From the IMG/VR virus record IMGVR_UViG_3300042301_003793: a stretch of 64,000 bases of DNA; one strand, given 5' to 3'. The stretch comes from a virus. The notes beneath the pieces were generated by a model. It did no database searches. It was not told the DNA's origin and was given only the letters and a program-made list of their open reading frames with translations. The position numbers and the translations under genes were made by a program. This document shows, in pieces, positions 1 through 64,000 of this stretch. How positions within the stretch are numbered: the stretch's first letter is position 1; each line of letters opens with the position of its first letter.

Positions 1-360
1 ATTTTTTTTAGAAAAGTACTGACATTTTGTATGTTCGTGACCATCTTTAGCTTTTTCAAGATTTGGTGTTAATTCTTTTTTTGATTCATAAAAAAACACA
101 TACATCATACCCTTTTTTGTAACACCATCTTTTTGATATTTGTTTATAAAACCAATCAAATCTAATTTACTTGGTAGTTTAATATTTGTTTCTTCTTTAA
201 ATTCTCTGATAGCAGCTTCCATTGGAGATTCTTTTCCTTCAATATGTCCTGAAGGTAGAGACCACTGATTAGGTAACGACTCTTCTGGTGATCTTTTACA
301 AAGTAAAACCTCATCTTTATGTTTTAAAATAACCCCGGAATATCTTTTAAATTCTTTCAT
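1..360 (-). CDS. NUDIX hydrolase (3'-truncated by window edge; not in ORF track)
   Basis: Manual translation from ATG at 360: MKEFKRYSGVILKHKDEVLLCKRS...WSLPSGHIEGKESPMEAAIREFKEETNI. Matches Nudix box GX5EX7REUXEEXGU, with N at the second G position. Frame stays open to base 1. Confidence 0.9.
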   Translation of the reverse strand, partial: MKEFKRYSGVILKHKDEVLLCKRSPEESLPNQWSLPSGHIEGKESPMEAAIREFKEETNIKLPSKLDLIGFINKYQKDGVTKKGMMYVFFYESKKELTPNLEKAKDGHEHTKCQYFSKKN

Positions 361-367
361 AATACTA

Positions 368-379
368 TATTTATAAATA
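368..379. promoter_or_regulatory. Palindromic TATTTATAAATA giving a TATTTATA motif on both strands between divergent genes
   Basis: Perfect 12-bp palindrome in the 18-bp gap between the NUDIX (-) and DUF192 (+) starts. The same motif precedes many other genes (see findings). Confidence 0.6.
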
Positions 380-729
380 TGAATGAAGTAAAAATAAATA
401 ATAACTTGTTTAATGTAATTACGGTTTTAACTGAAAAAGACATCCAAGAGGGTATGATGGGTAAAAAATTTAACGATAAGTTCAATGGAATGTTATTTGT
501 TATGGAACCAGGTCAACATTCTTTTTGGATGAAAAACTGCGAAGTGTCATTGGATATAATTTTTATTAAAGATATGAAAGTCTCTGTAATTCATAAAAAC
601 TGTCCACCTTGTAGGGATGAGAAATGTCCTAACTACCCTGGTGAAGGTGATTTAATCTTAGAAATCGCTGGTGGTGATTGTGATAAGTATGATATTAAAG
701 AAGGTGATACAGTCTATATTGAATCTTAA
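379..729 (+). CDS. DUF192 family protein
   Basis: GMMG...GMLFV...FWMKNCEVSLDIIFI...ILEIAGG pattern typical of DUF192. Confidence 0.85.
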   Translation: MNEVKINNNLFNVITVLTEKDIQEGMMGKKFNDKFNGMLFVMEPGQHSFWMKNCEVSLDIIFIKDMKVSVIHKNCPPCRDEKCPNYPGEGDLILEIAGGDCDKYDIKEGDTVYIES

Positions 730-1562
730 TTTTCTAGTTTACTGATATGGTGTTGTAAATACCACATAGCTTTTTTCAAATCTTCAAGTTCTTTACTTGG
801 GTCTTTTCTACCAGCCCTTGAAATGTATTTCACGGTGTTACCTAAAGCAAAACCTAATTGCCAAGCATCAATAACTTTAATAGCTTCATACGGGTTTTCT
901 TCACCACCATAATGTAAAGGGTGGTCAACAACTTCATATGGTCTTAAAATATCTTCCAGTGTATAAATGTTTGGTTGTTTTTTTTCTGCCCAGAACGCAC
1001 CATCAATGTAAAATGATTGAAAATTATTCCAATCTAAAGAATCAACACCATTATCAACATCTGGAATATTAACATTTGAAGATTTATAATCGTCAATGTA
1101 TACAACGCCACCTGGTTTTAATCTTGGTAATGTATTTTGTGCATCTTGTACTAAACAATCAAAAGTATGGCAACCATCTATCTCAATAAAATCAAACAAT
1201 AATTCATTTGATTGCATAAATCTAGGTACTGTTTCTAAAGAAGAACCAGGAATTAAATTAAGGTATATCTCGTGTTTTTTTGCTTCTTCTGCAAGTATCT
1301 CAAAATTAGGTACCGTGCATTCGTGTTCACACAAATCAAAAACATTAATTGTAACTGGTTCATTTGGGTATTGTCCAACATTTTTCATTGAAGCTATAGC
1401 ATCACAAATAAGTAATGCTGAATGACCCATATTAAACCCTATTTGGATTAATGACTGTGGTTTATAGTTTCCAATTAAATCCCTCAATGTTTTCTGTCTT
1501 TCTGGAAACCAACTAATGTTTCCTTCTTGACAGTCATTTCTCATTCCTTCTAATAATTCCAT
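726..1562 (-). CDS. Class I SAM methyltransferase (Methyltransf_24-like) fused to a C-terminal DUF3310 domain
   Basis: N-terminal LIQIGFNMGHSA, FDFIEIDGCHT, GGVVYIDDY. C-terminal VDHPLHYGG...FALGNTVKYISRAGRK...EDLKKAMWYL. Confidence 0.75.
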   Translation of the reverse strand: MELLEGMRNDCQEGNISWFPERQKTLRDLIGNYKPQSLIQIGFNMGHSALLICDAIASMKNVGQYPNEPVTINVFDLCEHECTVPNFEILAEEAKKHEIYLNLIPGSSLETVPRFMQSNELLFDFIEIDGCHTFDCLVQDAQNTLPRLKPGGVVYIDDYKSSNVNIPDVDNGVDSLDWNNFQSFYIDGAFWAEKKQPNIYTLEDILRPYEVVDHPLHYGGEENPYEAIKVIDAWQLGFALGNTVKYISRAGRKDPSKELEDLKKAMWYLQHHISKLEN

Positions 1563-1696
1563 TATTTTTTAACTTTTTCTTTTTTATTTTCTATTTGGAT
1601 TTTGTTTACAAAACTTCTGATTTTTCTTCCTAAGTCCATATCGTTTGGAGATTTTTTAATAAACTCCTTAATTGTTTCTACTGAAATTGTTCCCAT
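1562..1696 (-). CDS. Small hypothetical protein, 44 aa (not in ORF track)
   Basis: MGTISVETIKEFIKKSPNDMDLGRKIRSFVNKIQIENKKEKVKK*. Fills the gap exactly, and its TAA overlaps the next ATG (TAATG). Confidence 0.7.
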   Translation of the reverse strand: MGTISVETIKEFIKKSPNDMDLGRKIRSFVNKIQIENKKEKVKK

Positions 1697-1698
1697 AA

Positions 1699-2475
1699 TT
1701 AAATTTTTTGTTCTTCTTTTGATTTTTTATAATTTTCAATCATTTGTTTCTGTCCAACATAAGCAATCAACTTTCTTTTAAACATTGGTAGTAGTGTTTG
1801 GTCTATTGGAAAATCACCTCTACTTATCATTTCAATTACTGGAAGTTTCTTTTTATCTTCTGTTGTCCATTGACTAAAATTATCAATAATCTTTGGAATA
1901 GTCAAATTCTTTTTTTCTTCGGAGTAAATAAGATTTGTAACAACCTTACTTTCTGGCGAGCCTTTGGCTGCTGGTTTTTTTTCATATTCCCAAATGTTCA
2001 TTATATCACTAGTTACAAAATAAAAATATCCTTTATTTTCTAAAATATTTTTGGTGTTCTTTTTTACTTTAAGGTGGATACTATCATAAACCAGTTCCCA
2101 AACCGATTTTGCCATACCAAAGTATTCATAGATTCTTGGCGCCGAATAGGATAGAATCTTTATAAATTCTTCATATTCATCGTGGGACATTTCAGGCACA
2201 TCTTTAATTTTTAAATCCTTAACAAGTAGTTCATCATCAACAGATGTAAACTTCTTATTTGTATATAAAAGTTTCTTGTCTTTAACTAAAGTTTGGACGT
2301 TTGCTAAGTGTAATGATAATTCAATAAAACCTGGGTATAATTCCATATTATCCAGTTTTTCACCCATTTTTTGAAAGTACGATAAAAGTTTGTATTCTTT
2401 GTGTTCTCTGTCAATTGGTTTTTCAAACATCCAGTCGGTGTTCATTAAAAATTCTATTTTCTTTTTTCTTGCCAT
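1699..2475 (-). CDS. Hypothetical protein
   Basis: 258-aa ORF with genome-typical composition. Upstream TTTACA-N16-TATTAT at 2511-2484. Confidence 0.75.
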   Translation of the reverse strand: MARKKKIEFLMNTDWMFEKPIDREHKEYKLLSYFQKMGEKLDNMELYPGFIELSLHLANVQTLVKDKKLLYTNKKFTSVDDELLVKDLKIKDVPEMSHDEYEEFIKILSYSAPRIYEYFGMAKSVWELVYDSIHLKVKKNTKNILENKGYFYFVTSDIMNIWEYEKKPAAKGSPESKVVTNLIYSEEKKNLTIPKIIDNFSQWTTEDKKKLPVIEMISRGDFPIDQTLLPMFKRKLIAYVGQKQMIENYKKSKEEQKI

Positions 2476-2513
2476 TTGACATAATAATAGTCATTTAATA
2501 TTACCTGTAAATA

Positions 2514-4022
2514 TTAGTTAATCCTCATAACAATATAATCAGTACCATTTATTGTTATTTCATCGTATCCACCATCATAACCATTAAGTGTTTCACCATA
2601 GTCGGCTTGATTTATTAAATCATCTTTAATTTCATCTAAATTTAAAAAATCTGAAAAATCTTCATAACCCATGTCTTCTAAAAAACTTAATGGGTTTCTT
2701 TCTACATCTTCTAAATAATTTTCAACAGCGTCTTGAATGTCTTCATCACTTGGGTCACCATCTGGATTATCTTTTATTTCTTGAATTTCATATTCAATAT
2801 CTGATATTCTTTCATCTCTAGCTTCTTGGTGTTCATCTGTGTCTTCATCATCATATATCTGATGAGGTGAAACAACGGCACCTTCTTTATATAAAATCCA
2901 ACCACTTGCTTCTTTTTTATATTGGAATCTATTTTCTTCTGCGTCTTCAAAGTCAAAAACATTTCCTTCTTCTTTTGTTGGGTCTGAAATTGGTGCACGA
3001 ACTCCTTCATTTTCATAAACCCACTTTTCCATTTCAAGTAACCAAATTTCTTCTTCTTGGTCATCACTTAATTGGTTTTCAACACCATAAGAATCTGGAG
3101 AATCTCTAACCCAATCTTCAACAGCATCTTCAAAATAATCTTTAACTTTATCACCATCAATGTAGTCAGATAAATATTCTTTACTAAAATATTCTTTTGG
3201 TCTATCTAACATTTCTTCGTAGTAACTTTCCATTGACTCATCAGCTTCAGATATTGTCCCAACAGCATATTCATAACCTGTTGATAAAGATTCAAAAGAA
3301 GTCATATCATAATGAGTTCCATATGGGTATAAATCATAAACATCAACAGCATCTTGAGTTGCCGAATCAATTTCTTCTTCAATTTCATCTATCTGTTCTT
3401 GTAGTTCATCAAATTTTTCATCGTAGTCTTCGTCATTTGAATCCAGATTCTCTTGTTCTTCTTCTAATTGTTTTATTCGATTTTTTAATTCCTGTATTTC
3501 TTCTTTTCCTTCATCATCCAAAGTTTCTAGTTCACCCCTATCTGTTGCATATTCAAAAGCAGCATTTGCTTTTTCACCTTCTTCATCGGTATTATTTAAA
3601 TCCCAATCATTATCTTCTCTTTTACTATCTTGTACATCTCGTTTTTCTTTTTGTTTTCTTGCCTGAATAACTCTTTCATAAGGTGTTTGCCAGAATCTTT
3701 TACTTCCGGAAACTTCAACATCATCTAATGATTTAATTTTTGTATAACTAATATCAATAGATCCATTAACTTTAATATTTCCTAAATCAGTAAGGTGTAT
3801 TTCATCTTTGAAGGGTTTGAAATCTAAACTACCATCAATAACAAGTTTTTTTCCTCTAAATGGTCTTAGTTTTGGAATTGCGTGTGCTTGGTAATAAACA
3901 TTTTTTAATAGGGTAAGGTATTCTTCTGGTGAGATTACAACTTCTTCTTCACCTTGTTCTTTTATAATATTTTTAATCAACTTAATTAGATTTGATTCCG
4001 TAAGTTTTAAAACCTTTTTCAT
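2514..4022 (-). CDS. Very acidic protein with N-terminal LTES helix; putative head cargo
   Basis: Start moved to MKKVLKLTESNLIKLIKNIIKE (ATG at 4022, TATTTAT 6 nt upstream). D/E-rich throughout. C-terminus ends YGETLNGYDGGYDEITING. Confidence 0.7.
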   Translation of the reverse strand: MKKVLKLTESNLIKLIKNIIKEQGEEEVVISPEEYLTLLKNVYYQAHAIPKLRPFRGKKLVIDGSLDFKPFKDEIHLTDLGNIKVNGSIDISYTKIKSLDDVEVSGSKRFWQTPYERVIQARKQKEKRDVQDSKREDNDWDLNNTDEEGEKANAAFEYATDRGELETLDDEGKEEIQELKNRIKQLEEEQENLDSNDEDYDEKFDELQEQIDEIEEEIDSATQDAVDVYDLYPYGTHYDMTSFESLSTGYEYAVGTISEADESMESYYEEMLDRPKEYFSKEYLSDYIDGDKVKDYFEDAVEDWVRDSPDSYGVENQLSDDQEEEIWLLEMEKWVYENEGVRAPISDPTKEEGNVFDFEDAEENRFQYKKEASGWILYKEGAVVSPHQIYDDEDTDEHQEARDERISDIEYEIQEIKDNPDGDPSDEDIQDAVENYLEDVERNPLSFLEDMGYEDFSDFLNLDEIKDDLINQADYGETLNGYDGGYDEITINGTDYIVMRIN

Positions 4023-4104
4023 ACAATAATAAATACCCAAAACTTTACAAATATGAATGTTTGAAGATATTTATAATCAAATAAACCTAATAAAACCAAT
4101 TATT

Positions 4105-4254
4105 ATGGGATGTGGATGCAAAAACAAAGGAAACCAAGCGGCAGCTCCTCAACAAGCAGCAAGAACTGAAGCAGCACCAAGACCAGCTGTTCAGAACCAA
4201 ACTGTCCAAGAGTCTGTTAAAAAAGTAATCGAAAAGTATTACAATAAAAAATAA
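4105..4254 (+). CDS. Small protein with MGCGCK N-terminus, 49 aa
   Basis: MGCGCKNKGNQAAAPQQ...QESVKKVIEKYYNKK. TATTTATA at 4068-4075 upstream and a terminator downstream. Confidence 0.65.
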   Translation: MGCGCKNKGNQAAAPQQAARTEAAPRPAVQNQTVQESVKKVIEKYYNKK

Positions 4255-4280
4255 TTTCCTTTGGCCAAAGAAAAAGTAAG

Positions 4281-4307
4281 GGTGGAAGTAATTTTCCACC
4301 TTTTTTT
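4281..4307 (+). terminator. Intrinsic terminator
   Basis: GGTGGAA-gtaatt-TTCCACC followed by T7. Confidence 0.75.
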
Positions 4308-4320
4308 GTATTTATAAAAT

Positions 4321-5445
4321 ATGGGAAAGTTAGATCAATTTCTTGAATGGTTCCACGATGGTAGGGAATCCGAATATGATAAAATATTAAAAGTGTTTCA
4401 AACAACTCGTAGATTTTTACAAGCAGTAATAAAATATGGTGAAAAGGACGAAATAGATATTTCATATATTCCAGATAAAGAATGGAAAAATGATAATGAA
4501 TTATTTGATTTTATTGCCGAAAATGGTTTTTTAGAAGGTATTGGGTATGACGATTTGGAAGATACTGTAAAGAACTATTATCTTCTTTGGATGATGAATA
4601 AAGATACAAACTCAGCATTAAAATATATATGTGATGATATTTTAACAGATGTTGTAATTAGAGATGATGGTTTTTGGTTAAGATTAAGGGATAGAGAAGA
4701 GCTTGCAGATTTTTTCAGAAGTAGTAGTAGAAGAAGTGACTATGACTTACAAGATATTGCAAAACAAGTATTAGGTGACGGTGGTTTAGATTATGGTTGG
4801 TATAGTGATACAACAGATGATGTTTATAGAGATGTTATTGAAGTTTTAAATGAACAAAATCTTCATCATCTTGCAAATTACATTTTAGAAAATATTGGAA
4901 ATAGAGATTTAAGTACTAATGATTATGATTCTGATTTTTTTGAGGAACTAGCACAAGTACAGGCTCGTGATGGTGTGTTTCAAATTACTCAGGATAATGT
5001 GATGTCTTTAATAAAAGATAAAGAATCTATGGAAGAACTAATGCAAAAAGATTTATCTGATTTAGAGGGTGAATTATATTCAATACATAATCAGGCTTAT
5101 AATAGTGCCTATGAAAATACAATTTATACCCAAGTTATGGATGGTCTTGAAGAATATTTTTCATCCCCAATTGATGAAGTTGCAAAACAAGTAGGTGAAA
5201 AAACAAGATATACACCATATATTAAAATTCGTGACTTTTATTCTAATGTCTTAGCTTTTATTGAAAATAACTTGGGAATGGGGTATAGTGACAGTATTTT
5301 AGAATATTTTGGTTCCTACACTGGAATGATGGGTCAACTATTTCAAGAAGAGGTTTATGAACCAATTGATTTTAGAGTCGATGATTATCCAGATTATAGG
5401 GAAGTTGACAAAGCAATAAATGATTACTTTGGTGACTACATTTAA
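4321..5445 (+). CDS. Acidic hypothetical protein
   Basis: 374-aa D/E-rich ORF with TATTTATA at 4309-4316, 4 nt before the ATG. Confidence 0.75.
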   Translation: MGKLDQFLEWFHDGRESEYDKILKVFQTTRRFLQAVIKYGEKDEIDISYIPDKEWKNDNELFDFIAENGFLEGIGYDDLEDTVKNYYLLWMMNKDTNSALKYICDDILTDVVIRDDGFWLRLRDREELADFFRSSSRRSDYDLQDIAKQVLGDGGLDYGWYSDTTDDVYRDVIEVLNEQNLHHLANYILENIGNRDLSTNDYDSDFFEELAQVQARDGVFQITQDNVMSLIKDKESMEELMQKDLSDLEGELYSIHNQAYNSAYENTIYTQVMDGLEEYFSSPIDEVAKQVGEKTRYTPYIKIRDFYSNVLAFIENNLGMGYSDSILEYFGSYTGMMGQLFQEEVYEPIDFRVDDYPDYREVDKAINDYFGDYI

Positions 5446-5497
5446 CAACTATTTATAAATTAAATTAAAACTTGTATCCATTATAAAAAAATGGAAT

Positions 5498-6193
5498 ATG
5501 AGAAAAATTAACAAAAATTCAAAAAGAGGTATTGTAAACCTATTTGCCGATTTTATTCTTACAAGAATAGATAAAAAAGAAAACTCCATCATCCAGGTAA
5601 CAGATTGTGAATCATTTATGGTTATCCATGGACAAACAACATCAAAAGACGTATTGGACCTAGATAAAGTTAAAGCTGACTTTTTTGAGTGGTTTAAGGA
5701 TATTTTAGATGAGGTTGGAATAAAACAAATTAATACTTTAGATATTATCCGTTATGGTGAAGAAATAACTAATATTGAAAAAGGTTGGGTTAATGTAAAT
5801 AAAGAAGTGTTTATTGAAGAAGAAGAACCAGTACACCAACTTTCTATTTCAAGTGAATTTCCTTATGGTTACAGTCTTAACTGTGGTAGACTTATGACTT
5901 ACTATTCACACTATGTTTTTAATCATATGTATAGTCTTATGGGTGTTGATAGTCTAAAGTTTTACTTCACAAAAGAAGAAGACGAGAATGAAGATTTAAA
6001 AATAAGGATTGTTTCAGAATCTAGATACAATAAAGATATTGTTAAGTCTCTAGTACTTGACGTATTTTCCTTTGATTTAGAAGACTTTAGAGACTATGTT
6101 AAGGATTATGACCTTTTACAAGATATACTCTTTCCTGGTAAAGATAAACCATACACAAAACAAGACAAGTTAGAACACATAATAGTATTCTAA
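5498..6193 (+). CDS. Hypothetical protein, possibly a degenerate S-adenosylmethionine synthetase (MetK-like) fold
   Basis: IVNLFADFIL...MVIHGQTTSKDVLDLDKV and FPYGYS align by eye with MetK IADQISDAVL...VLVGGEITTSAWVDIEEI and MFGYA. The GHPDK and GAGDQG motifs are absent. Confidence 0.45.
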   Translation: MRKINKNSKRGIVNLFADFILTRIDKKENSIIQVTDCESFMVIHGQTTSKDVLDLDKVKADFFEWFKDILDEVGIKQINTLDIIRYGEEITNIEKGWVNVNKEVFIEEEEPVHQLSISSEFPYGYSLNCGRLMTYYSHYVFNHMYSLMGVDSLKFYFTKEEDENEDLKIRIVSESRYNKDIVKSLVLDVFSFDLEDFRDYVKDYDLLQDILFPGKDKPYTKQDKLEHIIVF

Positions 6194-6225
6194 AAAGAAA
6201 CCCCACCTTGAGAGTGGGGTTTTTT
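6192..6225. terminator. Bidirectional intrinsic terminator between convergent genes
   Basis: AAACCCCAC-cttgaga-GTGGGGTTT with an A-run on the left and a T-run on the right. Confidence 0.85.
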
Positions 6226-6226
6226 A

Positions 6227-6511
6227 TTATCCGTTTATAAATCCTTTTATTAATTCAAAACCTTCATTGATATCATCAAAATCTCTGTCAGGTGCAAATA
6301 GTTCTGTATTTGGGTTGTCTTCTGGAGACTCAATTAACATAAAGGCTGGTACATATTCATTTTCTGTAACTTCAACAAATAATTCATACTCTTCTTCATA
6401 TTCGTGAATGTCTCGATCAACGTATGGGATATTTTCTTTATCCAACATTTCTTTTAGTTCTACACAAAAAGGACATCCTTTCATTGTAAATAAAACAGCT
6501 AACTTATCCAT
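6227..6511 (-). CDS. Glutaredoxin-like protein
   Basis: LFTMKGCPFC active site, NIPYVDRDI, YVPAF cis-Pro loop. Confidence 0.85.
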   Translation of the reverse strand: MDKLAVLFTMKGCPFCVELKEMLDKENIPYVDRDIHEYEEEYELFVEVTENEYVPAFMLIESPEDNPNTELFAPDRDFDDINEGFELIKGFING

Positions 6512-6818
6512 TTATTAATTCAGTTACTAATCCGTTTATTTGTCCCTCACTTAACATACCAACTTTTGTTTCAATAACTTGACCTGAGTTGAATACTTTA
6601 ACGGTTGGGATGCTTCTAATTCCAAGCGCAGCACTAACTTCTCTATTTAATTCAATATTCATTGTATACATTTTAACATCCGAAGTATTTTCATTTGCGA
6701 CTTTTTCAAATGCTGGTTTCATCATTCGACAAGGACCACACCATTCAGCCCAGAACTCAACAATAATTTTTTGTCCGGCATTAATTTCATTTTGTAAATC
6801 TACACTACTAATTTCCAT
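6504..6818 (-). CDS. trxA: Thioredoxin
   Basis: VEFWAEWCGPCRMM and GIRSIPT. Confidence 0.95.
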   Translation of the reverse strand: MEISSVDLQNEINAGQKIIVEFWAEWCGPCRMMKPAFEKVANENTSDVKMYTMNIELNREVSAALGIRSIPTVKVFNSGQVIETKVGMLSEGQINGLVTELING

Positions 6819-7161
6819 CGTTTTCTTTTAATTTTAATAAGTTTTTTATGAAGAACTTTGTTTCTTCTATTTTATCTGGTTCAAAATAAACCTTAATCTG
6901 ATAGTATGTTTCCAAACTATCCTTTCTTGATAAATACACAAACATTCCAGATTTGTTTTTTAAAATTGCGTCTGTAAATACCAAACCATCTTCGTACATA
7001 TTAATATCACAATATTCTAAAGTAAATTTTTTATCCATAAGAAGTTCTGGTGATATTTTAACTCTGGCAAATATACGACTTTTTGAATATAACTTACCTT
7101 CTTTATCGTAAAGTAATTTTAAAAATTCGTCTTCCTTTTCAAAAAATTTTTTAGTTTCCAT
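6808..7161 (-). CDS. Hypothetical protein
   Basis: 117-aa ORF overlapping the trxA start by 11 nt. Confidence 0.7.
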   Translation of the reverse strand: METKKFFEKEDEFLKLLYDKEGKLYSKSRIFARVKISPELLMDKKFTLEYCDINMYEDGLVFTDAILKNKSGMFVYLSRKDSLETYYQIKVYFEPDKIEETKFFIKNLLKLKENDGN

Positions 7162-7170
7162 ATTTCAATA

Positions 7171-7201
7171 TTAAAATAAAGTGGTGAAAAGTCACCACTT
7201 T
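7171..7201 (-). terminator. Intrinsic terminator after the DUF932 gene
   Basis: 10-bp stem AAAGTGGTGA/TCACCACTTT with a 4-nt loop and a U-rich tail on the minus strand. Confidence 0.7.
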
Positions 7202-7205
7202 AATA

Positions 7206-7961
7206 TCAAATCATTGTTTCTGCCAATTCCCAAAGTTTTGTATTGATATTGTTTTGGGATATAATACTATCTATACTTTTCATTTTTGAAACCTTACCAC
7301 GATTGTTTATGACTTTTACACCACCTCGGATAAACTTTTCTTGAATGACATTAAAAACTTTCCACATATCATCGCCTTCATCTTCTTTACGGTTTGGCGT
7401 AAGTAATCCAAGTATTTCTAAATCGTGTAATGTTTTTTCTGAATTGAATCTGATTTTAGCTGACTCCCGAACAAAATCAATTTTTTCATCAGTTGTTAAT
7501 TCACGACCCATCATACGACCAACTGATTGTTCAATCATAGGTAATTTTTTGGAAAATGAATCTGCTAATTGTTTTACATCGTCTAATTGAAATTGGTTAT
7601 GTCTCATTGAGAATTTCTCAGCTACAGCTGTAGGTACTGTTAGACCATTGGAACATACCAATCTGAAAAGGCCAGCGCCCATAGAAAAGGAAGCAGTGCC
7701 ATTGTGTGAATTTCTAACAACGGCCTCAACCAAAGTATCACCAACATTTGGTAATTCACCATTACGGAATTTAATTTCGTGAAGACTGTGAATACCTTTA
7801 CCTGTTTGTTTTACTGATGATACCTGCCAACCTTCACGGTCGAAAAATTCGATTACTTGTTCTGTTGGTACAAATGTGTATTTGCCAGTCATTTTTGGTG
7901 ACGGTGAAGTTGCAAATACTGATGGAGCTGCTGATTTGATTAATTCTGGTGTGTATATCAT
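7206..7961 (-). CDS. DUF932 (DUF945-like) family protein
   Basis: APSVFATSPS...YTFVPTEQVI...NSHNGTASF..GAGLFRLVCSNGL...DDMWKVFNVIQEKFIRGG. Confidence 0.85.
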   Translation of the reverse strand: MIYTPELIKSAAPSVFATSPSPKMTGKYTFVPTEQVIEFFDREGWQVSSVKQTGKGIHSLHEIKFRNGELPNVGDTLVEAVVRNSHNGTASFSMGAGLFRLVCSNGLTVPTAVAEKFSMRHNQFQLDDVKQLADSFSKKLPMIEQSVGRMMGRELTTDEKIDFVRESAKIRFNSEKTLHDLEILGLLTPNRKEDEGDDMWKVFNVIQEKFIRGGVKVINNRGKVSKMKSIDSIISQNNINTKLWELAETMI

Positions 7962-7984
7962 ATTTTAGAGTTTTAATTACAGAA

Positions 7985-8015
7985 CAAAATTAGTAATTTT
8001 TTTTTAATTACCAAA
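7985..8015 (-). promoter_or_regulatory. Bacteroidota primary-sigma-type promoter (early)
   Basis: Minus strand reads TTTG(GTA)-19 nt-TAATTTTG upstream of the DUF932 gene, matching -33 TTTG / -7 TAnnTTTG. Confidence 0.75.
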
Positions 8016-8027
8016 CTTTATCTGAAA

Positions 8028-8318
8028 TTAATTTAAAATAATATCACCAAAACTTGTTTTTTGAATTACCTTGTCTAGATATTTTTGTTTTTGTTTTGTA
8101 ATCTCAGGAATTTTTAACTCAACAACAACACTTACAATTTGATCCTTTGATAAAACAATATCTTTTCCTTCTTCAAGGTTTTTTTCACACCGTTCTCTTA
8201 ACTTTTTGTAGAAGTCGTCTTTTTGTAAATCACCAATCAAAATCATCAAATCATTTGGGTTATTCTCAAAGAAATTTATCAGTTGGGTTAGATAAATCTC
8301 AACATCTACATTTTTCAT
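8028..8318 (-). CDS. Hypothetical protein
   Basis: Start moved to MKNVDVEIYL (ATG at 8318). The longer upstream frame overlaps the LRR gene. Confidence 0.7.
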   Translation of the reverse strand: MKNVDVEIYLTQLINFFENNPNDLMILIGDLQKDDFYKKLRERCEKNLEEGKDIVLSKDQIVSVVVELKIPEITKQKQKYLDKVIQKTSFGDIILN

Positions 8319-8334
8319 ATCTTTTGAATTAATT

Positions 8335-10317
8335 TTATGGTGCTGTTTGTTCCGCTTCGTCACATAAATCAAAATATTCGTCAGGTCTATTAGTGTCCCA
8401 AAGTGTTGCTTTAGGTGAAATATCAAAAAAGTTTTTAACCTTTTCTGGTAAGTTTTCTGTACCATCAATTAATTGAGTAGAACCTAAAACAGAAATAAAG
8501 TCCAAACAATAAATTTCAGTAATTGACTCAGGAAGAGTAGTTAATTCTTCGTTATTTGTCAAATTAAGGAATGATAATCTTTTTAAACTACCAATTTCTT
8601 CTGGGATTTCATTTACAATATTTTCAAACACTAAAGTCCTTACATTTGTAAATTTACTAATACTTGCTGGTATTTTTAAAATTACTTTATCTTTAGATTT
8701 ATTTTCAATTTGTAAAAATCTCGTATCAGCTGGTATTAAATCAAATAGTTCTTCTAAACCAAACATTCTAGCATATTTAGCATTTGCATCACTTGGATAT
8801 GCGATACCAACAAAGTTAGGTTTAAAGTCTGTTGAAAGTTCGTTTCTATATTTTTCTTTTAGACTTCTCAAATATGGTTTCATTTCTTTACTTAAAACAA
8901 CTTCCATATCATTTTCTGAAAGGTCTTTCAAAGATTTTTGTAATAGTTTTTCTTTTTTCTTAGAGACATAATAAGACATTCCAGATGGTGTTAAACCTCT
9001 AACCATACCAGCGCTTAATTCATTACCTAAACCAATGTATTTCTTTTGTAATTCTTCTGGTAGATTAGTAAATATTTCATCACCACTACTCATATTTCTG
9101 AAATCCGGACTTCTAAGTTCCATCCACAACTCAACTTCTTCTTCACTTCCTAATTCAGCAATAGGATCAGTAGTTGTTAAATTATAACTTTTATATCTTT
9201 GTAATTTAGTTTGATCTTCATCTGTATAAGGTTTTGGTTCTAAGTATTGTTTTTTACCGTCTAATACCGGAACTTTTTTCGTAATTTCAGACCAAGGTAT
9301 TACAGTTGATCCGGCGTATCTTCCAGAGTTAGAGCCATCAGCAAGTCTCATATCGCCATATCTATCAACTAGAACTACTGATGCGTAATTCAAATCAGAT
9401 GATGGTAAATTTTTATTAATAATATAATATAAAGTAAGGTTTTGGTTCAATCTATAGTTGTAATAATAATTTGAGGATCCTTCCCAGGACGTACACCATC
9501 TTCTATCTGGAGCGTGTTTTTTTCTAATATTAATACACTTATGTTTTTGGTCTGGCGCAAAAATTAAAATATTATCATCTTCATATGGAATATCAACATC
9601 ACTTAAATCAATTTCTGGAACTGTATATTCACTTTCTTCCATTGGTGTATAACCATCAACAATATGCTCAAATTCTTCAAAATTCATAAACTTACTCAAC
9701 TTTGAATTAATTGGAATAAGCTCAAAGTGTCTAACAAATCTTTTAGCTCTCGGTAAGAAAGTTGTCATCGGATCTTCGTCTGGATTTTCTTCGTGGAATT
9801 TTTGTGTGATTGCAGCTACAAGTTCATTAATCCCTTGATTATTAAATCTTGAGAAATATTTACCAACCAATTCATTAAGTTCAGTAGGATTAAGTAATAA
9901 CACATCTCTTTTAAATTCTTTAGCTTGTGGAAAATGTGTTTTTACTTCAAAAAACTTTTTGATATTAAGTTTTGTTAATTGTAAATCAACTTGTACTGTT
10001 CCTCTCCATTTATTGATATAGTCTTGAACCATACCTTCAAGGTCTTTTTTACTTTTTTGTTTTGTTGACTTATCTGCAATTAAAGTTTTAATTTTATTAT
10101 AGTCGTGCTTGAAAATGTCTTTATCTTCATTATCAAATGCGGCTTTAAATCTTTCAAAATCTGCAATTGTTTTTCTAATCACATCTTCAGTTTCATCTGT
10201 CTGTTTAGAAAACTTATCCACAAGTTTTTTAACCGTTGATTCTGGGTATTCTAAAAGTATTTTTTTTGTTGTTATGCTTTCTTTTACAACTTTAGATAAA
10301 AGGCCAAGTAATTCCAT
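8335..10317 (-). CDS. Putative head-cargo protein with central WC motif domain and C-terminal leucine-rich repeats
   Basis: Leader ends ...KKILLE. Central RRWCTS...YYYNY...LYYII. LRRs IPASISKFTNVRTL, IPEEIGSLKRLSFLNLTNN, LTTLPESITEI. TATTTATA at 10338-10331. Confidence 0.7.
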   Translation of the reverse strand: MELLGLLSKVVKESITTKKILLEYPESTVKKLVDKFSKQTDETEDVIRKTIADFERFKAAFDNEDKDIFKHDYNKIKTLIADKSTKQKSKKDLEGMVQDYINKWRGTVQVDLQLTKLNIKKFFEVKTHFPQAKEFKRDVLLLNPTELNELVGKYFSRFNNQGINELVAAITQKFHEENPDEDPMTTFLPRAKRFVRHFELIPINSKLSKFMNFEEFEHIVDGYTPMEESEYTVPEIDLSDVDIPYEDDNILIFAPDQKHKCINIRKKHAPDRRWCTSWEGSSNYYYNYRLNQNLTLYYIINKNLPSSDLNYASVVLVDRYGDMRLADGSNSGRYAGSTVIPWSEITKKVPVLDGKKQYLEPKPYTDEDQTKLQRYKSYNLTTTDPIAELGSEEEVELWMELRSPDFRNMSSGDEIFTNLPEELQKKYIGLGNELSAGMVRGLTPSGMSYYVSKKKEKLLQKSLKDLSENDMEVVLSKEMKPYLRSLKEKYRNELSTDFKPNFVGIAYPSDANAKYARMFGLEELFDLIPADTRFLQIENKSKDKVILKIPASISKFTNVRTLVFENIVNEIPEEIGSLKRLSFLNLTNNEELTTLPESITEIYCLDFISVLGSTQLIDGTENLPEKVKNFFDISPKATLWDTNRPDEYFDLCDEAEQTAP

Positions 10318-10410
10318 AGATTATTTTATTTATAAATATTATAAAACATTAAAAAATTAAGTATTTATTGTTTATATGTCAAATCACATTAATTATTTTT
10401 AAAATAAAAA

Positions 10411-10572
10411 ATGGAAAATAAAGAAGCAACAAAAGTAGGCTGCCAAGCTTGTAAATCAAATAAAGGTGTTATAAGAACACAAAGATTAGTTTTCACTTTA
10501 GGAACTATCATAACATTATTAGCCGTTTACGGTGGAATAAGATTAGTTAACGATATATCTTCTTTGTTCTAA
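10411..10572 (+). CDS. Small CxxC membrane protein, 53 aa (not in ORF track)
   Basis: [53 protein letters not shown]. One hydrophobic helix; A-rich leader; TATTTAT at 10362-10368. Confidence 0.6.
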
Positions 10573-11498
10573 TCCCTATGAAATTTTACAAATTGGTTAA
10601 TTAATAGGTCGCCAATTGTGTCTAATTTAAACCCTTTTGACTTTACCCTTAAAGGTTTTGAAGAGTCAAACTGTTTTGGAAACTTAACAGTTAAAGGTCC
10701 GTCTGGGTGTTGGATTTCAAATGATTCTCTTTTCAAATCATCCAAATCAAAGAAGGCATCGTAAACTAAATTGTTACCATATTTAATAAAGTTATCTTCT
10801 TTATCTAGCTGAATCCTTAAAATCAAGTCACCATAAATTCCATTTCTAAAATCACCCATAGATTGAAGTCTTAAAAATTGTCCGTCATCCAATCCATGTG
10901 GAATTTTTATTTCAACACTTTTAATTTCATCTTTAGTACCTGTACCAGCGCAAACAAAACAAGGGTTAACTAATATTGACCCAGCACCACCGCAACCATT
11001 ACATTGTATTGATACCATCTGGATAAACATCCCATTACCCATTTGTCTTAGTATTTGACCAGCACCATTGCATGTTGGACAAACTCTTTTATCCCCGCCT
11101 GTTCCAGTACAAGTATCACAACTTGCTTTTCGTTTAAATGATATATTTTTCTTATCACCCTTGTATGATTCCAAGGTTCCAAGTTTTATTGTTACGTTAG
11201 TTGTGTGTGCTCTAGGTTGTTGTCTTTGTTGGTTAAACATACTGTTAAACATTTCCTGAAAAGAAGCACCCATTTCACCACCCATACCAGCAAAAGGATT
11301 CTTTCTTTGTACATCATACCTTTGTCTTTTTTCTTCATCACCAACAACATCATAGGCAACTGAGATTTGTTTAAATAATTCTTCATCACCACCTTTATCT
11401 GGGTGATTTTCTTTTGCTAGCGTTCTATAAGCTTTTTTTATTTCATCTTGTGTTGCGGTTTCTTCAACACCTAGTATCGAATAATAGTCAGTATTCAT
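10569..11498 (-). CDS. dnaJ: DnaJ (Hsp40) co-chaperone
   Basis: J-domain with HPD, four CxxCxGxG repeats, and a C-terminal IPHGLDDG domain. Confidence 0.95.
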
Positions 11499-11544
11499 TT
11501 ATTGTTTCTTTTTGATATTTTTATATAAAGATAAAAAATATTTT

Positions 11545-12183
11545 ATGAAATATCTAATAGTTCTATTTAAAAATAAAGAAAGGAAAAAAATAATCAAGAA
11601 ATTTAAAACTCATCAAAGAGCAAAAGAATTTTTTGATAATCAAATTAAAAACAACAAAGTGGTTTTTGAAAAAGGTGTTGAAAACGGAAAGTCTTGTAGT
11701 TTTGAGATTGGTTTACTAGAAAGGGATTCAACTAATTTTGATTCTTACTTTATTAAAGATAGTCTAGGTAGACAAGTAAAGGTTGATATTGATGATCCAG
11801 ATTATAAAGTCCTTCAAATTTCAAACTATTCAGTAGAAGAATTTATATACGACATTTCAAAAAATAAAAAAATATCTATCGATAAATTTATTTCTGAATA
11901 CTTAAAACGGGGTTCAATTAAATTAATTTCAAAATTAAATAATAAAATTGTTGTCCAGGATGATGATAAATTTAGTTTATTTTCATTAAAAAGTGACGAT
12001 GATTGTTTTCGTTTTACACAAGTTTTACAGAAGTATTTAGTAGAAAAAAATAGGATTGATTGTATTATTGTTTTGGACTCTTCGTTACCACAAAAAAAAT
12101 ACCTCTATTCTCTTTTGGAATCTAGAGGTATTTCAAAATCAATTCTGTATAAAAAATCAACTACTTTTTTTACTGGTGAGTAA
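11545..12183 (+). CDS. Hypothetical protein
   Basis: Start moved to MKYLIVLFKNK (ATG at 11545). Confidence 0.7.
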   Translation: MKYLIVLFKNKERKKIIKKFKTHQRAKEFFDNQIKNNKVVFEKGVENGKSCSFEIGLLERDSTNFDSYFIKDSLGRQVKVDIDDPDYKVLQISNYSVEEFIYDISKNKKISIDKFISEYLKRGSIKLISKLNNKIVVQDDDKFSLFSLKSDDDCFRFTQVLQKYLVEKNRIDCIIVLDSSLPQKKYLYSLLESRGISKSILYKKSTTFFTGE

Positions 12184-12489
12184 GTTTTTTAGTTTAGAAA
12201 AAAAAGTTTCTTTAATTTCTTCTTCTTCCGTTTCTTCTTCAACAACTATAGGTTCTTCTTTGTATGAGTTTTCTAATATAAAAACAATTTCAGTTCCAGA
12301 TATATCAATTTTAATTTGGGTATCGTCAATTTTTAAATTTCTAAAATTTGATTTTACATAATTAAAATCGTCTTGATTAAGTTCGTATATTAAAACCGAT
12401 TTACTCCTTGGAAATAGTTTTTGTGCTCCATCTACAATTAGTGCTAAATTTGTTAACGAATCTTCAAAACTGTTTTTATTCTCTGCCAT
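12157..12489 (-). CDS. Hypothetical protein
   Basis: 110-aa ORF in a minus-strand gene run. Confidence 0.65.
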   Translation of the reverse strand: MAENKNSFEDSLTNLALIVDGAQKLFPRSKSVLIYELNQDDFNYVKSNFRNLKIDDTQIKIDISGTEIVFILENSYKEEPIVVEEETEEEEIKETFFSKLKNLLTSKKSS

Positions 12490-12620
12490 AATGAAATTTT
12501 TTCTTTTTTGATTGGTAGTAGTTCTTCTTTTTTTAATTTTTTAATCTGTTGAATGAAATTTAGTTTTTCTCTTTCCAAATTTTCTTGGTCTTTTTTAACT
12601 TCATTCTGTAACCACTCCAT
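12453..12620 (-). CDS. Small hypothetical protein
   Basis: Likely start MEWLQNEV (ATG at 12620); basic amphipathic C-terminus. Confidence 0.55.
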   Translation of the reverse strand: MEWLQNEVKKDQENLEREKLNFIQQIKKLKKEELLPIKKEKISLWQRIKTVLKIR

Positions 12621-13029
12621 CTGGTTTTCCTGTTTGGTCTTCATCTTCCAATTTTAAATTAAATTCTTTTATATCAAACTTCAAGGTTTGTAATTTATCT
12701 AAATTTTGTTTTTCGAAAATCTTTTTTAACTCCTCTACTTTATTTACAAATAAAACTTCTTTTTCTTCCAGTTCTTTGTTGTAATCGATAATCGACTTTA
12801 TGTTGTTTACAGTAGTTGATAATTCTTTTTCGTCAAACTCAGAAACAAAAGAGATAAGTCTCATATTAGGTTGTGGATTTTCTTGTTCAACAACTTTACC
12901 TTCTATTGTAAATTTTTTAGGTATTTTCCAGTTTTGTGAAATTTCCACATCAATAGACAAATAACCTTTTAACTTTCTGATTGATTTAAGGTATGGAAAT
13001 ATTTTTTCTAATTCTTTAAAAAATGTCAT
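12601..13029 (-). CDS. Hypothetical coiled-coil protein
   Basis: 142-aa ORF. Confidence 0.7.
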   Translation of the reverse strand: MTFFKELEKIFPYLKSIRKLKGYLSIDVEISQNWKIPKKFTIEGKVVEQENPQPNMRLISFVSEFDEKELSTTVNNIKSIIDYNKELEEKEVLFVNKVEELKKIFEKQNLDKLQTLKFDIKEFNLKLEDEDQTGKPDGVVTE

Positions 13030-13034
13030 AATTT

Positions 13035-13220
13035 TTATTTTAATAGATAAGTTATTATATAAGAAAGAAAAATACCAAGAGTAATAATTTCAGTCTTAGA
13101 AAATGTTAATACGGTTGGTGGGTCATTAAATAGTGATAAAACAAACATAAGACCCACTCTTAACACACCTAATGTTGAAAACACGAAGAAGAATAAAAAA
13201 ATACTATCTATTCCAAACAT
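13035..13220 (-). CDS. Small two-TM membrane protein
   Basis: Two hydrophobic stretches in 61 aa. Confidence 0.65.
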   Translation of the reverse strand: MFGIDSIFLFFFVFSTLGVLRVGLMFVLSLFNDPPTVLTFSKTEIITLGIFLSYIITYLLK

Positions 13221-13222
13221 AA

Positions 13223-13399
13223 TTAATTTTTTCTAGTTTCTAGAACTTCTTTTCTCAAAACTTGCATTAAGTCTTTTAACTCTTGTGCTGTCTTTCTAAC
13301 TCTTGTACCTGCAGTTTTATTTCCTTTTTCAAATTTGTCATAATCAAAACTTAATGATTCTACAAGATTTTTAACTTTTTGAATTGTTGTCTCTTCCAT
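13223..13399 (-). CDS. Histone H1-like protein Hc1 (Bacteroidota type), 58 aa (not in ORF track)
   Basis: MEETTIQKVKNLVESLSFDYDKFEKGNKTAGTRVRKTAQELKDLMQVLRKEVLETRKN*. Carries the GNKxAGTRxRK signature. Confidence 0.85.
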   Translation of the reverse strand: MEETTIQKVKNLVESLSFDYDKFEKGNKTAGTRVRKTAQELKDLMQVLRKEVLETRKN

Positions 13400-13454
13400 T
13401 TTTTTTATTATAAAAGTTTATTATTAATATAATTTAATATTTTTTTATGGTATG

Positions 13455-13928
13455 TCAATAGATAATGACCATATTACTATCTATAGACCGATATATAGTC
13501 AGTATAACATCTAAATCTGATTTTGTGAATGGTTTTTTCCTATCAAACATATCAACAAAAAATTCGGGTATTGACTTTTTTACTTTTTCTTCTGGATGGT
13601 CATAAAATATCTCTTTGAAGAAATCTCTAAAGTACTCATAGTGTTCACCACTTTTATTAATTAAAATGTTTTCTTTCTCAAAAGTTTCGATTGTTTGTTT
13701 CCAACACCAATTAAAATGGTTAAGGTTATCTTCATCAGACATTTCTATTTTACTTTCTTTTTCTTCATTACTACCACCTAAGTAAGTATCGTAAAGTATT
13801 GTAACAAGTGTAAATGTGAAATCGTAAAATAAATCCATCTTTTCAAAAACAATATTATTTGTTTTAAACCAGATATCAACTTCACTATATTCTAATGGTT
13901 GTGTTAGGTAATTAAAAAAATTCTCCAT
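13455..13928 (-). CDS. Hypothetical protein
   Basis: 157-aa ORF whose start codon lies inside a 13-bp hairpin. Confidence 0.75.
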   Translation of the reverse strand: MENFFNYLTQPLEYSEVDIWFKTNNIVFEKMDLFYDFTFTLVTILYDTYLGGSNEEKESKIEMSDEDNLNHFNWCWKQTIETFEKENILINKSGEHYEYFRDFFKEIFYDHPEEKVKKSIPEFFVDMFDRKKPFTKSDLDVILTIYRSIDSNMVIIY

Positions 13929-13950
13929 AAGATTGGTTCTTATGGAGAAT
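13914..13950 (-). terminator. Terminator-like hairpin overlapping a start codon
   Basis: Minus strand: ATTCTCCATAAGA-ACCAA-TCTTATGGAGAAT then a T-run. TTTACA-N17-TATTAT lies at 13977-13949. Confidence 0.6.
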
Positions 13951-13977
13951 AATAAGTTTAATTATGTATTTTGTAAA

Positions 13978-15573
13978 TTATTGAGTCTTTTGGTTATAAC
14001 CCATTAAAGATTTAATTCTATCAAATTCTTCTTTTACTGTTTTACCTGTTTTAGATTTTTTAGATTTTTTTCCTTCTGGTAACTCATCGTAAACTGGAGA
14101 TGGTACTCTTCCATATGATTCATCTTTCCATTTTGCTAATTGGTCATTTTCAAAGTATTTTGCAAATTTATCATTAACACCTGTGTTTTCTGCATTTGCC
14201 CAATCTTGGTTATTACCATTAGTTGAACTTCCTTTAATTTGGTTTTCAATAGTTTCTTTGCTAGGTTTTACTTCATCATAATCAGGTATATTTAAACCTG
14301 ATACTTCCATATTATAATCTATACCTTCCTCATCAATTTCATATGCTTTTTTATCCATTTTAGCTAATTGACCGTTTCCTTTTGGGAAATGTTTTGGGTT
14401 TGTTTCATATTTACCTTTAGATCCAGATTTTAAATAACTAATCATTTTTTGTGCGGTCTTATCCAAATGGTCTTTATTTTCTTTTCCAGATTCTTTATGA
14501 ATTTTTTCGTACTTACCAAGTCCTTTAGGTGTGGCACCTTTTTTAATATTATCTTTTTCTTCTTTAACAATGTTTTCAATAATATCAATAATTTCATTTT
14601 CAGTGAACAATGCGCTTTCATCACCGTCAACTAATCGATATAACGTTTCTTCTAGGTTAGAATTATCAGTATATTCTTTATTACCTAACTTAAATTTACC
14701 ACCTTTTGGTGTATGTGCTAACTTACCTGTAAATGTGTTTCCTTCTGGTAATTCTATGTTTTCACCTCTAACAATCATAAGGGCCTCATCATAAGGTATT
14801 CCTATCATATACATTAAGTGTTCGGCTTTTTCTTGGTCTGAAGATTCGTTTTCCATTTCTTCATCAATATCAACTTTACCTTTACCTGGCCAACCTTTTT
14901 TAGATCTTTTAGCAAAATATAATTCAGACATTTTTTCTTTTAATTTCTTTGGAACTCTCTCGCCTTTTTCTTGGTATTTTCCACTCAAGTCTTTAAGGGC
15001 TTTAATCCTTGAGTCGAGATCTGAAATTGATTTATCAGAATATTCACCTGTTTTTTTAACTTTAACATCACCTTTCCACTTTTCACGCAATTCATTTTCA
15101 GACATACCAGCGGTAAAATCACTTTCACCAGTTCCAAACTCTAAAATTTCATCTTTCATTTTTCCACACTCCATACACATACCTTCTCTCATATCGCCAC
15201 CACATTCGCAAACATTACCTTCCATAAAGTCACCTTTCATATTACTACCGCATTCCATACAATCTTTTTCTTGCATGTCACCTCTCAACATTTTAAAATC
15301 TTGTCGGTCTAATCTTCCGTTTTTATTCTTATCAAGTTTACGTTGTCCTCCGTGAAGTTTTTCAAACATTTCAGCACCGCCTTTCATAGTGCCACATTCA
15401 ACACATTCTCCTTCGTAAAATTCTTTACTACCACACTCACAAACATTACCTTCAGCAACATAATCAAATGAATTTGACTTTATTTTTCCCATAACTTCAT
15501 TTGCCTTACCTTCTAAGGTTTCAAGAATTATTTTATTTGCTAGTCTTTTCAAATATTCTTTAGAGTTTCTCAT
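13978..15573 (-). CDS. Putative internal head protein with ECxECG repeats and an EF-hand-like loop
   Basis: Leader ends ...NKIILE. Repeats VCECG, CVECG, CMECG; LDKNKNGRLDRQDF; internal FTENEIIDIIENIVKE; C-terminal KEEFDRIKSLMGY. TATTTATA at 15594-15587. Confidence 0.6.
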   Translation of the reverse strand: MRNSKEYLKRLANKIILETLEGKANEVMGKIKSNSFDYVAEGNVCECGSKEFYEGECVECGTMKGGAEMFEKLHGGQRKLDKNKNGRLDRQDFKMLRGDMQEKDCMECGSNMKGDFMEGNVCECGGDMREGMCMECGKMKDEILEFGTGESDFTAGMSENELREKWKGDVKVKKTGEYSDKSISDLDSRIKALKDLSGKYQEKGERVPKKLKEKMSELYFAKRSKKGWPGKGKVDIDEEMENESSDQEKAEHLMYMIGIPYDEALMIVRGENIELPEGNTFTGKLAHTPKGGKFKLGNKEYTDNSNLEETLYRLVDGDESALFTENEIIDIIENIVKEEKDNIKKGATPKGLGKYEKIHKESGKENKDHLDKTAQKMISYLKSGSKGKYETNPKHFPKGNGQLAKMDKKAYEIDEEGIDYNMEVSGLNIPDYDEVKPSKETIENQIKGSSTNGNNQDWANAENTGVNDKFAKYFENDQLAKWKDESYGRVPSPVYDELPEGKKSKKSKTGKTVKEEFDRIKSLMGYNQKTQ

Positions 15574-15595
15574 TTTGTTTTTTTATTATAAATAT

Positions 15596-16291
15596 TTAGT
15601 ACTTTGGATTTGAGTTAAATTCCTTGGATATAATTTCTTTAATCTGGTTTTCAGTCAATCCGTATTTTTTCGACATATTTTCAATAACCCTTTCAACATT
15701 CGATTCATTCCAGATATTAAGTGCTTTAATGTCTCCTTGATTACAATAAGGAAATCTTTTACATTTTTTTTTAACCTGGACAAATTTGCCTCCTGGTAAT
15801 TGTGTTTTACGCCAAGATCTACCTTTTCCTTTTGGTGTACTACCTTGCATTTTAACGTCTTGAAAGCTATTCGCATCGTATTGTCCGGCAGAACTAGAAG
15901 ATGTTGCTTCTTTAGTTTCCACTTTTGAGAATAGCGGTGTGTTGTCTAATGCAGCATATCCACCACCAGTTCCCATAGCTTCTTTGTTTTCACTTTTTTT
16001 ACCTTTACTGTGTAATATTGAATTTAGGAATGTTTTTAATTCTTCTGGTTCTTTTAGATAATCTTTGATTTTTTCTTTAATTTTATTTGCAGAAAGTTTT
16101 TTATTTTTTGCTAATAAATAAATTTTTTTCATATCATCTGGATGATTTAAATAATCTTTTGGTGAATTTCTTTCAGTTTCTTCTTCAGTAAATTCTTTTT
16201 TCATACTAGAAACATCAGATCCTCTTAACCCAAGGTCATTAGCTTGTCTTCCAAGTTCAGACATAAACATATCTCTAAGTGAATCACTCAT
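15596..16291 (-). CDS. Hypothetical protein (possible head-associated)
   Basis: 231 aa with EATSSSSAGQY, CKRFPYC and C-terminal LTENQIKEII. Confidence 0.65.
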   Translation of the reverse strand: MSDSLRDMFMSELGRQANDLGLRGSDVSSMKKEFTEEETERNSPKDYLNHPDDMKKIYLLAKNKKLSANKIKEKIKDYLKEPEELKTFLNSILHSKGKKSENKEAMGTGGGYAALDNTPLFSKVETKEATSSSSAGQYDANSFQDVKMQGSTPKGKGRSWRKTQLPGGKFVQVKKKCKRFPYCNQGDIKALNIWNESNVERVIENMSKKYGLTENQIKEIISKEFNSNPKY

Positions 16292-16536
16292 AACCCTTTG
16301 AATTTAGATTCCCAGAAACTTCTTTGTTGATACATAATTGTATAGAACTCTCTGAAAGATTTTATTATTAAGTCTTTAACTTCACCATTTAATTTACCAT
16401 TTTTTTTCATTTCTTTGGTAATCCTTTCAACCAACTTGTCTTCAAACTGTTTTGCAGTATTTGACCCTAGAAAGTCTTTTATTTCTTTCTTAATTAAAGA
16501 TTCTACTTCTCTTTTATCTGCTTGACTTAATGCCAT
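16288..16536 (-). CDS. Hypothetical protein
   Basis: 82-aa ORF, translationally coupled to both neighbours. Confidence 0.65.
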   Translation of the reverse strand: MALSQADKREVESLIKKEIKDFLGSNTAKQFEDKLVERITKEMKKNGKLNGEVKDLIIKSFREFYTIMYQQRSFWESKFKGL

Positions 16537-16952
16537 TATTTAAATACTAAAATATATGTTAATGCTCCGACAATAGAACCAGACACGATTTCAATTATCG
16601 TATTCTTATTTTTAATTGTTTTTATATCTTTTCTTAAATCTTTATTATCTTCTTCAAGTAGTTTAACTTTTTCCTCACTGTCTTTAATTATAACTTGACT
16701 TGTACTATCTTTTTGTTCTAAAAATTTAATCACACCTTCTTCTTTCACAACTTTATTTTCAAGTTCTATAATTTCTTTACCGTCCAGTTCTGATTGTTTT
16801 TTTAATCTGTCAAGTTCATTTAAATCTAACATTATCTGCTTTCCAACACTAATAGGAAAACAAATTTTTGTTGTATCTTCTTTTTGTGGTTTTGTCTGTC
16901 CGAACGCTAAAAACGAACAAAATAAAAATGTTATTAATATTGTTTTTTTCAT
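16536..16952 (-). CDS. Signal-peptide coiled-coil protein with C-terminal TM (spanin-like candidate)
   Basis: MKKTILITFLFCSFLAFG|Q signal peptide, coiled coil, C-terminal IVSGSIVGALTYILVF. Confidence 0.5.
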   Translation of the reverse strand: MKKTILITFLFCSFLAFGQTKPQKEDTTKICFPISVGKQIMLDLNELDRLKKQSELDGKEIIELENKVVKEEGVIKFLEQKDSTSQVIIKDSEEKVKLLEEDNKDLRKDIKTIKNKNTIIEIVSGSIVGALTYILVFK

Positions 16953-16954
16953 AA

Positions 16955-17308
16955 TTAATATTTATATCTTTGTTTAAATGAACTATCAATCTCTTTTTTA
17001 GACATACCTTCTATTTTTTCTTTCTTTTCTTCGTAGAAATTATTTATAGTAGTCTTTTCAGATTTTATTTTTGATATGTTCTCATCTATTTTTTTAATTT
17101 CGTTTTTATACGACGAAATAGAATCGTTTAATTGTAATTGTAATTGTTTCATTTTATTAATGTTCTGATCCAATTGTTCTAACTTATATTTTAATAGTTC
17201 TGATTTATCTGGTGCTGGTGTGAATATTCTAACCAACAAAAAAATAACAGTAGTAATTAATACTACCATTAAAATTTCTCTAAAATATTTTTTAATAAAT
17301 CCGTTCAT
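16955..17308 (-). CDS. N-terminal TM plus coiled-coil protein (i-spanin-like candidate)
   Basis: ILMVVLITTVIFLLVRIF followed by a long heptad region; lies near the amidase. Confidence 0.5.
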   Translation of the reverse strand: MNGFIKKYFREILMVVLITTVIFLLVRIFTPAPDKSELLKYKLEQLDQNINKMKQLQLQLNDSISSYKNEIKKIDENISKIKSEKTTINNFYEEKKEKIEGMSKKEIDSSFKQRYKY

Positions 17309-17949
17309 TATTCTTTTGTTTTCTTTCTTACCGCAATTACTTTAGACCATTTGGTTTTGAACTTTTCGTAATATTGTTTTAATTTATTCATCATTTTCAA
17401 AAATTCTTCATCAACTTGCATCATTGTTCCGTTGATGTAAACTCCATTGTTTTCACCAATTGAAAAGAAAAATTCCAAATCATATTCTGTAATCTTTCCA
17501 GACCATTCCACATTATTTGGATATAAATTAAGTTTATTAAAATCAACAATTTCTGCAACTTCATTTACAAACTCGTCCATACTTTCCTGGAACGCGGTTT
17601 TATCATCTGTTGTAAGTTGTAAATCTTTTTCACTTGCCCCGTGGATATACAGAATACCACCAGAAATTCTATAACCTTTTTTCTTATCTGTTTTTTTTTC
17701 TTCTTTATCATCACCAGGTTCACCTTCATCAGCGGTTTCATATTCAATATCTCTTTTAATACTATCCATTGGGTTATCTCTTTTGGTAATATTATTTGGT
17801 TCATCTATTTTTCCAGCTTCGGTTTCTGGTTGTTCCAAAATGAGACCATATCTTTTTTTAATTTCAAAAGATTCTTTAACCATTTTTTCACCACCAAGCA
17901 TTGTTCTTGAGGCTTTAAGTAAATTTCTAATTTCTTCGTAATTATTCAT
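17308..17949 (-). CDS. Hypothetical protein (possible head-associated)
   Basis: 213 aa; leader ends ...KRYGLILE. Confidence 0.65.
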   Translation of the reverse strand: MNNYEEIRNLLKASRTMLGGEKMVKESFEIKKRYGLILEQPETEAGKIDEPNNITKRDNPMDSIKRDIEYETADEGEPGDDKEEKKTDKKKGYRISGGILYIHGASEKDLQLTTDDKTAFQESMDEFVNEVAEIVDFNKLNLYPNNVEWSGKITEYDLEFFFSIGENNGVYINGTMMQVDEEFLKMMNKLKQYYEKFKTKWSKVIAVRKKTKE

Positions 17950-25716: not shown

Positions 25717-28082
25717 AGTTTTGAAATATTATTTTGTTTTGAAATCTTTACAATAGTGTCACTACATTGATTTATCATTGGGTTGTGTGATATAAGGAAG
25801 ATTTTATCAAAATAATCTTTAATTTTCACAAAAAATTCAAAAATCATTTCTAAATTGTCATTACTTATTTTACCAAATACTTCATCAAAAACTACCACAT
25901 TCGGTTTTGGTAGCGAACATACCTTACTTAAAACAGATCTTAATGCAAGTGATGCTATTGTTTTTTCGTAACCAGATCCGGAAGTCATTAATTTCTCAAT
26001 ACCGCTATTGTTGTCTACCTGGATAAACTCAACCTCGGATTTATCATTAATTCTAATTTCTAATTTAAAATAACAAGAATCTTCCATCAATCTTTGTAGT
26101 TCAGAATTAATAAGTGGCATCATAGTCTTCATAATGATTTTACTAACACCATTTTTACCATAACTTTCAAGATACATCTTATAGATCTTATCCTTACTTT
26201 CTTCTTCTTTAATTTTTACAATCAAGTTCTTGTTATTGGTAATCTTTTCCTGGTTTGATTTAATACTATATTCATTTGAACTAATCTGGTTATTCTTTTC
26301 TTTTAAAAGTCTGTCATAACTTTCAAGTTTTAAATCTGCTTTGATTAACATTGAGTCAATCTGGTCGTTGGTCTTAATTTTATCCTGAACATCACCCCAC
26401 CTTTTTAATTTATCTTCCAGACCAGAAATTTTCAAATCACAACTTTCAACACTCAAATCGTATTTTTCTTTAATAAGTTTGTTTTTCTCATACTCATCAA
26501 ATTGTCTTTTTGTTTCAACAAACTCTTTTTCTTTGTTGGATAAACCCGTCATTAACTTTTCAATAACCTTTTTTTGTTGTGTAAATCCATCAAGTTCAGA
26601 TATTTTTTGTTGTGTAATTGCAGCATTCATAAGTTCAATACCACAGTGTTCACATTTAATACCACCATCAACTTCTGACTTTAATTTTTCTATTTCAGAA
26701 ATTTTAGTTTCAAGTTCAATTTTTGATTGGAATTTATTTTTGTAATCTTCTTTTACTTTATCGTGTTTGTCTTCTTCATAGAATTGTTTTGGTTCAACAA
26801 CCTTTAATGTTGAAAGTAGGTCAACATAAGATTGTTTTTCTTTATTTAAAGTTTCGATTTGTTCTTTTGTCTTTTCTGGATTAAGTAAAGCAATCTCTTT
26901 ATCAATGTCAGAATGTTTTTTCTTTAACATTGAGTCTCTATAATCTTTTCCTTTTGCAATACCGTCTTCAATTTCTTTTACTTCACCTTTAAAGGTTTCA
27001 ATTTGTCCCTCTAATTCGGTAATTTTATTTTCAAAAGATTCAATATCTTGTTTTAACTCTTCAGAATTATAGATATTTGATAATTTTGATTTACTAAATG
27101 ATGAATAAATTTCTTTTGCAACTTCTTCTTTTTTCTTTAAAAACTCAAGACCCATAAACCTTGAAAGGACCTGTCCTCTGGCTGTTGGTTTTGATTCCAA
27201 CAATTCTTCTAGGTTTGTTGCCGTTGTAAGAATCGTCATTAAGAAATCCTCTTTGGTCCCAATAGAGTTTTTAATGAATGCTTCAGTCTCCCTTCTTTGT
27301 TCACCAGTAAAATTTTGTAGTGAACCATCGTGTAGTTTCTTAAAAAAGTCTAGTTCCGTTTTAACATTCCATTCACCTTTCTTTGATTTTTTCCTCTCAA
27401 TGTTTCTTACAATAATGTAATCTTCACCATCTATTGTAATTTCACCTTTTACAACTACCGAGTCTTTATCGGTAAATCGGTTAAACACTTCTTCAGCTTT
27501 TGATGTTTTTGTTGTTTCATTAAAAAATAAAAACATAAGTAAATCCACCGTAAGTACTGTCTTTCCTCCAAAGTTTGGTGGATCTGACTCAACAACAACA
27601 ATACCATTTAACTTATCAAAGTTTAATCTTTGGTTTTCACCATATGATAAAAAGTTGGAGAACTCGATGTTTCTAATATACCACTTTTTGAATTGCGTTG
27701 TTTCAGAATCGTCTTCTTTCATTTTATTCTCAACTGTTTTATTCAGTTCAAGAATACTTGTAAGATGTTCTCCATAACCTTTGGATTCCAAGAATTTTTT
27801 AAGTAAGTCAAGTTGATAGTTAACGTCTGTAATATTCATCGATACATCAACTGTTTGCATAGTTTCAGTATCAACATTTTTTACTTTTGTAACAACATTA
27901 ACGTTTGTAGTGTTATACTTCTTTTGAAAGTAATGTTTAACACTCTTCATCTTGTCTTGTGTAAAATTTTCTTGTAGGTCTTCCCACACCACCTGGATAG
28001 ATGGGTTTTCAAACTTTGAGAAATCCAAGTCTTTTATCATAATATTGTAATTGTATAATTTTGGTGGATTAAATAAATCCAT
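25704..28082 (-). CDS. sbcC: SbcC/Rad50 (T4 gp46-like) SMC ATPase with an N-terminal extension
   Basis: IEFSNFLSYG, Walker A variant PPNFGGKT, coiled coils around the CEHC zinc hook, SGSGYE signature variant, VVFDE Walker B, ISH H-loop. Confidence 0.9.
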   Translation of the reverse strand: MDLFNPPKLYNYNIMIKDLDFSKFENPSIQVVWEDLQENFTQDKMKSVKHYFQKKYNTTNVNVVTKVKNVDTETMQTVDVSMNITDVNYQLDLLKKFLESKGYGEHLTSILELNKTVENKMKEDDSETTQFKKWYIRNIEFSNFLSYGENQRLNFDKLNGIVVVESDPPNFGGKTVLTVDLLMFLFFNETTKTSKAEEVFNRFTDKDSVVVKGEITIDGEDYIIVRNIERKKSKKGEWNVKTELDFFKKLHDGSLQNFTGEQRRETEAFIKNSIGTKEDFLMTILTTATNLEELLESKPTARGQVLSRFMGLEFLKKKEEVAKEIYSSFSKSKLSNIYNSEELKQDIESFENKITELEGQIETFKGEVKEIEDGIAKGKDYRDSMLKKKHSDIDKEIALLNPEKTKEQIETLNKEKQSYVDLLSTLKVVEPKQFYEEDKHDKVKEDYKNKFQSKIELETKISEIEKLKSEVDGGIKCEHCGIELMNAAITQQKISELDGFTQQKKVIEKLMTGLSNKEKEFVETKRQFDEYEKNKLIKEKYDLSVESCDLKISGLEDKLKRWGDVQDKIKTNDQIDSMLIKADLKLESYDRLLKEKNNQISSNEYSIKSNQEKITNNKNLIVKIKEEESKDKIYKMYLESYGKNGVSKIIMKTMMPLINSELQRLMEDSCYFKLEIRINDKSEVEFIQVDNNSGIEKLMTSGSGYEKTIASLALRSVLSKVCSLPKPNVVVFDEVFGKISNDNLEMIFEFFVKIKDYFDKIFLISHNPMINQCSDTIVKISKQNNISKLLVN

Positions 28083-28085
28083 TTT

Positions 28086-28409
28086 TTATTTTTCTAATTC
28101 TGAAATTTGGTCTTCAACTTGCGGTTCTTCTCTGTCTTCAATAGAGAACCCAGTACTATCAAATTCTGGTTCAAACATTTGTCCATTTTCCTCTTTGAAC
28201 TCAACGATAGAATTTAATTCTACGTCGTTAACAACGCTAAATGGAACTTCTTGTTCTCCAACTGAAACATTAAGACTTTCAGCTTCTTGTTGTTCGGCCA
28301 TTTGTTTCATTAATTTGTTAAGTGCGTTTTGCATTGCATATTTTTCTTGTGCAATTCTTTTGTTTCTTTGTGCGACCTTTGCTCGGTGCTCTTTAGCTTT
28401 CTTTCCCAT
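28086..28409 (-). CDS. Hypothetical protein
   Basis: 107 aa with a basic N-terminus and acidic C-terminus. Confidence 0.7.
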   Translation of the reverse strand: MGKKAKEHRAKVAQRNKRIAQEKYAMQNALNKLMKQMAEQQEAESLNVSVGEQEVPFSVVNDVELNSIVEFKEENGQMFEPEFDSTGFSIEDREEPQVEDQISELEK

Positions 28410-28435
28410 TTTTATTTATATTAATCGTTTAAAAT

Positions 28436-28831
28436 TTACTCTTCATCATCCTGTGGAATAATATATGTTGTTTCAACTTTTTGATTTGATAATCTATTTT
28501 CTTCAAACCATTCAACTATTGCATTAATTGCCCATACTGAACCGGCGGATAACATACCATCAAAGAATACTGAAAAATATTCGTTAAGTCCAATTAAATT
28601 GTGAATCGGTGAAAACATTGTTAATGATAAAAAGAACCCAACCCAGGTTGAGGTACATAACATACACTTTATTAGTTCCGAAATGAATTTAAACACCGGT
28701 CTTATTAAAATAGAGCTATCGTCACTTCCCGCAATATGGATTGCATTTCTTAATCCATTAAATATGGATCCATAAACTAATATGGTAGTCATACCATATG
28801 CCACTAACATAAAAATTACTAATTGTATCAT
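28436..28831 (-). CDS. DUF1360-like membrane protein
   Basis: TM helices with ELIKCMLCTSTWVG (CxxC-x-S-x-W). Confidence 0.65.
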   Translation of the reverse strand: MIQLVIFMLVAYGMTTILVYGSIFNGLRNAIHIAGSDDSSILIRPVFKFISELIKCMLCTSTWVGFFLSLTMFSPIHNLIGLNEYFSVFFDGMLSAGSVWAINAIVEWFEENRLSNQKVETTYIIPQDDEE

Positions 28832-29508
28832 ATTCTATCATTTAAATTTGACCCCCTCATAAAAATTGCTTTTAATGGATTTTTTGTATTTTGGAGGTCC
28901 TGGTTTATTTTTTCTAAATTTTTTATTTTTTCATTTTTATCTGAAATTTCTTTTCTTAACTTCTGGAGTGTTTCCTGAAGCATTTTTTGGTTTGTGTCGT
29001 CTAACTTTTCGTCTAAATTACGTCTAAGTTCATCTAATTCTTCATCCTTTTTAGACATTTCTTTTTGGAAAGAATTTTCCATTTCTTCGGTCTTAGTGGA
29101 AAAAATTTTCCGTTCTGACTCCAAATCACTGTTTAACTGGAAAATTTTTTCTTCAAGTTCTTCATTATTGGTTATTGTTACAATTTTTTCAACTTCTTTT
29201 ATTACTTCTTTTTCAACGATAACTTCCTTAATTACTTCTACCTCCTTGATAACCTCAACCGGTACTTCCACCCGTATTTCACGGATTACCTCAATTTCTA
29301 CCTGTTTTTCACCAACAATACCCGTTTTTAAGTCTTTTTCATCTACATTAAGTGTTTTTTCCAATAATCCGTACTTCTCTATATTATACCCAGATTCAAA
29401 ACATTTTTTAATGAAACCATCAACATCTTCAATTTTGTTTACATTACAATAAGATGTTATAGAATCTAAAAGTTTATTATTAAAAATTTTTGAGTACTTC
29501 GGTTCCAT
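28828..29508 (-). CDS. Coiled-coil protein with EVIKEV repeats
   Basis: Likely start MEPKYSK (29508); EVPVEVIKEVEVIKEVIVEKEVIKEV. Confidence 0.65.
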   Translation of the reverse strand: MEPKYSKIFNNKLLDSITSYCNVNKIEDVDGFIKKCFESGYNIEKYGLLEKTLNVDEKDLKTGIVGEKQVEIEVIREIRVEVPVEVIKEVEVIKEVIVEKEVIKEVEKIVTITNNEELEEKIFQLNSDLESERKIFSTKTEEMENSFQKEMSKKDEELDELRRNLDEKLDDTNQKMLQETLQKLRKEISDKNEKIKNLEKINQDLQNTKNPLKAIFMRGSNLNDRI

Positions 29509-30259
29509 TTTCAATATCTTCAAAAGATTTTATTGAGAACTTCAAAAACGGTTTTGGGTTTTCAAGATCTGTATAGGTATATTCTTTAGTTCCGAAATCA
29601 TAAGTTCCGAAACCGTGGTTTCTGATGCTCTCCCCAATGTTCTGTTGAATTGGTGATCCGATCATATATCCCTTACCTGTTTTAAATTTGAACTCTTGTC
29701 TTTTGTGAATATCCCCACATAATACAATATCAAGTCCGTTGAATTTTTCTACGTCATAGGCTTCTTCGCCAAAGTCAAATCCTAAATCTGTTTTCATTCC
29801 TTGGATTGGCCCGTGAAATAAACCAACTTTAATTCCTGTTGCTGCATTTAAATCCGGTGGAATGTTTCCCTGATATTGTGAATAAACACACCAGCTAACA
29901 TTATCATCCTCATAAACACAACGGTCTTTATAATAAACAATGTTTTTGTTATTTAATGAATCGATAATCGGAGATAAAGCGTCTAACCTATCTGTATTAT
30001 TCACAAGAAAGTCGTGATTACCAGGAATGATTATTGTTTTAGCAATATAAGAACATTCTTTTAAAATCCAACTTACCATTTCAATAAGTTCTGGTGTAAT
30101 TTGATTTTTTGAATGGACAAGATCTCCGGTGAATACGATTCTATCTGGTTTAATTTCTTTCCATTGGTTGATTGCATCTTCCATTATTGACCTATAAAGG
30201 TCGTGGTCTTTAAATAATCGGATATGTAAATCCGAAAAGTGTACTAGTTTTTTTATCAT
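29480..30259 (-). CDS. sbcD: SbcD/Mre11 (T4 gp47-like) metallophosphoesterase nuclease
   Basis: HFSDLHI, GDLVH, GNHD, FHG, GDIHK motifs. Confidence 0.9.
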   Translation of the reverse strand: MIKKLVHFSDLHIRLFKDHDLYRSIMEDAINQWKEIKPDRIVFTGDLVHSKNQITPELIEMVSWILKECSYIAKTIIIPGNHDFLVNNTDRLDALSPIIDSLNNKNIVYYKDRCVYEDDNVSWCVYSQYQGNIPPDLNAATGIKVGLFHGPIQGMKTDLGFDFGEEAYDVEKFNGLDIVLCGDIHKRQEFKFKTGKGYMIGSPIQQNIGESIRNHGFGTYDFGTKEYTYTDLENPKPFLKFSIKSFEDIENGTEVLKNF

Positions 30260-30492
30260 TACATTACAATTTTTGGTGGTGCACCTAAATCATCATATCC
30301 ATCATTTTTAAATGGATTTGATGGTACTGGTACTGGTTCAAATCTATGTGGAACTATTGTTGATGGATTTGGAAAGAAGGGGTCAATATCTTTTACTTCA
30401 CCCATTTTTTCAATAATAGGTGATATATTATCTTCCGATTTACCGTGTAAATAACCTTCTAACCAAAAATAAAATTCTTTATAATTTAACAT
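30259..30492 (-). CDS. Hypothetical protein
   Basis: 77-aa ORF coupled to sbcD; FYFWLEGYL N-terminus. Confidence 0.65.
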   Translation of the reverse strand: MLNYKEFYFWLEGYLHGKSEDNISPIIEKMGEVKDIDPFFPNPSTIVPHRFEPVPVPSNPFKNDGYDDLGAPPKIVM

Positions 30493-30494
30493 AC

Positions 30495-30695
30495 TTAATC
30501 CTCCTCAATACTAAAATCATATTCATCTTCGTCTTGGATTTTGTCCCACTCCAACTCTTGGTCTCCTCTAAAATCCACTTCTTCATAAAACTTTTCTTCA
30601 TCTTCTTCAAAAAGTTTTGCTTCTTCATCTGTCAATTCTGTTGAGTATTTACAAATTGTTGTATACGACTCAAACCATACTAATTTTTTACCCAT
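30495..30695 (-). CDS. Small acidic hypothetical protein
   Basis: 66-aa E/D-rich ORF. Confidence 0.6.
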   Translation of the reverse strand: MGKKLVWFESYTTICKYSTELTDEEAKLFEEDEEKFYEEVDFRGDQELEWDKIQDEDEYDFSIEED

Positions 30696-30722
30696 TTTAT
30701 TATATTTTTTGTTTATACTAAT

Positions 30723-31340
30723 TTAAATTCCACAGAACAATCTTTTTATTTCAAATAAGAGTAAACATTTATCATTATATTGTCCATCACCTTCAAAACA
30801 ATCTTCATTTATTAAGTAGATAGGTTTTAAACTGAACGGTTGTAACATTAAATTAATAGGTCTCCAACCTCCATTTTCAATATCTACATTGTAATGCCAT
30901 CTGGTAAATGATGTTGTAAGTAGATATTTGCTACCACTTCTTATTATGTTTTGTAATGCTTTATTTACATTTTGATAATTAAAATGCCCTAATAAATCTC
31001 TAACAAAAATTAAATCAACTTTTGGTAATTCACTTTCGGTTAAATCTAAGACTCTAAAATCCATATTAGGAAAAGTGATATTATTTGACTCAATCATTTT
31101 ATCAACAATATCAGCCCCAATGTAATTAACATTATTCATATCAACGTGTTGCATCCAGTTAAAATCACCACATGGGATATCTAAAACACTTTCTATTTTA
31201 AATTTCTTGAACAGTTCTGGTAATTCTTTCCTTATAACTTCGGTACTTTTTAATTCTGAACCAAGGCCGGATCTGCTTTCTTCACTAGTCCATAAATTAC
31301 TTTCGTATATGTTTGTGAAAACTTCTTTTAATTCTACCAT
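30723..31340 (-). CDS. Class I SAM-dependent methyltransferase
   Basis: LWTSEESRSGLGS, SVLDIPCGDFNW, YIGADIV, DLIFVRD. Confidence 0.85.
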   Translation of the reverse strand: MVELKEVFTNIYESNLWTSEESRSGLGSELKSTEVIRKELPELFKKFKIESVLDIPCGDFNWMQHVDMNNVNYIGADIVDKMIESNNITFPNMDFRVLDLTESELPKVDLIFVRDLLGHFNYQNVNKALQNIIRSGSKYLLTTSFTRWHYNVDIENGGWRPINLMLQPFSLKPIYLINEDCFEGDGQYNDKCLLLFEIKRLFCGI

Positions 31341-31346
31341 TTTTAT

Positions 31347-31493
31347 TTATATTAATTCACGATTATAAAGATTTACTAAAATAATTCTTGCGAATCTAAA
31401 ATCTTTTGCTTTATTTAATTTTAATCCATAAGCAAGTGCCACAGTTTTAAGATGTGGATAAGCCTCACTTATAGTCATTTTTCCTATTTCCAT
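31347..31493 (-). CDS. Small hypothetical protein, 48 aa (not in ORF track)
   Basis: MEIGKMTISEAYPHLKTVALAYGLKLNKAKDFRFARIILVNLYNRELI*. Fills the gap between neighbouring genes exactly. Confidence 0.65.
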   Translation of the reverse strand: MEIGKMTISEAYPHLKTVALAYGLKLNKAKDFRFARIILVNLYNRELI

Positions 31494-31494
31494 T

Positions 31495-31710
31495 TTAATC
31501 AATAAAAAGTTCAAAGTCCTTATTTACGTGTCCGCAATCATCACACTTGTATGTTGGGAATGGTACTAATGTATCTTCAGGACTGCCGGTCAAAAGTTTT
31601 GGTACTTTTTTAATCATTGTGACTTCTTTAAAGAATTTTGATTCACACTTTTCACATTTAACAGTTTCCTGTTGTTTTAAGTCAATTCTTGGTTTAATAA
31701 TGTCTTCCAT
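31495..31710 (-). CDS. Small zinc-ribbon protein
   Basis: CEKC...CDDCGH. Confidence 0.75.
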   Translation of the reverse strand: MEDIIKPRIDLKQQETVKCEKCESKFFKEVTMIKKVPKLLTGSPEDTLVPFPTYKCDDCGHVNKDFELFID

Positions 31711-31716
31711 TTTATA

Positions 31717-32580
31717 TTATTTTTTAAGTTTATTCAACATTGGTTTTATATCCATATCAAGTATAGTATTTATTGTGGATTTATCAACTCTGTATTCCAC
31801 ATATTCACGGTCATCTGTTAGTCTTACAATAATACAACCCAACAATTTTATGTTTTCGTATTTGGACCCCTCAAGCATTTTAAGAATTAGTTTACCATAT
31901 AAAGGTAATTGTGTCTTGTAATGACCTAAAGCGTTGTTTGGTAGGTATTCAAATGGTGGTTTCATTGGTTTAATATACTTTTGTATTATAAAGTTTTTCT
32001 CTTTGTTGCTTTTCCAGTCTGTTATTAATAATCCAATTTCACCACTTGTTCCGATAACTAACCACACCTTATCTGGTTGTCCGGTATATCCAAGTTCTGG
32101 ATGTCCCAAAACAATTTCAGTATCAATTAAAACACAACCTCTTTTTTTTAATAATTCAACGTAGTTTTTACCAGCAACAATCATTGCATCACTCGTTGTT
32201 ATTTGTTCGGCATCACACTCAAAGATTGGTTGTCTAACCTGTTTTATTACGTTAAATTCTTTTAGTGTATGTTCCTCCAAAAAGTAATGAACTCTGGACC
32301 CCATATTTGTTGATCTTGTCCCTTTTTCGGCCCATTCGGCAAGTAACTTTTCTGTTTCATCTGGGTCTCCTCCAGACATTTCAAATGCTTTTTTTTCTGA
32401 TGGAAATTCATCATAAAAAAGTTTCATTACCTTTGATACAGAAGGAAATTTGGAATGTAAATTACCGTCCAAATCAAGCATTGTGTATTTGTGTGTATCT
32501 TCTTCAAAAGTTAATTGGAACTCTTTTTGTCTTTTAGATAAGATATCTCTTATTTCTTGTGCTACTTTATATAAATCCAT
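31717..32580 (-). CDS. PD-(D/E)XK exonuclease (RecB/Cas4-like fold, no Fe-S cysteines)
   Basis: HKY, PSVSKV, GSRVH, TEIVL, GQPDKV, ITDWKS, YKTQLPLY. Confidence 0.85.
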   Translation of the reverse strand: MDLYKVAQEIRDILSKRQKEFQLTFEEDTHKYTMLDLDGNLHSKFPSVSKVMKLFYDEFPSEKKAFEMSGGDPDETEKLLAEWAEKGTRSTNMGSRVHYFLEEHTLKEFNVIKQVRQPIFECDAEQITTSDAMIVAGKNYVELLKKRGCVLIDTEIVLGHPELGYTGQPDKVWLVIGTSGEIGLLITDWKSNKEKNFIIQKYIKPMKPPFEYLPNNALGHYKTQLPLYGKLILKMLEGSKYENIKLLGCIIVRLTDDREYVEYRVDKSTINTILDMDIKPMLNKLKK

Positions 32581-33482
32581 TAGTCTCTTATTTCAATATA
32601 ATATTCATTTATTTGTCCCTTTAAATCGCAGACATCTCTATCGTCTGGTAATCTTACAATTTTAACCCTACCCCACAATTCACCACCATTTAATTCGTGA
32701 TATAATCTTACAGCATTATTCCAAGCATCACCATCCAAACAAATTATAACATCACCTTTTGCGTTATTGTAGATTGTTTCAAAAAGAAGTTCTGACATGT
32801 GTTTTCCAAGCATCACAACTGGATTATCTAAAAACATTCCATCAAACGCACCCTCAACAAGGTAGATGTCTTTATTCCAATCAATTAGATTTTCCCAAAA
32901 TATAATCTGTTCTTTTTCTGCTTCCGGATTTCTGTATTTTGCTCTACTGTTTGGGTCCCAACTTCTACCGACATAATAGTTTAAATCACCTTTTGTGTTG
33001 TATGATGGTATAATAATTCTACCCATATGACTTCCTTTATCACAAAAACCAATTCCAAACCTTTCGATTATTTCATCGGTTATTCCACGATTTTTAAGAT
33101 AGTTATAAGCTTGTTTTCTTACTGGATATATTGGGTGTGAGTCTTTGAATAATGTAAAACTATCAGGAAGTACAACTTTTGGTTTTTTTACTTTTACAAC
33201 TTTTTCAGTTTCATCTGGTCTTAAAATATTATAAAGTTTTTTTAACTTTCTATTACCAAACTTATCAAAAAGTTTTCCTAAATTACCGTGGGTTCCTTCA
33301 CTATCACCACAAGCCCAACATTTATAAACACCATCAAAGTAATTTACTTCAAGATTATGTTTATTTCTATCATCATCACATACAGGACAATTAAAAGAAA
33401 TTTGACCACGATTAGGATAGTGTAATCCGTGGTCACCCAAAACCTCTTCTAATAATTCTACGATTGCTTCTTGTTCATCCAT
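32580..33482 (-). CDS. dnaG: DNA primase (zinc finger plus Toprim)
   Basis: CPVC...CWAC, RIIIP, KYRNP, VEGAFD, LDGDA. Confidence 0.9.
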   Translation of the reverse strand: MDEQEAIVELLEEVLGDHGLHYPNRGQISFNCPVCDDDRNKHNLEVNYFDGVYKCWACGDSEGTHGNLGKLFDKFGNRKLKKLYNILRPDETEKVVKVKKPKVVLPDSFTLFKDSHPIYPVRKQAYNYLKNRGITDEIIERFGIGFCDKGSHMGRIIIPSYNTKGDLNYYVGRSWDPNSRAKYRNPEAEKEQIIFWENLIDWNKDIYLVEGAFDGMFLDNPVVMLGKHMSELLFETIYNNAKGDVIICLDGDAWNNAVRLYHELNGGELWGRVKIVRLPDDRDVCDLKGQINEYYIEIRD

Positions 33483-33489
33483 TCACTAT

Positions 33490-33518
33490 AATATAAATGA
33501 ATTTTTTAACTTAATCAA
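33490..33518 (-). promoter_or_regulatory. Canonical-spaced sigma70-like promoter (possible phage-sigma class)
   Basis: TTGATT-N17-TATATT ending 7 nt before the primase ATG. Confidence 0.4.
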
Positions 33519-34035
33519 ATATTAATTTTTTTCCGTTTCTTTTTGACTCATATAAATCGGAAACGTTGATATAGTGTTTTAGAAATCTTTTTTCGTCAAT
33601 TGAATTTGCGTCGATTTTAATATTTTCATTTTTGTGTTCACACTTTGAAACCTGGATTGTGGACCAAATCCATAAATTTTCATATAACCAGGTATTAACC
33701 ATATAATCATAATCCCAATTATTTTTTTCACATTCTTTATGGATATGTCTTCCGATTTCGACAGTACCAATTACGTGGTCACCAAGTTTTTCTCTTTTTT
33801 CAATAGATTTTTCGGTTCTAATTGCAAGACTAAGACCACCTTGTGTTCCAATACCCATATAACCTAAACCACGGTATGAGTCAAGTTTCAAATCACCTTC
33901 TGGTGTATTTAAATTTATTGCATTTTTTAAATCTATTAGTTTTCTGTAGAAATACCTTTGGTATTTTTCTTTATTTTCATTCCAATAGTGGTCTCTTCTG
34001 AACTCATTGAAATATTTTTTTACGTCTATACCCAT
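33511..34035 (-). CDS. Hypothetical protein (early)
   Basis: 174-aa ORF downstream of a TAnnTTTG promoter. Confidence 0.7.
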   Translation of the reverse strand: MGIDVKKYFNEFRRDHYWNENKEKYQRYFYRKLIDLKNAINLNTPEGDLKLDSYRGLGYMGIGTQGGLSLAIRTEKSIEKREKLGDHVIGTVEIGRHIHKECEKNNWDYDYMVNTWLYENLWIWSTIQVSKCEHKNENIKIDANSIDEKRFLKHYINVSDLYESKRNGKKLIFD

Positions 34036-34055
34036 ACTGAAATTATATTATTCTA

Positions 34056-34086
34056 CAAAGATAAGTAAAATATTTTAATTAGACAA
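34056..34086 (-). promoter_or_regulatory. Bacteroidota primary-sigma-type promoter (early)
   Basis: TTG-20 nt-TATCTTTG on the minus strand. Confidence 0.65.
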
Positions 34087-34124
34087 CTTCACAAGATTTT
34101 TTGATTATCTATATTTATATCTAT

Positions 34125-34346
34125 ATGCCTATAGACATAACAATTAACGATATTTCTGGTCAAACACCATTTGATGTTTACGTATGTAACACCGGACAGA
34201 CATATTGTGTGTATTCGGCAACAATAACATCTGGTGACTTACCTTACACTTTTGAAGTTCCAATTCCTTTTTTGAACTCTGAAGGTGTTAATTTAAGAAT
34301 TATTGATGATAATGACTGCCAAATAAATGAAATACTAATAATATAA
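34125..34346 (+). CDS. Small Cys-containing beta-rich protein; paralog of 45268-45564
   Basis: Start moved to MPIDITIN (34125), with TATTTATA at 34112-34119. Pattern ITINxIxG..PF..Y.C....C.Y...IID...C is shared with 45268-45564. Confidence 0.7.
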   Translation: MPIDITINDISGQTPFDVYVCNTGQTYCVYSATITSGDLPYTFEVPIPFLNSEGVNLRIIDDNDCQINEILII

Positions 34347-35416
34347 TGGCTTGTACTGAAATAAATTTTTGTGTAGATTCTGGTGGTAACCTTTATGATG
34401 GTCAATATACCACAGATAGTGGTTTGTATAATGGTTTTACTTCTTACACTGGTGATAGTGTACCATTTTTTATATACTATTCATTAACTCAAGACAGATG
34501 GTGTTTATCCACAAGTTTGGGTGGTTCTTGTTCACAATTTGGTCCAGTTGGTATTGGTAGTGATTGTCCAGATTTTGATGAAAGTTTTTTTATAACTGGT
34601 GTTTGTATTACAACCACAACAACAACCTCGCCTTGTGATGTTTTTAATTTTGAAGCGATTTTTGATTGTTTGGTCCCAACAACAACTACAACGACTACTT
34701 TAGCACCAACAACTACTACAACAACTACGGTTCCTTTTAATCCTTGTACTGGTGTATCGGTAAATGCTTCAATAACAGCTTACACAACAACTACAACAAC
34801 AATTCCAGTTACAACTACAACAACAACAGAAGTTATAAGACCTTGTAATTTTGATGGTGTTGTAACATTTAATACATTTGATGAATATATGAGATGTGGT
34901 AATAGTAAGAAATTTAGGGATTGTTTAACGGGTATTGAATATTTTTCAAATGATTTATTATTCAATGAATCAGGTGATACATTAATTCAAAATTGGGTTT
35001 ATAAATCAACAATTAATGGTGTTTCTACTTGTGTTACGTTTATGGGTCTGGTAGATAACATTAGTGGTTCTGACGTTATAATAATAAATGAAACTTTAGG
35101 TTCCGAATTACAAGGTGCTTGTTTAGAGTGTGTTCCGGACCAAACAACTACGACCACAACTACCGCGGCACCAACTACGACCACAACTACGACTGTTGGT
35201 TGCCAAATAATCCAATATCGTGTACAAAATAATGGAATTACTGTTCAAGAATTTAAATATTTTGATTGTGATGGAAATACTATAAATTGTATTGTTTCGG
35301 GGTATGGAACGAGGGATATATGTTCAAGTACTCCACCAACTGTTTTACCTAATTCTAATGTATTGGTATATCCAGTTACACCACAAACTTTTTGTAATTC
35401 CGCAACAATTTGTTAA
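34346..35416 (+). CDS. Cys-rich protein with mucin-like poly-Thr tracts (putative virion protein)
   Basis: Seven runs of 6-7 Thr separating Cys-rich modules. Confidence 0.7.
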   Translation: MACTEINFCVDSGGNLYDGQYTTDSGLYNGFTSYTGDSVPFFIYYSLTQDRWCLSTSLGGSCSQFGPVGIGSDCPDFDESFFITGVCITTTTTTSPCDVFNFEAIFDCLVPTTTTTTTLAPTTTTTTTVPFNPCTGVSVNASITAYTTTTTTIPVTTTTTTEVIRPCNFDGVVTFNTFDEYMRCGNSKKFRDCLTGIEYFSNDLLFNESGDTLIQNWVYKSTINGVSTCVTFMGLVDNISGSDVIIINETLGSELQGACLECVPDQTTTTTTTAAPTTTTTTTVGCQIIQYRVQNNGITVQEFKYFDCDGNTINCIVSGYGTRDICSSTPPTVLPNSNVLVYPVTPQTFCNSATIC

Positions 35417-35447
35417 AAAAAAAATATCGTCTAAAAAGACGATATTT
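35415..35447. terminator. Terminator between convergent genes
   Basis: AAATATCGTCT-aaaa-AGACGATATTT with an A-run on the left, giving a U-tail on the minus strand. Confidence 0.75.
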
Positions 35448-35472
35448 AAAATTATCGGTATTTTAAACGATG

Positions 35473-35790
35473 TTATCTTCTTCTTCTAAAATATCTTGAT
35501 TCTGTCATTTGTTCTGAATCCATCCTATCTTGACCCCAATTTTGGTTTGGTCTTTGATTTGCAACATCCATATCATTTCTTTCACTTCTAATTGCAAATT
35601 CTAATTCTTTTAAGTCAGACATAATTTCATCTGGTGTTCTTGCACCCAATGTACCACCTCTTTCTTCTAAAAAACTTCTTACAAAGTCCATAGCACTTCT
35701 TTGTTCCATTTTTTCATCTTCCATTTCAAAAATGGTTCTTTTAATTATTCTTGATAAATCTCTTTCTGTTAACCTAACTATTTTTTTCAT
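35473..35790 (-). CDS. Small putative head-cargo protein with LTE helix
   Basis: Start moved to MKKIVRLTERDLSRIIKRTIFE (35790). TATTTATA at 35810-35803. Confidence 0.7.
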   Translation of the reverse strand: MKKIVRLTERDLSRIIKRTIFEMEDEKMEQRSAMDFVRSFLEERGGTLGARTPDEIMSDLKELEFAIRSERNDMDVANQRPNQNWGQDRMDSEQMTESRYFRRRR

Positions 35791-35828
35791 AACTTTTTTT
35801 ATTATAAATATATCAATATTTAAAAAAG

Positions 35829-36437
35829 TTACTTCCAAATTTCTTTTAATCGCATATATCCTAACACACAAGTGTACGCATCTGTCTGGTCAAAATTTTC
35901 TTTTTTAAGTGTATTGTTTTTTGTATAACCCCAAGTTATTTGTGGTTCACGTTTTGCAACCTTTTCCCAGATTAACATTTTTTTATCAATGTCTTTTGGT
36001 AGACCACCAAATAATACAAATTTACCTTTATCGTTTTCTTGTACTAGTTCTGGCCAAGCATATTTCCTTGAGTTGTATGTTGATACAAATTCTGGAATAA
36101 TACCTAAAATATTATATATTTCTTTAAAAACAAAACTATTAAATCTTAATAAGGTTTGGATGGTATATACGTTATTTGAATTTAGTAGTGGTTCTTCAAT
36201 TATTACTTTAACAATTCCCAAATTAACATATTGTTTTAATTTTTCAGCAAAAATTTCTGATTTTAAAATTAACTCTTTTAACTTATCATCATCACCTTTA
36301 GCCATCTTTGGTCTTGGTGAAATATGTGTTAACTCCAACAGTTCTTGATTTTGGACTTCAAATAAAGCCCACCCAATTGTTTTGGTTGATATATCTAAAC
36401 CAAGTACTTTTGGTGAATTTTTAATTTGTTTTCCCAT
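35829..36437 (-). CDS. ruvC: RuvC-like Holliday junction resolvase
   Basis: VLGLDISTKTIGWA, VIIEEP, FDQTDA acidic triad. Confidence 0.8.
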   Translation of the reverse strand: MGKQIKNSPKVLGLDISTKTIGWALFEVQNQELLELTHISPRPKMAKGDDDKLKELILKSEIFAEKLKQYVNLGIVKVIIEEPLLNSNNVYTIQTLLRFNSFVFKEIYNILGIIPEFVSTYNSRKYAWPELVQENDKGKFVLFGGLPKDIDKKMLIWEKVAKREPQITWGYTKNNTLKKENFDQTDAYTCVLGYMRLKEIWK

Positions 36438-36486
36438 AATAATCTTTTTATTAAGATTATAAACTAAAAGGAATAAAACTAAATAA

Positions 36487-39192
36487 TTAGATGTCTATCT
36501 TAATCACGTACTGTTGAATGCCCTGTCTTAACGTTGGTGATTGTAGTTTAGACATTACAAGAATATCTTTGTTATCATCAAGTAATGCTATTTCAGTTAC
36601 GTATGATTTTGTACCTGGAATCCAAGATGGGTTTGTTGATACTTGAAACTCACTAGAACTTAAATTTATCTTATATTTCATTTCATAAATTGTTGCCATT
36701 ATGTCTGTTTCAAATGCACCATAGAAATAATACTCATCACCAAAATTTAATGATTGCCCAGTATATCCAACTGGTGTTAGATTAATGTAGTCATTTAAGT
36801 TATAGTATGGTGCTGAATCGTAGTTATCTGGAGAAATAATAAACGTTGTTCCAGTTAATGAACTTTGAGTAATAAAACCATCTATAAAACTATTTTGGAT
36901 TTGTGTTGTAAAATCTACTTTTTTCCACATCGCAGGATTCGGTCTTTGTCCTGTTTGTACTTTTTGAACAAGGATTTCAAATTCATCACCAAAGAAACCG
37001 TTTGGTGTAATACAAGGTGAACAATTTGGTAAATAATTTGTAGTTGTAGTTGTTGTTATTGGAAATATTGTTGTAGTTGTTGTTGTACATCCACTACAAT
37101 CATCAACCAAATCAATGATTAAATCACCTTTTGATTGGATACCAGAACTTGAACAAACAACAGTTCCAGTATTTCCTGGTAATGTGAGTGGTGATGTTTT
37201 TGTTTCATCACAACAAGGTGTAAATATAACATTTGTACTTCCAGTAAGTTCTGTATTTGTAATTTGATATCTACCACAGAATGAATTAGTTGTTGTTGTC
37301 GTAGTAATAGGTTGTAAACTATATGGTTGTATTAAACAATTAAAGTCACCACCAAATCTTACAGCGACATTTTTTGAAACGTCTGGACTACACTCGTTAT
37401 TGTTACCTTTAATCGATGAATAATAATTACAATGTAATGAATTTGTAAAACAGAAAGTGTTATTTATTCTATATGTCACAAATAAAGTTTGTGAATCACC
37501 AGTTAATATACCTTGTGATGATGTTGTTGTATCACAAGTATTTGGTGTTATTAATGAAACTTGTGGTGCCGGTAATGTCCAGTTTCTATTTGACTTATAC
37601 GACATCGCTGCAATAATTTCTTCATCATCAATAATAACTAACTTACTATCTGGAAATACCTTACCAATTCTATTTGGTAATCCATCTGAATTAGGGTTTG
37701 TGTCCCACAAATGATAATACCTAATACCAGGTTGATTCATTCCTTCATTTTTTGTGGACTGAATATAATACGGTGTAAATAATTCTTTATCGTCAAATCC
37801 TGGAGGATCTACCCAGAAAGTTTGACCATTACAACAATTTGGATTTTTATGCCACATTAACCAAGGAATATGTAACTTAAAGTTTCTTGCTTGTCCAGTT
37901 GTATCATCTGGATTGGTTGGGTCGTATGGTTCTAATGCAAATTTTTCACCATAGAAGAAATCAATTGTTTGATTTGTATAATGAATTATTGCAATTGCCT
38001 TTTGTTCTTCTGGTTTTACTTGTACAATTTCACCAAAAGAATTATAATAAAAGGTATAACTTGTGTCTGTTTGTCCTAGACTAGAATTATAACCAAAATA
38101 TTCTTTACTACCTATATAATCTATTGAACCGAATTGCGTATAGTCTTTGAATTGACTTGGTATCAACCCTGCTGGGTTTTCTGTCCAAGGAATGTTCATA
38201 TTCCATACTTTAACATCAAATTGGTCTGTATCACAAATAGATTCAAAATCAATAACTTGTTCACTCCAATGTGGCATAGGTGTTATACTATCATATAATT
38301 GAGTCATACTAGAAGGATATAAAATTGCTCTAGAATAACAATTTACAGGATAACAAGTATAATTTGGTACGTTTCTATCAACTGTGATTGTATCCAAACA
38401 AATATCAACAATTTTGTAAGTTAACATAATTGTACAACTTTGTACTGGCATAAAACATTGTGGTGGTGGAGGTAATGGACATTGTGGACTAGGTGTTGGT
38501 GTTAAACAAGGAGTCTTTGACGGTGTAGGTGTTGGGGTTGGTGATAAACAAGGTATAATGGTTGTAGTTGTTGTAGTCGATGTTGTTGTCGTTGTTCCAG
38601 TAGGTGTTGGTGTCGGTGTAGGTAAGTTTACACATAGACAATTACAATCTGCTTGTCCGTCATAAAAAATTGTTATAATATCACCAATTTGTGGTTTTAC
38701 TGTATTTGGTGTATTACATCCAGAATAAATAAGTGTAATTTGATTTGACCCATCTAATGTCGACATATCAACAACATAGTTACCACTTAAAGCATATTGA
38801 TTACCAGTTAAAACTTCCCAATTTATTGTAGATGCTGTTGTAATTCCACCAAAAAATCCTCTTAATGGTGCTCTATTAAAAACAGAGTCAATAACAGAAT
38901 CCATAAATGGAATACCATAAGTGTTTCTTTGGTTAGTATCGGCATAATAAGGATATTTAACATACTGTCTATTTGATTGTGGAACACCAACAGTATTTTG
39001 ACTGTTAAATCCAGGTTCTAACACAAAACTATTAGATTGGTTGTAGGTTTGGGGTAATTTATCATACGATACTTCACTATCTCCAACTTGGAAATAAGAT
39101 ATTTTAAAATTACCTTGTGATAATTTTTGTCTACCTACGTCTGTGATTCTTGTGTTTACTAGACCTGATGTATTTTTTATTATGTATGCCAT
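36487..39192 (-). CDS. Tail collar/fibre-type protein with Pro-Thr and poly-Thr tracts
   Basis: N-terminal ITDVGRQKL...FQVGDSE and C-terminal VTEIALLDD...LVMSKL resemble the two halves of a tail-collar fibre N-domain. The insert is Cys- and Thr-rich. TATTTATA at 39206-39199. Confidence 0.6.
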   Translation of the reverse strand: MAYIIKNTSGLVNTRITDVGRQKLSQGNFKISYFQVGDSEVSYDKLPQTYNQSNSFVLEPGFNSQNTVGVPQSNRQYVKYPYYADTNQRNTYGIPFMDSVIDSVFNRAPLRGFFGGITTASTINWEVLTGNQYALSGNYVVDMSTLDGSNQITLIYSGCNTPNTVKPQIGDIITIFYDGQADCNCLCVNLPTPTPTPTGTTTTTSTTTTTTIIPCLSPTPTPTPSKTPCLTPTPSPQCPLPPPPQCFMPVQSCTIMLTYKIVDICLDTITVDRNVPNYTCYPVNCYSRAILYPSSMTQLYDSITPMPHWSEQVIDFESICDTDQFDVKVWNMNIPWTENPAGLIPSQFKDYTQFGSIDYIGSKEYFGYNSSLGQTDTSYTFYYNSFGEIVQVKPEEQKAIAIIHYTNQTIDFFYGEKFALEPYDPTNPDDTTGQARNFKLHIPWLMWHKNPNCCNGQTFWVDPPGFDDKELFTPYYIQSTKNEGMNQPGIRYYHLWDTNPNSDGLPNRIGKVFPDSKLVIIDDEEIIAAMSYKSNRNWTLPAPQVSLITPNTCDTTTSSQGILTGDSQTLFVTYRINNTFCFTNSLHCNYYSSIKGNNNECSPDVSKNVAVRFGGDFNCLIQPYSLQPITTTTTTNSFCGRYQITNTELTGSTNVIFTPCCDETKTSPLTLPGNTGTVVCSSSGIQSKGDLIIDLVDDCSGCTTTTTTIFPITTTTTTNYLPNCSPCITPNGFFGDEFEILVQKVQTGQRPNPAMWKKVDFTTQIQNSFIDGFITQSSLTGTTFIISPDNYDSAPYYNLNDYINLTPVGYTGQSLNFGDEYYFYGAFETDIMATIYEMKYKINLSSSEFQVSTNPSWIPGTKSYVTEIALLDDNKDILVMSKLQSPTLRQGIQQYVIKIDI
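38459..38623 (-). repeat. Coding low-complexity tract LPTPTPTPTGTTTTTSTTTTTT...PTPTPTP...PLPPPP
   Basis: Codon-degenerate ACN and CCN repeats within 36487-39192. Confidence 0.85.
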
Positions 39193-39230
39193 CTATTTTA
39201 TAAATATTTATAACAATTAAATTTAAAATT

Positions 39231-41294
39231 TTAATTTGGTTTTATTGGGTTTACAACCTGCACATCACAACAATCACAATTATTAACCGTTGGTTTACCT
39301 ACAATATATAAATTAAAGTCTCTATTTGCACCACGACATAAACCTACAGGTAAGTTATTTATAATATCAGTATACGAGCCTGTTATTGTTTGTCCACCAC
39401 TTATTGTTAACTGTTTTGTATAAGTTTTAATTTGTTGGTTTTGTGTTGGTACAGGTACTATACAATTGATATTTAAAGCCACTTGACTATTTGTTATTAT
39501 TGGTACACCCATGTCTCCTAATCCACCATCAAATGTTACCGTATTATCTAAACTTGGTGTTGGTAGAATGTTTGGTGGATAGTAATTTAATTGTGAATAT
39601 TGTTCAATATTAAATGTAATTATTTGTGTTGGGTCTAAATTAATAGATGGTTGTATTTGGAATGTATTAGAAACATCGTCTAATGTTAATGTTAAAACAA
39701 AAGTTTCTGGATTAGTTTGTGTTAAAGTAACTAAAGAAGGTGTTGATTGATAACCTAAACTGTCTTTTACAACAACTATATAACTTCCAGCATTTAAATT
39801 AGAAAAAGTTGATAATGTACTAAATGTTGTTCCATTATTAATCGAATATTGATAGGGTGGTACACCACCAAATGCTTGTATTGCGATACTACCTTTTGTA
39901 TCACAAATTAAATCATTTTTTGTTATATTTAAACTAATTTCTTTATAGTTAACACAATCACCAGTTGTTACTGTAATATCGATAATAGTAGGATCACCAA
40001 GTCCTTGCCAACCAATTAAAGGTGGCGGTGTTGGATTGTTATTTATAATACTACCAAACACAGAACTTCCTGAAACAATCCACTGATTTGTCGTTCCAGT
40101 ATTAAAATACATAAAATATAAATCATTATCTGATAACCAACTTTGGGTTCCATTTGTAATATTATATGGTTCAAATTGTATTTGTTCAAAAATAACAGAT
40201 TGTAATTTTGTAGGGCCTTTTTTTCTAATGGTCATACATAAATCACCATATACTGGAATTGGTTTTGTTGTTGTAGTAGTTGTAGTTGTTGGTGTTTCAG
40301 CTGTTAGGACACAGGTTGTGTTGGCTGTAAAATCACCATAAAAATCAATAACAGTTGCATTGTAATTTCCAACATTAAGATTGTAAATTAATGGTGTAAT
40401 ACTTCCAGTACTCCAAATTATTGTATACGGTGATGTTCCACCAGTTATTATTAGTGTTGCGGCACCATCAAATGAATTATAAGTTGACGGATGTGTTACT
40501 AAACATTCAACTTCCATTGGAAATATTGTTAATACGTCACATTCATTTCTTGGTTCTATTGTAATTGGTATAGAACAAGAACATCCTTCTTCTTGGTTAA
40601 TCTCAAACCCATAAGTTTCAACACAGCTTTGTACTCCGATATATTTTACTTCGTAACATTTTTCTGGTATTGGTAATGGATCTGTTATAGTAATTAATAA
40701 TGAATTATTTACATATCCAGAGAAAATTGGACTTGCACTAGTAAATGTTGGTACTGTTCCATCACAAGAGGATATCTCATAACAATCTGTATCACAAGGG
40801 TTACTTTCAACACAACTTACACAACCCAAGTCACCAAAAACTTCTGGGTTTTTAAAAATTGGGTAATAATTTGGTTGTAAGCCAAATTTTATTGATTTTT
40901 TATCGTAAACATAAAAACACCCATCATATGTTTCACCGCTAAGTAATGAAGGTGTATAACTATCACAATATACCGAATCATCAAGATTTAAGTAATCATC
41001 ATTGGCTAAAATTGTAATGTATTGGTTATCAATACAACAAGAACTTAAAAAATAAATTGAATTTGGTGTTACAACTTCATCACGTTGGAAATTATTTGTA
41101 TTTCCACTTATTGGGAATAACCCACAAAAATTTATTATAGCACTTTCTTGTGGTTCAAAACTTTCAAAAACAGTATTTCCAGAACAATCAATAAAAGTTA
41201 GTGTTTCAGTTGTTGTTCCAGTATTAACAATACCAGTCACTTTACAAGTTGTAAAACAATTTAAAATAAGGGGTGAAAAACTAACTTTAGCCAT
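39231..41294 (-). CDS. Cys-rich virion protein with SprB-like repeats and a poly-Thr tract
   Basis: GGTSPYTIIWSTG...NLNVGNYNATVID, GGVPPYQYSINNG...NLNAGSYIVVVKD, and PTTTTTTTTKP. Confidence 0.65.
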   Translation of the reverse strand: MAKVSFSPLILNCFTTCKVTGIVNTGTTTETLTFIDCSGNTVFESFEPQESAIINFCGLFPISGNTNNFQRDEVVTPNSIYFLSSCCIDNQYITILANDDYLNLDDSVYCDSYTPSLLSGETYDGCFYVYDKKSIKFGLQPNYYPIFKNPEVFGDLGCVSCVESNPCDTDCYEISSCDGTVPTFTSASPIFSGYVNNSLLITITDPLPIPEKCYEVKYIGVQSCVETYGFEINQEEGCSCSIPITIEPRNECDVLTIFPMEVECLVTHPSTYNSFDGAATLIITGGTSPYTIIWSTGSITPLIYNLNVGNYNATVIDFYGDFTANTTCVLTAETPTTTTTTTTKPIPVYGDLCMTIRKKGPTKLQSVIFEQIQFEPYNITNGTQSWLSDNDLYFMYFNTGTTNQWIVSGSSVFGSIINNNPTPPPLIGWQGLGDPTIIDITVTTGDCVNYKEISLNITKNDLICDTKGSIAIQAFGGVPPYQYSINNGTTFSTLSTFSNLNAGSYIVVVKDSLGYQSTPSLVTLTQTNPETFVLTLTLDDVSNTFQIQPSINLDPTQIITFNIEQYSQLNYYPPNILPTPSLDNTVTFDGGLGDMGVPIITNSQVALNINCIVPVPTQNQQIKTYTKQLTISGGQTITGSYTDIINNLPVGLCRGANRDFNLYIVGKPTVNNCDCCDVQVVNPIKPN

Positions 41295-41306
41295 ACTAAT
41301 AAATAA

Positions 41307-42287
41307 TTAGTTTTTTGTTTTTTCAATATAAGATTTCATAACATCAATATATTTTATTGTTGTACTATTAGAATCTATGTAATTAAAGTGGCTTTCATTT
41401 TCACGTAGTTTTTCAATTGGGTCAACATTTATATAATCGCCTTTATAAAATTTTGTGGATTTAAGGGTATCGGTTACACCCGCCATATGAAGAATAGGCA
41501 TTTTTTCATATTTTTCTATGTTGTCTGTTGCCCAAGAAAAATCAAGTTCATTTGTAATTTCAGTTTTATAATCAAATAACCATAAATTCCAAAGTAATGA
41601 CCACATTTCAGCTGTCCAAAATTGTATCTGACCAGGGTTGATTGGAAATCTTCTTTGGTAGTCTAACATTTGATTATATAGTGGTGTACAGTCATCATAA
41701 ACTTTTTTCCAAAACTCTGAATTTGTATTTTTTATAAGATATTGACCGCCACCAGAATTTTTTTGATTTTCTTTTATTACATCAACATCTATTCCTACAA
41801 CACTGGCCATTTCTTTTATTAGTTGTCCTTTTTCTGAATTTGGGTGTCTAGTTTCGTAGTTGTTACAACAATACATAATATAATCATAACCAATATATCC
41901 AATTGTGTCGGACAAATAACTTATATCATCTTTAACTAAACTTTTAAAGTCTGGTAGTGTTCTGAAAATAATATCAGCATCGTGTAAAAATATTTTTTTA
42001 CCCAGTTTTGGGAACTCTTTTAGCCATTGTGAAACAAGGTATGGTTTTATACTAGGTATGTAAGATTTTACATCTCTATTGTCTTCATAAAAATGTATAT
42101 TAACACCTAATTCCTTTAACTCTAAAGCACCTTTACTTGGTTCTTTAATTCCGTGAACAAGAGCTAATAAAACGTGTATTTGTTTTGGTTTAATTCCTTT
42201 TTCTATGAAATTATGAACATATAGTTTAATTTGCCAATGAAAATATGGAACGTCTGGTTGTGCAGTTACAAATACAATATCTTTCAT
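41307..42287 (-). CDS. GT-A glycosyltransferase resembling plant SGT1/HPAT (GT96/GT95) protein O-glycosyltransferases
   Basis: YFHWQ...VHNF, YIPSIKP..VSQWL, LHDADIIFR (DxD), GGGQY, WTAEMW and ILH in the same order as the recalled SGT1 motifs YFDWQ..MHSF, YPAINKP..W, ILDADM, WISEMY and MHY. No signal peptide or TM. Confidence 0.7.
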   Translation of the reverse strand: MKDIVFVTAQPDVPYFHWQIKLYVHNFIEKGIKPKQIHVLLALVHGIKEPSKGALELKELGVNIHFYEDNRDVKSYIPSIKPYLVSQWLKEFPKLGKKIFLHDADIIFRTLPDFKSLVKDDISYLSDTIGYIGYDYIMYCCNNYETRHPNSEKGQLIKEMASVVGIDVDVIKENQKNSGGGQYLIKNTNSEFWKKVYDDCTPLYNQMLDYQRRFPINPGQIQFWTAEMWSLLWNLWLFDYKTEITNELDFSWATDNIEKYEKMPILHMAGVTDTLKSTKFYKGDYINVDPIEKLRENESHFNYIDSNSTTIKYIDVMKSYIEKTKN

Positions 42288-42316
42288 ACTAAAAAAGTAT
42301 AAAGGATTGTTTTATT

Positions 42317-43537
42317 TTATAAATAATATAATACTTCAGCAGTTCCTAAAAATGTCGCACTCGCACTTAGTGGTGTTATACATACCCACATTTCATCAAG
42401 TGTTCCATTAACATTAGAACCAACTCTAATTTGATTGTCATCCACTTTAATCGTTGTAAGTGCTGATGTTCCTAATTCACCAATTAAGGATGACATAATG
42501 TGACCTGGTGATGTTATTGTTGCTGTCACAGTTCCGTTGTAAATTGAATATTGGAATGGTGAATTTGGTATATCGGTCCAACTTGGGGTTACAGACAATG
42601 TGGGGTTAAACTCAATAGTCACCAAGTAATTATCATTTGTGGTGTTTAAAATACTCAAACTACTATATTGTGATGTCACTGATTTATAACCTTGTTTAAG
42701 TCTATAACCAATATATGGGTATTTTGTACCTGACGAATTTAAATCTGCGTTTGTTGCGTTTTGAATACCTACAGTGGAGTACAACCCGTTTAATGCCCCT
42801 TCTGTTGATACTTGTGAACATATCATATCAAAATATCCAGAACCAACCCCAACCTGTCTTATTTCGTACCTGATAGGTTGATTTGGTGATGACATATAAA
42901 CATTTGGTTCATTATTTGCACAATTGTGTTCTGTAAAATAAAATAATTGTCCTGCGATATCCAAACCGAATCTCATTCTACCAACACCTAACCATTGATA
43001 ATCAACCGACATTAAATTAGTGTTAGACCAATTTATTCCTACTGGGTCAAACCCATTATTATCCCACACTGTTGTTGCGGCACTATATACCGTTGTACCC
43101 GACCTCCATATCTGAAAACTTATAGTGTTTGTGACTCCATTACTTTCTAAAAAGAATCCATCAAATACTGAATTATATGTGGATGCGGTTGTTGATGTGA
43201 ACCCACCAACTCTTTTTATAACATTTGTCTCTAATTGGAAGTTTGAGAAACTCGCTTGAAATAATTGACTCTTACCTGGTTGATAAATTGGGTGTGTTTT
43301 ACCTTGTCTAATTACCAAATCATTATTTGCGGATGTTGACATTCTAACTCTAGCATACTCTTGATTAAAAATAGAAGTTGCGGTTCCTGCTGTAACTTCG
43401 TTTATTTGTAATGGATTTTTATCATAGACGTGTTTTATATCCACTAAATTTTGTACGGCTGCTGTTCTTAATCTACCAAACGCATCAAGGTTTGGGCTAT
43501 CTGAATAAGAAACTTTATTATTAAAAATGAAACTCAT
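42317..43537 (-). CDS. Beta-rich virion protein (DAFGRLR family)
   Basis: Start moved to MSFIFNN (ATGA overlap with the upstream stop); NLDAFGRLR, DYQWLGVGRMRFG. Confidence 0.6.
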   Translation of the reverse strand: MSFIFNNKVSYSDSPNLDAFGRLRTAAVQNLVDIKHVYDKNPLQINEVTAGTATSIFNQEYARVRMSTSANNDLVIRQGKTHPIYQPGKSQLFQASFSNFQLETNVIKRVGGFTSTTASTYNSVFDGFFLESNGVTNTISFQIWRSGTTVYSAATTVWDNNGFDPVGINWSNTNLMSVDYQWLGVGRMRFGLDIAGQLFYFTEHNCANNEPNVYMSSPNQPIRYEIRQVGVGSGYFDMICSQVSTEGALNGLYSTVGIQNATNADLNSSGTKYPYIGYRLKQGYKSVTSQYSSLSILNTTNDNYLVTIEFNPTLSVTPSWTDIPNSPFQYSIYNGTVTATITSPGHIMSSLIGELGTSALTTIKVDDNQIRVGSNVNGTLDEMWVCITPLSASATFLGTAEVLYYL

Positions 43538-45234
43538 ATTATCCACCAATTATTATTTCTTGCCACAAATGTAAGTGACATATAGTTTATGTTCATATCT
43601 ATATAAGTATTACCATCTATTAAACCAGTTGTTGGTGTTACCCTTATTCTATAAGAACCTGCAGTTCCTCTTTCGTCTTTTATTTTAAAATTAAAACCAT
43701 CTAAACTTAATGGACTAGGAATTTGTATATCAGTATCACCACTATAAGTTACACCGTAATATGTGAAATTTGTTGATGCGGTATATCCTGATACCGAAAC
43801 ACTTGTTGTGTTTATATATGATGGTTGTGCTGTTTTATATTTTACAACACCTGTTGCGGAATCTCTTACTAAATAATCAGTTAAAGATTGATCCAAAATT
43901 GGTGTATCCTGTAATGCTAAATAATTTACGTGTAGGGTACAAGCAGAAACAGATTTAACATCTTTACCTACAGCACTTGATAAAATATGGTTTACTGTGT
44001 TACCAGAACCTCCTAAAATAGATGAATAACTACATAGTGTTGTATTTAATCTACCACCACCAACAAACGATCTACATCCAGAAGTTTTGTTTGTATCACC
44101 TCCAGCAATTGTTGAGTTTAGACTTAAGGCTTCATTTCCAACACCACCACCAATTGTTGAGTAACATGACGCGGTATTGCTACCACCACCACTTACTGTT
44201 GAAAACAGTGTTGCTGTATTATTACCACCACCGGCAACAGTAGAGTAGTCTTGATTTGTGACGTTGAATGTACCTCCATTTATTGAATTTGCATAACCAG
44301 ATGCTGAGTTTCCCAAACCACCAGAAACAACCGAATAAATTCCTGATACCGTATTGTAGTAACCACCTGAAATTGTGGTATAAATTGCTGAAGTTGTATT
44401 ACAATATCCACCACTTATTGTTGACATACAACCATTTGTTGTATTACAATATCCACCGCCGATTGTTGAATAATTACCATTTGTTGTATTTCTAACACCA
44501 CCACTAATTGTTTGACCATTGTAATATGAAGAAAGTGTTGTATTAAAAGTTCCTCCAGCAATTGTATTTCCATAACTATCAGAGTAAGCACTATAAGATG
44601 ATATTGTGTTAAAAGAACCGCCACCAATCGTTGACCCATAAACACAATAACTTCCAGATGTTGTTATTGTGTCTATTTTATTTAAACATCCTCCTCCGAT
44701 TAAACTTGAGCACGTATCTACTATTGTATTTCCTTCACCTCCACCTATTACTGAAACACCTCCAAACACCACGTTACAAAACCCACCACTAATTGTTGTG
44801 TAATTATTTAGAGCTGTATTACAACCACTTGTATTAAAGCTTCCGCCACCAACTATTGATCCTTCACCACCGGTTGTATTATTTTGACCACCACTAATAG
44901 TACCAAGAAGATCTATTGATTTGTTATTCAATCCGCCAGAAACAACGGCCCAATATCCACTAGCTGTGTTACAAAACCCACCACTTACTAATGAACAATT
45001 ACCACTAGCATCATTATTAAAACCAACTCTCTGTGTTGAGTCTGTGCCAAGTCCTACTTCATATAATTGTGTATTTCCAGTAAATCCAGATAATATTGCG
45101 TCAGATACTTGTTGTATTGTTGCTTTATATGATGAACCAGCTGGATTTTGTGATGTATCACCAGTAATCACAATATGTATTAAATCTTGTAATGTAACTC
45201 CTGTTGCTAATGTTCTGTCGGTAAGAAATGCCAT
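43534..45234 (-). CDS. Tail fibre with GGxxN repeats
   Basis: About 20 [ISV]xGGxxN repeats of roughly 14 aa, and a C-terminal ...IKDERG...LTFV..NNWWII domain. TATTTATA at 45255-45248. Confidence 0.7.
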   Translation of the reverse strand: MAFLTDRTLATGVTLQDLIHIVITGDTSQNPAGSSYKATIQQVSDAILSGFTGNTQLYEVGLGTDSTQRVGFNNDASGNCSLVSGGFCNTASGYWAVVSGGLNNKSIDLLGTISGGQNNTTGGEGSIVGGGSFNTSGCNTALNNYTTISGGFCNVVFGGVSVIGGGEGNTIVDTCSSLIGGGCLNKIDTITTSGSYCVYGSTIGGGSFNTISSYSAYSDSYGNTIAGGTFNTTLSSYYNGQTISGGVRNTTNGNYSTIGGGYCNTTNGCMSTISGGYCNTTSAIYTTISGGYYNTVSGIYSVVSGGLGNSASGYANSINGGTFNVTNQDYSTVAGGGNNTATLFSTVSGGGSNTASCYSTIGGGVGNEALSLNSTIAGGDTNKTSGCRSFVGGGRLNTTLCSYSSILGGSGNTVNHILSSAVGKDVKSVSACTLHVNYLALQDTPILDQSLTDYLVRDSATGVVKYKTAQPSYINTTSVSVSGYTASTNFTYYGVTYSGDTDIQIPSPLSLDGFNFKIKDERGTAGSYRIRVTPTTGLIDGNTYIDMNINYMSLTFVARNNNWWII

Positions 45235-45267
45235 CTATAGTTTTATTTATAAATACATTAAGTTTTA

Positions 45268-45564
45268 TTATTGGAACTGATAAATTTGATAATCCATAAA
45301 GAAGAAGTCGTCACCATCTTGATATTGTTTTTCAACTGGTTCAGCTTCAATACAAATAAGTGTTATTAATTTTTCACAACCAGTAGAATCAATCAGTTTT
45401 AAACCTATGGCTGGTGCTGTATCAAATTGTGATGGTAAGGTTATTGTAACTGGCGTTGTTATTATTTCACCAATATAAAAACATTGATTACCATAAACAT
45501 CACAAGCGTAACCACTAAATGGTGGTACTAAACCAGTTATTGAATTTATAGTTAAATTTGTCAT
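45268..45564 (-). CDS. Small Cys-containing virion protein; paralog of 34125-34346
   Basis: MTNLTINSITGLVPPFSGYACDVYGNQCFY...LIDSTGC. Confidence 0.65.
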   Translation of the reverse strand: MTNLTINSITGLVPPFSGYACDVYGNQCFYIGEIITTPVTITLPSQFDTAPAIGLKLIDSTGCEKLITLICIEAEPVEKQYQDGDDFFFMDYQIYQFQ

Positions 45565-45566
45565 AA

Positions 45567-47765
45567 TCAATCACAAGAAACACAAGATATATTATATTCT
45601 ATTACTAGATTTGAGATGATTTTTGTATCATTTAATAAATTATACGTTTCCTTTCTACAATTTTTTTCAATTTCACTACAATCATTTGTTATAGTAATTT
45701 TATTATTTGTGTAATCAATAATAACTTCACCGATACCAACAAATGTTTCTAAAATGTTTTTTAATCCAAGTCCCCAGTCTTGGTCATTTGGAAAGTCATT
45801 AAGTCCGTTTGATATATAAAATATGTCTTGTTTTGTTTCTGTACCAACTGTAACCTGGACACTAAATTTAGCTTCATTTACAATGCAGTTTGTATCACCT
45901 GAAGTTAAATCATAGAACCCCTCGTTAAACATTTGTTTAATTCCTCTTTTTCCTATTAGTTCAGAATTTTGGAAATTACCCTCACAGATTTCAAAAGTTG
46001 TGTATGTTCCTAAAATTTCTGTACCTTTTAATTTTGTTGTTCTAGTAAATGAACATCCATTAGAATCGATTACGGTACAAGAATATGTCCCAGATGTTAG
46101 ACCGGTAATAATAAGACCAGTTTGTAATCCCACATTTCCTGTCCAATTAAATGTAAATGGTGGTGTTCCACTTGTAATTAGAACATCTATTTCACCATCA
46201 TTTCCAAAAACAGGATTAAAGGTTACAAAGTCAAAATAAACACTACTTGATGGTGCAATAAATATTGGTTTGTACTGAACACATCCAGTACTATCTGTAA
46301 CAGATAATGTGTAGTTTCCAGATGGTAGACCATTAAAATTACCATTAAACTGAAAAGGTATATTTGTAGGTCCAGTTAAACTATAAACTATTGGAAATGT
46401 TGCACCGCTTGAAACAGAGACACTGAATTTTCCATTTGAAAGGCCACAAGTTGTCCCAGTTGTTGATGCCGAAATTACAAATTTATCAACAGATGAAATA
46501 CTTGTTGTCCCAGTGTAAACACAGCCTAAGTTATTATCAATAAATAAAGTATATGAGCCATTACCTAGTGAGGCGAATTGTTTATAAACCCCACCAACTA
46601 TGTTTGATATATATGTTCCATTTGCACCAGATAATGTGAATGTATAATTTCCACTTCCAATACCATTATTAATATAAACATCTAAAATACCATTATTTGC
46701 ATTACAATTTGAATTTGTTGTTATTAAATCAACCGAAGCAAACGAATTTGGTGGTGAAAGTGTGTACTGACCAGTTACGGTACATAGTGCCGAATCTGTA
46801 ACGGAGAATGAAAATTGACCAGAAGATAAACCAGTAAATGTATAGTTTGTATCAAAAGTTACTGAAACATCATTGTTTGATCCACTATAATAATATGGTG
46901 CCGTTCCACCATCTATCACAACACTTAATTCACCATCTGGTTGTAAACAAGTTGGTTGTTGTGTTATAACACTTATAATTTGAATAGGTTGTACCTCATC
47001 TATTTGTATATAATCAACATTTGTACACCCTTCGGAATTTGTAATTTCAACAGGGTAAAGACCTTGTGTTAAACCCGTTACAGTAGTTCCAGTTTGTCCA
47101 TTAACATTGGCTAACCAATTTATTGTATAAGCACTTGTTGGGCTTGTAAGACCAGTAATGTATATTTTTCCATTATTAATTCCTGGTACACACCCAGCCG
47201 AATTTACCTTATAATACCCAAATGTAAAATTTGTAGAAGACCTAATCACACAAGATTCTGAAGTACCAGAACAACCACCATTATCAAACGCATCAACGTA
47301 ATAAGAATCTGGTGAAAGGTTGTTAAAAACAACATAGTTTTGTAATGTCGATGTGGTACCACTATCAATGTAATTATTTAAAATGTCGTATAAATATATT
47401 TCGGTTCCATTAACATATGTTTCAGTAGTTGCCGTTATAGAGCCGTTATTAAGATTACAAGTTGTTCCTTCACAAGTAAGTGAAACTGTTACACCAGATG
47501 AAATTGTAAAAGATAGGTATTGTATTGTTGGTGGTAAATCAGAGTCCTGAATTGTTAAATTATAATTCCCAACTGGTAAATTATTAACATAATAAAAAGG
47601 GTCTAAAGATGTAACCGCTGAGGTTGGTAATAAACCACTAACACTAGGACCTTCATAGACAATCCAATCAGGACTACCTCCAACTATTTCAAATTGTAGA
47701 ACACCAGAAGATGTATTACTACAATCGCCTGTTATTAATATTGATGGAAATGTTATAAAACTCAT
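45567..47765 (-). CDS. SprB-repeat virion protein
   Basis: Start moved to MSFITF (ATGA overlap). About six units such as DGEIDVLITSGTPPFTFNWTG...GLTSGTYSCTVIDSNGC. Confidence 0.75.
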   Translation of the reverse strand: MSFITFPSILITGDCSNTSSGVLQFEIVGGSPDWIVYEGPSVSGLLPTSAVTSLDPFYYVNNLPVGNYNLTIQDSDLPPTIQYLSFTISSGVTVSLTCEGTTCNLNNGSITATTETYVNGTEIYLYDILNNYIDSGTTSTLQNYVVFNNLSPDSYYVDAFDNGGCSGTSESCVIRSSTNFTFGYYKVNSAGCVPGINNGKIYITGLTSPTSAYTINWLANVNGQTGTTVTGLTQGLYPVEITNSEGCTNVDYIQIDEVQPIQIISVITQQPTCLQPDGELSVVIDGGTAPYYYSGSNNDVSVTFDTNYTFTGLSSGQFSFSVTDSALCTVTGQYTLSPPNSFASVDLITTNSNCNANNGILDVYINNGIGSGNYTFTLSGANGTYISNIVGGVYKQFASLGNGSYTLFIDNNLGCVYTGTTSISSVDKFVISASTTGTTCGLSNGKFSVSVSSGATFPIVYSLTGPTNIPFQFNGNFNGLPSGNYTLSVTDSTGCVQYKPIFIAPSSSVYFDFVTFNPVFGNDGEIDVLITSGTPPFTFNWTGNVGLQTGLIITGLTSGTYSCTVIDSNGCSFTRTTKLKGTEILGTYTTFEICEGNFQNSELIGKRGIKQMFNEGFYDLTSGDTNCIVNEAKFSVQVTVGTETKQDIFYISNGLNDFPNDQDWGLGLKNILETFVGIGEVIIDYTNNKITITNDCSEIEKNCRKETYNLLNDTKIISNLVIEYNISCVSCD

Positions 47766-50700
47766 TGTTCTGCACAAAGTATAGTAAAGTTTATACCTAG
47801 CTCAAGTGTAAAGATATCTTCATCGTCGAAAGGTGTACAATTAACATTATAAATAGTTAAAATTTCACTATTAACATTAATATCATACGTATATCCATCG
47901 TTTTCAATTTCTGTTAGTATTGTTTCAACACCAGTAATCCATTCCGAATCAGTTGGGTAATTTTGGTACCCATAAGTTTCACTAAATAAATCACTTGACA
48001 ATGTTATACCATTTAATTTTGATATCACATACCATTGAACATATAGGGTATTAAGTTGGCACTGATCTAAATTAGATAGTCCTTGACTTTCTAAATAAGA
48101 ATTTAAAGCGGTTGTTAGTAAAACACCAAATCTACCACCGATAGGGTTGTATGTCCAAGGATATAGTCCACATCTAAGGAATTGTGTTGGGCAATCGTAT
48201 GCAAATAACTGGGTTACTAATGAACAAGGTTTACAAGGAATCGGTACAATTTTACAACCAAATTGTCTTCTCCACACAAATTTTTGTCTATGGAATATTG
48301 AATTTTCTAATCTAACTCCGGTGTTCCAAATTGTTGTTGCTGGAACCATTTGTTCTACTAGTCTTATCCAGTAATCACCAATACCATTAATGTAGTCCAA
48401 CATTGTTTGATAATTAAAATTATCATTTTTAATTCCTGCTAATTGTTGTGACTCTAAATATTTCCAATATATTGACGATAGTGTTGGGTAACCACCTGTC
48501 TTACCATCTGTAATAAATTGTCTATTTCTAACGTTAATCATATTTCGCCAGAAAGTTTGTGCAAATTCAAAAAAAGTTTTTTCTTTTGGTTTTGGTACAA
48601 TTTCAGTCCAATCTATACCACCTCTTTTTGGGTAAGGTGTGTTTGGATTTGGGTTACAATAAGTTGGCTGTACATAATTTAAACCTTCGTTTGGAATTGG
48701 AAAATTATATTGTCTTGACATGCTCCAAACATCATATACCAAACCAAAACTTGGGTTCAACATAACATCAACATTTTTAACATTCAAAACAAGACAGTCA
48801 TCTGAAGCATAATAATAAGCATTAAAATTACCATCAGAACTTTTTCTCAAATCACTTTCATTATCGTACCAACTTTTTTTGTTATCTATAACTCTTCTAA
48901 GTCTAAATCCTAAATCCATATATGGAAACTTCCTATATCTTTCTAGGTATTCTTCACCATAATTAAATGGTAATAGTTGGGTTTGATAACTAGGATTTGA
49001 ACCAGTGAAAACAGATGTAGTTAAATCTATTTTTTCTGGCATTCTATGTTGTGGTGTTGATTCGAACCATCCACCACCAATTTGGAAATAATAATTTTCA
49101 CTATCCACTGGTGTACTTGGGCAACCAAAACTATCTATTGGGTAATCTTCTCTAGTTAAAGAAATGTCGATTATTTTACTTGAAGTTGTAACCCCGGTAT
49201 ATTGTACACCCATAACAGAATAAACATCTGTTGGGTCCAAAACTGGTATTGATTCAACATATGTCCCTGTAGCAACAATGCTAAATTTAGAATCAAATTC
49301 GTTTATATTAATTCTTTGATCCGCAATATAAATGTACTCGTTGAAGTCAACTAGAAATTCTGGTGCTCCAACCAACCTTAAAAGTATTTCTATAGATTTT
49401 CTAGTTCCTTTTGATTTGAAAAGAAATGCCGAATTTAAAATTAAATTTCTAAAGTACTGGTAGTTTATTTCATCTGGTGTCTTACCTACTGGTACGCCAC
49501 TAAAACCACTTTCACTTGTACTAAAAACAGAGTTTAAGAAATTCTCTTCAGTGATTGGTGACATATTTATTTTCCAACCTAATGTTTCGGCTAAATTCTT
49601 AAGTAATTGTGATGGTATATCATTTTTAACATTATACCTAACTGAGTTCATTGTTGATAGAGCATCAATAAATGTTTTAGTTTCATCAAAACTTCTTCCA
49701 TAGATTTGCAGTACTTTTTCAACTTTTTTATCTACAGTATCAAATTCTTTTATGGATGCTGTTGTTAAAAACCTAGAAATTAAATTTGTTTTATATAAAT
49801 CAAGACTTGTTGCAAAACTGTTAAGTTCGGACAAATAATTATCAAATGACCTAGTTTGTAAATCTAAATTCCAAGGACCGTTTTTTGGAAATCTTAATGC
49901 TTTATAACTGAACGTAAAAGTACCATCTTCATTTTCAATTGGTACTGAAAAATAAGATGTATAGATTGGTGTGTTATTTCTATTTAATAAGAAATTTTCT
50001 ACCTCATCAAAATCTTCGTTAAAAACTTTATTAACATAAAAATCACTAGGTCTAACTATTATATTGTCGTAACTAACCGAATTACCAGAAAATGCGTTCC
50101 CTTCGACATAAATTGTTAAGACCTGGTCTCCATTTGTTACTGGTACAATTTCATTTATTGGGTAATGTTTATCATCAACAATAACTACATATTTTGAATA
50201 GTTAGTTTTTAAATTTCTTAAAGTTGAAATAGATAATTCAGTAGCTTGGAAATTTTTTTCAGCATTAACTGTAAAATCAATTCCAAATGGATTATTAATA
50301 TTTTCTAACTCTAACTCAAGTTTTGTTTCGTTTTCAACAGAATTGTAAACAATATTTATTGCTGTTGTTCCAGTTAAGTAATTTATTCTTGGGTTTGTAA
50401 CTTCAAGAGCTGCTGGAAAAAAATTAATTATCTTTTTAATCGAAGCCGAAAATCTTAGTACCAAAGAACCATATAATGTAAAGTTTGTAACTTGAGATAA
50501 ATCGTAATTTGGATATACCTGGAAATTATTTGCAATAATCATTTTTGATTCTTCGACATTAGATATATTCATAGTGTCGAGTGAAATTGGGTCTGAAAAC
50601 GAACCAATCTCAAAATTCCTATCTTGTTTTTCTGTAATATTAGTTGTGAAGGCAAAATTTGCTTGGGTAAGTCCACCACCATCAACTAATTGTAAACCAA

Positions 50701-50767
50701 CTAGATTGTCAGAAAAGGATCCTTGACCGGATGCTTGTGGTGGGCATGTAAACTTATTTATAGCCAT
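47762..50767 (-). CDS. Baseplate wedge / tail protein (P2 gpI / T4 gp7-like domain)
   Basis: IPSQLLKNLAETLGW...ILNSAFLFKSKGTRKSIEILL. Confidence 0.65.
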   Translation of the reverse strand: MAINKFTCPPQASGQGSFSDNLVGLQLVDGGGLTQANFAFTTNITEKQDRNFEIGSFSDPISLDTMNISNVEESKMIIANNFQVYPNYDLSQVTNFTLYGSLVLRFSASIKKIINFFPAALEVTNPRINYLTGTTAINIVYNSVENETKLELELENINNPFGIDFTVNAEKNFQATELSISTLRNLKTNYSKYVVIVDDKHYPINEIVPVTNGDQVLTIYVEGNAFSGNSVSYDNIIVRPSDFYVNKVFNEDFDEVENFLLNRNNTPIYTSYFSVPIENEDGTFTFSYKALRFPKNGPWNLDLQTRSFDNYLSELNSFATSLDLYKTNLISRFLTTASIKEFDTVDKKVEKVLQIYGRSFDETKTFIDALSTMNSVRYNVKNDIPSQLLKNLAETLGWKINMSPITEENFLNSVFSTSESGFSGVPVGKTPDEINYQYFRNLILNSAFLFKSKGTRKSIEILLRLVGAPEFLVDFNEYIYIADQRININEFDSKFSIVATGTYVESIPVLDPTDVYSVMGVQYTGVTTSSKIIDISLTREDYPIDSFGCPSTPVDSENYYFQIGGGWFESTPQHRMPEKIDLTTSVFTGSNPSYQTQLLPFNYGEEYLERYRKFPYMDLGFRLRRVIDNKKSWYDNESDLRKSSDGNFNAYYYASDDCLVLNVKNVDVMLNPSFGLVYDVWSMSRQYNFPIPNEGLNYVQPTYCNPNPNTPYPKRGGIDWTEIVPKPKEKTFFEFAQTFWRNMINVRNRQFITDGKTGGYPTLSSIYWKYLESQQLAGIKNDNFNYQTMLDYINGIGDYWIRLVEQMVPATTIWNTGVRLENSIFHRQKFVWRRQFGCKIVPIPCKPCSLVTQLFAYDCPTQFLRCGLYPWTYNPIGGRFGVLLTTALNSYLESQGLSNLDQCQLNTLYVQWYVISKLNGITLSSDLFSETYGYQNYPTDSEWITGVETILTEIENDGYTYDINVNSEILTIYNVNCTPFDDEDIFTLELGINFTILCAEQ

Positions 50768-51675
50768 TATCCTGTTATGTTATTGAATGCTTTACTAAAG
50801 TCTATATTTGTTCCCCTATCTTGTCTAACTTCAAATAATAATTCATTAAATTGATCACGAATTTCATATAGATTGTATTGTTTATAAATGTTATTTTGAC
50901 TATCGTAAATTGTATAAACACCATCGTCAATAGATTTGGTTTGATTGCCGTAAAGGGCGATTGCAAGTGTCGAAACATCGTGTTCAACAATTTCAATTTC
51001 AGTTGTTATTGGATTAAAAAATGTATTTGTTATTATTATATTTTGATTTGGTTGACCAATAAATGGAATAGCATTTGGTTTGTTTGTTGGTGACGATGAT
51101 GGTGAAAGAGTACAAAAAAGTAAATTTGTAACACCCTCAACGTATCTATATCTTACAGCTTTTTGTGATGTATTTGTTAAGTTAACATAAACTGGTTCAC
51201 AATAAAACGAAGATGTTATAAGTCTAAAAAAGTTAGGAATTTTTGTTCCGTTATCGTTTAAATATTCAACTCTAAAACCAATTAAACCTTGATTAACAAA
51301 TTTATTTCTAAATGTACTTGGTACGTTATTAATATCAATAACAATTCCTTGAACGTTTGGTAATGATGATAATACGCCACAATCTGTTATTTTTGTTCTG
51401 ATTTCCGCTGGTCTAATATATAGTGTATATATACCTAATTTATTAAATTGGTCAGCAGGTAATTTAAGATTGTAAAGTCCACCCAAAATCTCTACATTAG
51501 CGTTTCCACCAGTATTAATATTATGAAAATATGGTTTTAGAACCGCCCTAGCATCTAATTTTGTAAGTAAAAAATTATCCGTGTCGTCTCTTGAAGGTGT
51601 GTAATTTAATATAATTTCAACATCTTCTGGACTAACATCTGCTGGTCTTATGGTTCCGTAATTTCCTGTTGCCAC
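50767..51675 (-). CDS. Putative structural protein (GTG start)
   Basis: 302-aa ORF in the tail module with TATTTAT at 51712-51706. Confidence 0.65.
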   Translation of the reverse strand: MATGNYGTIRPADVSPEDVEIILNYTPSRDDTDNFLLTKLDARAVLKPYFHNINTGGNANVEILGGLYNLKLPADQFNKLGIYTLYIRPAEIRTKITDCGVLSSLPNVQGIVIDINNVPSTFRNKFVNQGLIGFRVEYLNDNGTKIPNFFRLITSSFYCEPVYVNLTNTSQKAVRYRYVEGVTNLLFCTLSPSSSPTNKPNAIPFIGQPNQNIIITNTFFNPITTEIEIVEHDVSTLAIALYGNQTKSIDDGVYTIYDSQNNIYKQYNLYEIRDQFNELLFEVRQDRGTNIDFSKAFNNITG

Positions 51676-51718
51676 TTTTAATTATTTATAATGTTTATCT
51701 TTTAATAAATACGACCTT

Positions 51719-52891
51719 TTAGAATTTTTTGACTCTAAAAAATCCATAACCATACTTGGTTATATCTCCCAAGTTATCTATTTCACCAAGTCTCTGCATT
51801 GTTTCTAGTCCCGAAACCTTGCCACGTTCTATAAATAACTCCGATTCAATCGCTGGTTCATCAATAACATTGAGTAATGCCTCGTTTTTTGTTATTGCTG
51901 ATAGTGTGAATAAATCTACATCTATACCATAAGAAGAAATAAAATAAATTGTAGTACCATCGGACAAATCCCAATATAAAATATTATCTATTGTATATGC
52001 CGTATAACTATTTGTTGGGTCTGGACCTAAATAAACACCCTGTGTTCCAGAGTTTCCAGTTATTGGTATATTAAGTTTGAACTTTCCACCAAATAAATTA
52101 AATTTTGGTCCATAAACCGCAAGATCGTTTACACTACTTTGTGTAAAACCAGTAATTAAAAAAGGAACTGTTGTATAATTATTACTATCATAGTCAAGAA
52201 TGTTTGTATTTGAGTCACCAGTAAATATGTAGTCATAACTAACTGGTGTTCCAGTCCAGGTACAACCTGCTGGTGTAAAATACGCGGTACCTTGTGGATT
52301 ATCTATTGTTAGTCCGGTATATGGTAATTTAATTGGTTTTTCTACATTTGATATACCCCAAGGTGACTTAGATTCCAATTTAATAACATAATCTTGTGGT
52401 GAATTAACATAAGTATGTGTTATAGGTGAACTACTCGTTAAGGTTGTTATAGGTGAACCATCACCCCAATCTAATGTGTACTTACTTAGTGTTAAGAATT
52501 TTTTAAGTTCTTTTTCTGAAGTATTAAAAAAAGTTACAGTATAAGGTGAACTTGTATCCGCCGACCATAAAAAATTAATAATAACATCTTTTTGTAGTAC
52601 GGCACCATCAAAAGGTGTGTAATATCCAATATCTATTGCTGTTTGTGTGAAAAGAAGTGGTACTGTTAAACAAGTAAGTAATGACTGATTATTTGGTCCT
52701 GCAGACAATAAGTAGTCCATTGGTAAATAATAACCAGTCGTTCCAGTCAAGGTATTTACTGTTGTTGATGTTATAGGACAACAAGGGTCTATTGAAACTG
52801 TGATGTCTGTTTCACCAGTATAAGGTACTTGTACAATATCACCTAATATGTTTTCTCTAGAAATTTTAAAATAATACTTTTGCTCTTCCAT
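51719..52891 (-). CDS. Putative structural protein with PKD/Ig-like domain
   Basis: YTLDWGDGSP...ITHTY. Confidence 0.6.
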   Translation of the reverse strand: MEEQKYYFKISRENILGDIVQVPYTGETDITVSIDPCCPITSTTVNTLTGTTGYYLPMDYLLSAGPNNQSLLTCLTVPLLFTQTAIDIGYYTPFDGAVLQKDVIINFLWSADTSSPYTVTFFNTSEKELKKFLTLSKYTLDWGDGSPITTLTSSSPITHTYVNSPQDYVIKLESKSPWGISNVEKPIKLPYTGLTIDNPQGTAYFTPAGCTWTGTPVSYDYIFTGDSNTNILDYDSNNYTTVPFLITGFTQSSVNDLAVYGPKFNLFGGKFKLNIPITGNSGTQGVYLGPDPTNSYTAYTIDNILYWDLSDGTTIYFISSYGIDVDLFTLSAITKNEALLNVIDEPAIESELFIERGKVSGLETMQRLGEIDNLGDITKYGYGFFRVKKF

Positions 52892-52892
52892 A

Positions 52893-53711
52893 TTATGGGT
52901 TTAAATATTCATACCAGTTTATCGATGAAACATCTGTTCCAACTCTAAGTCCAGTTATTGTATCATAAACCTCATATGTTTTTGACGGGTAATTTAAACT
53001 AACTTTATAGTAAAAATAATTTGCTTTATTAAATGTATAATAATTACCTGACGCTGAAAATATTGATTGGGGTCGATTCATCATATTAACAAAAATTCCT
53101 CGTCTTGCATTAAAAAATTTAGCAGACATATAAAATTCATTTATGTTTATATAAAAATTCTCACGTAACCAATAAATGAAAAATCCTTCTTTATCTCCAA
53201 CAAAATCTAATCCCATTTTTGGTTTTCTAATTTGTACGTTCTGTAAAAAGGTTGAAATTGTTACTGTTTCAAAATCACCTTGTTGTACTGGTAGTATTAT
53301 AGAAAAATAGTTTTTTTGGTTAGATTCATTTGGTGTATCATAAAAATCTAATTTAAAAAATGACTTCGTAAAAGGTTTTGAAAAGTAATAAACGTCTTGT
53401 TTTGTAAAATCTTCATACAAATAACTGTTGTACCAAGATGTTGAATTACTTATTGTGTCGCCAGTATCAAAGAAATAAAATTCGTAATTTATTTTTGTTA
53501 GTATGTCCACATTATTTGTTGCAACATACTGACTATGCGAAAACCTTGAAAGTTCAAAGTCATTTGGCAATCCAATAAGTTCATCAAGTACCTCACCTTG
53601 GTAGGTATCAATAGCCTGGTCTCTTTCTGAAAAATCCCATTTCATTTCGATTGGTAAATCTATTTGTTTACCAATTGCTGATTTCACTATTTTATATTTA
53701 TTCACACTCAT
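52893..53711 (-). CDS. Putative structural protein
   Basis: 272-aa aromatic-rich ORF in the tail module. Confidence 0.6.
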   Translation of the reverse strand: MSVNKYKIVKSAIGKQIDLPIEMKWDFSERDQAIDTYQGEVLDELIGLPNDFELSRFSHSQYVATNNVDILTKINYEFYFFDTGDTISNSTSWYNSYLYEDFTKQDVYYFSKPFTKSFFKLDFYDTPNESNQKNYFSIILPVQQGDFETVTISTFLQNVQIRKPKMGLDFVGDKEGFFIYWLRENFYININEFYMSAKFFNARRGIFVNMMNRPQSIFSASGNYYTFNKANYFYYKVSLNYPSKTYEVYDTITGLRVGTDVSSINWYEYLNP

Positions 53712-55452
53712 CTTCGGTTGGTTCTTGTATTTGTGTTATATCTGGTTGACCTATACCTTCATAGAATAATCTAAAAATTGTTGTATTAAAAGGATAGTGT
53801 TTTCCATTTGTGAATGGATAGTCAACACCTAATCCAGAAGAATCCACATAACCATAAGGATATATATCTCTCCATCTAAAACCATTTGAACTATTTGAAT
53901 AAAATGCCCAATCTGGTATTCCGGTCACAACATTTGCATCACCTTCTTCAACGTACTCAGAAAAAACTCTAATTGTTACTGGATTGTGTGGGTAATAGTA
54001 ATAACCAAGTTGGTTAGTTAATGAAAATAAATCATATTGTGTAAACCAATTTTGATTAAATGTAAATTTATGAACTTTACGTGAAACAATCCTTTCTTCT
54101 TGTGTAAAGTCATTCCACTCACAAAAATCACCATATAATAAATCATCTTTTTTTAAGTCACTATTATAGTAAAAAGGTCCAGAACCTACATTAGATGTAT
54201 ATGAAATATTTGCTACGTTTGTATTTGAAAGACCGTTATTTAAATCCCAATAAATGGATGGTGCGTTATTCTGTAAAGGCATATTAAATTCATACCCTTC
54301 TCTTAATTTATTTGTCCAACCCCAATACCCTTTCCAAACACTTGTAAAGTATAGTTCGTTTATTGGTCTATTTTGATTATCTCGTATTTTACTAATATCA
54401 ATGTCTCGATTAAATGATAGTGTATAACATTGTGAACCTTCAACTATTGATGTTCTTGGACAAGTTGGTGGTGTTAGAATTTGAAGTGGTGTTCCGCCAG
54501 ATAAAACTTTTTCAAATTGTGTTTTTAAATTAAAAATGTTTTCTTCAAATCCAGATTTTGTTAAAATTGCATCACCAACTTCAGTCAAAATCTTATTAAC
54601 CTTAACATAATATTTCGACATTGTTTCGGCAGAATTTACTGGATCCAAAACTTTCTTTAAATTACCAGTATTTCCTGGGTCAAAATTTGTTGTTAAATAA
54701 CCAATATCAAATATGTTAAAAATATATTCTTCACTACCAGAACCACCATCACCAACGGAATCAATTTCAAATAAATCTGTCCCATTATAACTGAATGGTA
54801 GCTGGACGTATTGTCTTGTACTTAATCCGTGTTTCATCGGACATCTAAATGTAATTAAATTATTAATTCTTGATGTGATTAAGTACGGTATACCGTCTTG
54901 AGCTTGAAAAGTCCAAGTTGCAATTGTTTGTGGGTCGTGAACATATAATGTTTTTGTATAGTCGTTTGAATATGGGTAAGACATATAGTGTGTCCAATTA
55001 TAAGTTGACGCACTTTTGTTTATAAAAATTTGATGGTTATTAACACCTGATGTGTAACCAACTTGGTTATTATCATTTCTTATAAAATCAAATTCAGAAT
55101 ATTGTGGAAAACCATACCATTCAATAGGTGTTAATCCAGGATTACAAGCAATTTTTTCAGTTGTTTCGACTACTTTTGTGTAAGCTAAGTAATCAACATA
55201 TGGTTGGTAAAAAGTACTTCCAGAATATTTGTTTTTTATTATTAGATTATATTTTGTACTTGGTCTAAAAACGTTAGATGCTTCTCTTTCATTAACAAAA
55301 GTTTCTTCAAGATTAACATCTATATATCTTTCATATTCAACTTGTTCGTGTGATGTTTGTTCAAGAACAATTTTTTGTTGACCGTCAAGTACTGGTGCAC
55401 CTTGGTATCTATTATTACTTCTAACAATTACTGTTGGGTTATCTATTGGCAT
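53698..55452 (-). CDS. Putative structural protein
   Basis: 584-aa ORF coupled to both neighbours. Confidence 0.6.
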   Translation of the reverse strand: MPIDNPTVIVRSNNRYQGAPVLDGQQKIVLEQTSHEQVEYERYIDVNLEETFVNEREASNVFRPSTKYNLIIKNKYSGSTFYQPYVDYLAYTKVVETTEKIACNPGLTPIEWYGFPQYSEFDFIRNDNNQVGYTSGVNNHQIFINKSASTYNWTHYMSYPYSNDYTKTLYVHDPQTIATWTFQAQDGIPYLITSRINNLITFRCPMKHGLSTRQYVQLPFSYNGTDLFEIDSVGDGGSGSEEYIFNIFDIGYLTTNFDPGNTGNLKKVLDPVNSAETMSKYYVKVNKILTEVGDAILTKSGFEENIFNLKTQFEKVLSGGTPLQILTPPTCPRTSIVEGSQCYTLSFNRDIDISKIRDNQNRPINELYFTSVWKGYWGWTNKLREGYEFNMPLQNNAPSIYWDLNNGLSNTNVANISYTSNVGSGPFYYNSDLKKDDLLYGDFCEWNDFTQEERIVSRKVHKFTFNQNWFTQYDLFSLTNQLGYYYYPHNPVTIRVFSEYVEEGDANVVTGIPDWAFYSNSSNGFRWRDIYPYGYVDSSGLGVDYPFTNGKHYPFNTTIFRLFYEGIGQPDITQIQEPTEDECE

Positions 55453-58400
55453 TATCCTTCGGTGTTGATGTAAACTTTTATGAATTTATCAATTGCTGTA
55501 TTTCCGTTTGAAAGTCCAAAATAAAAATGATATGGTGCTCCAACAATAACACTTTGATTTGGTAATCCATTTACAACACCGTTTGGTAAAATTTCTGGAT
55601 TATCATTAGAATCAAAGTTTGTTATAAATCCAAAATTTTCAAGGTTATTTGATTTCCTAAAATATGGGTCTGTATTAAAATCTAAATCTTGATAAGTCTT
55701 ACTAAAGAATCCACCATTTGATAAAACCTGCGTATTCCAATTATTATCTTCTGTTCCAAAAATACTATTTGTTGGTCCTGTTATCCTCCATAAATAATGT
55801 GGTACATTTTGGTCGTGAGGATAACCATAATAATTAAATACACCACCACACTTGTAACTTAAAGCTTCAATACCAGGTGATAATTTTCTTCTATAACTAT
55901 AATCTTCGGTAGATGATGAAAAGAAAATACCAAATACAGGCTTTGCGTCTGGTGTTGCATCTGAACCAATATATAAGAAATTATTTGGGTAATTTTCTTC
56001 AATGTATGGACTTACTCTCCACTCAGAATTTATTGATAATGCTTGTGCGATATCACCATCAATTCTTTCCGCTTGTCTTGAGCTATTAAAAAACTGAACA
56101 ATACCTTTACCTTCTGATGATCCACCACTTGGGTTACCAATTGGTATTATTTGGTCCCAAACTGAAGCATTAAGTAGTCTTGAAATAAAACTCATTTGTA
56201 GCAAATCAGAATTATCTTGGTAAGACGTTGATTTTACTTGGTCAACAAGATATCCGTTAAAATCCGAATCATTACATATTTGACTAATAAACTTATCTCT
56301 AGGTCCCATATCCATTACTGTTGTTGGAAATTGTATTCTTTTTGTGTTATACCCTAACCCTGGGAAATCATTTATTAATTCTGTTGGCCAAAACTGACTT
56401 GCTGGCGGTGATTCAACACCAATAAAATTATTACCATTCCAAGGTGAAGACCTGTAATAAAAACCATTAGTTAATTCATTATAAACAATAGTATCTTGAC
56501 AGTACTTATATTGTGGTTCATCTGGTTGTGCTAAATTAAATTTACTTACTTTATTAAATGTAAACATATATAAAACACCATTAATCCAGTTGTTTTGGAA
56601 TGTTTGAGAAAATACTCCTCTACATGCCGCAAATGTTAGTGTAAATCTTGTTTTCCATTCAAGTAACAATCTAGCGTCTTCTGGAAATTCAAATAAAAAA
56701 TCTTTATTTAATAAACAATAACAACCTCTAACCATTCTATTTTCTGGTATATCGCAGTTTGGATTAATACTTACATTGGTCCCGCTACCTTGGTAACATT
56801 CTAAAGGTTTCATATTTTCACAACTTAATGTTGATGTTAAACCTTGTACAAATTCTGACTCATCATAAACGGCTTGACCAGCAGATGGGTCTGGTGCTAA
56901 AGCTATTGTTGGCGATGATTGACCTTGTGCACTAAAATATTGGAAATTAGTATTTTGATGTAGTGCATAACTTGTTTCAGCGTAATTTTCTTGGGTTCTT
57001 GTTGAGGTTGGTAATCTGTCACTTCTCATAACAAGGTATTGTGGTTGTCCAGGTGTTTGGTCAACTGTAAAGAATATTGGTGCCGGATTGTACTTATAGT
57101 AAGCAGGTGAATATACAGCATATTTAGTAAGTCCTACAGAATATTGGTCGTTATTTCCATTAAAATTTTGGGTCATACCTTGATAAATCTGACCAGCAAA
57201 TGAATTAGATGCTGTAAATGAACCACCAGCAAAATAATAATTTAAAGTAGATTGTGGTAAAGTTTGATGAAAAGGTGTGTTTGAAACATCATAAATTGTT
57301 GGTAAAACAGATGATCTTCCGTTTGAATTACTTAAAATAGTGTGTTGATTTGGTGCAATTGATGATATTGTTTGGAAATTTAATAATGGTGATGGTTTAT
57401 AACTATTAGCAATAAATTCATCTGGACATAAATAATAAAAAGGTAATGTTGACGTAAACCCAGTAAATTCATTACAAGTTACACCACTTACTATATATGT
57501 TTCTCCAATTCTAAAATTATATGGTTCAAAAAATAAATCTGGCGCTGAATCATTTTGTGTTATGATATGTGTTGTTGGTTTTATTCCTGTTGCTTGTATT
57601 GGTATATTCAAATAATATTCACCCTCAACAATTGGTCCTTGTCCAAATGATTTACCAAAAATTCTAGATAAATCGTATTTATTTTTTTGTTTAGGTGAAT
57701 GTGGGTCAACACCTCTAGTAATAATTAAAACTTCTAAATTACCAAATTGTGGAATATTTTCAACAATATTGTTAAAATATGAATACTGATAATTACTTGC
57801 CGGTGGTGGTGCTTGTGTTAAATTACAATCACCATCTTGATAAACAAAAACAGCATCGTGTTTTAGATATTTACTTGGGAAGTAATTTGCATTTGTGAAA
57901 CTTGCAAGTGAATTAAATTGGTTGTATGTATATCCGGAAATTAATTGGAAGTATTCTAAATCTATATTGTACTGTAAATAATTTTCACTTTCACCAGAAT
58001 AGAATAGTTCATATTGTACTGATTGGGAGTTGGTTGGTGTTGTTGGGTTTGCATAACTTAAATTTGTAATACTAATACCAGTTGTTGTGAAACCAGTAAC
58101 GGCATTATTTCCAAATTGATTTTCACCAAAATTATTACCATCGTGAAACGTAACACCTGTCAAATTTGGGTTACACAAAGAAATCACACCATCTTGGAAT
58201 GTAAATAAACTACCAACACCGATTTGACTTGCGGTTCCGGCTTTTGCTAATATTACCAATACTTGGTCTTTATGTTTTGTATTTTGATTATTAGTACTTG
58301 TTGTGTTAAATGTTACTTCAATTTGATTTACATTATCAAAATATTTTTGTCTCAAATTAAATTCATTTAATTTTTGTGAATATGTTTCAGTATATGGTTT

Positions 58401-61070
58401 TGCAAAAAATCTCCAATCACTACCTAAATATTTTTGAGCTGAAAGTAAAAAATGATTTGGTGCGTGTAAATATGTTTTATCTGGAACACCATAATAATCA
58501 TTTCCAATATCTAATGATTCACTACCGCTTAATAATCTTTGATATCCAAGAGTTGCGGCAATAATAACATTTGTGTCTATCCATTGTTCTCCGATTGAGT
58601 AACTTAATGATTTATGCCCACACCAAGGTACGTTCCAAAATAATGGTGAATTACAATTGAATGTTGGATTACAGCTAAACCCATTAAAATAATAGGGTCC
58701 TGTAATTGGTTGATTTTGTGGTTCTGGTTGAGACACATTTGGATGTGATAATGTTGGGTAAGAAGAAGGTAGATTAATTGGTGCAATAAAAGAATTATCA
58801 GTAATTGCTGTTGTTGGTATTCCTTCTGGTAAATCTGAACCGTCAACTTGTGATTGAGCATCAGATATTCCTTGATTAACACTAGACTCATTTATGTTAT
58901 TTGCCTCAGAAAAGTCTGCGTTTCCACATTCACAATCACATGCTGTACAATCGGGATATGATAACATTGGTAATCCAAGTCTTGGGAAGTTATCAATATT
59001 TATTAAATATTTTAGTGTAAAAGCACTTAAAGCAATACCTGCGGCAACCATAAATAACACTTTCACACCTTGTTTTATAATTTGTAAAATTGTTGCAAGA
59101 GAAATTACTGGACCACCTGCGTTTGCATCACCTATTGAAGTGATATAGTAATATAAATCAATTCCCGAATCAACACCAAGGTATGATATGTATACACCCA
59201 AAAATACTAACAAGTATTTAAGTACTGGCCAAATAAATGAAATTAAATGTGCTATAAACAATAAAGGAACAAAAACAAGTGGTGTTAATATTGAAATAAA
59301 CAAATTAAAAATAAAAAATAAAAAATCAAAATTTCTTACAACGTCATTTACTGGAAATGTGTTTGTTTCAGACTTACAAGTTCTATTATCAATTTCTTTT
59401 ATCCCTAAATGTTTTGCTCTTCCAAGACCTCTTTTATAACGATCAAGAAACATTGCTGTTGTATATACTTTATTATAGTGAAATTCATAAAAAGTATCTT
59501 CACAATTTATTGCCGCTTGTGAATCTGCGTAGTCGTCCCAATCTAAACTAAATGAATATGATTTTAATAAATCAAAATATTCTTGATTAAAAAACTTATA
59601 AACAATGTCTGATGGTTGATTTGGGTCCTCTGGAACCAAAGTTACATTTATAAAATCATTTGGTGTTTGTGTTGATATCACTTGGGTGTCACCATAATAT
59701 GGTGTCCAAGGTCCACCAATACTTGGTCCTACTTCAACAGAATAACTTGATACATTTACAACTTCTTTAAAAACTAAACCACTATTTCCAAGTGGACCAA
59801 ATATAACACTTGTACCTTGTCCGGGTTGTATTGTTCCGGTAAGTAATTGTACTTGTCCAGTTTTTAAAGGGTCACTATTATAAGTGGATACTGTCCACCC
59901 ATGTTCTTTAATATTTGGTACAAAATAATTTGCTCTTTGGAACTCATTTTGTAAACCACCTTCGTTTTCCCACTTAAATTTAAACCTATACCTTGCTTTT
60001 GTTGGTATTCCTAATTTTGGGTCATTTGAAATTGCTTGTTCACCAAATTCATTTGTGTAAACATAATCTAAGTTCATTGGTAAATTAACCAAATACGAAC
60101 CATCACCATCTATTACTTTTCCATCGTTTGGTAATTTAAATTCTTCAAGTATTGGGAGTCCTAACTGGTCAACATTTATTGTTTGTCTTATTGATAATAT
60201 TTGTCCTGGACCTGCGATTAACTCACAAAGATTTCCAGTATTATTTTTTGGTTTACAACTTACTCTTAGTGCATCGTCATCAGTTGTTGATATTATAGAA
60301 CCAAGAAAGACTGCTTTTGGTTCAATACTTATATTTGCTTCACTTAAATCAAAGTCAACTCTTGTAATACCTAATTGGCAAACGTCTGTATCACCCCATA
60401 ATGGTGAAATATCAATAATTTTATTTAATGTTTTTATCTGTGGAAGTTCATTTAAATTTGTAGAAGACTTAAATGTATTTCCATCAACTTGATTTTCTGT
60501 TGCAATTCCATTCTGGATTAAGTCTTGTGGTGTTAGTGAAAAACAACCAATATCCGACAAATCAACATCCAAAAATACAGTCTGGGTTCCTAAAGGAATC
60601 CCAAAAATCATATAATCACCACTTTCATTTGTTTTAGTTGTGAACTTATAATATTTGTCGTACACCTCAATATAAGATTGGTCTAATAAAACTTCTTCTT
60701 TTGTTGGAAAAGTTCCAGTTGCTGCGTGACCTTCATACGAGGGTAGTTTAGGTAATAAATTATATCTATAACCGTCGTCACTTACATCAGATAAACTTTG
60801 GTAAGGGTATAATTCAGTTATTACTGGGTTATTTTCATCTTCTGGTTGTAGCGGTATGAAAATAGAAACCCTTGCATTTGGTAATCCAAAACCACCATTA
60901 ACAAATACACGACCAACAATAACACCATAGTCAGAACATTGTCTACTATAAACCTCACTCTGTAATATTTTAAGAGAAAGTATGTTAATTTGGTCAAAAT
61001 CTTGGTCCAGATTAACTTTAACTGATTTGTCGACCCCAACCTGGGTTCTTATTCTATATGATTTTGGCAT
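55452..61070 (-). CDS. Giant (1872 aa) baseplate-adjacent protein with internal hydrophobic helices
   Basis: N-terminal carboxypeptidase-regulatory-like beta-sandwich (VGRVFVNGGFGLPNARVSI...TNESGDY) and hydrophobic segments at about 59000-59330. TATTTAT at 61095-61089. Confidence 0.65.
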   Translation of the reverse strand: MPKSYRIRTQVGVDKSVKVNLDQDFDQINILSLKILQSEVYSRQCSDYGVIVGRVFVNGGFGLPNARVSIFIPLQPEDENNPVITELYPYQSLSDVSDDGYRYNLLPKLPSYEGHAATGTFPTKEEVLLDQSYIEVYDKYYKFTTKTNESGDYMIFGIPLGTQTVFLDVDLSDIGCFSLTPQDLIQNGIATENQVDGNTFKSSTNLNELPQIKTLNKIIDISPLWGDTDVCQLGITRVDFDLSEANISIEPKAVFLGSIISTTDDDALRVSCKPKNNTGNLCELIAGPGQILSIRQTINVDQLGLPILEEFKLPNDGKVIDGDGSYLVNLPMNLDYVYTNEFGEQAISNDPKLGIPTKARYRFKFKWENEGGLQNEFQRANYFVPNIKEHGWTVSTYNSDPLKTGQVQLLTGTIQPGQGTSVIFGPLGNSGLVFKEVVNVSSYSVEVGPSIGGPWTPYYGDTQVISTQTPNDFINVTLVPEDPNQPSDIVYKFFNQEYFDLLKSYSFSLDWDDYADSQAAINCEDTFYEFHYNKVYTTAMFLDRYKRGLGRAKHLGIKEIDNRTCKSETNTFPVNDVVRNFDFLFFIFNLFISILTPLVFVPLLFIAHLISFIWPVLKYLLVFLGVYISYLGVDSGIDLYYYITSIGDANAGGPVISLATILQIIKQGVKVLFMVAAGIALSAFTLKYLINIDNFPRLGLPMLSYPDCTACDCECGNADFSEANNINESSVNQGISDAQSQVDGSDLPEGIPTTAITDNSFIAPINLPSSYPTLSHPNVSQPEPQNQPITGPYYFNGFSCNPTFNCNSPLFWNVPWCGHKSLSYSIGEQWIDTNVIIAATLGYQRLLSGSESLDIGNDYYGVPDKTYLHAPNHFLLSAQKYLGSDWRFFAKPYTETYSQKLNEFNLRQKYFDNVNQIEVTFNTTSTNNQNTKHKDQVLVILAKAGTASQIGVGSLFTFQDGVISLCNPNLTGVTFHDGNNFGENQFGNNAVTGFTTTGISITNLSYANPTTPTNSQSVQYELFYSGESENYLQYNIDLEYFQLISGYTYNQFNSLASFTNANYFPSKYLKHDAVFVYQDGDCNLTQAPPPASNYQYSYFNNIVENIPQFGNLEVLIITRGVDPHSPKQKNKYDLSRIFGKSFGQGPIVEGEYYLNIPIQATGIKPTTHIITQNDSAPDLFFEPYNFRIGETYIVSGVTCNEFTGFTSTLPFYYLCPDEFIANSYKPSPLLNFQTISSIAPNQHTILSNSNGRSSVLPTIYDVSNTPFHQTLPQSTLNYYFAGGSFTASNSFAGQIYQGMTQNFNGNNDQYSVGLTKYAVYSPAYYKYNPAPIFFTVDQTPGQPQYLVMRSDRLPTSTRTQENYAETSYALHQNTNFQYFSAQGQSSPTIALAPDPSAGQAVYDESEFVQGLTSTLSCENMKPLECYQGSGTNVSINPNCDIPENRMVRGCYCLLNKDFLFEFPEDARLLLEWKTRFTLTFAACRGVFSQTFQNNWINGVLYMFTFNKVSKFNLAQPDEPQYKYCQDTIVYNELTNGFYYRSSPWNGNNFIGVESPPASQFWPTELINDFPGLGYNTKRIQFPTTVMDMGPRDKFISQICNDSDFNGYLVDQVKSTSYQDNSDLLQMSFISRLLNASVWDQIIPIGNPSGGSSEGKGIVQFFNSSRQAERIDGDIAQALSINSEWRVSPYIEENYPNNFLYIGSDATPDAKPVFGIFFSSSTEDYSYRRKLSPGIEALSYKCGGVFNYYGYPHDQNVPHYLWRITGPTNSIFGTEDNNWNTQVLSNGGFFSKTYQDLDFNTDPYFRKSNNLENFGFITNFDSNDNPEILPNGVVNGLPNQSVIVGAPYHFYFGLSNGNTAIDKFIKVYINTEG

Positions 61071-61145
61071 TAAATTTCTTCTTTTTTGATAAATAGTTTA
61101 TTTCCTATTTTCAAAAAATAATCCTTTTATAAAAAAAATAAATTA

Positions 61146-62984
61146 TCAAGAAAAGTTAATACCCTTAAAGTTAAGAACTCTTACATTAATATCCTTATTT
61201 GGGAACCTAATTTGATACATTTGGGTTGGTTCTGCAAATATGGTATCGGCAATTAATTCTATTTGTCTTGTTGCTGGGTCAATATATCTTTGTGATGTTT
61301 GTGATGACGAGTACTGACCACCAACTTTATTAAAGAATTGTACATCAGATATACTAATAACACCATCTAAATTTTGGATTCGTTTTCTAATTTCAGAAAT
61401 ATATACATTTTCACCCATTTGTCTATTAGCCGGTGAAAAATATTGTGTTATTATGTCTATAATTTGTGTAACAATTGTTCCTTGATTTTGGCTTGCATCT
61501 AAAACAACATCAACATTTGTACTTAAATCAATAACATTAGCACTTTCAACAGAAATATAATCGTTAATCATTCTGTAATTTGATAAGTAATTAGCAATAT
61601 TCTGTTTTAGTGTATTGGATGTTATTTCAGTTAATTTTCCATCACTATCATAAGATAATAATTTAATCTTAATTTTATTATTTTCTTCAGTAATCGTAAC
61701 TTTAGCTGGTGCACCAAATTGTGATGGCATTGTTCTAATTATTGATTCGTAGTCATTGATTGTAACCGCTCTATTTTGTGCTGAAAAGTTAAATGAAACC
61801 ATTTGTCTAACCTCTTCTGTTGATGGATTGTCTGCCCCACCAATTGCCGCTGTAACGTTATTACATCGTAAAGAATTAATAACGCTTCTATTAACATTAT
61901 CTGATGGACCATTAACAGCAAAATTAACAGTTCCAATTTGACTTATTACATTTATACCTAAGTTTGTATTACTACCACCACCAACTCTATATTGTATAAA
62001 CATTGTTGTGTTAGGTTTTAATGCGCTACCTAATGTTAGGTTGTTTGTATATTTTGAAAGGTCGAACGAAAGACCGTCTCTTGCAAATTCTCTTAACTGG
62101 TCTTCAGCTGAGGTATTACCACCACCAAACGTCATTTTAAAGAATCCTTCTGGTGTATATTCAGTTATAAACTTATCTGTTGTTGTAACATATTTTCCAA
62201 CTTTAATACCTGGACTATCAGATGTTTTTGTTGGGTCTTCAATAAAAACTCTATCTTCCATTAAGGCTTGAACTTCATACCATCGATTGTTTTGACCAAG
62301 AAATTCTTGAGTAGGTGGTATTGTTACATATTGTGTCCCTTCTTTTATTAGTACACTTGTTATACCCAATACATTTTTTTCTGGTAAGAATAATTCATAA
62401 AAAGGTCTAACGTCATTAGGTGTAACAACTTTTTTAAATACTTTTGTAACACCATTAACAACAACTTCACGTTTAATAATTGTATAGTTTATTATTTTTC
62501 CGTTTGAATCGAAATTAGGTATCTTTAATCTATTTGGTGAACCTTCGGCATTTACTGCGGATGAAAAATCGATATCATAAACAGTTTCAAACGGTTGTCC
62601 AGCACCAAGAACTTGAGCACCTCTTCTTAATATACCACAGTAACTTAAATTTTCTTTATCACCAAAAGCTGGTACAGTGATTGAAAAGTCTACTAAGGAA
62701 ACAGAAGGTCTTTGTCCTGGAATTTTTAACCCATAAGTTCTTGCAATATTAAAAACTGAAGATCTTTGTTGGGCATATTGTAAAACAGTTTCTTGAATAC
62801 TTCTATCAATATGGAATTGTAGGTTGTCTGTAACCGCCGCATTTAAATCCAAAAATACCGAAAAAATACCGGCATCGTTAAAGTTTTGTACAAGGTCTGG
62901 ATAATACTGTCTAGTAAAATTAATAAGTTCGGTTCTTATTCCTTGAAAGTCCCTTGTTGTGTACGATATTTTCTTTTCTGCCAT
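61146..62984 (-). CDS. Baseplate wedge protein (T4 gp6 / baseplate J-like)
   Basis: YTTRDFQGIR, DRSIQET, YRVGGG, AAIGGAD, QNRAVTINDYE. Confidence 0.85.
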   Translation of the reverse strand: MAEKKISYTTRDFQGIRTELINFTRQYYPDLVQNFNDAGIFSVFLDLNAAVTDNLQFHIDRSIQETVLQYAQQRSSVFNIARTYGLKIPGQRPSVSLVDFSITVPAFGDKENLSYCGILRRGAQVLGAGQPFETVYDIDFSSAVNAEGSPNRLKIPNFDSNGKIINYTIIKREVVVNGVTKVFKKVVTPNDVRPFYELFLPEKNVLGITSVLIKEGTQYVTIPPTQEFLGQNNRWYEVQALMEDRVFIEDPTKTSDSPGIKVGKYVTTTDKFITEYTPEGFFKMTFGGGNTSAEDQLREFARDGLSFDLSKYTNNLTLGSALKPNTTMFIQYRVGGGSNTNLGINVISQIGTVNFAVNGPSDNVNRSVINSLRCNNVTAAIGGADNPSTEEVRQMVSFNFSAQNRAVTINDYESIIRTMPSQFGAPAKVTITEENNKIKIKLLSYDSDGKLTEITSNTLKQNIANYLSNYRMINDYISVESANVIDLSTNVDVVLDASQNQGTIVTQIIDIITQYFSPANRQMGENVYISEIRKRIQNLDGVISISDVQFFNKVGGQYSSSQTSQRYIDPATRQIELIADTIFAEPTQMYQIRFPNKDINVRVLNFKGINFS

Positions 62985-62989
62985 TTTTT

Positions 62990-63451
62990 TTAAATATTAA
63001 GTATTACAAAATCACTTGATTCAAAAGCACTATTTGTAACTTTATAATCAATTTTTACTCTTGCTGTATATTCTTTTTGTGATAATCCGGGTACACGATA
63101 TTCTCTTTGTCCTTTTGAGTTAATATATGTTGCTCCTGGGTCCTCTAAATCAGCTGTTGCTTCTTTTATTTCAATATTTGTAACCAGTACTCCTGGCATA
63201 TATCTTCCAACACTTTCTCTAATTTCAGATTCAACATCAGAAAAAGTAGGACCATCTAATGGTTCAAAAATAAATTCATATAATCTTGTCCCAAAATCGG
63301 GTAAAAAATATCTAGTTCCTTTCCTTGTTAAAAGTAGGTGTATTAAATTACTTCTTATTTCATCATCAGCAGTTGGTGTAACACCAAGATACTTACCAAG
63401 TGATGATTGTTCAAAAGGAAATGCTAAACCATATGTTGTACCGTATGCCAT
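62990..63451 (-). CDS. Baseplate wedge subunit (T4 gp25-like)
   Basis: IRSNLIHLLLTRKGTRYFLPDFGTRLYEFIFEP. Confidence 0.9.
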   Translation of the reverse strand: MAYGTTYGLAFPFEQSSLGKYLGVTPTADDEIRSNLIHLLLTRKGTRYFLPDFGTRLYEFIFEPLDGPTFSDVESEIRESVGRYMPGVLVTNIEIKEATADLEDPGATYINSKGQREYRVPGLSQKEYTARVKIDYKVTNSAFESSDFVILNI

Positions 63452-63514
63452 ATAACATAAATATACATTATAGTAATTTTGAATAAATAATTAAAATCTT
63501 AAATAAGATTTCTA

Positions 63515-64000
63515 TTAGTCTAAACTATCTTCGTGCTTTCTAAAAAATTCTAGTGGTATGTCTCTATGAGCTTTACTGGTTTTTGTTAATGTGCCATTTT
63601 TTTCCATAGCGGCAAGTACTGATTTAATCGAAGGATAACCACCCCAATTACCACTATTTGATAAAGACTTAACATTTGACGGTAATTTTGTGTATACTTT
63701 TGATGAAGATGGATCAATAAGACCAATAAAATCATAGTCTTTTACATTATTATCTATTTCTTTCCAGACCAATCTTCCTCCAGCTGAAAATCCCATAATT
63801 TTTGTTACGTTTTTAGTTTCTTTAAGTTTTTCTAATTTTGAACCTTCGTTATAGTTTATAAATTCAACATTTTTGGTAGACAAACCAGCATTTTCCCATT
63901 GTGATTTCATCCAATTAGCTGTTGCATAACTTATACCACCAATAACCACTGTGGTACCACCACTTTCCGTTTTTGTTTTCTTTTCGTCTTTTTTTTCTTC
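63515..64000 (-). CDS. Protein with alpha/beta-hydrolase-like GxSxG motif (5'-truncated by window edge)
   Basis: The frame is open from 64000 (EEKKDEKKTKTESGGTTVVIGG...). IMGFSAGG nucleophile elbow followed by IGLIDP. Confidence 0.55.
   Translation of the reverse strand, partial: EEKKDEKKTKTESGGTTVVIGGISYATANWMKSQWENAGLSTKNVEFINYNEGSKLEKLKETKNVTKIMGFSAGGRLVWKEIDNNVKDYDFIGLIDPSSSKVYTKLPSNVKSLSNSGNWGGYPSIKSVLAAMEKNGTLTKTSKAHRDIPLEFFRKHEDSLD

Follow-up and report, generated by a model that had tools for sequence, protein, structure and literature searches.

A glycosyltransferase gene placed among the structural genes of a phage raises the question of which molecule receives the sugar. Such a gene, encoding the 326-aa protein P0001 (41307-42287, minus strand), lies in the window analysed here, a 64-kb stretch of an uncultured tailed phage (record IMGVR_UViG_3300042301_003793). 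A sequence-only reading of this DNA had proposed that its product, likened to plant SGT1 and HPAT enzymes, glycosylates the Thr runs of neighbouring tail proteins.

We examined the enzyme by profile searches and by comparison of its AF2 model with solved structures. The motifs quoted earlier for this gene are all present in the translation, which contains PYFHWQIKLYVHNF, SYIPSIKPYLVSQWL, LHDADIIFR, NSGGGQY, FWTAEMW and PILHMAG. The reported lack of a signal peptide was likewise borne out, as inspection by eye revealed neither an N-terminal hydrophobic segment nor a membrane segment in P0001, whose model opens with a β-strand (residues 5-11). The protein matches phrog_4417, a phage protein family without functional annotation (E 1.1e-71, 242 bits; residues 6-319 on positions 3-290 of 293). 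The model (pLDDT 97.2) consists of a single Rossmann-like α/β/α domain that aligns with ten solved GT-A enzymes over 210-245 residues (VIA Z 13.4-15.3). The best of these are glycogenin (15.3), the Skp1 α-galactosyltransferase (14.6), LgtC (13.8), GlyE (13.7) and UGGT (13.7), the O-antigen enzyme WbbM being also among the nearest solved folds; a Foldseek search with the same model gave 375 matches at E ≤ 0.001 with UGGT in first place. The DxD motif is formed by D103-A-D105 within HDADIIF, and in alignments of 52, 140 and 87 homologues D105 is invariant while D103 is kept in at least 90% of the sequences; H267, Q222, W229 and K282 are invariant within the family. The conservation of the DxD and of about 12 further positions among homologues of only 30-40% identity indicates an active-site pattern. 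Thus the fold and the catalytic-type motif predict the transfer of a sugar from a nucleotide sugar, and from the model we infer that P0001 is an active, cytoplasmic GT-A glycosyltransferase. It is very unlikely that P0001 has lost catalysis and, with only the fold retained, serves the tail as a structural part or in its assembly: such a role would suit a gene embedded among structural genes, and the homologue gp49 of phiFL2B is annotated as 'major tail protein' in one database record, but the conserved positions just described, together with the fusion of family members to other enzymes, argue against it.

The comparison with HPAT enzymes was explored by means of hhalign, in which the profile of the phrog_4417-type family matched proteins passing the Pfam HPAT threshold (PF23452) at 91.6% (E 8e-7), 81.9% (E 1e-5) and 78% (E 2e-5). 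The alignments span about 250-265 columns, that is the whole domain, with the motifs PYxxWQ, YxPxxKP..W, DxD-[IV]F-R, WxxxM and PIxH in collinear order and the DxD of P0001 on the invariant DPD of the HPAT-type proteins; the nearest named clusters in language-model features also carry PF23452. P0001 itself gave no match to PF23452 at E ≤ 1 and thus lies below the Pfam gathering threshold, a Pfam scan did not find the domain in the nearest virus record, and only 2 of 52 relatives reach a sub-threshold E of about 0.09. A profile-profile match without a threshold hit supports kinship with the HPAT superfamily and not membership, and at the level of sequence profiles these data support a distant homology between the P0001 family and PF23452 (GT95-type). 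The label of HPAT-like glycosyltransferase stands as regards the GT-A fold, the DxD and the collinear motifs, but not as regards the family threshold. The likeness to SGT1 motifs is a putative one, proposed in the sequence-only reading. A search for longer relatives of P0001 returned phage and bacterial proteins only.

Plant and algal hydroxyproline O-arabinosyltransferases (HPAT, GT95), whose donor is UDP-arabinofuranose, and the peptidyl-serine α-galactosyltransferase SGT1 (GT96) are, like P0001, GT-A enzymes, and they place the first sugar onto hydroxy-amino acids of repetitive Pro- and Ser-rich structural proteins. They differ from P0001 in being Golgi membrane proteins, whereas P0001 is a soluble protein lacking a signal sequence, and in accepting Hyp or Ser, the candidate acceptor of P0001 being Thr; the scanned window ORFs did not include a prolyl hydroxylase. 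To our knowledge no GT95 or GT96 structure has been solved so far. The nearest solved folds are of the GT8 type, an outcome that the sequence-only reading had set against its own proposal (LPS/GT8), but the top ones are mostly protein-glycosylating enzymes. Glycogenin, GlyE, the Skp1 α-galactosyltransferase (GT77) and UGGT (GT24) share the DxD and score best in the structural comparison (Z 13.6-15.3 over 210-240 residues), although at a sequence identity of only 9-12%. They are retaining enzymes (GT8/GT77/GT24) acting on proteins or protein-linked glycans, the target of GlyE from Streptococcus pneumoniae being a serine-rich-repeat adhesin. Judged from the model, the likeness of P0001 to CAZy GT8 is structural only; PF01501 (Glyco_transf_8) gave no match at E ≤ 1 for P0001 or the 52 relatives, and the GT77 Pfam match of P0001 is sub-threshold (E 0.007).

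The setting of the gene was analysed on the same strand. Baseplate wedge genes at 61146-63451 (minus strand; phrog_219, phrog_6, phrog_261 and phrog_43) show that the minus strand carries a contractile-tail structural module. The same strand encodes a 736-aa structural protein (45567-47777, minus strand) in which a J-type Ig-like domain and a SprB repeat were identified; Thr makes up 12.6% of it, yet never in runs of four or more. The P0001 gene stands between a virion structural protein gene directly upstream (42317-43549, minus strand; phrog_1645, E 3.4e-47) and the last two structural genes. Its placement in a 'tail operon' agrees with the shared strand and with the location downstream of the baseplate wedge and phrog_1645 genes, but the label itself derives from position alone, and the term 'tail proteins' for the three putative acceptors is likewise a positional assignment. 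The TATTTATA octamer said to be the gene's own is indeed present (42318-42325, minus strand), overlapping the preceding gene's stop codon 31-38 nt before the P0001 ATG. However, with 32 copies in the window against 14.4 expected, it is enriched in AT-rich spacers and gives no sign of a private promoter. Among the 44 window ORFs scanned with PHROGs, Pfam or both there is no second glycosyltransferase or nucleotide-sugar gene, a point against the glycosylation of particle proteins.

The Thr-rich proteins of the window offer candidate acceptors. Runs of at least 5 Thr occur in only 4 of the 68 window ORFs of at least 100 aa, and 13 of the 14 such runs fall in the three genes for which poly-Thr and Pro-Thr tracts had been claimed. 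The first gene (39231-41294, minus strand) encodes a Cys-rich candidate acceptor of 687 aa, a probable fibre or distal tail protein, with SprB/Ig-like repeats (SprB repeat E 1e-7) and one T8 (aa 336-343, about nt 40266-40289); its relatives range from 285 to 2068 aa and most of them keep Thr runs. The second, the last gene of the structural operon (36487-39192, minus strand), encodes the 901-aa candidate acceptor P0003, in which PTPTPTPT, T5-S-T6, SPTPTPTPS, TPTPSP and three T6 runs are found at aa 191-236, 630-635 and 703-718 (about nt 38485-38622, 37288-37305 and 37039-37086). Relatives of P0003 conserve the N-terminal ~620 aa and vary at the C-terminus; no match was found in cultured phages, and in its poor model (pLDDT 53) the tracts sit in segments with pLDDT below 50. 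The third candidate acceptor (34346-35416, plus strand), divergently transcribed beyond a RuvC-like gene, has 356 aa with 20% Thr and 6% Cys, its small Cys modules being separated by seven T6-T7 tracts (about nt 34610-35194); many related contigs have a homologue with Thr runs at the corresponding place. No annotated relatives of the three proteins were found. The runs are encoded by mixed ACA/ACT/ACC/ACG codons and so are not pure triplet slippage. The tracts of the window are internal linkers, as opposed to the C-terminal tags of Bacillota phages, which weighs against their glycosylation, since such linkers occur also in proteins that are not glycosylated. The 64 kb do not include this phage's genes for capsid and tail tube.

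Evidence on the acceptor comes from the joint occurrence of enzyme and tracts. Seven unrelated cultured phages (phiFL1A, VPE25, Semele, SA2, phiCTP1, R3.3 and MA9V-3) carry a homologue of 33-37% identity, in each case in the virion module and beside, or a few kb from, poly-Thr capsid or tail proteins, in which the runs are mostly C-terminal tails and internal in MA9V-3. In 80 related metagenomic contigs the Thr runs are carried by the pair of genes that follows the enzyme gene and by a divergent gene ~5 kb off. In the tail-tube family of the phiFL1A type, all 12 loci that have the enzyme also have a poly-Thr tail and none of the 15 without it does, a distribution needing about 4 changes of state on the tube-protein tree. 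In the R3.3-type capsid family both occur together at 36 loci, while the sole enzyme-less locus, with a 94% identical core, bears an Ig-like domain in place of the tail. These counts include closely related contigs and thus represent fewer independent events than the raw numbers suggest. In an unbiased sample of viral stretches chosen by the DNA pattern (ACN)7AC, 7 of 118 contained a homologue against 0 of 117 controls (Fisher p = 0.014), all of them only 33-43% identical to P0001. Enzyme and Thr tracts therefore pair, and are gained or lost jointly, across many unrelated phages, in which the enzyme was met only where particle proteins bear Thr runs, and the proposal that the enzyme may serve the Thr tracts of virion proteins is strongly supported by this genomic pattern.

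The same pattern bears on the possibility, which we regard as unlikely, that P0001 glycosylates host envelope glycans (for a superinfection block or a change of serotype) or phage DNA, the Thr tracts being chance flexible linkers. The LPS enzyme LgtC and WbbM among the nearest folds would fit such a target, as would the frequency with which phages encode DNA or envelope glycosyltransferases (PMC12619734). The window also holds two C5 cytosine methylases (20145-21843), enzymes which, according to a preprint (bioRxiv 10.1101/2023.12.21.572611), can feed DNA hypermodification. Yet the gene lies in the virion module in each phage lineage examined, the methylases are 20 kb off, the window ORFs that were scanned include no TET/JBP-type oxygenase, and no membrane segment was visible by eye. 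Nor do the C-terminal tails of capsid and tube proteins link anything, although they come and go with the enzyme.

Relatives in bacteria have other neighbours. Homologues apart from Thr-rich proteins, named in advance as counter-evidence, do exist on Bacteroidota chromosomes, where they stand in peptide-modification (LanC) contexts: in Chitinophaga, Mucilaginibacter and Elizabethkingia LanC-like genes follow the homologue, and no poly-Thr neighbour was found in Bacteroidota or Acidimicrobiia chromosomes. Some family members are fused to radical SAM/SPASM and HPAT-type bacterial proteins to PqqD, by which pathways for ribosomal peptides recognize the leader peptide; other fusions involve glycan-building enzymes (GT2, GT4, GT6, GT60, O-FucT, methyl- and sulfotransferases). 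The LanC, radical-SAM and PqqD contexts suggest that these bacterial relatives act on peptides and, with the HPAT kinship, favour peptides or proteins as substrates of the family. It is nevertheless very unlikely that the substrate of P0001 itself is a ribosomally made small peptide, or one non-structural protein of the phage, instead of the Thr-rich virion proteins. The LanC-linked genes without poly-Thr neighbours and the radical SAM/SPASM fusions favour this idea, but in the window the P0001 gene has no neighbour of the LanC, radical SAM or precursor-like kind, the chromosomal forms with LanC have two domains (450-580 aa) against one in the phage form, and such a role would not account for the coupling to Thr tracts that is specific to phages.

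Glycosylation of particle proteins by a viral enzyme has parallels. Virion O-glycosylation has reportedly been described in the mycobacteriophages Che8, Corndog and Myrna (Freeman et al. 2023, Cell Host Microbe 31:1216, as cited in PMC12619734). As in the phrog_4417-type phages, the glycosyltransferase is phage-encoded, and as with P0001 a cytoplasmic reaction on the phage's own particle proteins is presumed; the subunits of capsid and tail tube bear their glycans C-terminally, matching the layout of the poly-Thr tails in Bacillota relatives. The glycosyltransferase gene lies in or beside the virion genes in the window and in a comparable position in the seven cultured phages, and Thr-rich extensions co-vary with the enzyme in the tail-tube and capsid families of relatives. 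The hosts differ (mycobacteria versus Bacteroidota-type and Bacillota phages in the P0001 family), the putative acceptors here are nearly pure Thr runs unlike those of the mycobacteriophage system, and the window phage has internal linkers of distal tail proteins in place of C-terminal tags. The chlorovirus enzyme A64R of PBCV-1 (PDB 2p6w) is also a virus-encoded cytoplasmic GT-A enzyme for its own major capsid protein, although it comes from a virus of eukaryotes, is structurally much less similar to P0001 (VIA Z 11.3) and builds unusual N-linked glycans.

The tight genomic coupling, the fold and the HPAT kinship make O-glycosylation of virion Thr tracts the best reading, and from these sequence-derived data we estimate at about 0.75 the probability that P0001 O-glycosylates the Thr tracts of the phage's own virion proteins, with Thr as the presumed acceptor residue. 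We propose that P0001, as a metal-dependent (DxD) enzyme made in the cytoplasm together with the late structural proteins, would use a nucleotide sugar as donor and glycosylate the Thr hydroxyls of runs on the particle proteins. In the window phage the likely acceptors are linkers of poly-Thr and Pro-Thr within the Cys-rich products of three genes (39231-41294, 36487-39192 and 34346-35416), all of a distal tail- or fibre-like kind, while in Bacillota phages the enzyme family would serve short C-terminal poly-Thr tails of major capsid and tail-tube proteins. The virion would thereby acquire a glycan coat, with shielding, stiff hydrated spacers or adhesion as candidate benefits; the protease resistance, stiff linkers and adhesion invoked in the sequence-only reading are speculation.

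By the same reasoning, phages that encode the enzyme and poly-Thr particle proteins probably sugar-coat their own particles. Our literature search found no paper on the pairing of this glycosyltransferase with poly-Thr virion proteins. We consider it rather likely that the pairing represents a second, widespread and undescribed virion O-glycosylation system, in which tailed phages of Bacillota and Bacteroidota combine an HPAT-like soluble glycosyltransferase with a portable poly-Thr tag. The tag, a C-terminal tail of capsid or tube proteins or a fibre linker, would be gained and lost with the enzyme as a unit and be exchangeable for an Ig-like decoration domain. If this is true, one enzyme superfamily would span and link the glycosylation of phage particles, of bacterial ribosomal peptides (LanC, radical-SAM, PqqD) and of plant extensins.

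Read downward from 63.9 kb, the window, which has a G+C content of about 30% and carries most of its genes on the minus strand, opens with baseplate-wedge genes (61146-63451, minus strand), followed by several very large unannotated proteins and a 736-aa SprB/Ig-like protein (45567-47777, minus strand). A phrog_1645 'virion structural protein' (42317-43549, minus strand) precedes the gene of the predicted glycosyltransferase P0001 (41307-42287, minus strand), after which come two large genes, P0002 (39231-41294, minus strand) and P0003 (36487-39192, minus strand). The structural operon stops before a RuvC-like resolvase (35829-36437), and replication genes for a primase, an exonuclease and SbcCD lie past it. 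Based on the baseplate-wedge genes and this gene order, the phage is contractile-tailed. Its host is probably a member of the Bacteroidota, judging from the SprB repeats and from Chryseobacterium phage MA9V-3, which among cultured phages has the enzyme's closest relative; megablast of 12 kb of the window against cultured phages gave no match. Elsewhere the window has the gene for a full-length DnaJ-type chaperone (10569-11498), in which the J, zinc-finger and C-terminal domains are all present, and two ORFs (726-1562 and 7206-7961), one a Methyltransf_24 domain fused to DUF3310 and the other a DUF932 protein.

The octamer TATTTATA is present at 42318-42325 (minus strand), where the sequence-only reading saw it as the P0001 gene's own motif. 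The site is correct, but the octamer is an AT-rich one that is generally enriched, with 32 copies in the whole window against 14.4 expected, and here it overlaps the upstream stop codon. In view of this overlap and an enrichment of only about twofold, a separate promoter was not adopted. Many copies lie 5-40 nt ahead of start codons, as at 39199-39206, 45248-45255, 15587-15594, 19586-19593 and 10331-10338.

All the glycosyltransferase motifs quoted for 41307-42287 were found in its 326-aa product. P0001 belongs to phrog_4417, a family of unknown function (PHROGs, E 1e-71), and Pfam gave a single sub-threshold match, to Nucleotid_trans/GT77 (E 0.007); phmmer and profile searches against PDB sequences returned noise only. 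The AlphaFold2 model, built from an alignment of 52 homologues, reached a pLDDT of 97.2. An exhaustive structural comparison of this model ranked glycogenin first (Z 15.3), then Skp1 alpha-galactosyltransferase (14.6), LgtC and WbbM (both 13.8), GlyE and UGGT (both 13.7) and LARGE1 (13.5), and Foldseek placed UGGT at the top; among predicted viral structures the neighbours were uncharacterised phage proteins only. By this ranking, the modelled P0001 is a GT-A enzyme, and the solved folds nearest to it are those of retaining GT8/GT24/GT77 enzymes. The fold search, from which GT95 or GT96 enzymes had been expected, thus upheld a GT-A glycosyltransferase fold but pointed to these other families. 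Within the P0001 family D105, H267, Q222, W229 and K282 are invariant and D103 is nearly so; an inactive structural role for the protein clashes with such conservation of active-site-type residues and is improbable. In metagenomes the family comprises 1168 clusters at 90% identity (E at most 1e-5), or 847 representatives when clustered at 50%, and the matches listed include over 590 viral contigs.

The Thr and Pro-Thr tracts attributed to P0002, P0003 and the plus-strand gene P0004 (34346-35416, 356 aa) were found in all three. The window has 68 ORFs with a length of 100 aa or more; four of these contain runs of five or more Thr, and 13 of the 14 runs fall in these three genes, coded by mixed Thr codons. 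The tracts are flanked by Cys-containing modules, with Cys making up 3-6% of the three proteins. P0002 contains SprB repeats, and P0004 is a chain of small Cys modules linked by paired T6-T7 runs. In P0003 the N-terminal 620 aa are conserved across relatives and the C-terminal part is variable, which at the level of sequence is the usual pattern of a fibre-like receptor-binding protein. Its AlphaFold2 model (30 orthologues, pLDDT 53) was too poor for a fold search; the Thr/Pro tracts lie in low-confidence segments, compatible with a linker role. No relative of P0002 or P0003 was found among cultured phages by tblastn. From their position, the three would be virion proteins. The sole other ORF with a Thr run (18531-19568) carries T5 at residues 326-330, near its C-terminus, adjoins an Amidase_2 endolysin-type gene (17942-18538) and gave no family match.

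The central evidence is the association between the enzyme and Thr tracts, which extends beyond this phage. In 80 related contigs from metagenomes (58-86% identity), the runs cluster in the pair of genes that follows the enzyme and in a divergently oriented gene some 5 kb off. This pattern persists although the gene immediately downstream ranges in length between 285 and 2068 aa. Seven unrelated cultured phages carry a homologue with 33-37% identity, always in the virion module and adjoining or within a few kb of poly-Thr proteins, the tracts being mostly C-terminal tails. These tracts are found on the capsid and tail tube of phiFL1A, on the tail tube of VPE25 (with an internal run in a head-module protein), on two small proteins directly upstream of the homologue in Semele, on the tail tube and a small downstream ORF of SA2, on the gene directly upstream (in the tube-gene position) and a small head-module protein of phiCTP1, and on the probable capsid and tube proteins of R3.3, recorded as hypothetical; in MA9V-3 two upstream proteins bear 20-residue Ser/Thr tracts. 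The same arrangement occurs in Bacillota prophages within bacterial genomes. In an unbiased sample, the homologue was present in 7 of 118 viral stretches selected by the DNA pattern (ACN)7AC and in 0 of 117 controls selected by (GAN)7GA (Fisher p = 0.014), and all seven homologues belong to other lineages, with 33-43% identity to P0001.

The co-occurrence that the sequence-only reading proposed to test was borne out at the level of single structural proteins. We compared 27 loci of the phiFL1A-type tail-tube family (65-100% identity). The enzyme is encoded in 12 of them, and every one of these 12 also has a tube protein with a poly-Thr tail and a further ORF containing a Thr run; in the 15 loci that lack the enzyme, both features are absent throughout. 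On the tube-protein tree about four changes of state are required, at least two of them forced by well-supported branches. In the R3.3-type capsid family 36 loci carry both the enzyme and the poly-Thr tail, and in the sole locus without the enzyme (L432:6001-7120), whose capsid core is 94% identical, an Ig-like C-terminal domain replaces the tail, an apparent natural exchange of one kind of capsid decoration for another. At another R3.3-type locus, with the enzyme present (L468:6001-6920), the capsid C-terminus reads QSSLPGRQQRPPHPL... and the tail lies in another frame, probably through a frameshift in the Thr-coding repeat, or else a sequencing error. A 5.3-kb contig binned as 'Candidatus Woesearchaeota archaeon', probably a mis-binned phage contig, encodes a glycosyltransferase 69% identical to P0001 adjoining a Thr-run ORF.

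We therefore propose, with a probability of about 0.75, that P0001 adds sugars to the Thr tracts of virion proteins; that it acts on each of P0002, P0003 and P0004 in this phage is likely, if slightly less so. In principle the enzyme could instead glycosylate DNA or the host envelope, and the window does contain a pair of adjacent genes for C5 cytosine DNA methylases (20145-21047 and 21025-21843), followed by a sigma-70-type factor (21840-22664). However, no oxygenase was found among the ORFs scanned, 20 kb separate the P0001 gene from the methylases, and either role would leave unexplained why the enzyme and the Thr tails are gained and lost together. DNA hypermodification, considered on account of these methylases, was ruled out as the main reading by the position of the gene and this co-variation.

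The resemblance of P0001 to plant SGT1 and HPAT had been proposed from a comparison of motifs. Language-model neighbours of P0001 include clusters with the HPAT family PF23452 in 10-58% of members. For comparison we assembled proteins above the Pfam HPAT threshold from two bacterial genomes, together with their relatives; PF23452 had no match in the nearest virus record or in 14 control genomes, and its one match over 301 genomes of one phylum was too rare for building a set. Aligned by hhalign, the phage-family profile gave probabilities of 91.6% (E 8e-7) and 78% (E 2e-5) against the bacterial proteins and 81.9% (E 1e-5) profile against profile, over 251-265 columns, with the N-terminal PYxxWQ, YxPxxKP..W, DxD-[IV]F-R, WxxxM and PIxH collinear. 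These alignments with bacterial, not plant, sequences support distant homology between the phage and HPAT families; P0001 itself falls below Pfam's HPAT criterion and is no member. A search among longer fused relatives for a bridge to plant SGT1 returned phage and bacterial fusions only.

Independence from Thr-rich proteins, which would have spoken against the proposal, is seen on chromosomes but not in the co-varying phage loci: homologues in Chitinophaga, Mucilaginibacter, Elizabethkingia, Pedobacter, Sphingobacterium and Acidimicrobiia have no poly-Thr neighbour, and they have two domains, with an extra Glyco_transf_7C. In the Bacteroidota loci scanned a LanC-like gene follows the homologue, and in one a SPASM-type gene lies alongside. 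In Chitinophaga (L362:5998-8873), Mucilaginibacter (L384:6001-8801) and Elizabethkingia (L391:6001-8183) the LanC-like gene comes directly after the two-domain enzyme, which in the first also has the SPASM-type ORF ahead of it; such loci resemble clusters that make glycosylated lanthipeptide-like ribosomal peptides. Fusions to radical SAM/SPASM occur in other relatives, and bacterial PF23452 proteins (P0287-P0406, e.g. L430:1006-2139, minus strand), named just 'PqqD family protein' in databases, are mostly fused to PqqD, a leader-peptide recognition element in ribosomal peptide pathways. This fusion suggests an unrecognised class of peptide glycosyltransferases, and together these contexts point to peptide substrates. 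A similar ribosomal-peptide role for P0001 is unlikely, as the partner genes are missing here. The family is not tied everywhere to Thr runs, but these contexts would be in keeping with a superfamily whose members glycosylate peptides and proteins. In phage-like forms the fusion partners include GT2, GT4, GT6, GT25, GT60, O-FucT, methyl- and sulfotransferases; since these are further glycan-building enzymes, they suggest that P0001-type domains initiate a multi-step glycan or make one part of it. The 1915-aa metagenomic protein P0277, with a domain 67% identical to P0001, GT4, a methyltransferase (PF05050) and GT2, would amount to an entire glycan-building line within one polypeptide.

Glycosylation of mycobacteriophage particles changes antibody recognition, and to our knowledge self-glycosylation of phage particles has apparently been shown in mycobacteriophages only. 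Virion glycosylation by phage enzymes is established there (Freeman et al. 2023, cited in PMC12619734). In the literature we searched, neither this enzyme family nor poly-Thr tags nor a comparable system in Bacillota or Bacteroidota phages was described, and nothing relevant turned up on virion glycosylation outside Actinobacteria phages or on HPAT in phages. In contrast to C-terminal tags, the presumed acceptors in the window are Thr and Pro-Thr linkers of distal tail proteins. If the family does the same as the mycobacteriophage enzymes, glycan-coated virions would be common, given the numbers of clusters and viral contigs, both in Bacteroidota-type phages from the environment and in those that infect Enterococcus, Staphylococcus, Lactobacillus and Clostridium, some with uses in therapy and food. 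This would bear on phage immunogenicity, persistence and adsorption, and on the interpretation of cryo-EM maps and proteomics, because modified tails drop out of the data. The system may also provide a simple enzyme-plus-tag pair for putting sugars on proteins in bacteria, and a testable evolutionary connection from the enzymes that glycosylate plant cell-wall proteins to the peptide glycosyltransferases of prokaryotes.
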